DNA from: an uncultured beta proteobacterium
GTDB taxonomy: Bacteria > Pseudomonadota > Gammaproteobacteria > Burkholderiales > SG8-41
Assembly: GCA_963804885.1 (NCBI GenBank)
Contig: CAWDSF010000018.1
Span: forward strand, 218,717-242,716
Direction: 5' to 3'
DNA length: 24,000 nt
Shown here: piece after piece, positions 1 through 24,000 of the stretch
Position numbering within the stretch: position 1 is the first letter of the stretch
Layout of the letters: each line of letters starts with the position of its first letter
The notes under the pieces: model-generated
What the model was told of the DNA's origin: nothing
The model's database searches: none
The model's input: the letters and a program-made list of their open reading frames with translations, nothing else
Position numbers and translations under genes: made by a program

Positions 1-1
1 C

Positions 2-511
2 AGCTCCGGGGGCGGCTATACGACCGAGCTGCTGGCGCGCGCGGTGGGCCCGACCGGACGCGTGTATGCGCACAACTTAAAACCGCGGCTCGAAGAGCGC
101 ATGAAAAAGCCGGCGATGAAGAATGTCGTCGAAGTCGTTGGGCCGTTCGAAAATCCGTTTCCGCCCGAGGTGCGCAACCTCGATCTCGTGACGTTCAATT
201 TCAATTACCACGATACGACTTACATGGGAGTCGATCGGGCCAAAATGAACAGCGCCGTGTTCGCCGCGTTGAAGCCGGGCGGACACTACATCGTCGCCGA
301 TCACTCCGCGCTGCCCGGCGCCGGCGTCGGCGTGGGGAAATCATTGCACCGCATCGAAGAGAGCGCGGTGCGCAGCGAAGTCGAGGCGGCCGGCTTCAGG
401 CTGGTCGGCGAAGGAGGCTTTCTGCGCAACCCGGGCGACCCCCGCACTGCGCCAGTTACTAATCCCGCGCAGCCGAATGACGAATTCGTGCTGAAGTTCG
501 TGAAACCGTAG
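2..511 (+). CDS. class I SAM-dependent methyltransferase, 5'-truncated by the window edge
   Basis: The frame of the 44..511 ORF is open back to nt 2 and reads SSGGGYTTELLARAVGPTGRVYA. This is the glycine-rich motif I of Rossmann-fold MTases, so the gene starts upstream of the window. Later motif LKPGGHYIVADH. Stop at 509-511. From memory it resembles the COG4798-type 'predicted methyltransferase' family. Confidence 0.75.
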   Translation, partial: SSGGGYTTELLARAVGPTGRVYAHNLKPRLEERMKKPAMKNVVEVVGPFENPFPPEVRNLDLVTFNFNYHDTTYMGVDRAKMNSAVFAALKPGGHYIVADHSALPGAGVGVGKSLHRIEESAVRSEVEAAGFRLVGEGGFLRNPGDPRTAPVTNPAQPNDEFVLKFVKP

Positions 512-532
512 CATCCAATCCCGGAGGAAACC

Positions 533-1372
533 ATGCAACACCTGATGCGGAATATCGTGGGCACGCTGGCCGTGCTGGCGCTGGTCGCCGGCTGTGCAAC
601 GCCGCCGGAGCGCAGTGCGGGCAAGGCTGGCAGCATCGAAATATGGTGGCTCGGCCAGTCGGCCATGCGCATCACGACGGTAAGCGGCAAGGTCATCATG
701 CTTGACCCGTGGATCCTCGGCAATCCGAAGATACCGCCTCAGTTCAAGAATCTCGACGCGCTCGGCAAGCTGGACCTGATACTCGTCACGCATGCGCATG
801 GCGACCATCTCGGCGACGCGGTGGCGCTGGCGAAGAAGAACAATGTCCCGATGTGGGCACCGGCCGGCCTTAACCAGCAATTGCAGACGCTTGGCGAGTT
901 GCCGGCCGAACTGTCGCCGCGCATGAACAAGGGCGGCACCATACAGCCGTTTCCGGGCGTAAAAATCACCCAGGTGCACGCCGAGCACAGCTCGGAAATT
1001 CTGTGGACCGACCCGGCGACGAAGAAGCAGCACACACTGTTCGGCGGCGAGCCGGTCGGCTTCATCATCGAGCTCGAAAACGGCTTCAGGATCTATCACA
1101 TGGGCGACACCGGGCTGTTCGGCGACATGAAATTGATCGGCGACTATTACAAGCCCGATCTCATCATGGTGCCGATCGGCGGGCATTACGTGATGAACCC
1201 GTGGGACGCCGCGAAGGCCACCAAGGAATTCCTGCAGCCGAAGTATGCGATTCCGATGCACTACGCGAGCAATCCATTTCTGGTCGGTACGCCGCAGGAG
1301 TACATGGACGCGCTGGGCAATTATCCGGTCAAGGTCTATCCGATCAATCCCGGCGACAAATTGCGGTTCTGA
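533..1372 (+). CDS. MBL-fold metal-dependent hydrolase (UPF0173-like), predicted lipoprotein
   Basis: HxHxDH metal motif (LVTHAHGDHLGD), plus later HMGDTG and PIGGHY typical of the beta-lactamase-fold UPF0173 family. The N-terminus LAVLALVAGC|ATPP fits a lipobox. GGAGGA SD lies 8 nt upstream of the ATG. 21-nt gap to the upstream gene. Confidence 0.8.
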   Translation: MQHLMRNIVGTLAVLALVAGCATPPERSAGKAGSIEIWWLGQSAMRITTVSGKVIMLDPWILGNPKIPPQFKNLDALGKLDLILVTHAHGDHLGDAVALAKKNNVPMWAPAGLNQQLQTLGELPAELSPRMNKGGTIQPFPGVKITQVHAEHSSEILWTDPATKKQHTLFGGEPVGFIIELENGFRIYHMGDTGLFGDMKLIGDYYKPDLIMVPIGGHYVMNPWDAAKATKEFLQPKYAIPMHYASNPFLVGTPQEYMDALGNYPVKVYPINPGDKLRF

Positions 1373-1415
1373 TCCATGACGGATTCACTGATCACAAAGT
1401 AACCAAGGCAAACGA

Positions 1416-2285
1416 ATGAAAAGCAGCATCGCGTTCAAGGCAGCGCTGTTGTGCGCTGCCATCATAGGCACGGCCGCGCGCGCGGCGGACGACAATCTGA
1501 AAACCGGCGGGCCTTACGTGCCGACTCCGCAATCGGTGGTCGACAGTATGTTGCGCATGGCCGCCGTCAACGAAAAAGACTACGTGATTGACCTCGGGTC
1601 GGGAGACGGCGTGATCGTGCTGACCGCGGCGCGCCAGTTCAAGGCGAGCGGCATGGGCGTTGATATCGACGCGGATCTCGTCAAGCTGTCCAATGCGAGC
1701 GCGCAAAAATTCGGCGTCGCCTCGCGCGTCCGGTTCGTGCAGGAGGACGTGTTCAAGGCCGATTTGTCCAAGGCCTCGGTGCTGACGCTGTATCTGTTGC
1801 CGTCGATGATGATGAATTTGCGCACCAAGATATTCAACGAGCTGAAACCCGGCACGCGCGTGGTTTCACATGACTATCATTTCGGCGACTGGTCGGCCGA
1901 CGATTCAATCAGCTTCGAGGTTCCGGAAAAGGAGAGCGTAACCGGGGTGCCAAAGGCAACGGTATTGTTGTGGTTCGTGCCGGCGCGGGTCGCCGGCACT
2001 TGGGAAGTCAAAACGGCGGCGGGCGATACATATCAAGTGGCGCTGAACCAGCGGTTCCAGGTTATTGACGGAACGGCAAGCGCAGGCGGCAGGCCGGTCA
2101 AGGCGCAGAACCTGACTTTGCGCGGTAACGACATCTCGTTCGCATTGCCCGACGCCAAGGGTCAGGCACGCTTTACCGGGCGTATCAACGGCGATGCGAT
2201 GGAAGGGTCGTTAGAAGCGCCCGGCAAGGCCGCGCAGCGCTGGACCGCGATGCGCACGGCCGCAGGGAAAGTCGTTATCGAGTAG
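1416..2285 (+). CDS. signal-peptide aKMT/FAM173-like 7-beta-strand methyltransferase with conserved C-terminal domain (paralogue 1)
   Basis: N-terminus MKSSIAFKAALLCAAIIGTAARA|ADD looks like a Sec signal. Core motifs are PYVPTPQSVVDSML, DLGSGDG, GVDID, LYLLPSMMMNLR and LKPGTRVVSHDY. The C-terminal WFVPARVAGTWEV...FQVIDG...LRGNDISF...FTGRINGDAMEG is shared with the five genes at 17077-21552. Confidence 0.8.
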   Translation: MKSSIAFKAALLCAAIIGTAARAADDNLKTGGPYVPTPQSVVDSMLRMAAVNEKDYVIDLGSGDGVIVLTAARQFKASGMGVDIDADLVKLSNASAQKFGVASRVRFVQEDVFKADLSKASVLTLYLLPSMMMNLRTKIFNELKPGTRVVSHDYHFGDWSADDSISFEVPEKESVTGVPKATVLLWFVPARVAGTWEVKTAAGDTYQVALNQRFQVIDGTASAGGRPVKAQNLTLRGNDISFALPDAKGQARFTGRINGDAMEGSLEAPGKAAQRWTAMRTAAGKVVIE

Positions 2286-2287
2286 TC

Positions 2288-2303
2288 AACGCGCGCGTTT
2301 TCA
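2288..2303. terminator. possible weak bidirectional terminator between convergent genes
   Basis: Perfect 12-bp GC-rich palindrome AACGCGCGCGTT (2288-2299) runs into a T tract (TTTT through 2301). It starts 3 nt after the stop of the 1416..2285 gene and faces the 3' end of the minus-strand gene. The stem is short and the loop minimal, so confidence is low. Confidence 0.3.
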
Positions 2304-2331
2304 GCACCATCCGTCGCGACCTGCCAATCAG

Positions 2332-2874
2332 CTATAACGGGCGTTTAGGCCTTGGAGGCCCGCCGCCCCGAGCGGGATTGGATATCGAAGATACGATATT
2401 GGCGAGCCGCGGGTCGATGACCGATTTCTGCTGGACAGTGAGTGTTCCATACAATGTTTTGGCGGCTGATGCTATGTCTTCGAGCGCGGTCAGACGGTTG
2501 CGTGCGATGTCAACGGTATGATCGATCTGCTGGATTGAGCTCAATGTAGCGTCGCCCGGCAAGCGGCGCGTCTGCTCCCGACCGATGTCGGCGGCATATG
2601 CGATGATCTTCTCCTCGCACGCCTGCCATGCCGCCCGTTGATCGGCTCTCAGCTGCAGGTCTTCCTCCAGCATGCCCAAGCGATCTTCGATCTGTTCCGG
2701 CGAATTATCTTGAACCGGGGGACGTTGCTCGCGCTGCCCACCGTCGGGACGGCTGCGGCTGCCGCGCGCGCTGCCGCCCGGCGTTCCGCCGCCGAATTGC
2801 GCGAACGATTCGAGTGCTGCGGAAACCGCAAATAAGCCTGTGAGCAATGCGGCGGCTAGGGAAGTGCTTCGCAT
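2332..2874 (-). CDS. periplasmic Spy/CpxP/LTXXQ-like protein
   Basis: I chose the ATG at 2874 rather than the TTG at 2880 because a GGAGG SD lies 6 nt upstream on the minus strand. Signal peptide MRSTSLAAALLTGLFAVSAALESFA|QF. A G/R-rich low-complexity linker is followed by a helical region with LQLRADQRAAW and LTVQQKSV (LTXXQ-type motifs). Confidence 0.55.
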   Translation of the reverse strand: MRSTSLAAALLTGLFAVSAALESFAQFGGGTPGGSARGSRSRPDGGQREQRPPVQDNSPEQIEDRLGMLEEDLQLRADQRAAWQACEEKIIAYAADIGREQTRRLPGDATLSSIQQIDHTVDIARNRLTALEDIASAAKTLYGTLTVQQKSVIDPRLANIVSSISNPARGGGPPRPKRPL

Positions 2875-2960
2875 GGACAACCTCCTGCGTTAAAGCGTAT
2901 TGCTTTTTCGAGCATCGCGCCGTCGCTACCTTCGCAATTGACGGATATCGTGAACGCCAA

Positions 2961-2995
2961 TCTTTACGGCTTTTTTATATCCGCGTGACGATAAT
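2961..2995 (+). promoter_or_regulatory. putative OmpR/PhoB-family (KdpE-like) direct-repeat box plus -10 element upstream of the orphan kdpD-like gene
   Basis: TCTTTACGGCT (2961-2971) and TTTTTATATCC (2972-2982) are 11-bp-phased direct repeats. A 7-nt spacer precedes GATAAT (2990-2995). The geometry is the same as at 4000-4034, with 21/35 identical positions in an ungapped hand alignment. Confidence 0.4.
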
Positions 2996-3027
2996 GATGG
3001 CTGCTAATACAGGCGTCAAGGCAGAGG

Positions 3028-3882
3028 ATGAATTCCGTGATTGCCAGTCCGCAGAAACCGGAGATCGCGTCCGCGACCGATCTATCGCATGCGCTAAAAC
3101 GTCAATCCGCCGTCGCGCCGGTCTTCCGCAATTACGGTATCGCATTGCTGGCGTGCGGTTTGACAACCGTGATCGCCACGCCGCTGCTCGAGCATTTCAA
3201 TCTGCCGAACATCGTCATGCTGTTCCTGCTGACAGTGGTCGTGGTTTCGTTATGGCTGGGGCGCGGCCCGGCGGTACTGGCCTCGTTTGTCAGCGTTGGC
3301 TCGTTCGATTTCTTTTTCGTACCGCCGCGGTTTACGTTTACAGTCGACGACCCGCAGTACTTCGTGACGTTCGCGGTCATGCTCGTGGTCGCCCTGATCA
3401 TTAGTCACCTGACTGGCGGGCTCAAACGCCAAGCCGGCGCGGCCGCGGCGCGCGAGCGGCGCTCCCATGCGCTCTACGAAATGGCACGGGAGCTCGCCGG
3501 CGCACTGACGATGGCGCAGGTGGCGGAAATTTCCAGGCGCTTTCTGCGCGCCGCAATCGATTCGGAGGCAGTGTTCCTGCTGCCCGATCAAAGCGGCGCG
3601 CTGAAAGCTGTAGAAATCCGCGAGGGCTGGACGCAGGCCATTGCGCCGTTAATGGCGAAGCTTGCCTTTGAAAATGCGGCGTGCACGGATCTCGATGCGT
3701 CCCATCCGGTCGGTTACTTTCCACTCAAAGCGCCGACCAGCGTGCGTGGCGTAATGGCGGTGGCTTCTCCAACCGAAAGCGCGAAGCCGCTCTACGATCA
3801 TCATGAATTTCTTGAAACGGTCGCATCGCTGATCGCTATCGCGGTCGAGCGGTTGCATTTCGCCGAGCGAGCGCGGCTCTGA
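3028..3882 (+). CDS. orphan KdpD-like sensor core (4 TM DUF4118-type region plus GAF-like domain), with no N-terminal KdpD/Usp domain and no HisKA/ATPase transmitter
   Basis: Clear paralogy to the middle of the full KdpD in this window: GRGPAVLASFVSVGSFDFFFVPPRFTFTVDDPQYFVTFAVMLVVALIISHL versus GRGPSVLASLLSVAAFDFFFVPPRYSFAVTDVQYLVTFAVMLAVGLIVSTL. Downstream matches include VFLLPDQSG/VVLLPDHEG and GVMAV/GVLAL. It ends (ERLHFAERARL*) just before the point where KdpD continues into the H-box (SHDFRTPL). An alternative in-frame GTG start at 3037 has better SD spacing. Confidence 0.8.
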   Translation: MNSVIASPQKPEIASATDLSHALKRQSAVAPVFRNYGIALLACGLTTVIATPLLEHFNLPNIVMLFLLTVVVVSLWLGRGPAVLASFVSVGSFDFFFVPPRFTFTVDDPQYFVTFAVMLVVALIISHLTGGLKRQAGAAAARERRSHALYEMARELAGALTMAQVAEISRRFLRAAIDSEAVFLLPDQSGALKAVEIREGWTQAIAPLMAKLAFENAACTDLDASHPVGYFPLKAPTSVRGVMAVASPTESAKPLYDHHEFLETVASLIAIAVERLHFAERARL

Positions 3883-3999
3883 CTGCGGCGACAAAAGCCC
3901 CCGTACGTTGCTTGCGGTGCAGCCGGTTCGACTTCTTCAGTGGCGCGCCACTATGCCGCCGCCATGCGCTCCTCTTGAGCCAATTCAAGCTGTGCAATC

Positions 4000-4034
4000 T
4001 TTTTACGCGATTTTTATGCGCCTGCGCATATATT
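4000..4034 (+). promoter_or_regulatory. putative KdpE operator (11-bp direct repeats) plus -10 element of the kdp operon promoter
   Basis: TTTTTACGCGA (4000-4010) and TTTTTATGCGC (4011-4021) are followed by a 7-nt spacer and TATATT (4029-4034). From memory the half-sites resemble the E. coli KdpE site (T-rich TTTTTAYAC repeats phased by 11 bp). The box sits in place of a -35, as with PhoB pho boxes. Confidence 0.55.
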
Positions 4035-4076
4035 GATGCCTGTTGATTTCCAGGACTTCTCTCGGGAGAAAACGCA

Positions 4077-4169
4077 ATGGACATCCTTTATATCGGTTTG
4101 ATCGTCGGTTTCGTGGCCGCCAGCATCGGCCTTGCGTACTACTGCGAACGCCTGCGGAGGCCGCAATGA
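4077..4169 (+). CDS. unannotated 30-codon single-pass membrane micropeptide ORF, translationally coupled to kdpF
   Basis: Hand translation gives MDILYIGLIVGFVAASIGLAYYCERLRRPQ*. A GGGAGA SD (4064-4069) lies 7-8 nt upstream of the ATG. Its TGA (4167-4169) overlaps the kdpF ATG (4166-4168) as ATGA. It has a 20-residue hydrophobic core with a basic C-tail. It is too short for the ORF track. Confidence 0.45.
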   Translation: MDILYIGLIVGFVAASIGLAYYCERLRRPQ

Positions 4170-4255
4170 GCTGGATATACATCTTGAGCGGTGTTCTCGC
4201 CGCCGCGATCTTTGTTTACCTCGTGATTGCGCTGTTGTATCCGGAGAAATTCTGA
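4166..4255 (+). CDS. kdpF: K+-transporting ATPase subunit F
   Basis: 29 aa, MSWIYILSGVLAAAIFVYLVIALLYPEKF. Size, hydrophobicity and position immediately before kdpA are typical of KdpF. GGAGG SD lies 5 nt upstream. Its stop overlaps the kdpA ATG (TGATG). Confidence 0.8.
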   Translation: MSWIYILSGVLAAAIFVYLVIALLYPEKF

Positions 4256-6063
4256 TGAGCGCCAATGGCTATTTGCAGCTCGCGTTTTATCTCGTCGTCC
4301 TCATCGCGCTGGCGAAGCCGTTGGGCGCGTATATGGCGGCGGTCTATGAAGGCAACGCCGCGGTGCTGCGGTTCGGCGCCCCGTTCGAGCGCCTGATTTA
4401 TCGCTTGTGCGGCGTCGATTCGACGAAGGAAATGGCGTGGCTCCGCTATACCGTGGCGCTGCTGGTCTTCAACCTGCTGGGCGGACTTGTCGTCTACGCG
4501 CTGCAACGGCTGCAGGCGCAGTTGCCGTTCAACCCGGCCGGGCTCGGCGCGGTGTCGCCCGATTCGTCTTTCAATACCGCCATCAGCTTCATGACGAACA
4601 CCAACTGGCAGGGCTACGGCGGTGAGAGCACGATGAGCTATCTCACCCAGATGGCTGCATTGGCCGTGCAAAATTTCGTCTCGGCGGCAACCGGCATGGC
4701 GGTCGTCATCGCGCTGATCCGCGCGTTCGCGCGTCAAAGCGCGCAGACGGTCGGCAACTTCTGGGTCGATCTTACCCGCTCGACGCTTTACATTCTGTTG
4801 CCGTTGTCGTTCGTGCTCGCGCTCGTGCTGGCTTCGCAAGGCGTCGTGCAGACGTTCTCGGCATATCCGACCGTGCCGCTCGTCGAATCGGTCGAATACG
4901 ACAATCCGAAGCTCGATCCTGCCGGCCAGCCGCTCAAAGACGAGAAGGGAAATCCGGTTACCGAGAAGGCGACGCAAAAGGAACAGGTCATCGCGGTCGG
5001 ACCGGCGGCTTCGCAGATCGCCATCAAGCAGCTGGGCACGAATGGCGGCGGATTCTTTAATGCCAATTCGGCGCATCCGTTCGAAAATCCGACGCCACTA
5101 TCGAACTTTCTCGAGATGCTGGCGATTCTGCTGATTCCGGGCGCGCTGTGCTACACGTTCGGCAAGATGGTCGGTGACACCCGCCAGGGGTGGGCGATTC
5201 TGGCCACGATGACGCTGGTTTTCGCGGTCATGCTGGGTATTTGCGTGTGGGCGGAGCAGCAGGGCAATCCCGTCTTCACGCAGGCGGGTGCCGACCAGGC
5301 GACCACTGCGCTGCAATCGGGCGCCAATATGGAAGGCAAGGAAGTGCGTTTCGGCATCGCGAACTCGGCGCTGTGGGCGACCGCAACGACCGCCGCATCG
5401 AACGGCTCGGTCAATGCGATGCACGATTCGTTCACGCCGCTCGGCGGGCTCGTGCCGATGTGGATGATTCAGCTCGGCGAGGTCATTTTCGGCGGCGTCG
5501 GTTCGGGTCTTTACGGGATGCTCATGTTCGTGATCGTCGCGGTGTTCGTCGCGGGTCTCATGATCGGCCGTACGCCCGAGTACCTCGGCAAGAAAATCGA
5601 ATCGTTCGAGATCAAGATGGCGTCGATCGCGGTGCTCGTGCCGCTCTTCACCGCATTGATCGGTACCGGGATTGCAGTGATGGTCGATCCCGGCAAATCG
5701 AGCGTCGCCAACCCGGCCGCACACGGCTTCAGCGAAATCCTGTACGCGTTTTCGTCCGCCAGCGGCAACAACGGCAGCGCGTTCGCCGGCCTGTCGGCCA
5801 ACACGCCGTTCTACAACACCGCACTCGGCATCGTTATGTTCTTCGCGCGCTTCTGGATCATTGTCCCGGTGCTGGCGCTCGCCGGCTCGATCGTGACCAA
5901 GAAGAAAGTGCCGGCGGGTCCGGGCACGCTGCCGACGCACGATCTCTTGTTCGTGCTGTGGCTGGTGGGTGTCGTGATCGTGATCGGCGCACTCACGTTC
6001 TTCCCCGCGCTGGCGCTCGGCCCGATCGTCGAGCATCTGCAGCTTTATCATCCGGCGCCGTGA
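4255..6063 (+). CDS. kdpA: K+-transporting ATPase subunit A (potassium-binding channel-like subunit)
   Basis: Starts MSANGYLQLAFYLVVLIALAKPLGAYMAAVYEG. Contains TNTNWQGYGGE, LGTNGGGFFNANSAHPFENPT and ASNGSVNAMHDSFTP selectivity-filter-like segments typical of KdpA. 602 aa. The ORF-track start at 4132 is an upstream extension across kdpF. Confidence 0.95.
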   Translation: MSANGYLQLAFYLVVLIALAKPLGAYMAAVYEGNAAVLRFGAPFERLIYRLCGVDSTKEMAWLRYTVALLVFNLLGGLVVYALQRLQAQLPFNPAGLGAVSPDSSFNTAISFMTNTNWQGYGGESTMSYLTQMAALAVQNFVSAATGMAVVIALIRAFARQSAQTVGNFWVDLTRSTLYILLPLSFVLALVLASQGVVQTFSAYPTVPLVESVEYDNPKLDPAGQPLKDEKGNPVTEKATQKEQVIAVGPAASQIAIKQLGTNGGGFFNANSAHPFENPTPLSNFLEMLAILLIPGALCYTFGKMVGDTRQGWAILATMTLVFAVMLGICVWAEQQGNPVFTQAGADQATTALQSGANMEGKEVRFGIANSALWATATTAASNGSVNAMHDSFTPLGGLVPMWMIQLGEVIFGGVGSGLYGMLMFVIVAVFVAGLMIGRTPEYLGKKIESFEIKMASIAVLVPLFTALIGTGIAVMVDPGKSSVANPAAHGFSEILYAFSSASGNNGSAFAGLSANTPFYNTALGIVMFFARFWIIVPVLALAGSIVTKKKVPAGPGTLPTHDLLFVLWLVGVVIVIGALTFFPALALGPIVEHLQLYHPAP

Positions 6064-6108
6064 CCGGCCGCCATGCCCAATATCTGGAATAGCTGGAGTC
6101 CCCACAAT

Positions 6109-8211
6109 ATGAGTACATCCTACGTAGTGCCTGCACCGGTAATCGAGCACGCCGCGCCGCGCGCGCTCGTGACGCGCAGCATATTCAAGCAGGCGCTGGT
6201 CGATGCGTTCCTGAAGCTCGCACCGCAGCAGCAGTGGAAGAACCCGGTGATGTTCGTCGTCTATCTGGGCAGTTTCCTGACGACGATACTCTGGGTGCAG
6301 GCGTTGACCGGCCAGGGCGAAGCCTCGTCGGGTTTCATTCTCGCGGTCACCCTGTGGCTGTGGTTCACGGTGCTGTTCGCCAACTTCGCCGAAGCCATCG
6401 CGGAAGGGCGCAGCAAGGCGCAGGCTGATTCTTTGCGCGCGGCCAAGCGCGATACGACGGCTAAAAAGCTGGCGGCCGCCGACCGTCATGCCGCGGTGAC
6501 CAAAGTCAACGCGACGATGCTGCGCAAGGGCGATACCTATCTCGTCGAGCAGGGCGATTTCATCCCGGCCGACGGAGAAGTGATCGTCGGGGTCGCGTCC
6601 GTCGACGAGTCGGCGATCACCGGCGAGTCGGCCCCCGTCATTCGCGAAGCGGGCGGCGACTTTTCTTCGGTCACCGGCGGCACGCGCGTGCTGTCGGACT
6701 GGCTGGTCGTGCGGGTGACGACCAATCCGGGCGAATCGTTCCTCGATCGCATGATCTCGATGGTCGAAAGCGCGCGCCGGCAGAAGACGCCGAACGAAAT
6801 CGCGCTTACGATCCTGCTCGTCAAGCTGACGCTGGTGTTTCTGTTCGCCACCGTGACGCTGCTGCCGTTTTCGATTTACGGCGTCGAGGTGACGAAGTCG
6901 GGCAACCCGATCACGATCACCGTGCTTGTCGCATTGCTGGTCTGCCTGATTCCGACGACGATCGGCGGCTTGCTGTCGGCGATCGGACTTGCGGGCATCG
7001 GCCGGATGCTGCGAGCCAATGTGATTGCTACGTCGGGTCGCGCGGTGGAGGCGGCGGGCGACGTCGACGTGCTGCTGCTCGACAAAACCGGCACGATCAC
7101 GCTCGGCAACCGGCAGGCCTCCGCATTCCTGAGCGCTCACGGTGTGACCGAGCAGGAGCTCGCCGATGCGGCGCAGCTCTCGTCATTGCCGGATGGCACA
7201 CCCGAAGGCCGCTCGATCGTCGTGCTGGCGAAACAGAAATTCAACATGCGCGAACGCGACATCGTCGCGCTGGGCGCCACCTTCGTGCCGTTTTCCGCGC
7301 AGTCACGCATGAGCGGCGTGAATTTCCAGGGCCGCGAGATCCGCAAAGGCGCGGCCGACGCGATTCGCCAGTACGTAACGGCGATGGGCGCCAAGTTTCC
7401 CGATGAGGTCAGCGCGCTGGTCGACAGCGTCGCGCGCCGCGGCAGCACTCCGCTCGTGGTTGCGGAAGGCCCGCGCGTGCTTGGCGTAATCGAATTGAAG
7501 GACATCGTCAAAGGCGGCATCAAGGAGCGTTTCGCGGAATTGCGCCGCATGGGCATCCGCACCGTGATGATTACCGGCGACAACCGCCTCACCGCGGCGG
7601 CGATTGCAGCGGAGGCGGGAGTCGATGACTTTCTCGCGGAAGCCACGCCTGAAGCAAAGCTCAAATTGATCCGCGAAAGCCAGGCGCAGGGGCGGCTCGT
7701 CGCGATGACGGGCGACGGCACCAACGACGCGCCGGCGCTTGCGCAGGCCGACGTCGCGGTGGCCATGAATACCGGCACCCAGGCAGCCAAAGAAGCGGGC
7801 AACATGGTGGATCTCGATTCGAATCCGACCAAGCTGATCGAGATCGTCGAAACCGGCAAGCAATTGCTGATCACGCGCGGCTCGCTGACGACGTTCTCGA
7901 TCGCCAACGACGTCGCCAAGTACTTCGCGATCATTCCGGCCGCGTTTGCGACGACGTATCCGCAGCTCAACGCGCTGAACGTGATGCATCTTGCCACGCC
8001 GAACAGCGCGATCCTGGCGGCGGTGATTTTCAACGCGCTCATCATTCCGGCACTGATTCCGCTCGCGTTGCGCGGCGTCAAATATCGCGCGGTCGGCGCG
8101 GCGGTGCTGTTGCGCGACAACCTGCTCATCTACGGCCTTGGCGGCGTGATCGTGCCGTTCATCGGCATCAAGCTGATCGACATGCTGCTCGTCGTGCTGG
8201 GCTTGATCTGA
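6109..8211 (+). CDS. kdpB: K+-transporting P-type ATPase subunit B
   Basis: P-type ATPase motifs DKTGTIT (phosphorylation site), MITGDN and [19 protein letters not shown]. 700 aa from the ATG at 6109, which has GGAG 11 nt upstream. The ORF-track start at 6073 is a possible alternative. Confidence 0.95.
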
Positions 8212-8245
8212 CGCTCAACGAATTAAAGACAAAGGACCACCAATC

Positions 8246-8818
8246 ATGTTTGCCGAATTCAGACCCGCATTAGTCATGCTGATCCTACTGACCGTTTTAA
8301 CCGGCGGCATCTATCCCGCCTCGTAACGGGCATCGCGCAATTCGTTTTCCCTGCGACAGGCCAACGGCAGCCTCATCGAGCAGAACGGCAAGGCCGTCGG
8401 TTCCGCGCTGGTCGGACAGCCTTTTTCGGATCCGAAGCATTTCTGGTCGCGCCCGTCGGGAACTTCGCCGTATCCGAACAATGCGAGTGCTTCGAGCGGA
8501 TCCAACCAGGGTCCGTTGAATCCAGCTCTGAAAGAAGCCGTCGAAGGGCGCATCAAGGCTTTGCGTGAAGCAGATCCCAACAACAGGACGCCGGTACCGG
8601 TCGATCTCGTGACGGCGTCAGGAAGCGGACTCGATCCGCATATCTCGCCCGCTGCTGCCGAATACCAGGTCAATCGGGTGGCGAAGGCCCGCGGAATCGA
8701 TCCCGCGCGGGTGAGAGCCCTTGTGGCAGAATCGACGCAGGGACGGCAACTTGGATTTCTTGGAGAACTGCGGGTTAACGTGCTCGAACTCAATCTTGCG
8801 CTCGATCGTGCCGAATAG
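8246..8818 (+). pseudogene. kdpC: kdpC disrupted by two compensating 1-nt frameshifts that create an in-frame TAA (pseudogene or sequence error)
   Basis: The ATG at 8246 gives MFAEFRPALVMLILLTVLTGGIYPAS, then TAA at 8324-8326. The same frame resumes KdpC-like sequence from 8354 ([31 protein letters not shown]...[23 protein letters not shown]...[10 protein letters not shown]) to the stop at 8818. The missing conserved block [10 protein letters not shown] is encoded at 8323-8352 in another frame. Total length (190 codons) matches KdpC. Confidence 0.85.
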
Positions 8819-8847
8819 CTTTGATCAAGCAGGGGCGCTGTCCTGAG

Positions 8848-11598
8848 ATGGAACAGCGTCCCGATCCCGATGCGCTGCTGGCGAAAGTCCAGCGTGAGGA
8901 GGCCAGGCAACGCCGTGGCAAGCTGAAAGTGTTTTTCGGCGCCGCTGCGGGCGTGGGCAAAACCTATGCGATGCTGTCGGAGGCGCGCGAGAAGCGTGCC
9001 GAAGGCTGCGACGTCGTTGTCGGCATAGTCGAGACGCATGGCCGCGCGGAAACGGTCGCGATGGCCGAAGGTCTCGAGCTCCTGCCGCCGCGTGTCGTCG
9101 ATTATCGCGGCGCGCAAATCCGCGAATTCGATCTCGACGGCGCACTGAAGCGACGGCCGACGCTGATTCTCGTCGACGAGCTCGCGCACACGAATGCCGA
9201 GGGCTCGCGCCATCCGAAGCGCTGGAACGACGTCGAGGAACTGCTCGACAGCGGCATCGACGTCTACACGACGCTCAACGTGCAGCACCTCGAAAGCCTC
9301 AACGACATCATCGGCGGCATTACCCAGATCCGCGTCTGGGAGACGATTCCCGACACGATCTTCGAACGCGCGGATGAGGTCGAGCTCGTCGACCTGCCGC
9401 CCGACGACCTGCTCGAGCGCCTGCGCGAAGGCAAGGTGTACCTGCCGCAGCAGGCCGAGCGCGCGATCCGCAACTTCTTCCGCAAGGGCAATCTGATTGC
9501 GCTGCGCGAGCTCGCATTGCGGCGAACCGCGGAGCGCGTTGACGCGCAGATGCGCGATTACCGCGAGGACCAGGCGATTCGCGACGTCTGGCGCGCGGGC
9601 GAGCGCGTGCTCGTGTGCATCGGGCCGAACCCTCTTGCATCGCGGCTGATTCGCGCGGGCAAGCGGCTTGCCACGTCGCTGCACGCGGACTGGATCGTCG
9701 CTTACGTCGAGACACCGCAATTGCAGCGGCTGCCGGCGGAGCGGCGCGACCGGATTCTGGATTATCTGCACCTCGCAGAGGAACTCGGCGCGGAAACGAT
9801 GACGCTGTCCGGCCACTCGATGAGCGAGGCCATTCTCGACTGCGCGCACGACAAGAACGTGACGAAGATCGTGCTCGGCAAGCCGTCGCGCGCCGGCTGG
9901 CGGCGCTGGGTTCTCGGCAGCGTTGTCGACGAGGTCGTGCGCGAGGCGCATGATTTCGACGTCTATCTGCTGGCGTGCGACAAGGATATCGATGCACCGA
10001 CGCTGCCGGACACGTCGCTGCTCCTGCGCAGCCGCGCCTATCTGGGGATTTCCGAAAGCGAGCACCGCAAAAAGCGCTGGCCGGGCTATCTCTGGAGCGC
10101 GGGCGTCACTGCCGCGATCACGTCGCTCTCCGCGTTCGCGTTCAGCTTTCTGGAGCTCGTGAACCTCGTGATGCTGTATCTGCTCGGCGTGATGTACATC
10201 GCGACGCGCTTCGGCCGCGGCCCTTCGGTGCTCGCGTCGCTGCTGTCGGTCGCGGCGTTCGACTTCTTTTTCGTGCCGCCGCGCTATTCGTTTGCCGTGA
10301 CGGACGTGCAATACCTGGTCACGTTCGCCGTAATGCTTGCCGTCGGATTGATCGTAAGCACGCTCACCGTCGATTTGCGCTCGCAGGCCAAAGTTTCCCA
10401 GCATCGCGCGCGCCGCGCCGGCGTGCTCTATACGTTCACGCGCGAGCTCGGGCTCACCCAGACCGAGGCCGAAGTCTGCGAGGTTGCAGTCAAGCACATC
10501 GGCGAGGAGTTCGAAGGGCAGAGCGTGGTGCTGCTGCCCGATCACGAAGGGCGCATTCATTATCCACGCGCGCAAAGCATCCAGTTTTCGTTTCATGGCA
10601 GCGACCTCGGCGTTGCGCAATGGGTGTTCGATCATGGCCGCATCGCGGGGCGCGGCACGGACACGCTGCCCGGCACCGAAGGCGTGTACTTGCCGATGAC
10701 CGATGCGGGCGGCACGATCGGCGTGCTGGCGCTGCTGCCGATCAACCTGCGACGCGTGTTCCTGCCCGAGCAGAAACGCCTGATCGACACGTTCATCGCG
10801 CAAATCGTGCAGGGCCTCGGGCGCGTGCGCCTGACGCGCGATGCGCAGGCCGCGAAAGTCAAAGCGGAGACCGAAAGCCTGCGCAATTCGCTGTTGAGTG
10901 CAATTTCTCATGACTTTCGCACGCCGCTCGCTTCGATCGTCGGCGCATCGAGCAGCCTCATCGAAGATTCTGCGCGGCTCTCGGACCCGGCCCGGCTCGA
11001 TCTGGGCAGGACGATTTACGAGGAAGCCCAGCGCATGACGAAGCTCGCCAACAACCTGCTCGACATGGCGCGGCTCGAGGCGGGCAACGTGAGGTTGAAC
11101 CGGCAATGGTGCCCGCTCGAAGAAATCATCGGCGGCGTACTCACCCGTTTGCACGCGCGGCTCGGACGCCATCCGGTTTCGATCAAGCTGCCGCCGGGCC
11201 TGCCGCTCGTGCATGTCGATCCGGTAATGATCGAGCAGGTGTTCGAGAACCTGATTGAAAATGCGGTCAAATATACGCCGCCCGGCACCCCCTTCGAAAT
11301 CGGCGGCGAAGCAGTCGACGGCAAGATGGCCTATTGGGTCGCCGACCGCGGCGACGGGCTTCCGTCGGGCAAGGAGGACATGCTGTTCGAGAAGTTTTAT
11401 CGCGGTGCGAAGGAAGGCGCGCAAAGCGGAGTGGGGTTGGGGCTGACGATCTGCCGCGCCATCGTCGAGGCGCACGGCGGCACCATACGCGCGGAAAACC
11501 GGGAAGGCGGCGGCGCGCGTTTTACCTTTACGATTCCGCTCACCGGCGAGCCGCCGAAAATCGCGTCCGAAGAAGAGCAACTCGCCGCATCGTCATGA
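8848..11598 (+). CDS. kdpD: sensor histidine kinase KdpD (full length)
   Basis: N-terminal KdpD domain with Walker-A-like GAAAGVGKTYAM, then a Usp-like region, 4 TM helices, a GAF-like domain, H-box SHDFRTPL, N-box ENLIENAVKYTP and G-boxes DRGDGLP/GVGLGLTICR. ATG at 8848 (MEQRPDPDALLAK); the track start at 8821 is a TTG extension. Confidence 0.95.
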   Translation: MEQRPDPDALLAKVQREEARQRRGKLKVFFGAAAGVGKTYAMLSEAREKRAEGCDVVVGIVETHGRAETVAMAEGLELLPPRVVDYRGAQIREFDLDGALKRRPTLILVDELAHTNAEGSRHPKRWNDVEELLDSGIDVYTTLNVQHLESLNDIIGGITQIRVWETIPDTIFERADEVELVDLPPDDLLERLREGKVYLPQQAERAIRNFFRKGNLIALRELALRRTAERVDAQMRDYREDQAIRDVWRAGERVLVCIGPNPLASRLIRAGKRLATSLHADWIVAYVETPQLQRLPAERRDRILDYLHLAEELGAETMTLSGHSMSEAILDCAHDKNVTKIVLGKPSRAGWRRWVLGSVVDEVVREAHDFDVYLLACDKDIDAPTLPDTSLLLRSRAYLGISESEHRKKRWPGYLWSAGVTAAITSLSAFAFSFLELVNLVMLYLLGVMYIATRFGRGPSVLASLLSVAAFDFFFVPPRYSFAVTDVQYLVTFAVMLAVGLIVSTLTVDLRSQAKVSQHRARRAGVLYTFTRELGLTQTEAEVCEVAVKHIGEEFEGQSVVLLPDHEGRIHYPRAQSIQFSFHGSDLGVAQWVFDHGRIAGRGTDTLPGTEGVYLPMTDAGGTIGVLALLPINLRRVFLPEQKRLIDTFIAQIVQGLGRVRLTRDAQAAKVKAETESLRNSLLSAISHDFRTPLASIVGASSSLIEDSARLSDPARLDLGRTIYEEAQRMTKLANNLLDMARLEAGNVRLNRQWCPLEEIIGGVLTRLHARLGRHPVSIKLPPGLPLVHVDPVMIEQVFENLIENAVKYTPPGTPFEIGGEAVDGKMAYWVADRGDGLPSGKEDMLFEKFYRGAKEGAQSGVGLGLTICRAIVEAHGGTIRAENREGGGARFTFTIPLTGEPPKIASEEEQLAASS

Positions 11599-12299
11599 GC
11601 CAGCCGCATCCAGTCATCGTTGTCATCGAAGACGATCCGCAGATCAGGCGCTTTCTGCGCACGGGGCTGGAAGCGCATGGATTCGAGATACACGAGGCGG
11701 AAACGGGCAAGCTCGGCATGATACTCGCGGCGACGCGCAAACCCGACCTCGTAATTCTCGACCTCGGGCTGCCTGATATTGACGGGCTTGAAGTCGTGAA
11801 AAAACTGCGAGAGTGGACGTCGCGGCCGGTGATCATTCTCTCGGCGCGCAATATGGAAACCGACAAGGTCGCGGCGCTCGATACCGGCGCCGACGATTAC
11901 CTGACCAAGCCGTTCGGGATGGACGAGTTGCTCGCGCGCATCCGCGTCGCGCTGCGCCACGCCGCGCAGCCGGAGCAGGCCGATGCGGGGCAGGTTTTCA
12001 ACTCGGGCAATCTCAAAGTCGATCTCGCGCAGCGCCGGGTATACCGCGACGGAGAGGAAGTCCATCTGACGCCGATCGAATACCGGCTGCTGACCACGCT
12101 GATCAAGCATGCCGGCAAGGTGCTGACGCACCGGCAGTTGCTGCTCGAGGTGTGGGGGCCGAGTTACGTCGAGCACAACCACTATCTGCGCATTTACATG
12201 GGCTGCCTGCGCCACAAGCTGGAAGCGGAGCCGGCCCGCCCCAAACTGCTGCTGACTGAAGCGGGAACTGGCTACCGGCTTGCGGTTGACGACGATTGA
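11595..12299 (+). CDS. kdpE: OmpR-family response regulator KdpE
   Basis: Receiver domain (VIVVIEDDPQIRRFL, DLVILDLGLPDIDG, KPF) plus winged-helix output (LTPIEYRLLTTL, GTGYRL). The ATG overlaps the kdpD stop (ATGA at 11595-11598). 234 aa. The track start at 11334 is an extension inside kdpD. Confidence 0.95.
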   Translation: MSQPHPVIVVIEDDPQIRRFLRTGLEAHGFEIHEAETGKLGMILAATRKPDLVILDLGLPDIDGLEVVKKLREWTSRPVIILSARNMETDKVAALDTGADDYLTKPFGMDELLARIRVALRHAAQPEQADAGQVFNSGNLKVDLAQRRVYRDGEEVHLTPIEYRLLTTLIKHAGKVLTHRQLLLEVWGPSYVEHNHYLRIYMGCLRHKLEAEPARPKLLLTEAGTGYRLAVDDD

Positions 12300-12350
12300 A
12301 GGCCGATTATCGGGCGGCATCACGGGCTGCAAAAAGAATAAGAGGAACCG

Positions 12351-14231
12351 ATGGATCAGGTGCATGAAGCGAAGCAAACCCGTTCTGCGCTCGCGCTCGC
12401 GGCGCTCGGCATTGTCTATGGCGACATCGGCACGAGCCCCCTCTATGCGGCCAAGGAGGTCTTCAATCCCAATCACGGCATCCCGTTCTCCACGGCCAAC
12501 GTAATCGGCGGCGTGTCGGCGATATTCTGGGCGCTGATGATCGTCGTGTCGGTCAAATACGTGATCCTGATCATGCGCGCCGACAACCGGAGCGAAGGCG
12601 GCATCATGGCGCTGCTCGCGCTCGCGTCGGCTTCCGTTAAAGAACGGGCGGGGTGGGGCGGCCCGCTTGCGCTGCTCGGCGTGTTCGGCGCCGCGCTCTT
12701 TTACGGCGACGGCGTGATTACGCCGGCGATTTCGGTGTTGAGCGCGATCGAAGGCCTCGAAGTAGCGACGCCCGCGTTGAAGCCGTATGTAATTCCGCTG
12801 ACGGTCGGCGTGCTGGTTGCGCTGTTCGCGCTGCAGCGCCGCGGCACTGCGACCGTGGGCGCGCTGTTCGGGCCGGTCATGATCGTGTGGTTTGCGGTGC
12901 TCGGATCCATCGGCATCGTCAACATCGTGCGCGCCCCGCAGATTCTCGAGGCCGTGAATCCCGTGCACGCCTATGCATTCTTGACGCAACACGGCTTTGC
13001 CTCGTTCACCGTGCTGGGGGCGGTGTTTCTGGCCGTTACCGGCGCGGAAGCGTTGTATGCGGACATGGGGCATTTCGGCAAGAGCCCGATCCGGTTCGCA
13101 TGGTTCGCGTGCGTGCTGCCCGGCCTGACGCTCAATTATTTCGGCCAAGGTGCGTTGCTGATAACGAATCCGCGGGCGGTCGAAAACCCGTTTTACCTGA
13201 TGTTCCCGGATTGGGCGCTGTTGCCGATGGTCGCGCTCGCCACCGCAGCGACGGTGATCGCGTCGCAGGCGGTGATTTCCGGCACGTATTCGATGACGCG
13301 CCAGGCGATCCAGCTGGGCTTCTTGCCGCGCACCAACATCGTCCAGACCTCGGACACCGAGTTCGGTCAAATCTATATTCCAGCCATCAACTGGACGTTG
13401 CTCGTCGTCATCGTTGCCGCGGTCATCGGATTCGGCTCCTCATCGAGTCTCGCGTCCGCGTACGGGCTCGCCGTTTCCGGCACGATGCTGATCACGACGC
13501 TGCTCACTTTCTTCGTGATCCGCTTCGGCTGGCGATACAGCCTGCCGGTGTGCTTGCTGGCCACCGGCTTCTTCCTGATCGTGGACTGCGCGTTTTTCGC
13601 CGCGAATCTGGTCAAGTTCGTCGAAGGCGGCTGGTTTCCGCTGGCGATGGGCGGGCTCATCTTTACGGTCATGATGACGTGGCGAGACGGCCGCGATATC
13701 CTGTTTCGTCACTTGCGCAAGTCTTCGCTGCAGCTCGAAGCGTTCCTGAAAATGCTGTTTGACGATCCGCCGCATCGCGTTGCGGGCACTGCAGTGTTCC
13801 TGATCGGCGATCCGGACACGGTGCCGCACGCGCTTTTGCACAATCTGAAGCACAACAAGGTGCTGCACGAACGCGTGATATTTCTGACGGTGATCGTGCG
13901 CGACGTGCCGCGCGTGCCATTCGAAGAGCGCATCGTCGTCGAAACGCTCGGCAACTGCTGCTTCCGGTTAAAGCTCCTTTACGGTTTCAAGGACGTGCCC
14001 GACGTGCCGCAAACGCTCGCGCTGTGCAAGGTGGGCGGCGCCGGCATCGACCTGCTCGAAACGTCGTTTTTCGTGAGCCGGGAAACCGTCATTCCGACGC
14101 CGGGCGGCGGCATGGCGCTGTGGCGCGACCGGCTGTTCGCGGCGATGTCGCGCAACGCCGGCAGCACTTTCGACTACTTCTGCATACCGGCGAACCGGGT
14201 GATCGAGCTCGGCACGCAGATCGAGATTTGA
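12351..14231 (+). CDS. kup: KUP/HAK/KT-family potassium uptake transporter
   Basis: 626 aa. Signature N-terminus LAALGIVYGDIGTSPLYA, GGIMALLAL and FYGDGVITPAISVLSA, about 12 TM segments, and a C-terminal cytoplasmic domain ending VIELGTQIEI. AAGAGGA SD upstream. Confidence 0.95.
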   Translation: MDQVHEAKQTRSALALAALGIVYGDIGTSPLYAAKEVFNPNHGIPFSTANVIGGVSAIFWALMIVVSVKYVILIMRADNRSEGGIMALLALASASVKERAGWGGPLALLGVFGAALFYGDGVITPAISVLSAIEGLEVATPALKPYVIPLTVGVLVALFALQRRGTATVGALFGPVMIVWFAVLGSIGIVNIVRAPQILEAVNPVHAYAFLTQHGFASFTVLGAVFLAVTGAEALYADMGHFGKSPIRFAWFACVLPGLTLNYFGQGALLITNPRAVENPFYLMFPDWALLPMVALATAATVIASQAVISGTYSMTRQAIQLGFLPRTNIVQTSDTEFGQIYIPAINWTLLVVIVAAVIGFGSSSSLASAYGLAVSGTMLITTLLTFFVIRFGWRYSLPVCLLATGFFLIVDCAFFAANLVKFVEGGWFPLAMGGLIFTVMMTWRDGRDILFRHLRKSSLQLEAFLKMLFDDPPHRVAGTAVFLIGDPDTVPHALLHNLKHNKVLHERVIFLTVIVRDVPRVPFEERIVVETLGNCCFRLKLLYGFKDVPDVPQTLALCKVGGAGIDLLETSFFVSRETVIPTPGGGMALWRDRLFAAMSRNAGSTFDYFCIPANRVIELGTQIEI

Positions 14232-14479
14232 ATTCACTCGCTGCGCTGTAGCGCGCATTTGAGCGGGGTCCGAACCGCGTCACGCGCCGGTCCATCAACT
14301 GCGAGCGGCCTGCTTGCGCCAATGTGTCGCTCGTCAATTCCTTGCCAAACGCATTATTGGCGGTGTTTGCACCGCCGTACTGACTCGCGTAAGGTGCAAA
14401 ATTAGAATAGAACAACGGGATACGACTTGCGCAATATATGCGGACACGGTGTGCGGGAGCAGCCGTCACAAAAAAAGTC

Positions 14480-14794
14480 ATGCCAGTCATCAACCCGACG
14501 CCAAAGATAGTGTCCGCCTCAGTTGCGTTTGCCGTTCTTGCGTGGCTCCTTCTATTGCTCGGCCTCATGTACGCGAGATTTGTTGTAATCGAACCCCCGC
14601 CTAATGTGGTTATCACGTTTTCCCAGAAGGGCCTTACTCGTCTCTTTACCGAGCTCATCAGCCTTGGCATCGGCGGTCTTGGCATCTTTCTCGCAGTTGT
14701 TGCCTTCGCCCGCGGCGCGCGCAGCCGGGCGCTTACCCTTGCGGGGCTGAGCAACGTATCCATTTGCATCGTTTGCGCCGCATTGCTAATGTAG
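14480..14794 (+). CDS. hypothetical small membrane protein (about 3 TM) in the lower-GC islet
   Basis: Starts MPVINPTPKIVSASVAFAVLAWLLLLLGLMY. Three hydrophobic segments. No family recognised. Its codon usage has more A/T-ending codons than neighbouring genes. The start choice (14480 versus 14438) is uncertain. Confidence 0.45.
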   Translation: MPVINPTPKIVSASVAFAVLAWLLLLLGLMYARFVVIEPPPNVVITFSQKGLTRLFTELISLGIGGLGIFLAVVAFARGARSRALTLAGLSNVSICIVCAALLM

Positions 14795-14832
14795 TTAGCC
14801 TTTCACTCGACGATAACGTCCTGGATGAGAAC

Positions 14833-15252
14833 ATGAAAAAGTCGGATGCGAGCCAAAGCCAGCCGGCATCGGAGCTTATTTCGAAAAGAATCGCCGAACT
14901 CGGGGACTGGCGCGGCAAAACTCTCGGCAGGATGCGCAAGCTCATCAAGGCAGCAATCCCTGATGTAGTCGAAGAGTGGAAGTGGAGGGGCACGCCGGTT
15001 TGGTCGCACGACGGCATCATTTGCACCGGCGAGTCCTACAAGAGCGTCGTGAAGCTTACTTTCGCCAAGGGCGCGTCTCTGAAAGATCCGGCCCGTCTCT
15101 TCAACTCGAGTCTCGACGGCAACGTGCGCCGCGCGATCGACATCCACGAAGGTGAGGAAGTTGACGAGCCCGCCTTCAAGGCACTCGTTCGCCAGGCGGC
15201 CGTCCTCAACAGTTCCGGCAAGTCGAAACCTGCGAAGAAAGCGAAGTCCTGA
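14833..15252 (+). CDS. DUF1801 (YdhG-like) domain protein
   Basis: 139 aa. The pattern RIAELGDWRGKTLGRMRKLIKAAIPDVVEEWKWRGTPVWSHDGIICTGESYKSVVKLTFAKGASL is typical of DUF1801/YdhG-like proteins (from memory). Lys-rich C-tail. Confidence 0.65.
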   Translation: MKKSDASQSQPASELISKRIAELGDWRGKTLGRMRKLIKAAIPDVVEEWKWRGTPVWSHDGIICTGESYKSVVKLTFAKGASLKDPARLFNSSLDGNVRRAIDIHEGEEVDEPAFKALVRQAAVLNSSGKSKPAKKAKS

Positions 15253-15300
15253 GGGATTCTGCCGAACGGATCGGCGGACGCGATGGCCGTGTCGAGCCGC

Positions 15301-16911
15301 TCAGTTCACGAAAAACGCGGCCGGCAGCGCTTCCACCACGTAACGGCGGTTCAGCAACTGGCTTTCGGCGAGGTCCATCGCAACGGGGTTATTGGCGTCC
15401 GTAATTGCGCGCCCGTACGCGAGCAGGCGCTGGTCGAGCGCGATGGGGTTGCGCAGCATCGCAGCGATTACGGGCAGGTGCCGCGCGGGCACGTGATTGA
15501 GGTCGTCGCCGGCGGGGCTCGGCAAGGCGGAGGCGGAGGCTACGATAAAGCTGTTGATATGCGGGGCAAGGCCGTAATCCGGCCGGTAGAGCGTGACGTA
15601 TTGCAGCTCGCTTTTGAGCGTCGTCAGGAAGTGCGCATAGGCGCGCGGCTTGTCGAGGTCCGCAAACGTGTTGAATACCGCGATGCCATCCCGACCCAGG
15701 CACCGTTTTAAATCACGGAAGAAGTCTCGCGTCACCAGATAGTCGGGCACGCCGTCGCCGTGAAAAAGGTCGACGACTACGATGTCGTAGCCGCTCTCGC
15801 ATGTGCGCAAGTAGGTGCGCGCATCGGCCTGGACGGCGTGGACTTTGCCTGGATCGAAGCCGAACACTTCAGTGGCGGCGCGCAATGAGGCGGAGTCGAT
15901 GTCGACGGTGGTGACGTCGACGCCGCGGCCGGCCAGCCGCATCGGCACCATGCCCGCGCCGATGCCGAGCACGAGCGCTTTGCGCAGTTCCGGACGGTAG
16001 GAAAAAGATAGCGCCTCGAGCGCATAGGTGTACATCGAGAGCGAACGGTTGCTGGCGCCGACGACGTTCTGCACGAGACCGTCCTGGAAATACATGCGGG
16101 TAAACGGCTCGTTGTCGCGCGGACCGCTTTTCAGGACTTTGACGGTGCCGAACGACGAGCGGTAGACCGTTTCTATGCTCCAGTTGGTGCCGCCGTACGC
16201 GGCGGGCCACAGGCGGTCGGTATAGGCGCGCGAGCCGGCGAGCAATGCCAACGACGCCGCCAGTGCAACCACTGACGTGATCGTCAGGCGCTTCCGCTGG
16301 GCAATACGGAGCGACGAGCCGAACAACATCACGAGCGGCAATGCCGCGAGCACAGCCGCCACAGTCAACGATGCGGCGAAATTGCTCATATACAGAATAA
16401 GGCCGAATGCCGTCACGATGACACCCGCGACCGAGCCCAGCGTGCTGATGAAAAATACGCGGCCAGCGCCGGCGTCGGCCAGCTCGCCGCGCGAAGCAGA
16501 TTGCCGCAACAAAATCGCGACCAGCAGAGGGTTCATAGCGGACGTTACGAACAGCGGGACAAACAGCAGCACGACGCACGCGATGAATGCGCCCAGCACC
16601 AGATCGAATTGCGCGAGCCGGTGGAACAGGTACGGATAAACGAGGCAGGCGGCGACGATCGCCAGCGCTGCAACGGCGGGCATGCGCGCAAACTGGTAGG
16701 CGAGTTTTTCCGGCGCCGGTGGATGGTTGCCCTTGCCCGCGGCCAGCTGGCCGCCGCGCCAATAACCCGCCGCCAGCGACACCAGCGTAATCGACAGGAT
16801 GCCGCTCCAGATATAAAGGCTCACACCGAAGTACGGCGTCAGGATGCGCGAGGCCAGCAGCTCGAGCGCGAGGATCGCGCCGCCGGTAACAAAAATGATA
16901 GTGGGCAGCAT
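15301..16911 (-). CDS. membrane-fused spermidine synthase-like (aminopropyl/methyltransferase-fold) protein
   Basis: 536 aa. The N-terminal ~215 aa contain about 7-8 hydrophobic helices. The C-terminal Rossmann domain has LVLGIGAGMVP (motif I), VTTVDID, and VVVDLFHGDGVPDYLVTRDFFRDLKRCLGRDGIAVFN, which resembles the SpeE D-x-x-D...LFT..F region. Confidence 0.8.
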   Translation of the reverse strand: MLPTIIFVTGGAILALELLASRILTPYFGVSLYIWSGILSITLVSLAAGYWRGGQLAAGKGNHPPAPEKLAYQFARMPAVAALAIVAACLVYPYLFHRLAQFDLVLGAFIACVVLLFVPLFVTSAMNPLLVAILLRQSASRGELADAGAGRVFFISTLGSVAGVIVTAFGLILYMSNFAASLTVAAVLAALPLVMLFGSSLRIAQRKRLTITSVVALAASLALLAGSRAYTDRLWPAAYGGTNWSIETVYRSSFGTVKVLKSGPRDNEPFTRMYFQDGLVQNVVGASNRSLSMYTYALEALSFSYRPELRKALVLGIGAGMVPMRLAGRGVDVTTVDIDSASLRAATEVFGFDPGKVHAVQADARTYLRTCESGYDIVVVDLFHGDGVPDYLVTRDFFRDLKRCLGRDGIAVFNTFADLDKPRAYAHFLTTLKSELQYVTLYRPDYGLAPHINSFIVASASALPSPAGDDLNHVPARHLPVIAAMLRNPIALDQRLLAYGRAITDANNPVAMDLAESQLLNRRYVVEALPAAFFVN

Positions 16912-17076
16912 GTCGTGGCGGATAAGCGGTCGGGTATAATGACGGCGCGTTCAGGCAGGCGCGAACGCATCGGATTGAAATTGGTTGTGCGCGAAATCTA
17001 CCAGAGTTCAAACATTGACGCGAGTTCGCAGCGCAAGGGCGGCCGGTTGCGCGCAATTTTTGAACGGGAGGACAGG

Positions 17077-17955
17077 ATGAAGAGCTTAACAAGCGGGTTC
17101 CTGCGCATCGCGGCATTGGCGCTGATGGCGGCATGCGCGAGCGCTGCGCTGGGGGCCGCGTCCAGCGTGCCCTACGTCCCGACACCGCAGGTTGTCGTCG
17201 ATCGCATGCTGCAAATGGGCAAAATAACCCCGCAGGACTATGTCATCGACCTGGGATCGGGCGACGGCCGCATCGTCATCACCGCCGCGCAGAAGTACGG
17301 CGCGCGCGGATTCGGCGTCGACCTGAATCCGGTGCGCATCAAGGAAAGCACCGAGAACGCGGCAAAGGCGGGGGTCAGCGACCGCGTGACGTTCTACGAG
17401 CGCAACCTGTTCGAGACGGATTTGTCGCAGGCGACCGTGATCACGATGTATCTGCTGCCGCGCGTCAACCTCGATTTGCGGCCGAAGATATTGGAATTGA
17501 AGCCCGGCACGCGCATCTTGTCGCACGATTTTTCGATGGACGAGTGGAAAGCCGACGAGGCGGTGAACCTCGACATACAGGACAAATACGGCGTCGGTGC
17601 TGGTTCCGGCACCAGCACGATTTACTTTTGGGTGGTGCCGGCGCGCGTCACGGGGCCGTGGCAATGGCAGTCGACAGTCGCCGGCAAGCCGCAGAATTAT
17701 GAGATGGTGCTCGAGCAGCAATTCCAGATGATCGGCGGCACGGTACGCGTCGGCGGGCGCAGCACGAAGCTGCAGGACGCCAAGCTGCGCGGCGACCAGA
17801 TCAGCGGCAATTTCACCGTCGACGTCAATGGCAGCCCGCTCAAGCACGAACTCGCGGGCCGCGTGAATGGCTCCAGCATCGAGGGCAGCGTCACGCTGAC
17901 CGGTAACCGCATGCAGGGACAGTATGAATGGAACGCCGCGCGCGGCGCCAAGTGA
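17077..17955 (+). CDS. signal-peptide aKMT/FAM173-like methyltransferase with conserved C-domain (paralogue 2)
   Basis: ATG at 17077 with GGGAGGA SD. N-terminus MKSLTSGFLRIAALALMAACASAALGAAS. Motifs VPYVPTPQVVVDRML, DLGSGDGRIVITAAQKYGARGFGVDL, MYLLPRVNLDLRPKILELKPGTRILSHDF and FWVVPARVTGPWQWQ. The track start at 16501 is an extension antisense to the neighbouring gene. Confidence 0.85.
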   Translation: MKSLTSGFLRIAALALMAACASAALGAASSVPYVPTPQVVVDRMLQMGKITPQDYVIDLGSGDGRIVITAAQKYGARGFGVDLNPVRIKESTENAAKAGVSDRVTFYERNLFETDLSQATVITMYLLPRVNLDLRPKILELKPGTRILSHDFSMDEWKADEAVNLDIQDKYGVGAGSGTSTIYFWVVPARVTGPWQWQSTVAGKPQNYEMVLEQQFQMIGGTVRVGGRSTKLQDAKLRGDQISGNFTVDVNGSPLKHELAGRVNGSSIEGSVTLTGNRMQGQYEWNAARGAK

Positions 17956-17983
17956 GAACAAGGATGAGGGAGAAGGCGCAAGG

Positions 17984-18901
17984 ATGAAGTCAATTTCAGC
18001 AATCGCGGCGGGTTTGGCCCTGCTGGTTACGTGCGCGGTCAGCGCGCAGGATTTCGGCGATACGCCTTACGTGCAAACGCCCCAGAACGTGGTCGACAAG
18101 ATGTTGCAGATCGCCAAGGTGGGGCCCGCCGACTATGTGATCGATCTGGGGTCCGGCGACGGCCGCATGATCATCACGGCGGCGCAGAAATACGGCGCGC
18201 GCGGTTTTGGCGTCGATCTCGACAAGCGGCTCGTGCAGCTTGCGAACAAGCGCGCGGCGACTGCAGGCGTAGCCGATCGCGCCGTGTTCTACGAGCGCGA
18301 TCTCTACGAAACCGATCTGACTGCCGCGAGCGTGGTCACGATTTATCTGCTGCCCGAAGTCAACCTGATGGTGCGGCCGCGCCTGCTGGCGACGCTGAAA
18401 CCCGGCACCCGCGTGGTGGCGCACGATTACGACATGGGCGAATGGAAGCCCGACGAGCAACTGGTGATGGATGCGCCCGACAAACCGGTCGGCCGCGACA
18501 AGAAGAGCAAAGTCTTCTATTGGATCGTGCCGGCCAACGCCGCGGGCAAATGGCGGTGGGAAATGCCGGTGGCGGGCAAGCCCGCCGTCTTCACCCTTAA
18601 CATCGCGCAGAATTTTCAGGCGATCAGCGGCAACGTCACCAGCGACGGCGTTACCTGGCCGCTCGAAAACGCGCGGCTGCGCGGCGAGGACATCAGCTTC
18701 ACCGTCAACGATCCGCGCGACAAGACCCGCTATGACTTCAGCGGCCACATCGCCCCCAAAGGGATTACGGGTGCAGTGCAGGTGGCCGGCGTGCGTGCGC
18801 AGAGGCAACTCGAGTGGCAGGCGGCGCGCACCGAGCCCGGTTATCCCGCCCACGCTGCGCTAAAGAAGCCGACCCTGCAAGAACTGCAGCTGGTGCACTA
18901 A
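17984..18901 (+). CDS. signal-peptide aKMT/FAM173-like methyltransferase with conserved C-domain (paralogue 3)
   Basis: N-terminus MKSISAIAAGLALLVTCAVSA|QD. Motifs TPYVQTPQNVVDKML, DLGSGDGRMIITAAQKYGARGFGVDL, IYLLPEVNLMVRP, LKPGTRVVAHDY and YWIVPANAAGKWRWE. It has a unique ~25-aa C-terminal tail (TEPGYPAHAALKKPTLQELQLVH). Confidence 0.85.
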   Translation: MKSISAIAAGLALLVTCAVSAQDFGDTPYVQTPQNVVDKMLQIAKVGPADYVIDLGSGDGRMIITAAQKYGARGFGVDLDKRLVQLANKRAATAGVADRAVFYERDLYETDLTAASVVTIYLLPEVNLMVRPRLLATLKPGTRVVAHDYDMGEWKPDEQLVMDAPDKPVGRDKKSKVFYWIVPANAAGKWRWEMPVAGKPAVFTLNIAQNFQAISGNVTSDGVTWPLENARLRGEDISFTVNDPRDKTRYDFSGHIAPKGITGAVQVAGVRAQRQLEWQAARTEPGYPAHAALKKPTLQELQLVH

Positions 18902-19741
18902 ATGGCGTGGCGCGCCCGCCTTGTCATCGCTGCGGCTGTCGTCTGTTTCGCCACGCCGTCGGCCCGCGCCCAGTTCAGCTATGACGTCCCGTTTGTCCCG
19001 ACGCCCTACGTCGTGGTCGAGGAGATGCTGCGGCTCGCGAAGGTCGGCGCCGACGATTTCGTGATGGACCTCGGCTCCGGCGACGGCCGCATCCTGATTG
19101 CCGCCGCCCGCAAGTTCGGCGCACGCGGCGTAGGCGTCGACCTCGACCCCGATCGCATCGAAGAGAGCCTTTACAGCGCTCAGCTGCAGGGTGTCAGCGA
19201 CCGCGTCACGTTCCTTCAGCAGGACCTCTTCAAGTTCGATTTAAGCCCGGCGACGGTGATCACGATGTATCTGCTGCCATCAGTTAACATGAAGCTGCGC
19301 TCGCGGCTCTACGACTTGAAGCCCGGCACGCGCATCGTGGCGCACGATTTCGACCTCGAAGACTGGCAGCCGGACCAGAAGTCGACCGTGCGCAAGAACG
19401 TGTTTCTCTGGATAGTGCCGGCAAAGGCCGGTGGCCGCTGGCGCACCACCGTGGCGCTGCCCGCGGGCGAGCGCACCTACGATATCGAAATTCGCCAGAA
19501 ATTCCAGGAAATCGACGGCCTCGCGCGCTACGACAAGAAAGTGGCGGGCCTGTGGAATGCGAAATTGAGCGGAGAGCGCATCAATTTCGTGATCGTCGAC
19601 GACAGCGGATCGCTCGACAGCAATCTTTATTTTGACGGCAAAGTCTCCGCCGATGGCATGGAAGGTACGATAGTGCGCGGCGTCGGCGCCGACCAGAAAC
19701 AAATCCCGTGGCGGGCGACGCGCCTGCCCGAGGCGAAATGA
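18902..19741 (+). CDS. signal-peptide aKMT/FAM173-like methyltransferase with conserved C-domain (paralogue 4)
   Basis: The ATG directly abuts the preceding TAA. N-terminus MAWRARLVIAAAVVCFATPSARA|QF. Motifs VPFVPTPYVVVEEML, DLGSGDGRILIAAARKFGARGVGVDL, MYLLPSVNMKLRS, LKPGTRIVAHDF and LWIVPAKAGGRWRT. It has the shortest linker of the family. Confidence 0.85.
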   Translation: MAWRARLVIAAAVVCFATPSARAQFSYDVPFVPTPYVVVEEMLRLAKVGADDFVMDLGSGDGRILIAAARKFGARGVGVDLDPDRIEESLYSAQLQGVSDRVTFLQQDLFKFDLSPATVITMYLLPSVNMKLRSRLYDLKPGTRIVAHDFDLEDWQPDQKSTVRKNVFLWIVPAKAGGRWRTTVALPAGERTYDIEIRQKFQEIDGLARYDKKVAGLWNAKLSGERINFVIVDDSGSLDSNLYFDGKVSADGMEGTIVRGVGADQKQIPWRATRLPEAK

Positions 19742-19742
19742 C

Positions 19743-20633
19743 ATGACGTGCTCGATCGACAGGGCAAGAGCGGCCTTGCTGGCGATGGCGCTGTGTGTGC
19801 TCGGTCTGGCGGGTTCAGTTCGCGCGCAGCAGCAACCCGATGTTCCCTACGTGCAGACGCCAAGGAGCGTCGTTGAGGCTATGCTCGATGCAGGGCGGGT
19901 TACAGCCAACGATTATGTGATCGACCTGGGCTCCGGCGACGGCCGCCTCGTCATTGCGGCGAGCCGGCGAGGCGCCCGCGCCACCGGCGTCGAGCTCGAT
20001 GCCAATCTGGTCGCGACCGCGACCCGCGAAGCCGCGCGTAGCGGGGAGGGCGGAAAAGCGAACTTCGTCAACGCCAACCTGTTCACGTTCGATTTCAGCA
20101 AGGCGACGGTGCTGACGATGTACTTGCTGCCGCATATCAACCTCGATCTGCGCCCGCGCATATTAAGCGGGCTGCGTCCCGGCACGCGTGTGGTGTCGCA
20201 CGATTTCGATATGGGAAAATGGCGGCCCGATCTGCGCCGTGAGATAGCGGTGCCCGACAAGGTCTATGGCCCACCGGTCAGCCAGGTCTATATGTGGTAC
20301 GTTCCGGCGAACGTCGCGGGCAAGTGGCAATGGCGCCTGCCGGTGGGCGATGTCGCCGTCCGCCACGAAGTGACGTTCCGGCAGACTTTCCAGCAATTGA
20401 CGGGCGATGCCGCCATCGAGGGCGGCAGCGCGACGATCGAAGGCGCGAAGTTGCAAGGCGACGCGATCGCATTCACGCTGGTGCATGCCAGCGCCGGACG
20501 CAAAGTGGCATACGAATTCAGCGGCCGTGTGGACGGCGACAAAATAGCCGGCAGCGTCAAGACCGGCGGCGACGACAAAACCTACGACTGGCAGGCGACG
20601 CGATTTGCGCGCGGCCAGATGAGCATCGAATGA
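19743..20633 (+). CDS. signal-peptide aKMT/FAM173-like methyltransferase with conserved C-domain (paralogue 5)
   Basis: 1-nt gap after the previous stop. N-terminus MTCSIDRARAALLAMALCVLGLAGSVRA|QQ. Motifs VPYVQTPRSVVEAML, DLGSGDGRLVIAASRRGARATGVEL, MYLLPHINLDLRPRIL, LRPGTRVVSHDF and MWYVPANVAGKWQWR. Confidence 0.85.
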   Translation: MTCSIDRARAALLAMALCVLGLAGSVRAQQQPDVPYVQTPRSVVEAMLDAGRVTANDYVIDLGSGDGRLVIAASRRGARATGVELDANLVATATREAARSGEGGKANFVNANLFTFDFSKATVLTMYLLPHINLDLRPRILSGLRPGTRVVSHDFDMGKWRPDLRREIAVPDKVYGPPVSQVYMWYVPANVAGKWQWRLPVGDVAVRHEVTFRQTFQQLTGDAAIEGGSATIEGAKLQGDAIAFTLVHASAGRKVAYEFSGRVDGDKIAGSVKTGGDDKTYDWQATRFARGQMSIE

Positions 20634-20652
20634 TCAAACCGGAGAAGAAAAA

Positions 20653-21552
20653 ATGACGCAACTGAAACATCTGTTCGGCGCTGTCCTCATGCTGGCGCTG
20701 ATCATGCCCGTGCTTGCGCTTGCCCAGGATGAGAAGGAGCGCGGCGTCGGCAACGTCGTTTACGTGCCGACACCCCAGGTTGTCGTCGATGAAATGCTGC
20801 GCATGGCAAAAGTAGGGCCAGCCGATTTTGTCATCGACCTGGGGTCGGGCGACGGCCGCATGGTGAGGACCGCCGCGAAGAAATTCGGCGCGCGCGGGTT
20901 TGGCGTCGATCTCTCCGACGACCTGCTGCGCGAAAGCAATGCGCTCGCCCTCTCCGACGGCATCGCCGACCGCGCGCGCTTCATCAAGGAGGACCTGTTC
21001 GAGACCGACTTGACCAAGGCCACGGTCATCACGAGCTACCTGTTGCCGGAAATGAACCAGAAACTGCGGCCGAAGATTCTGAATCTCAAGCCGGGCACGC
21101 GCGTGGTCGCGCACGACTACCACATGGGCGAGTGGCCGTCGGACGAGAACAAGGAAATCATCGTGCCGGAAAAGAAGGTGGGCGTCGCCGGCCGCAGCTA
21201 TGTTTACCTGTGGATAGTGCCGGCCAAAGTCGGCGGGCGGTGGCAGGCGCAGATCAATTCTCCCGCGCATCCCGGCGGACTCGAGCTCGAGTTCGTGCAG
21301 AAATTTCAGAAGCTGGAAGGCAGCGCCAAAAGCGGCGGCCAGACTGTCGCGCTGCTGGCGCCGAAAATCGAAGCCGATCAGCTGAGTTTCGCGCTCTTCA
21401 CCAAGCCCGGCGATAGCGCAACACGCCATCAGTTCACCGGCGCTGTCAAAGGCGACACCATCGAAGGGCTCGTCAAAGTTGGCGACGGCGCGAAACAGCA
21501 GCAGTTGCCGTGGACGGCTAAGGTGGTGCAACGCGTGGCGGGGCCGCAATGA
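20653..21552 (+). CDS. signal-peptide aKMT/FAM173-like methyltransferase with conserved C-domain (paralogue 6)
   Basis: GGAGAAG SD upstream. N-terminus MTQLKHLFGAVLMLALIMPVLALA|QD. Motifs VVYVPTPQVVVDEML, DLGSGDGRMVRTAAKKFGARGFGVDL, SYLLPEMNQKLRPKIL, LKPGTRVVAHDY and LWIVPAKVGGRWQAQ. Its stop overlaps the start of the permease. Confidence 0.85.
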   Translation: MTQLKHLFGAVLMLALIMPVLALAQDEKERGVGNVVYVPTPQVVVDEMLRMAKVGPADFVIDLGSGDGRMVRTAAKKFGARGFGVDLSDDLLRESNALALSDGIADRARFIKEDLFETDLTKATVITSYLLPEMNQKLRPKILNLKPGTRVVAHDYHMGEWPSDENKEIIVPEKKVGVAGRSYVYLWIVPAKVGGRWQAQINSPAHPGGLELEFVQKFQKLEGSAKSGGQTVALLAPKIEADQLSFALFTKPGDSATRHQFTGAVKGDTIEGLVKVGDGAKQQQLPWTAKVVQRVAGPQ

Positions 21553-22904
21553 GCGCGCCGGCGGGGAACGCACAGCCGCAGCGGAGACTCTCGCTCGGCG
21601 ATGCCGTCGCGATGATCGTCGGCATCGTGATCGGCGTCGGCATCTTCAGGGCGCCGGCTATCGTCGCCGGCAATTCTGCCAATGAAACGATTTTCCTGGG
21701 CCTGTGGCTCGCGGGCGGAGTTGTCTCGCTGATCGGCGCCTTGTGTTACGCCGAGCTCGGCAGCGCCTATCCGAACGCGGGCGGCGAGTATTTCTTCCTG
21801 CGCCGCGCGTACGGCGACTGGCTGTCGTTTTTGTTTGCCTGGGCACGCATGACCGTGATCCAGACCGGCGCGATCGCCGCCATTGCATTCGTAATCGGTG
21901 ATTACGCAACGCAGATGTATTCGCTGGGCACCAAAGGACCGGCAATCTATGCCGCCATTGCAGTCGTGCTCATCACGTGGCTCAATATCATCGGCACAAC
22001 CCAGGGCAAATGGCTGCAAAACATTTTGGCCCTGGTCCTTGCGCTCGCGATTATTGGCGTGGTGGCGGCGGGGTTGTCCGCGACGCCGCCTGCGCCTGTA
22101 CAGGCAGCTGCAGCTGCCGGCGCCCCGGCTTCGTGGTTTTCCGGCCTGGCGCTTATATTCGTCTTGCTCGCTTACGGCGGCTGGAACGAAGCCGCGTACC
22201 TCACGGCCGAGATGCGCGACAGCAAGCGCGGCATCGTGTATGCGCTCATCATCGGCATCCTGGTCATCACGGCGCTTTATTTGCTGTTGAATTATGCGTA
22301 TCTCAACGCGCTGGGTCTGGAAGGCGTGAAGAATTCCAAGGCGGTCGGCACCGATTTGATGAAAGCGACGTGGGGCGATGCCGGCGCGCTGGTGCTGGGT
22401 ACCGCGGTGGTGGCTGCCGCATTATCGACGCTGAATGCGACGGTGTTTACCGGCGCACGCACCAATTACGCACTGGGCCGTGACTTCAAATTATTCCGTT
22501 TTCTCGGCGAATGGCGCGCGCAATCCGATGCGCCGGTCAACGCATTGTTGCTGCAGGGTGCGATCGCGCTGGGACTGGTGCTGCTCGCATCGTCCACCCC
22601 CGACGGCTTCCAGACCATGGTTGCGTACACCGCGCCGGCGTTCTGGCTGTTCTTCCTGCTCACGGGGATCTCATTGTTTGTGCTGCGGCGCCAGCCCCCG
22701 GTCAATGCCGATCCGTTTCGCGTGCCGCTCTATCCGGTCACGCCGCTGGTGTTTTGCGCGATGTGCTGCTTCATGCTGTATTCAAGCGTGAATTATGCGC
22801 TGAGCCTCGATCCCGGGAGTATCGGTGCCATCGTCGGAATCGGTGTACTGCTCGCGGGGATCCCGGTGCTGTTCGTGGCGCGCACCGCGCAGCGTAAAGC
22901 CTAA
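21549..22904 (+). CDS. APC-superfamily amino acid/polyamine/organocation permease (LAT/SteT-like)
   Basis: 451 aa with about 12 TM segments. Contains IVGIVIGVGIFRAP and GALCYAELGSAYPNAGGEYFFLRRAYG, which are characteristic of APC/LAT-type permeases. The ATG overlaps the stop of paralogue 6 (ATGA at 21549-21552). Confidence 0.85.
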   Translation: MSAPAGNAQPQRRLSLGDAVAMIVGIVIGVGIFRAPAIVAGNSANETIFLGLWLAGGVVSLIGALCYAELGSAYPNAGGEYFFLRRAYGDWLSFLFAWARMTVIQTGAIAAIAFVIGDYATQMYSLGTKGPAIYAAIAVVLITWLNIIGTTQGKWLQNILALVLALAIIGVVAAGLSATPPAPVQAAAAAGAPASWFSGLALIFVLLAYGGWNEAAYLTAEMRDSKRGIVYALIIGILVITALYLLLNYAYLNALGLEGVKNSKAVGTDLMKATWGDAGALVLGTAVVAAALSTLNATVFTGARTNYALGRDFKLFRFLGEWRAQSDAPVNALLLQGAIALGLVLLASSTPDGFQTMVAYTAPAFWLFFLLTGISLFVLRRQPPVNADPFRVPLYPVTPLVFCAMCCFMLYSSVNYALSLDPGSIGAIVGIGVLLAGIPVLFVARTAQRKA

Positions 22905-22954
22905 TTCTTGCTAAACGTTATTTGAACCCGAACGACAGAAGAGACAAAAAAATC

Positions 22955-23536
22955 GTGGAAATAAATCTCAGGAAGCTGCTGACTGCCGCGGTGTTGGGCG
23001 CGCTGGCCTCAAGCCCCGCATTTGCCAAGGAATGCAAAGGCGTTACTTTTCCCGATCAAGTGCAGAGCGGAGGGACGACCTTGGTGTTGAACGGCCTTGG
23101 ACTGCGCCAGGCGAGCGCATTCAAAGTGAGCGTCTATGTTGCCGGTTTGTACGTTGCGCAGACGTCTACCGACGGGAATGCGATTCTGGCTTCAAATTCG
23201 CGCAAGGAGCTCGTGCTTCAATTCGTGCGGGACGTCGGCGCCAGCGATCTGAGCAAGGCATGGCAGGAGGGATTCGAGTTGACCGCGAAAACGCAATTGC
23301 CTGCGCTCAATGAGCGAATTGAAAAACTCAAAGGCTGGATGTCCGCAATGAAAAACGGCGAGCGCCTCATTTTTGTTGCGAAACAGGGCGGCGGCATCGA
23401 AGTAAACGTGAACGGAACCGTCAAAGGCACAATCGACGGTGATGACTTCGCAAAAGCATTTCTTTCAATGTGGCTGGGCGCAACACCTGTCAATCCGGCG
23501 ATGAAGGCCGGGTTGTTGGGTAGCGCTTGCGCATGA
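22955..23536 (+). CDS. exported chalcone-isomerase-like (CHI-fold) protein
   Basis: I chose the GTG at 22955 (VEINLRKLLTAAVLGALASSPAFA|KE, a signal peptide). LVLNGLGLRQASAFKVSVYVAGLYV and FAKAFLSMWLG match the bacterial chalcone-isomerase-like family pattern (from memory). The start is uncertain; the track begins at TTG 22922. Confidence 0.65.
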   Translation: MEINLRKLLTAAVLGALASSPAFAKECKGVTFPDQVQSGGTTLVLNGLGLRQASAFKVSVYVAGLYVAQTSTDGNAILASNSRKELVLQFVRDVGASDLSKAWQEGFELTAKTQLPALNERIEKLKGWMSAMKNGERLIFVAKQGGGIEVNVNGTVKGTIDGDDFAKAFLSMWLGATPVNPAMKAGLLGSACA

Positions 23537-23692
23537 CTCAGCGGCTGCGGTAATCCCGGAGGTGTCTATTCCGCAGGTCTTGCGACGATCCGGTAGCTTC
23601 ACGGCGGCAGCAGCCTCACCCGCGCAGGCGCAACGCCGGCCTTGACCGCTGCTCCAGCCAAGTAGTGCCCGAAGTCAGTGCCTGCGCGGGTA

Positions 23693-24000
23693 TCAGTAAA
23701 CGGATCCTTCGATGACCTGATCTGCCCGCAGCAGTATCGCCTCCGGAACTTTAATTCCGAGCGTTTTTGCCGTGTTCAGATTGACCGTCATTTCGAATTT
23801 CGTCGGTTGTTCGACCGGAAGATTGGCTGGATTGGCGCCTTTCAGAATCCTGTCGACGTATACCGCGGAGCGCCGGTAGATGTCAGCGTAATTCGGGCCG
23901 TAGGCGATCAACGCACCCTCGGCTCCGGCCGCCGGCCAGGCAAATATCGTTGCCAAGTGGTTGTTCATCGCAGCGTCAATGATACGGCTGCGAAAACGGA
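23693..24000 (-). CDS. ABC transporter substrate-binding protein (COG2984-type), C-terminal part; the N-terminus lies beyond the window
   Basis: The minus-strand frame is open from the window edge to the stop at 23693-23695. GALIAYGPNYADIYRRSAVYVDRILKGANPANLPVEQPTKFEMTVNLNTAKTLGIKVPEAILLRADQVIE is the conserved C-terminus of the 'ABC transporter substrate binding protein' family (from memory). Confidence 0.75.
   Translation of the reverse strand, partial: RFRSRIIDAAMNNHLATIFAWPAAGAEGALIAYGPNYADIYRRSAVYVDRILKGANPANLPVEQPTKFEMTVNLNTAKTLGIKVPEAILLRADQVIEGSVY

Follow-up and report, generated by a model that had tools for sequence, protein, structure and literature searches.

A kinase-less KdpD-type sensor core encoded beside the kdp operon of an uncultured betaproteobacterium

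Taken together, KdpD/KdpE and KdpFABC are among the best-studied signalling and transport systems of bacteria. UspC is a further accessory protein of this system, one that modulates KdpD by direct contact. PtsN likewise tunes KdpD, and does so without phosphotransfer (PMC8534201). The proposed K+-sensing sites of Escherichia coli KdpD lie in its transmembrane (TM) and GAF domains, and a variant class of short, split-type kinases with the order TM/GAF/DHpCA has been described (Silberberg et al. 2024, PMC11018627); the same survey of KdpD architectures set aside additional variants that occur beside full-length KdpD. The combination of a DUF4118 membrane domain with a GAF domain is also found in PelD, which carries in addition a degenerate GGDEF domain and regulates the Pel polysaccharide synthase as one of its subunits without being a kinase (PMC7890745).

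What, then, would be the function of a protein that holds the membrane and GAF domains of KdpD and is encoded next to kdp itself? Such a gene, here termed the orphan, lies in the window, the 24,000-nucleotide stretch of DNA from an uncultured betaproteobacterium that was analysed as a whole (Table 1). It is very probably a real gene, maintained by selection and devoid of a kinase. A stand-alone DUF4118 form in K+ control is not described in the searchable papers that mention DUF4118, and no description of the protein class was found in the searchable literature. The gene hints at an accessory component of the Kdp system that has not been described before.

Table 1. Coordinates of the orphan gene, its flanking signals and the K+ uptake cluster in the window
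Feature	Position	Strand	Basis or remark
LTXXQ-family (Spy/CpxP-like) exported periplasmic protein gene	2332-2880	-	divergent from orphan
KdpE-type direct repeat TTTACGGCTTTTTTAT	2963-2978	+	upstream of orphan; pattern TTTAY-N6-TTTAY
-10-like hexamer GATAAT	2990-2995	+	11 nt past box; conserved in loci L003, L006, L007
Orphan gene (284 aa; KdpD-type sensor core lacking a kinase)	3028-3882	+	open ORF; Pfam, NCBIfam, PDB sequence matches, AF2 and Foldseek
DUF4118 membrane domain, residues 36-142, four helices	3133-3453	+	Pfam E 1.3e-35; PDB 2KSF E 1e-22; dN/dS 0.07-0.19
KdpD-type GAF domain and C-terminal helix, residues about 149-277	3472-3858	+	GAF_3, 4QPR, Foldseek 4Y2F; dN/dS 0.07-0.21
Spacer without kinase remnant, 194 nt, holding the kdp promoter	3883-4076	+	Pfam, tblastn, terminator scan
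KdpE-type direct repeat TTTACGCGATTTTTAT, kdp operon promoter	4002-4017	+	pattern match
-10-like hexamer TATATT of kdp promoter	4029-4034	+	11 nt past box
Conserved membrane micro-ORF, 30 codons	4077-4169	+	overlaps kdpF start
kdpF	4166-4255	+	
kdpA	4255-6063	+	
kdpB	6073-8211	+	
kdpC	8246-8818	+	two compensating frameshifts
Full-length kdpD (KdpD, Usp, DUF4118, GAF, HisKA, HATPase_c)	8821-11598	+	Pfam, NCBIfam
kdpE	11595-12299	+	59% identical to E. coli KdpE
kup, K+ uptake permease	12351-14231	+	directly after kdpE

Domains and end point of the orphan protein

A sequence-only reading of the window had described the orphan product as a TM plus GAF module, and profile, structural and fold comparisons all agree with this. 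The domain scan that it had proposed returned the four-helix DUF4118 domain together with GAF_3 at residues 194-275 (Pfam E 9.5e-8), with HisKA, HATPase_c, KdpD (PF02702), Usp and GGDEF all absent from the 284 residues; in the window's own KdpD the KdpD, Usp, DUF4118, GAF, HisKA and HATPase_c domains were all detected. Residues 40-136 match the membrane domain of E. coli KdpD (PDB 2KSF, E 1e-22) and residues 149-277 match a KdpD GAF structure (4QPR, E 2e-7). The AF2 model (pLDDT 85.4, with 74 homologues as input) has four membrane helices, the last of which extends as a long linker helix into a C-terminal half made up of the GAF sheet and then a C-terminal helix at 259-283, and the best Foldseek matches to it are the GAF structures of E. 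coli KdpD, 4Y2F and 4QPR (TM 0.78). Of the features by which a KdpD sensor histidine kinase is recognised, the orphan therefore holds the four-helix DUF4118 domain followed by GAF, and lacks the N-terminal KdpD/Usp part, the HisKA/DHp region with its phospho-accepting histidine, and HATPase_c.

The extent of the likeness to KdpD depends on the method by which it is measured. An alignment to about residues 420-680 of the window's KdpD had been made by eye. The NCBIfam KdpD model NF007793 pairs orphan residues 33-282 with positions 399-651 of 895; the score of 196.5 bits falls below the curated cut-off of 1123, so that the orphan does not belong to that family as a whole protein. BLASTP against the window's KdpD, on the other hand, reaches only residues 57-192, corresponding to TM2-TM4 and the linker helix, which align with KdpD 444-579 at 49% identity (E 4e-38). 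Over TM plus GAF the identity is about 35%, and the GAF domain of the orphan is too diverged from that of the window's KdpD for BLAST, the relationship being visible by profile and fold only.

The protein ends in ...VERLHFAERARL, as had been proposed just ahead of the H-box, for related short kinases continue for about 20 further residues to the H-box SAVSHDLRTPL; the phospho-accepting histidine of KdpD is residue 697 (P0002). It had further been claimed that no H-box remnant follows, and degraded HisKA/ATPase sequence downstream had been named as the mark of a decaying duplicate. Neither turned up: the spacer gave no Pfam match in its three forward frames at E values up to 10, and tblastn searches of window positions 3701-4300 and of the corresponding DNA at four orthologous loci, with transmitter domains from the window's KdpD and from five short kinases as queries, gave nothing beyond noise, the best match past the stop codon having an E value of about 0.02 in a tiny search space. 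A terminator scan found no terminator-like site between the orphan and kdp, and transcription could thus read through into the operon. The orphan and kdpD are the only two KdpD-like loci in the 6.87-Mb assembly, which is a metagenome-assembled genome, 88% complete with 7% contamination.

Gene neighbourhood, promoters and K+ transporters

The window contains a complete K+ uptake cluster that runs on the plus strand from the orphan through to kup. The KdpE encoded within it keeps the DNA-contact residues R193, R200 and T215. The product of the micro-ORF ahead of kdpF, MDILYIGLIVGFVAASIGLAYYCERLRRPQ, consists of one membrane helix and a basic tail, and its stop codon overlaps the kdpF start; the same reading frame is called as a gene of 30-31 residues ahead of kdpF in L003, L006, L007, L009 and L010 (MDxLYxxL...RLRRPQ/K; L numbers denote loci and G numbers genomes), and is matched by tblastn in L042, L045 and L047. 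It belongs to no Pfam family; possible roles are those of a leader peptide or of an additional KdpF-like subunit. The kdpC gene is disturbed around positions 8318-8356: it reads ...GGIYPAS and then TAA at 8324-8326, and in comparison with L006 the gene is one base short near 8318 and has one base extra near 8351, leaving about 11 codons out of frame. This reflects either a pair of assembly indels, in what is a 24-contig and probably long-read assembly, or a broken kdpC; if the frameshifts are real the pump is broken here, which would count against the feedback role proposed below.

A TTTAY-N6-TTTAY direct repeat stands ahead of both the orphan and the kdp operon. It matches the KdpE site published for E. 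coli, TTTATA-N5-TTTACA (PMC3264566), and a control scan over 8.5 kb of the E. coli kdp region gave a single match, located at the known KdpE site. The pattern occurs twice in the window, where none is expected (none in 100 shuffles), and 11 times in the 6.87-Mb assembly, a number that is at chance level and no higher than a reversed control; such genome-wide rarity, set beside two matches about 1 kb apart here, argues that the pair is not an effect of composition. Both promoters share CAATCTTT..ACG...TTTTTAT, and the spacing from box to hexamer is exactly 11 nt in each, such that two TTTAYA-like half-sites with an 11-bp period stand in promoter position, as in the KdpE regulon. A box is found 60-100 nt ahead of the orphan in L003, L006, L008, L010, L042 and L045, with one mismatch in L007, and boxes also stand ahead of kdp operons, where they are often doubled, and ahead of short kinase genes in L011, L041, L043 and L050. 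In L009 and L044 the orphan has no box of its own and sits inside the kdp operon, where its expression would depend on read-through. From these patterns the orphan is probably a member of the KdpE regulon, predicted to be co-induced with the pump, and KdpE would be expected to bind at the boxes.

The split arrangement, which had been proposed as something to seek in related genomes, was found at nine further loci in nine genomes beyond that of the window, and all nine are linked to kdp, in five gene orders; the comparison draws on mutually related genomes, which are not independent samples. In L006, L007 and L042 the orphan lies directly 5' of the micro-ORF and kdpFABC as it does in the window, although the genes farther upstream in L007 differ from those of the window. 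L045 (G136) has the orphan in a window-like position with its frame broken. Elsewhere the orphan is found about 7 kb upstream of the kdp operon (L003), convergent to kdpE (L008), directly 3' of kdpC inside the pump operon (L009), behind kdpE on the same strand (L044), or divergent from the kdp operon with kup following 19 nt after it (L010). That the linkage has outlasted so many rearrangements speaks for a function connected with K+ uptake.

The intervening segment of L003, at 10895-17796, encodes a DUF4118-PAS-GAF kinase, an HD-GYP/GAF protein and PTS-IIA(Ntr)-like, amino-acid-kinase-family and Usp proteins, and three additional KdpE-type boxes lie in this region at 14930, 17020 and 17052. 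It may represent a KdpE regulon that has grown to take in, among others, a PtsN-like modulator of KdpD.

In a family sample of 151 genomes, seven have the kinase-less form, each together with a match to full-length KdpD; a search for KdpA in five of these seven was positive every time, and the window's own genome has it too. The five genomes of the sample with a short kinase have neither KdpA nor full-length KdpD. The notion that the short kinase occurs only where KdpD is absent, which is true in the family sample, fails at the level of the order, where both occur together in G388, G474, G281, G188 and G271. Within the genus the orphan is present in four of nine kdp-bearing genomes and missing from the other five. 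It is consequently not needed for Kdp function, and is better regarded as an accessory gene.

If the orphan has a role in K+ uptake, could it be as a regulatory or sensing subunit of the transporter itself, Kup or KdpFABC, docking in the membrane and adjusting transport activity to K+? The ancestral short kinases share operons with kup, since in L041, L043, L046 and L049 a true KdpE orthologue, with 58-66% identity to the E. coli protein, lies behind the short kinase and has kup after it. The kup gene also closes the window's cluster and comes directly after the orphan in L010, the L009 orphan lies within the pump operon, and PelD provides a precedent for a DUF4118 and GAF protein serving a membrane machine without a kinase (PMC7890745). 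Against this, kup is absent within 8 kb in L008 and L009, and the literature examined records no transporter in contact with the membrane domain of KdpD. Such a subunit is the main alternative to action on KdpD, and the less likely of the two.

The loci with short kinases merit a comment of their own. L041, L043, L046, L049 and L050 come from genomes G050, G084, G027, G113 and G109, which have neither kdpA nor full-length kdpD, and KdpE boxes precede the short kinase gene in L041, L043 and L050, three of the five. The short kinase of L049, in an assembly of few contigs, is split by frameshifts that look like systematic indel error and not gene decay. In these pump-less relatives a Kdp-type two-component pair has apparently been rewired to another K+ importer, Kup.

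A second possibility is that the orphan is a stand-alone, homodimeric membrane sensor whose partner lies outside Kdp and Kup, its position beside kdp being a remnant of its origin. The LTXXQ-family gene and the orphan form a divergent pair that is kept in L003, L006 and L012 and missing in L007, L008, L009 and L010. The pairing within the closest clade, and the conservation of the dimer-forming helices, would suit such a sensor, although this periplasmic neighbour does not accompany the orphan in the last four loci, the linkage to kdp outlasts five rearrangements and the KdpE box is retained. Collectively these make an independent sensor improbable, and it is instead likely that the orphan acts in the control of K+ uptake.

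Selection, origin and possible role

A search of 5.8 billion proteins placed the orphan in a family of proteins of about 260-290 residues, with identities from 99% down to about 45%, nearly all of which end within a few residues of one another; several metagenomic members come from short contigs. Among the best 150 matches of an exhaustive representative search there are some 15-20 orphan-type clusters at the 50% level, along with many kinases of about 510 residues. Pairwise dN/dS among eight locus-verified orthologues is 0.11-0.37, with a value of 0.17 (dS 0.71) between the window and L003, an 81%-identical relative. By region the ratio is 0.07-0.19 for the membrane domain and 0.07-0.21 for GAF (dS 0.6-2.4), whereas the first 32 residues evolve freely under no such constraint. 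Across 45-85% identity the reading frame stays unbroken and stops at one shared position. Column by column, the kinase-less proteins are conserved to the same degree as the intact short kinases in each element, including the C-terminal helix, and conservation falls away only past residue 277, where the kinases start their DHp helix. Judged by substitution patterns, then, the orphan is a kinase-less sensor core under purifying selection in both domains, and the combination of dN/dS, constant length and conservation profile is unlike that of a decaying fragment.

The idea of a remnant without function, left by a kinase gene that was truncated and is heading for loss, is already disfavoured and very improbable, for although kinase-less forms have arisen repeatedly, presence within the genus is patchy, the orphans of G000 and G139 are only 57% identical where their KdpDs are 83-90% identical, and frameshifted copies occur in G136 and perhaps G442, this reading has against it the low dN/dS of both domains, the intact frames with their common end point, a conservation profile equal to that of intact kinases and a conserved promoter box, and in the long-read assembly of G136 kdpA and kdpB are also split by frameshifts, so that the breaks there look like assembly indels and not gene decay.

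How did such a core come about? A tree built on the TM plus GAF region of 90 sequences unites the short TM-GAF-DHp-CA kinases with the kinase-less proteins in one clade, apart from the full-length KdpDs (98 SH-aLRT). The two kinds are mixed within it, at least six changes being required by branches with good support. The window's protein belongs to an all-orphan clade of 16 (98), the nearest outgroups of which are short kinases from the same genus. Recent duplication of the neighbouring kdpD was considered as an origin and is ruled out by the tree and by the 35-49% identity. A single origin of the kinase-less forms was likewise rejected (AU p 2.7e-5), as keeping together 27 of them, a group named after the tree had been seen, costs 340 log-likelihood units; the partial-flagged metagenomic orphans P0063, P0032 and P0058 were excluded because they might be kinases cut short. 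On this phylogeny the transmitter was lost several times. The sequence-only reading had viewed the orphan as a cleanly excised module and not a recent truncation, and in so far as the module is clean, selected and of constant length this stands; the tree placement indicates, however, that it was not cut from the neighbouring kdpD and that it derives from a paralogous short kinase.

The sequence of events may be envisaged as follows. A short KdpD-type kinase (TM-GAF-DHp-CA) would have lost both its DHp-CA transmitter and its own KdpE to give the orphan, the loss taking place in genomes that also held a complete kdpFABCDE. Through the retained KdpE-type promoter, KdpE~P would induce the orphan alongside the pump at low K+. 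With no catalytic output, the protein would have to act through protein contacts. Linker and C-terminal helices are the usual parallel dimer axis in GAF-containing sensors. As both helices are conserved in the orphan, which has no catalytic output, it should be a dimer partner. It could pair with KdpD via membrane and helical dimer surfaces, forming complexes that would be without a complete DHp four-helix bundle, and the outcome would be a KdpE-driven feedback that tunes either the kinase/phosphatase balance of KdpD or its K+ threshold. A heterodimer with KdpD is made somewhat less obvious by the orphan's origin in a paralogous lineage of kinases, one that some genomes have alongside KdpD, and a separate lineage with only about 35% identity to KdpD may mean that the two proteins are insulated from one another. 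Specific action on KdpD by heteromer formation is the favoured reading, tentatively and at a little under even chances.

A wider proposal, itself speculative and somewhat doubtful, is that kinase-less KdpD-type cores have evolved independently time and again and make up a class of sensor-only membrane proteins, induced by KdpE and feeding back on K+ uptake either via inactive or retuned KdpD heteromers or by direct gating of Kup or KdpFABC. If true, this would add an extra regulatory layer to the textbook Kdp system in many uncultured lineages, and shedding of the transmitter by a paralogous kinase would be a general way in which decoys or co-sensors arise. As a candidate feedback element the orphan could explain lineage-specific thresholds of kdp induction. 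It is also a natural minimal construct of the two domains thought to sense K+, suited to studies of K+ binding by TM and GAF.

Comparison with described systems

The closest described relative is the short TM/GAF/DHpCA kinase, which has a membrane and GAF core in common with the orphan (45-64% identical), includes the orphan nested within its clade and likewise has a KdpE-type box upstream. It differs in that the orphan is without the DHp phospho-histidine helix and the ATP-binding domain, has no adjacent KdpE of its own, the nearest kdpE being that which follows full-length kdpD, and is found beside a full-length KdpD. The TM and GAF domains of full-length E. coli KdpD (2KSF; 4QPR/4Y2F) are homologous to those of the orphan, which lacks the N-terminal KdpD/Usp serine-kinase part as well as the transmitter. 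A non-kinase potassium sensor of cyanobacteria and Deinococcus, NF038185, is also a kdp-linked fragment of KdpD without histidine-kinase activity, but represents the opposite half of the molecule (N-terminal KdpD plus Usp). The sequence-only reading had likewise set the cyanobacterial "short KdpD" apart as the N-terminal half, and it is a separate family: NF038185 aligns with residues 13-385 of the window's KdpD but is not among the NCBIfam matches of the orphan at E values up to 0.1.

PelD has the same DUF4118-GAF core without a kinase, whereas the orphan has no GGDEF-like domain, is neighboured by kdp with no pel genes near, and is specifically KdpD-like in sequence. Finally, the contact-mode tuning of KdpD by PtsN and UspC resembles that proposed for the orphan, with the difference that those proteins are soluble and unrelated to the sensor, while the orphan is a membrane paralogue of the sensor itself.

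Follow-up and report, generated by a model that had tools for sequence, protein, structure and literature searches.

Several described systems resemble, each in part, the locus reported here. The characterised members of the aKMT fold family, the crenarchaeal aKMT and FAM173A/B, all methylate protein lysines (PMC9006661). FAM173A/B are distant homologues of aKMT, which also has homologues in Alphaproteobacteria, and a bacterial origin of FAM173 through these alphaproteobacterial proteins has been proposed in a review (PMC9006661). The only bacterial systems described as methylating many lysines of envelope or surface proteins are PKMT1/PKMT2 of Rickettsia, which target OmpB (PMC8232902), and KmtA of Acinetobacter, which targets the adhesin AtaA and for which the paper mentions no signal peptide (PMC11784438). 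Finally, exchange of SAM and SAH is established for CTL843 of Chlamydia trachomatis, a transporter of the DMT family (PMC3104491), and for the mitochondrial carrier SLC25A26 (PMC9239748).

We analysed a stretch of 24,000 nucleotides (the window) from a soil betaproteobacterium, which carries six paralogous methyltransferase genes and a permease gene (Table 1). An old and conserved array, export signals and a putative exchanger gene together suggest an undescribed methylation system outside the cytoplasm. The preliminary description of this DNA knew of no function for exported bacterial members of this family, for an array of them or for their coupling to a permease; likewise, the literature searched gave neither a described function nor a precedent. 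Those parts of its interpretation that lend themselves to computation all held up.

Table 1. Features of the methyltransferase locus and their positions in the window
Feature	Position	Strand	Length	Remarks
MBL-fold hydrolase	533..1372	+		lipoprotein-type signal (LVAGC); directly upstream of F
Paralogue F (sixth copy)	1416..2285	+	289 aa	
Fused MFS/spermidine-synthase protein (MFS-SpdSyn)	15301..16911	-	536 aa	NF037959, 163 bits against a cutoff of 40
Divergent intergenic region, MFS-SpdSyn to paralogue A	16912..17076		165 nt	presumed promoter region
Paralogue A	17077..17955	+	292 aa	Shine-Dalgarno GGGAGGA upstream; signal peptide ~1-29; aKMT-type methyltransferase core ~30-186; C-terminal beta-barrel 187-292 (DNA 17635-17952)
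Paralogue B	17984..18901	+	305 aa	C-terminal barrel DNA 18527-18898; 28-nt gap to A
Paralogue C	18902..19741	+	279 aa	C-terminal barrel DNA 19415-19738; 0-nt gap to B
Paralogue D	19743..20633	+	296 aa	C-terminal barrel DNA 20301-20630; 1-nt gap to C
Paralogue E	20653..21552	+	299 aa	C-terminal barrel DNA 21217-21549; 19-nt gap to D; stop overlaps permease start (ATGA)
APC-superfamily permease, LAT/SLC7-light-chain type	21549..22904	+	451 aa	conserved partner of the methyltransferases
Chalcone-isomerase-like (Chalcone_3) protein	22922..23536	+		signal peptide; 17 nt after permease

Architecture, family and age of the paralogues

The paralogues share one domain architecture, consisting of a signal peptide, an aKMT-type class I methyltransferase core and a nine-strand beta-barrel. 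Genes A to E have the lengths and spacers first read for them. The intergenic region upstream of A matched nothing in Rfam, and no convincing match to a promoter consensus was seen in it. The motifs said to be common to all copies are indeed present in the six, with three single-residue departures from the patterns originally written: YLLP..N..VR in B, VYVPTP in place of P[YF]V.TP in E, and YLLP..M..LR in F. A six-frame translation of the window contains DLGSGDG exactly six times, with one occurrence per paralogue gene; the match is therefore not due to chance.

The likeness of the core to aKMT, pointed out in the preliminary description, was borne out by profile and structure searches alike. 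For all six copies the best NCBIfam match was NF041081, the archaeal lysine-methyltransferase model (E 1e-27 to 1e-37); their scores of 95-127 bits lie under its equivalog cutoff of 200 bits, so that lysine specificity cannot be transferred with confidence. PDB profile matches (5bxy, 1e-59; aKMT 5fa8/5fad, 1e-51; 5jwj, 2e-50) span residues 28-185 only, and the AlphaFold (AF2) model (pLDDT 90) superposes on 5bxy and aKMT with target-normalised TM-scores (TMt) of 0.89-0.92, rmsd of ~2 A and 43-48% identity. In keeping with catalytic competence, the DLGSGDG (motif I), YLLP, PGTR and HD motifs show no variation across the six paralogues and 53 family members. Positions 82 and 115 (A numbering) carry acidic or invariant residues in the paralogues, with conservation of at least 90% among the 53 members. 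The likeness to FAM173A/B, claimed alongside that to aKMT, holds only indirectly, through the review that calls these proteins distant aKMT homologues (PMC9006661).

The C-terminal domain, which the preliminary description had missed, is a nine-strand meander barrel in the predicted structure (pLDDT 86). No Pfam or PDB sequence relative of it was found, and it was seen only joined to this methyltransferase core. Between paralogues, identity is 34% in the barrel versus 53% in the core, the barrel being the faster to diverge.

Signal-peptide features, first noted in the window, are a trait of the whole family. In a heuristic reading, an n-region with K/R leads into a hydrophobic core in all six N-termini, and the AxA-type site that comes next has Q or A after it. 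Among 248 family ORFs, the same heuristics found a hydrophobic core in 98%, K/R ahead of it in 97% and an AxA-like site in 93%. The PYVPTP motif, which starts at residues 3-5 in the solved cytoplasmic homologues, is preceded by ~30 residues in the window proteins.

The paralogues are 42-49% identical as proteins and differ at synonymous sites in a proportion of 0.51-0.62 (dS ~0.85-1.3). This divergence is near saturation, which upholds the earlier statement that they are old. They are also individually retained, since they correspond to six orthogroups whose order, F-[MFS-SpdSyn]-A-B-C-(C')-D-E-[APC], is conserved across dozens of metagenome-assembled genomes (MAGs) of Betaproteobacteria. Homologues elsewhere are frequently multi-copy, rather than single-copy with unrelated neighbours. 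Copy F adjoins the MFS/spermidine-synthase gene in related genomes, whereas a kdp/kup block intervenes in the window; it belongs to the same ancestral cluster as A to E, a relation which had escaped the first reading.

The permease and the other neighbours

The overlap reported between the last methyltransferase gene and the permease is real, the permease ATG overlapping the TGA of paralogue E (GCAATGAGC). Both the adjacency and the tight junction are conserved. In about 38 of the 41 judged arrays the permease comes last; the 4-nt overlap seen in the window recurs in 19 of 48 loci, the gap is at most 8 nt in 28 of 48, and the start/stop overlap persists as permease identity drops to 43%. The adjacency also holds across classes. 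A single methyltransferase paired with a permease 48-49% identical to that of the window was found in three cultured Alphaproteobacteria (Oceanibaculum pacificum, Chelatococcus sp. CO-6 and Agrobacterium salinitolerans). The genes that flank these pairs are unrelated, and Agrobacterium has the two partners in reversed order. Conversely, 16 of the 19 judged single-copy loci have no permease next door (3 do), so that many family members would need another supply route. Since htpG and housekeeping genes (acyl-CoA dehydrogenase, ETF) are also syntenic around the array within the Burkholderiales clade, part of the synteny there is general.

The permease is of LAT/SLC7 type, which had not been recognised before. 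Its best solved relatives, matched over the full length, are xCT, b0,+AT, y+LAT, BasC, LAT1/2 and Asc-1 (E 1e-35 to 3e-46), and we see in it what we take, from SLC7A5, to be the GxGIF (TM1) and AYGGWN (TM6) signatures. Its score against TIGR00911, the curated LAT model, is 183 bits, far under the cutoff of 702, which places it in a separate subfamily. SLC7/LAT transporters are amino-acid exchangers, and SAM and SAH are alpha-amino acids.

Three further genes adjoin those of the methyltransferases or the permease. The conserved MFS-SpdSyn gene, divergent from the array and also overlooked at first, encodes a protein in which 7 predicted TM helices are joined to an AdoMet-fold domain at the C-terminus. 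In 34 orthologues, K+R counts per loop are 3.3, 2.7 and 2.5 on one side versus 0, 0.5 and 0 on the other, an asymmetry which implies that the catalytic domain lies outside and would thus face the periplasm. This gene is not obligatory, as some arrays lack it (L012, L042) and so does every single-copy locus. The MBL-fold hydrolase is possibly an accessory rather than a core gene: it is paired with F in a few close relatives (L002, L005) and lies beside MFS-SpdSyn in others (L007, L027). The Chalcone_3 gene, present in metagenome contigs of this organism and absent from 80 related loci, is a lineage-specific addition.

Proposed model and alternative explanations

We tentatively propose, at somewhat less than even confidence, that the locus is an extracytoplasmic AdoMet-dependent amine-methylation module combining periplasmic amine N-methyltransferases with a SAM/SAH exchanger. 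The six paralogues would be made as precursors with a Sec-type signal peptide and exported, each mature protein being a two-domain enzyme with a SAM-binding aKMT-type core and a small barrel that most likely selects the acceptor. The LAT-type transporter, presumably co-transcribed, would be their obligatory partner, swapping cytoplasmic SAM for periplasmic SAH and so feeding the enzymes and removing the inhibitory product. One methyltransferase and one exchanger, as in the three Alphaproteobacteria, would form the minimal unit. An ancient expansion in a Burkholderiales lineage would have given rise to six to eight specialised copies of the methyltransferase, next to a membrane protein that is predicted to expose a second AdoMet-fold domain, of spermidine-synthase-like type, to the periplasm. 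Judging from aKMT and FAM173, the enzymes would most likely methylate epsilon-amino groups of lysines in proteins of the periplasm or the outer membrane, each paralogue having its own set of targets. To our knowledge there is neither a known periplasmic SAM pool nor a known periplasmic SAM-dependent methyltransferase, and the literature searched contained neither, so that the model requires something unprecedented.

The exported enzymes may instead N-methylate small molecules or lipids held by the barrel, which we consider an unlikely but serious alternative. Candidate acceptors would be free amino acids, polyamines from the neighbouring spermidine-synthase-like protein, amine-bearing xenobiotics, or aminolipids such as ornithine lipids and phosphatidylethanolamine; the paralogues would take different ligands or successive steps, and the cargo of the exchanger would be either substrate and product or SAM and SAH. 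The only structural neighbours of the barrel are small-ligand- or lipid-binding barrels (CRBP2/FABP, E 7e-3; Cap15, TM 0.6), a similarity which would fit such an acceptor better than a protein and counts against protein lysines, although these matches are weak and none reaches E<=1e-3. The spermidine-synthase-like neighbour also acts on amines, the partner is an amino-acid transporter, and in this organism an exported chalcone-isomerase-like protein of fatty-acid-binding type follows the permease; however, both the first and the last of these genes are absent from the minimal alphaproteobacterial pairs. Moreover, the problem of SAM supply stays, one exchanger cannot obviously carry donor and acceptor, and the characterised members of the fold family methylate protein lysines without exception (PMC9006661).

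It is improbable, in our judgement, that the N-terminal hydrophobic segment is an uncleaved anchor which keeps the catalytic domain on the cytoplasmic face, where cytoplasmic SAM would be used on cytoplasmic loops of membrane proteins, possibly of the adjacent permease. Periplasmic SAM would then no longer be needed, AF2 models residues 4-21 as a helix, and the N-terminal TMD of FAM173A/B is such an anchor, with membrane-protein targets (a carrier and the ATP synthase c-subunit; PMC9006661). The charge pattern is nevertheless that of an exported protein: net charge is +1.6 before the hydrophobic core and -0.9 after it, the N-side being the more positive in 95% of 247 sequences, which predicts an N-in, C-out orientation. 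Furthermore, the hydrophobic cores, of 12-18 residues, are short and are closed by helix breakers, an AxA-type motif lies ~11 residues ahead of the catalytic domain in 93% of family ORFs, and an anchor would leave unexplained why six to eight paralogues are conserved next to a single permease.

Very improbably, the proteins are exported binding proteins that would bind SAM, SAH, methylthioadenosine or another amino-acid derivative of this kind outside the cell and pass it to the permease for uptake, as in scavenging. The conserved adjacency to an amino-acid transporter, the predominance of SAM-binding residues among the conserved ones and the attached barrel of ligand-binding type would agree with this role. 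On the other hand, the invariant motifs extend beyond nucleotide binding (YLLP at the methyl-transfer site, PGTR, H-D) and six diverged paralogues are hard to square with one ligand class; we know of no APC transporter that uses periplasmic binding proteins and of no class I methyltransferase fold serving as a solute-binding protein. Least credible of all is that methyltransferases and permease are neighbours by inheritance only, the array being a family expansion of enzymes, periplasmic or secreted, whose purpose is unrelated. Despite the syntenic housekeeping flanks and the many single-copy members lacking a permease, the pair is met again in three Alphaproteobacteria amid entirely different genes, in one case with its order reversed, and its 4-nt overlap outlasts the divergence of the permease.

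Comparison with known systems

Under our preferred reading of the locus as an extracytoplasmic methylation module, the enzymes compare first with aKMT (aKMT4; 5fa8/5fad, 5jwj; NF041081), a broad-specificity crenarchaeal protein-lysine N-methyltransferase, and with 5bxy, its structural-genomics homologue from Salinibacter ruber. Common to all are the class I (seven-beta-strand) core, the N-terminal PYVPTP segment and the DLGxGDG, GV(D/E), YLLP/FLL and PGTR..H(D/E)F motifs. Whereas aKMT and 5bxy consist of a single cytoplasmic domain of ~160 aa in which the conserved motif begins at residues 3-5, the window proteins add a signal peptide, a ~105-aa beta-barrel, an arrangement in arrays and a tie to a transporter. 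FAM173A (ANTKMT) and FAM173B (ATPSCKMT), mitochondrial lysine methyltransferases with membrane-associated targets, likewise carry a hydrophobic segment ahead of the catalytic domain. Their TMD is however an uncleaved anchor and their targets lie on the matrix side, equivalent to the bacterial cytoplasm, while the signal features of the window proteins predict periplasmic export. FAM173 proteins also differ in having a "pre-MTase" region and no C-terminal barrel.

PKMT1/PKMT2 and KmtA come closest in function to the activity proposed here. Their methyltransferase family, unrelated and much larger, has a dimerisation domain; none of them turned up when the window proteins were matched against PDB and Pfam, and they are encoded by single genes without a transporter partner.

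As regards the permease, its best solved relatives are the LAT/SLC7 light-chain transporters and bacterial BasC. The substrates of the known members of this group are standard amino acids, and in humans these transporters depend on a heavy chain; the window permease differs in forming a separate subfamily by score and in its putative SAM/SAH cargo. The role proposed for it is that of CTL843 and SLC25A26, which serve methyltransferases in a compartment unable to make SAM. These two come from other transporter families and bring SAM into a compartment that resembles a cytoplasm, whereas the APC/LAT-type carrier of the window would export it to the periplasm.

The six paralogues, their catalytic core and their barrel

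The window contains six paralogous methyltransferase genes. Five of them (A to E) follow one another on the same strand, with intergenic gaps of 28, 0, 1 and 19 nt, and run into the gene of an APC permease, the sixth copy (F) lying apart. A new reading of the window returned the gene positions, sizes, gaps and E/permease overlap of the preliminary description (see the table below). Shine-Dalgarno-like sequences were found upstream of A, B and E. No riboswitch or other RNA of Rfam was detected in the whole window at gathering thresholds, nor at E<=1 in 16800-17200. Matches to promoter or terminator consensus inside the array were no commoner than in shuffled sequence and none was convincing, which fits a putative single transcript from A through the permease.

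Features of the window and their coordinates
Feature	Position	Strand	Size	Remarks
MBL-fold metal-dependent hydrolase (NF001911)	533-1372	+		lipoprotein-type signal (…LVAGC); immediately upstream of F
F, sixth methyltransferase copy	1416-2285
LTXXQ-motif (CpxP/Spy-like) protein	2332-2880	-		exported; between F and the kdp block
kdpA, kdpB, kdpC, kdpD, kdpE, kup block	3028-14231			between F and the rest of the cluster
Partial KdpD-type ORF	3028-3882	+	284 aa	upstream of kdpA
kdpC	8246-8818			interrupted
kdpD	8821-11598			full
Lower-GC stretch	14232-15300			GC 0.58; between kup and MFS-SpdSyn
Small hydrophobic ORF	14438-14794
DUF1801 protein	14764-15252
MFS-SpdSyn	15301-16911	-		fused MFS/spermidine-synthase gene; divergent from A
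A	17077-17955	+	292 aa	methyltransferase
B	17984-18901	+	305 aa	methyltransferase
C	18902-19741	+	279 aa	methyltransferase
D	19743-20633	+	296 aa	methyltransferase
E	20653-21552	+	299 aa	methyltransferase
APC permease	21549-22904	+	451 aa	ATG overlaps the stop codon of E (GCAATGAGC)
Chalcone-isomerase-like protein (Chalcone_3)	22922-23536	+		exported; 17 nt after the permease

The shared motifs that had been written as regular expressions are present in all six proteins, and the expressions themselves fail at three single residues (…N..VR in B, VYVPTP in E and YLLP..M..LR in F). A six-frame translation of the window contains DLGSGDG exactly six times, once per gene. The paralogues share 42-49% protein identity, with means of 53% in the methyltransferase core versus 34% in the C-terminal part. 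The proportion of synonymous differences between them (0.51-0.62) is near saturation. Together with the separation of the copies into six orthogroups, this rules out recent amplification or gene conversion and bears out the proposal that the paralogues are old.

The resemblance of the core to the archaeal protein-lysine N-methyltransferase aKMT, which the preliminary description had proposed, is documented by profiles and by structure. The aKMT model NF041081 is by a wide margin the best NCBIfam match of all six copies (E 1e-27 to 1e-37, nearly the whole model being covered), and the scores of 95-127 bits, under the curated 200-bit equivalog cutoff, designate them as homologues and not equivalogs. 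Pfam gave generic methyltransferase domains only. Against the PDB, a profile of the six copies matched 5bxy (1e-59), a 158-aa Salinibacter protein crystallised with SAH, then aKMT itself (5fa8/5fad, 1e-51) and 5jwj (2e-50), the next match being at about 1e-9. The AlphaFold (AF2) model of A (pLDDT 90) has a class I Rossmann-like fold superposable on aKMT: Foldseek aligned it with 5fad/5fa8 (TMt 0.89, rmsd 1.8-2.0 A, 43-45% identity) and with 5bxy (TMt 0.92), the overall range being 43-48% identity at an rmsd of about 2 A. An aKMT-family fold is thus virtually certain for the six proteins. In the alignment with 5bxy and 5fa8, every column of PYVPTP, DLGxGDG, the acidic residue after beta-2, YLLP/FLL and PGTR..H(D/E)F has its counterpart, and these motifs vary little or not at all among the six paralogues and 53 homologues. 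No exception to motif I (DLGSGDG), YLLP, PGTR or H-D occurs in either set. At positions 82 and 115 the six copies have an invariant or at least an acidic residue, with conservation of 90% or more among the homologues. Because of this conservation, all six look catalytically competent.

The solved relatives cover residues 28-185 only. Beyond them, residues ~187-292 form, in a separate predicted model (pLDDT 86), a nine-strand up-and-down beta-barrel. Searches of Pfam (up to E<=10), of PDB sequences and with Foldseek (E<=1e-3) all returned nothing for this barrel. The nearest folds are the lipid-binding CRBP/FABP proteins (E 7e-3, TM ~0.5) and the ligand-binding barrel of Cap15 (TM 0.6). A profile search of a large protein collection found the barrel attached only to the aKMT-type methyltransferase core, its only other matches being truncated members of this family. 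As it diverges faster than the core, the barrel is a natural candidate for the selection of the acceptor. By analogy within the family this acceptor may be a protein lysine, a tentative assignment. Small-molecule or lipid amines are the alternative that survives best: they are favoured by the FABP-like barrel, by a neighbour of spermidine-synthase type and by the exported chalcone-isomerase-like protein that this organism encodes behind its permease, and we consider them unlikely nonetheless.

Predicted export signals and the divergent MFS/spermidine-synthase protein

Whereas PYVPTP starts at residues 3-5 in 5bxy and aKMT, it is preceded in the window proteins by about 30 residues, in which a start with K/R is followed by a hydrophobic core and a site of the AxA|Q type. 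Judged by a heuristic that considers the charge of the n-region, an h-region of 10-18 residues, a small-x-small site and a neutral or acidic mature N-terminus, all six window proteins carry a predicted cleavable signal peptide of Sec type; the preliminary description had spoken of signal peptides. The same heuristic reading extends to the whole family: among 248 family ORFs from 80 loci, a hydrophobic core is present in 98%, K/R before this core in 97% and an AxA-like site in 93%, the latter at a median of 11 residues ahead of the PYVPTP motif. The net charge changes from +1.6 ahead of the hydrophobic core to -0.9 behind it, and 95% of the sequences are more positive on the N-side.

The charge pattern, like the AxA sites, predicts cleavage and export of the protein and not an anchor facing the cytoplasm. 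An uncleaved N-terminal anchor with a cytoplasmic catalytic domain, as in FAM173, is improbable because both the charge asymmetry and the cleavage motifs are contrary to it. A Sec signal peptide with the catalytic domain outside is a well-supported reading of the sequences, and export is very probable. The methyltransferase of Oceanibaculum pacificum (locus L071, 9851-10714) has a twin arginine (…SPALRRHLALALAAG…) in the signal region, reminiscent of a Tat motif, whereas RR is absent from all six window proteins.

MFS-SpdSyn, encoded divergently from A, scores 163 bits against NF037959 (fused MFS/spermidine synthase, cutoff 40) over residues 12-467. It has seven hydrophobic segments and combines an N-terminal multi-TM region with a spermidine-synthase-like AdoMet-fold domain, and LGxGAG, (V/I)(E/D)ID, DAR and DLFxGDGxP are conserved in 34 orthologues. 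In these, the K+R contents of the successive loops are 0, 3.3, 0.5, 2.7, 0 and 2.5. By the positive-inside rule the N-terminus would be inside, and the AdoMet-fold domain at the C-terminal end would lie in the periplasm. Signal peptides and MFS-SpdSyn topology are therefore two unrelated lines that point to AdoMet-type enzymes facing the periplasm. The divergent MFS-SpdSyn gene is present in 28-29 of 32 arrays. It is lacking in a few arrays (L012, L042) and in all single-copy loci, which makes it an accessory of the expanded system.

Distribution of the family and association with the permease

The family comprises 2,718 clusters at 50% identity (E<=1e-30). Its members are mostly of about 290 aa with the same architecture, a few having two or three fused units, and their source names are only 'class I SAM-dependent methyltransferase', 'methyltransferase domain-containing protein' or 'hypothetical protein'. 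The database proteins of 565-624 aa (including P0121 and P0122) that contain two or three fused methyltransferase units could be genuine fusions or else frameshift artefacts. When one genome per species was scanned, 591 relatives were confirmed, of which the best 80 loci were examined; almost all belong to uncultured Betaproteobacteria/Burkholderiales of soil, groundwater and lakes. Arrays recur in these 80 loci: a copy number above one, which the preliminary description proposed to look for, is frequent among the homologues, and the adjacent permease is conserved (see below). The recurrent order is F - [MFS-SpdSyn, opposite strand] - A - B - C - (C') - D - E - [APC permease], where C' is an extra C-like paralogue found in many relatives; the window is without C', and one locus (L055, 769-10837) has about ten tandem copies. 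Array positions are 45-85% identical to their window counterparts, above the identity between paralogues, and in a neighbour-joining tree the copies separate cleanly into six orthogroups that branch internally in the same way. All the duplications are thus older than the divergence of these genomes, and each paralogue was kept. Around distant single-copy loci, only Bug/TctC binding proteins and genes of acyl-CoA metabolism were found as neighbours, with much noise from overlapping-frame ORFs of high-GC DNA.

The permease lies downstream in about 38 of the 41 arrays that have at least three copies and enough downstream sequence (33 of 41 before correction of five ORF-coordinate artefacts). The spacing from the last methyltransferase to the permease was compared in 48 loci with permease identities down to 43%: a 4-nt overlap occurs in 19 and a distance of <=8 nt in 28, and the distance never exceeds 214 nt. 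However, htpG and housekeeping genes around the cluster are likewise syntenic in the Burkholderiales clade, so that conservation within this clade alone is no proof of function. Three Alphaproteobacteria give independent evidence for the association: Oceanibaculum pacificum has one methyltransferase beside the permease on its chromosome, Chelatococcus sp. CO-6 one beside the permease on plasmid pCO-6, and Agrobacterium salinitolerans DG3-1 a methyltransferase and permease in reversed order, with a 17-nt overlap, on plasmid pDG3-1g. Their methyltransferases have the same three-part architecture, their permeases are 48-49% identical to that of the window and the flanks are unrelated, which indicates that the conserved minimal unit is one exported methyltransferase plus the permease. 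The permease is not adjacent in 16 of the 19 single-copy family members that could be judged. A functional link between methyltransferases and permease is, in our opinion, highly likely.

The permease belongs to the APC superfamily, PF13520 (AA_permease_2) matching over the whole protein (164 bits, cutoff 27). Its closest solved relatives are xCT, b0,+AT, y+LAT, BasC, LAT1/2 and Asc-1 (E 3e-46 to 1e-35, full length), and the SLC7 light-chain/LAT branch consists of amino-acid exchangers. With 183 bits against TIGR00911 (LAT), below the cutoff of 702, it represents a distinct LAT-type subfamily. That the six proteins, with their invariant methyltransferase motifs, are non-catalytic binding proteins feeding this permease is highly improbable, and the absence of any functional link, contradicted by the alphaproteobacterial pairs, is less probable still.

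Several other genes of the window were considered. The F-type copy is directly beside MFS-SpdSyn in related genomes (e.g. L005, L006, L008 and L018), so the potassium-transport block (kdp and kup) appears to result from an insertion or rearrangement within this lineage. In kdpC, the frame from 8246 meets a stop at 8324, after which the expected segment is read in an adjacent frame until the first frame takes over again (QANGSLIEQ...). These two frameshifts, close together and compensating each other, point to an error of assembly or to a gene that is damaged. Of a KdpD-type sensor, the 284-aa ORF that precedes kdpA contains nothing but the membrane DUF4118 and GAF parts; it is clearly paralogous to residues ~420-600 of the full kdpD and devoid of the KdpD sensor, Usp and kinase domains. 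The lower-GC stretch, which holds the DUF1801 protein and the small hydrophobic ORF, is not common to the related loci, several of which have instead an exported protein of ~120 aa upstream of MFS-SpdSyn. Long antisense ORFs of up to 1089 aa (minus strand, 8311-11580, 5098-7140, 11397-13370 and others, over kdpD, kdpA/B and kup) were rejected as genes, their arginine-/alanine-rich translations being typical of shadow ORFs of high-GC DNA, which also inflated the raw ORF counts in related loci. The MBL hydrolase is paired with F in L002 and L005 too and stands beside MFS-SpdSyn in L007 and L027; as it occurs only in the closest relatives it is ruled out as a core member, and may be an accessory of the cluster. 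The chalcone-isomerase-like gene has the same position in soil-metagenome contigs of this organism and, being found in none of the 80 related loci, is ruled out as part of the system. The fold is known from fatty-acid-binding proteins, which may or may not have a bearing on the FABP-like barrel of the methyltransferases.

A possible periplasmic methylation system and its relation to known enzymes

An exported SAM-dependent enzyme has an absolute requirement for donor supply and by-product removal. SAM and SAH are both alpha-amino acids. We suggest the permease as a SAM/SAH carrier because the sole gene that stays with the methyltransferase across classes is an exchanger-type alpha-amino-acid carrier, and SAM/SAH exchange has precedents in Chlamydia (PMC3104491) and mitochondria (PMC9239748); by this analogy SAM and SAH are a possible cargo, on which we do not insist. 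In the proposed mechanism, Sec would export the six proteins to the periplasm, where they would N-methylate primary amines with SAM as donor, the barrel would pick the acceptor (by family analogy, lysines of envelope proteins), and the LAT-type carrier would supply SAM and retrieve SAH by exchange. We rate this whole mechanism at slightly less than an even chance. More doubtful is the most ambitious reading, a dedicated bacterial periplasmic methylation system of Sec-exported aKMT-type enzymes and a co-transcribed LAT-type SAM exporter/SAH exchanger, expanded in some lineages of Burkholderiales type to six to eight specialised 'writers' plus MFS-SpdSyn.

Bacterial SAM-dependent methylation is treated as cytoplasmic and the periplasm is assumed to be without SAM. 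With a large aKMT-like family that bears export signals and is accompanied by an exchanger-type carrier, this assumption becomes directly testable, and the minimal two-gene module of three cultured Alphaproteobacteria makes the experiments feasible. If the ambitious reading is true, AdoMet-dependent chemistry would for the first time be shown in the bacterial periplasm, and a first SAM exporter would be known. The model, if right, would bring to light a new transport activity, in which the export of SAM is coupled to the retrieval of SAH, a new way to decorate envelope proteins or lipids and a plausible bacterial ancestor or stock for the mitochondrial lysine methyltransferases of the FAM173 type. 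Demonstrating a SAM exporter and SAM chemistry in the periplasm would establish a new category of envelope biology. In the open-access literature we found no paper on a periplasmic SAM-dependent methyltransferase, on SAM in the periplasm or on an exported aKMT-like family, in keeping with the earlier statement that no function is described, and no description of the fused MFS/spermidine-synthase family.

The only described bacterial envelope-protein lysine methyltransferases are PKMT1/2 of Rickettsia and KmtA of Acinetobacter (PMC8232902, PMC11784438), and the KmtA paper makes no mention of a signal peptide (PMC11784438). They form a family unrelated to the window proteins, PKMT1/2 having AdoMet-binding and dimerisation domains, and no PKMT structure or PKMT-type family was among the PDB profile matches or the Pfam/NCBIfam matches of the window proteins. 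FAM173A/B are distant homologues of aKMT, which also has uncharacterised alphaproteobacterial homologues (PMC9006661), and the link of the window proteins to FAM173 is indirect since it rests on this review's statement of homology. The N-terminus of FAM173 is an uncleaved TMD anchor with the catalytic domain on the matrix/cytoplasmic side, whereas the heuristic prediction for the window proteins is the opposite. Finally, aKMT is a single-domain cytoplasmic protein of about 160 aa with no targeting signal, whereas the window proteins, of 279-305 aa, have a signal-peptide-like N-terminus and an extra beta-barrel of 105 aa. The kind of catalytic core is already known; the signal peptide, the barrel, the multi-paralogue arrays and the conserved exchanger are new.

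Follow-up and report, generated by a model that had tools for sequence, protein, structure and literature searches.

A conserved Burkholderiales gene cluster encoding aKMT-like methyltransferases with Sec-type leaders suggests SAM-dependent methylation outside the cytoplasm

In bacteria, chemistry that depends on SAM is usually assigned to the cytoplasm. Enzymes of the aKMT type, represented by aKMT/aKMT4 of Sulfolobus islandicus (5FA8, 5FAD, 5JWJ) and by 5BXY from Salinibacter ruber, are cytoplasmic, single-domain proteins of ~160 aa that start at the sequence PYVPTP, as illustrated by 5bxy, with its 158 aa and N-terminal MVPYVPTP. Their distant homologues FAM173A and FAM173B reside in a mitochondrial compartment that imports SAM. 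In these mitochondrial proteins (ANT-KMT and ATPSc-KMT, respectively), which methylate membrane transport proteins, an N-terminal transmembrane (TM) segment precedes a pre-MTase segment, and the MTase domain comes last; the hydrophobic segment is described as a retained TM domain that aids mitochondrial targeting (PMC9006661). In the ER, the experimentally characterised fungal enzyme NHMT (AN4663) methylates secreted LPMOs at His1, acting on the non-cytoplasmic side after signal-peptide removal, and its authors found homologues of its 7-TM domain only in Pezizomycotina (PMC10349129). Plant Golgi methyltransferases have their catalytic domains on the non-cytoplasmic side of a membrane and depend on dedicated SAM transporters (bioRxiv 10.1101/2021.07.06.451061).

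Here we analyze a gene cluster from an uncultured member of the Burkholderiales, contained in a window of 24,000 nucleotides (the whole stretch of DNA under analysis) that encodes six paralogous methyltransferases, P1 to P6 (Table 1). The initial annotation had pointed to a paradox of topology and cofactor, in that these proteins carry Sec-type leaders and yet keep their SAM motifs intact, and both halves of the paradox hold across related genomes: a hydrophobic core precedes the PYVPTP motif in 250 of 254 copies from 79 related loci, and motif I (DLGSGDG) is found in 220 of 222 family copies. The evidence gathered in this work suggests that Burkholderiales with this cluster perform SAM-dependent methylation outside the cytoplasm. 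Our best reading, to which we attach roughly even confidence, is that the Sec-exported P1-P6 would be periplasmic SAM-dependent methyltransferases, with SAM delivered across the inner membrane by a membrane protein of the cluster. Within the literature searched, no paper dealt with a bacterial periplasmic, extracytoplasmic or lipoprotein SAM-dependent methyltransferase, or with bacterial SAM export.

Table 1. Features of the window (positions counted from its first nucleotide; the arrow marks a proposed cleavage site)
Feature	Position	Strand	Length	Basis and details
Class I methyltransferase, 3' part	2..511	+	169 aa	Translation; third family, unrelated to P1-P6
P1 exported paralogue (predicted)	1416-2285	+	289 aa	Signal peptide 1416-1484, cleavage TAARA↓AD
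7-TM protein fused to SpeE-like Rossmann domain	15301..16911	-	536 aa	Divergent from P2
P2 exported aKMT-like methyltransferase (predicted)	17077..17955	+	292 aa	ORF/start, profile and PDB matches, AlphaFold model
P2 signal peptide (predicted)	17077..17157	+	residues 1-23 or 1-27	Candidate sites ASA↓AL, LGA↓AS
P2 C-terminal all-beta domain	17635..17952	+	residues 187-292	AlphaFold, Foldseek, profile search
P3 exported paralogue (predicted)	17984-18901	+	305 aa	Signal peptide 17984-18046, cleavage AVSA↓QD
P4 exported paralogue (predicted)	18902-19741	+	279 aa	Signal peptide 18902-18970, cleavage SARA↓QF
P5 exported paralogue (predicted)	19743-20633	+	296 aa	Signal peptide 19743-19826, cleavage SVRA↓QQ
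P6 exported paralogue (predicted)	20653-21552	+	299 aa	Signal peptide 20653-20724, cleavage ALA↓QD
LAT/SLC7-type APC permease	21549..22904	+	451 aa	Pfam, NCBIfam, PDB matches

The six paralogues are 41-47% identical to one another and share an architecture in which a Sec-type signal peptide precedes a seven-beta-strand methyltransferase domain resembling aKMT/FAM173 and, after it, an all-beta C-terminal domain, with pairwise identities of 30% in the leader, 54% in the catalytic domain and 32% in the C-terminal domain. Only P2-P6 are arranged in tandem, with intergenic spacers of 0-28 nt, and P1 lies 13 kb upstream. Each N-terminus presents 1-2 K/R followed by 13-23 uncharged residues with a maximal 10-residue Kyte-Doolittle mean of 2.55-3.16, and the sequence (P/V)(Y/F)V(P/Q)TP begins 4-11 residues past the proposed cleavage site. 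Our signal-peptide call combines rule-based scoring with comparative evidence. By this scoring all six, like all 111 database homologues scored, display the Sec/SPI pattern, defined as a positive n-region, a hydrophobic h-region of ~10-18 residues and small residues at -3 and -1, and every one of the AxA-like cleavage strings quoted in the initial annotation can be read in the sequence. The N-termini look like cleavable Sec signal peptides.

P2 starts at an ATG with a Shine-Dalgarno sequence (GGGAGG) 6-11 nt upstream, and its first 31 codons, at positions 17077-17170, encode an N-terminus with K2 and R10 followed by an uncharged stretch. The string ACASA↓AL is present in this protein, but an N-terminal alignment of orthologues, whose leaders end in AxA↓AEPSVPYV (for instance, ALA↓AEPSVPYV), favours cleavage at LGA↓ASS, after residue 27, at least as much as at ASA↓AL. 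An example of the mature N-terminus predicted for P2 orthologues is AEPSVPYVPTPQ. In the AlphaFold model of P2, which has an overall pLDDT of 90.1, the leader forms a helix (residues 2-23) at pLDDT 59-65 and is joined to the remainder by a linker (residues 25-29) below 50; a leader helix that is detached and of low confidence supports a catalytic domain outside the cytoplasm.

The same N-termini bear on the possibility that the proteins are exported but remain uncleaved, either as N-in/C-out signal anchors or, for P2, through lipidation at Cys20, in which case they would be tethered to the outer face of the inner membrane or to a membrane leaflet and the cofactor paradox would stay. We consider this rather unlikely. 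Among orthologue N-termini the core of the leader is variable, and the AxA↓(A/Q)(D/E) site is conserved and preceded by helix breakers (P or G), a pattern at odds with a retained anchor, as is the occurrence of Cys in many leaders and its near-absence from mature domains. The anchor would find support in uncharged stretches reaching 20-23 residues in P2, P3 and P6, and in the retained N-terminal TM segment of FAM173 relatives (PMC9006661), and tethering in the lipoprotein nature of a neighbouring, unrelated methyltransferase family. P2, alone among the six paralogues, also contains a loose lipobox (LMAAC, with Cys20), a feature that would favour lipidation but that recurs in only 10 of 111 scored homologues.

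Evidence for export extends to the family at large, which comprises more than 8000 homologues in a database search, with a leader on every full-length sequence examined. All 111 of the database homologues scored have an AxA-like site ~4 residues before the motif. None of them has a Tat-like motif ((S/T)RRxFLK), in line with the earlier remark that no such motif was seen in the window; any RR occurs in 9 of the 111 and in none of the six window paralogues. Tat export can accordingly be set aside as a general explanation, as can lipoprotein sorting, the lipobox not being conserved. Mature domains are devoid of cysteine in 214 of 222 copies (0.025% Cys), compared with 97 of 222 leaders that contain it and with 0.3-1.2% Cys in neighbouring proteins; this paucity, read as the signature of an oxidising compartment, supports a catalytic domain that would face away from the cytoplasm. 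The Ser of motif I, at the place of the Cys of cytoplasmic aKMT, belongs to the same signature.

A cytoplasmic catalytic domain could arise through an N-out anchor, or through an internal GTG start at PYVPTP that would yield a leaderless, 5bxy-like isoform; we regard it as the least probable of the alternatives, with only a slight chance of being correct. Cytoplasmic relatives begin exactly at PYVPTP, codon 31 of P2, directly before this motif, is GTG, and across family copies the valine at that place is encoded by GTG in 72% of cases, against a background of 52%. However, since the valine inside the motif is still more enriched (GTG in 83% of copies), the enrichment seems to reflect codon context and not initiation, and SD-like tetramers are found upstream of the candidate internal start in only 39 of 113 copies. 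The only in-frame starts that would remove the leader are these valine GTG codons in or beside PYVPTP, whose enrichment is not specific to the candidate start position, and they have a low probability as starts; the initial annotation had likewise deemed a downstream start unlikely, and indeed no in-frame start removes the leader without cutting PYVPTP. A cytoplasmic location would, moreover, fail to explain why the leader is conserved, why the N-region is positive, why cysteine has been lost and why relatives of the C-terminal domain are exported.

The catalytic domain is related to aKMT. P2 matches the NCBIfam model NF041081 with an E-value of 5.6e-37, and scores against it across all six paralogues are 95-127 bits (E 3e-27 to 6e-37); because the curated cutoff of 200 bits is not reached, they are to be taken as relatives rather than equivalogs of this family, and lysine specificity as an extrapolation. 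Among proteins of known structure, P2 matches 5bxy (E 1.8e-44) and 5fa8 (aKMT4; E 2.4e-38), and Foldseek comparisons with the aKMT4 and 5BXY structures (E 3e-18 to 1e-15) place the domain in the same fold, with target-normalised TM-scores of 0.89-0.92 and rmsd of 1.4-2.1 Å for 5bxy and two aKMT crystal structures, and a target-normalised TM-score of 0.83 for the NMR model 5JWJ. Residue alignment to 5bxy and 5fa8 recovers PYVPTP, DLGxGDG, the acidic motif II residue, TM(Y/F)LL and SH(D/E)F. The initial annotation had reported DLGSGDG and GVD/GVE in all copies, and both are present in six out of six paralogues; family-wide, the acidic motif II residue is kept in 221 of 222 copies.

That conservation is strictest in the cofactor-binding motifs is what would be expected if P1-P6 were exported proteins that catalyse nothing and instead bind SAM, SAH, MTA or some related nucleoside or amino acid outside the cell. 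Their role would then be uptake or sensing, and the permease, which follows the last paralogue in 38 loci, would serve as importer. We find this improbable on several grounds. Conservation extends beyond the binding motifs to T-x-YLLP (185 of 222 copies) and to an SHD(F/Y)-like motif (220 of 222), and the existence of six orthologous groups, together with the lower identity of the C-terminal domain relative to the catalytic domain, is a better fit to enzymes with differing substrates. APC-family permeases are not known to use binding proteins.

The C-terminal domain of P2 is modelled by AlphaFold as nine strands (pLDDT 88). Pfam returned nothing credible for this domain or for stand-alone proteins made of its repeats, and the best Foldseek matches in the PDB are weak (E 0.025, TM 0.5), to FABP and other calycin/lipocalin-like folds. 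A profile of the domain matches 3849 cluster representatives, mostly proteins with 1-8 repeats behind signal peptides, and 85 of the 116 top matches that lack a methyltransferase domain have a classical signal peptide; these exported relatives lend support, from sequence comparison, to placing the catalytic domain of P1-P6 outside the cytoplasm. The domain diverges between paralogues and probably selects the substrate, although the calycin-like fold, if the weak structural match is taken at face value, might instead mean that the substrate is small and hydrophobic. The analysis thereby defines a previously unannotated family of exported beta-barrel domains with ~3800 cluster representatives.

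The order P1, 7-TM gene (on the minus strand), P2-P6 and permease is the same in ~40 loci of uncultured Burkholderiales, and is kept at protein identities down to ~45% and with differing flanking genes. The 7-TM gene adjoins P2 in ~40 loci, and in most other genomes P1 directly adjoins the 7-TM gene. HtpG, TctABC, an acyl-CoA-dehydrogenase-like gene and an ABC ATPase lie near the cluster in part of the loci only; they look like lineage synteny and were rejected as parts of the module. A linked transporter is not always present, since ~35 loci have a single P1-like gene with neither permease nor 7-TM gene within 10 kb, and one locus (L040) has ten tandem copies and neither of these genes. Scanning the entire window against Rfam with gathering thresholds yielded no SAM riboswitch and no other RNA element, and promoter and terminator consensus scans performed at the level of shuffled sequence, being uninformative on operon limits.

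Because the gene order is fixed and orthologous and the spacers measure 0-28 nt, a toxin/immunity array was rejected. The same features bear on the suggestion that P1-P6, once exported, leave the cell through a secretion system or inside vesicles and act in another cell with the SAM of that cell, in the manner of pathogen effectors. Reviews describe bacterial methyltransferases that are secreted and work inside host cells, and the beta-barrel domain could bind a receptor. The organisms that carry the cluster are, however, free-living Burkholderiales from groundwater, soil and lakes, the fixed order and one-to-one orthology of the genes are unlike effector or toxin arsenals, the spacers leave no room for immunity genes, and there are no secretion-system genes in the conserved neighbourhood. 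Release into other cells would also leave the co-conserved 7-TM protein and permease unexplained, and we judge it very improbable.

Periplasmic methylation, our preferred reading, calls attention to these two membrane proteins. The permease matches Pfam AA_permease_2 (E 9e-48) and the NCBIfam LAT family TIGR00911 (E 6.6e-54), with a weaker match to the model of the Met/BCAA transporter YjeH, known from E. coli, all below the curated cutoffs, and among solved structures it comes closest to xCT, b0,+AT, y+LAT, LAT1 and the bacterial 6f2g (full-length matches, E 3e-46 to 1e-36). Transporters of the LAT/SLC7 group are obligate exchangers, and no member is known to carry SAM or SAH; Sam3, through which yeast takes up SAM, is from another branch of the APC family. 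The permease could also carry substrate or product instead of SAM.

The 7-TM protein matches NCBIfam NF037959, 'fused MFS/spermidine synthase', with an E-value of 8.6e-48. It has seven TM segments, a number recovered by rule-based prediction in 24 of 30 orthologues, and because K/R cluster in the loops that follow TM2, TM4 and TM6, its Rossmann domain is predicted to lie outside. Where spermidine synthases have GxG(D/E)G this protein has GIGAG, and all 30 orthologues have GxGAG; the Rossmann domain appears adapted to SAM rather than to decarboxylated SAM. In 12 loci, homologues of the truncated class I methyltransferase at the start of the window sit immediately upstream of P1, and all 11 that have a complete N-terminus carry a lipoprotein signal peptide with a lipobox such as LLGGC↓A.

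Taken together, these elements outline a putative mechanism. All of the evidence is computational: it comprises the export signals, the intact cofactor motifs, the fold, the conserved cluster and the outward topology predicted for the 7-TM protein, and from it we infer cleavage, catalysis, the nature of the substrate and the way in which SAM is supplied. P1-P6 would be exported by Sec, most likely cleaved by signal peptidase I, and would methylate in the periplasm or further out, their likeliest substrates being, by analogy with aKMT and FAM173, amino groups (lysine side chains) of exported proteins. SAM would cross the inner membrane through one of the two membrane proteins of the cluster; the exchanger seems a likelier carrier than the 7-TM protein, and would operate by SAM-out/SAH-in antiport. 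Its start overlaps the stop of P6 by 4 nt (ATGA), and the permease may be translationally coupled to P6. Three resolutions of the paradox had been offered at the outset. A donor available outside the cytoplasm is the one that fits the conserved neighbourhood. Sec-type leaders with no twin arginine make it unlikely that the proteins are loaded before they are exported, and an unexpected topology is disfavoured.

In its fullest form, which we put forward tentatively and consider doubtful as a whole, the cluster may constitute a dedicated periplasmic methylation system with up to three unrelated exported methyltransferase families, fed by a LAT-type SAM/SAH antiporter. With the same reservation, these families would be the six or seven aKMT-like paralogues with their own substrate-binding barrels, an NHMT-like, outward-facing 7-TM methyltransferase and, in some genomes, a lipoprotein methyltransferase. 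If true, the antiporter would rank as the first SAM exporter known from bacteria, and the system would give the first evidence for SAM-dependent protein modification in the bacterial periplasm. The cluster names candidates, the exchanger and the 7-TM protein, for the missing step of SAM supply, and makes testable the question of whether SAM is used outside the bacterial cytoplasm and by what route it gets there.

Comparison with known systems places the locus among described enzymes and sets it apart from each of them. The catalytic domain is homologous to that of aKMT/aKMT4 and 5BXY (E 1.8e-44 to 3.5e-37), with 42-49% identity over ~140-165 residues, and the window paralogues differ from these proteins in having an additional signal peptide of 21-28 aa, an additional beta-barrel domain of ~105 aa, and Ser in motif I (DLGSGDG) in place of the Cys of cytoplasmic aKMT (DLGCGDG). 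The initial annotation had drawn a parallel with FAM173, and the order of parts in FAM173, from N-terminal TM segment through pre-MTase segment to MTase domain, makes it an apt one (PMC9006661); a hydrophobic N-terminal segment is common to both, and the window paralogues differ in their cleavable-looking Sec signal, in the opposite predicted orientation (domain out) and in their extra C-terminal domain. For the 7-TM protein the closest match is NHMT, which likewise has an N-terminal 7-TM domain of ~215-230 aa followed by a SpeE-like seven-beta-strand domain, and neither protein retains the acidic residue of GxG(D/E)G, which is replaced by Ile in NHMT and by Ala in the bacterial protein; the likeness is one of architecture and motif, and it raises the possibility that the widespread bacterial 'fused MFS/spermidine synthase' proteins may be outward-facing methyltransferases like their fungal counterpart. 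The plant Golgi shares the proposed logic of a methyltransferase outside the cytoplasm with a SAM transporter to serve it, the outside placement being a prediction in our case, and differs in being a eukaryotic organelle with polysaccharide substrates and transporters of the major facilitator superfamily, where the Burkholderiales cluster offers as its candidate a LAT/SLC7-type APC permease.

Six genes encoding aKMT/FAM173-like methyltransferases (P1-P6, numbered by position) share the same layout in the window, and their products show 41-47% pairwise identity. P2-P6 are closely packed in tandem (spacers of 28, 0, 1 and 19 nt), with P1 13 kb upstream. Positions 17077-17170 comprise the first 31 codons of P2, which starts at an ATG with GGGAGG upstream. 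Some gene callers extend P2 through 16501-17076 into a 338-aa protein (P0001 and relatives); the extension lacks homology support, and orthologues keep the 292-aa form with its GGGAGG-ATG start. Source annotations of family proteins are automatic and inconsistent ("class I SAM-dependent methyltransferase", "phospholipid N-methyltransferase", "RsmD", "hypothetical protein").

Coordinates of the methyltransferase paralogues and associated features in the window
Feature	Position	Strand	Description
Class I methyltransferase, unrelated, 3' part	2-511	+	last 169 residues; cut by window start
P1	1416-2285	+	six-frame motif search
Potassium-transport island	4132-14231		kdpA, kdpB, kdpD sensor kinase, kdpE-like response regulator, kup
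Membrane gene	15301-16911	-	NCBIfam "fused MFS/spermidine synthase" match
P2	17077-17955	+	six-frame motif search; 292 aa
C-terminal domain	17635-17952 (P2; equivalents in P1, P3-P6)	+	about 105 aa, G-x-W-x-W ... W-x-A-x-R
P3	17984-18901	+	six-frame motif search
P4	18902-19741	+	six-frame motif search
P5	19743-20633	+	six-frame motif search
P6	20653-21552	+	six-frame motif search
Permease	21549-22904	+	LAT/SLC7 branch, APC superfamily

The initial annotation had described a paradox, Sec-type leaders on proteins with intact SAM-binding motifs. All the cleavage-site strings it quoted are present, and each leader follows the signal-peptide pattern: one or two K/R, 13-23 uncharged, hydrophobic residues and a small-x-small site, with a (P/V)(Y/F)V(P/Q)TP motif 4-11 residues beyond. 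A homologue search (E < 1e-5) returned at least 8000 homologues; among the best 120, all full-length members begin with a hydrophobic segment that varies in sequence and closes with AxA (typically ...ALA-AEPSVPYVPTPQ, the hyphen marking the leader end), and an AxA-like site lies about 4 residues ahead of the motif in 111 of 111 scorable sequences. Across 79 related loci, a hydrophobic core stands just 5' of the motif in 250 of 254 copies. Topology calls are rule-based and the evidence throughout is computational. We rate lower the reading that the leader is an uncleaved anchor or gives rise to a lipoprotein form, which would still leave the catalytic domain outside; a lipobox-like pattern occurs in 10 of the 111 scored homologues, and the Tat-like motif, for which a check had been asked, in none. 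A cytoplasmic isoform from an internal GTG start is likewise rated lower: the sole in-frame candidates are Val GTG codons inside or adjoining the PYVPTP motif, and GTG analysis across the family gives no specific support.

The catalytic domain retains its cofactor motifs. DLGSGDG and GV(D/E) occur in all six paralogues as reported, and among 222 family members from the loci DLGSGDG is kept in 220, acidic motif II in 221, an SHD(F/Y)-like motif in 220 and T-x-YLLP in 185; because the motifs are kept so widely, the initial annotation was right to argue that cofactor binding is under selection. The possibility that P1-P6 are non-catalytic binding proteins is rated lower. Pfam matches are limited to generic methyltransferase and DOT1 families, and in NCBIfam each of the six proteins matches best the model for archaeal protein-lysine methyltransferases, NF041081 (E 3e-27 to 6e-37, with all scores under its 200-bit cutoff). 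P2 aligns with the solved structures 5BXY (Salinibacter ruber, 158 aa; E 1.8e-44) and Sulfolobus aKMT4 (5FA8, 5JWJ; E ~1e-38) across PYVPTP, DLGxGDG, GV(D/E), TM(Y/F)LL and SH(D/E)F. Its AlphaFold model (pLDDT 90, pTM 0.81) comprises a low-confidence helix (2-23), a disordered linker (25-29), a Rossmann domain that superposes on 5BXY and the aKMT4 crystal structures (target-normalised TM-score 0.89-0.92), and an all-beta domain (193-289). The cytoplasmic 5BXY and aKMT4 begin at the PYVPTP motif, so the leader is an acquisition of the window proteins. Mitochondrial FAM173A/B, distant relatives of aKMT, also have an N-terminal hydrophobic segment (PMC9006661), bearing out the comparison drawn initially.

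Cysteine content and the C-terminal domain offer independent evidence, which argues for an extracytoplasmic location of the mature domains. These domains (~265 aa each) are cysteine-free in 214 of 222 copies (0.025% Cys overall), while neighbouring proteins contain 0.3-1.2%; a cysteine is found in 97 of 222 leaders, and all cysteines of P1-P5 in the window are located there. Motif I itself reads DLGSGDG, as opposed to DLGCGDG in cytoplasmic aKMT. Proteins exposed to oxidising conditions would be expected to avoid unpaired cysteines in this way. Pfam has no family for the C-terminal domain; a profile built from the six copies matched 3849 cluster representatives, pointing to a large family of mostly secreted proteins with 1-8 tandem copies. 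The best matches are mostly non-methyltransferases made up of such copies, and a classical signal peptide begins 85 of the 116 lacking a methyltransferase domain, the other 31, many of which look like fragments, having no clear signal. The modelled domain (pLDDT 88) is nine-stranded antiparallel beta with weak Foldseek likeness to calycin/lipocalin-like folds, FABP among them (E 0.025, TM ~0.5).

The paradox holds, for the leader as for the cofactor motifs. Its most economical reading is that P1-P6 are exported by Sec, cleaved, and would methylate with SAM in the cell envelope; release from the cell and action inside other cells is rated lower. The aKMT/FAM173 relationship suggests lysines of envelope proteins as substrates, and, given the calycin-like barrel of the model, small hydrophobic or lipid-linked amines are an alternative. 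Divergence of the C-terminal domain among paralogues (32% identity versus 54% for the catalytic domain) fits a part in substrate choice.

The 79 loci, mostly from uncultured Betaproteobacteria/Burkholderiales MAGs of groundwater, soil and lakes, reveal a conserved order: P1 (+), membrane gene (-), P2 to P6 (+) and amino-acid permease (+), often with an extra P4-like copy alongside P4. Forty loci have the membrane gene and 38 the permease, essentially every locus reaching far enough; some 35 loci hold a lone family member without either gene adjoining. In each locus the best-matching window paralogues follow one and the same order; by sequence comparison P1-P6 therefore form distinct orthologous groups and did not arise by recent duplication. 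Flanking genes vary between lineages, and the core itself therefore appears retained. P1 directly adjoins the membrane gene in most related genomes and is parted from it in the window by the kdpABC-DE and kup island. On one contig of a Burkholderiales MAG, ten family copies lie in tandem (L040:2032-11875), with neither membrane gene nor LAT permease in the 13.4 kb covered. A seventh paralogue, absent from the window, ~41-52% identical to P4 and without a recognisable PYVPTP motif, lies between P3 and P4 in L003:9712-10452, L005:9313-10095, L006:14483-15280 and about 12 other loci. In 22 loci (L015:9627-9932, L005:4343-4657 and 20 others) a small exported protein is encoded 5' of P1, immediately so in about half; it matches no family, has two conserved cysteines and a mature length of ~80 aa, and was not found in the window, which begins too late to cover that position. 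The gene 17 nt past the permease (22922-23536, +), whose chalcone-isomerase-like product (Chalcone_3) bears a signal peptide, has no counterpart in the 79 loci and is therefore probably not a module member. No regulatory RNA was found in the window.

The module would unite P1-P6 with an outward-facing methyltransferase-like protein and an exchanger. By hydropathy scan the membrane protein has seven TM segments, as do 24 of 30 orthologues; the loops after TM2, TM4 and TM6 carry 2-5 K/R each and the others 0-1, a bias that predicts a cytoplasmic N-terminus and an outward-facing C-terminal Rossmann domain. Its glycine loop is GIGAG (GxGAG in 30/30 orthologues), where spermidine synthases have GxG(D/E)G. 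The fungal ER protein NHMT, also 7-TM and SpeE-like, was shown to methylate secreted LPMOs on their N-terminal histidine, and the same acidic-residue loss was the argument of Batth et al. for its use of SAM rather than decarboxylated SAM (PMC10349129). Sharing this layout, the window protein has the architecture of a proven extracytoplasmic methyltransferase, and by analogy in architecture and substitution the widespread bacterial "fused MFS/spermidine synthase" family may comprise methyltransferases rather than aminopropyltransferases. The truncated methyltransferase at the window start is predicted to represent a third extracytoplasmic family in the neighbourhood: homologues lie just 5' of P1 in 12 loci, and 11 of 11 with complete N-termini have a lipoprotein signal peptide (e.g. 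LLGGC-A). In the literature searched for these topics, neither SAM-dependent methylation in the bacterial periplasm nor a SAM exporter of bacteria was found described.

If SAM-dependent enzymes are exported, their cofactor must cross the inner membrane. The permease, whose start codon shares the sequence ATGA with the stop codon of P6, matches TIGR00911 (E 6.6e-54) and the YjeH methionine/branched-chain transporter model, its nearest solved relatives being xCT, b0,+AT, y+LAT, LAT1 and bacterial 6F2G. These relatives are known as obligate exchangers of molecules bearing an alpha-amino-acid group; SAM and SAH each have such a group. This exchanger would be the best, and still doubtful, candidate carrier, moving SAM out and SAH in. 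ER SAM availability was raised as a possible limit for NHMT (Batth et al., PMC10349129), and the plant Golgi presents a topologically equivalent solution, in that methylation there needs Golgi SAM transporters (bioRxiv 10.1101/2021.07.06.451061).
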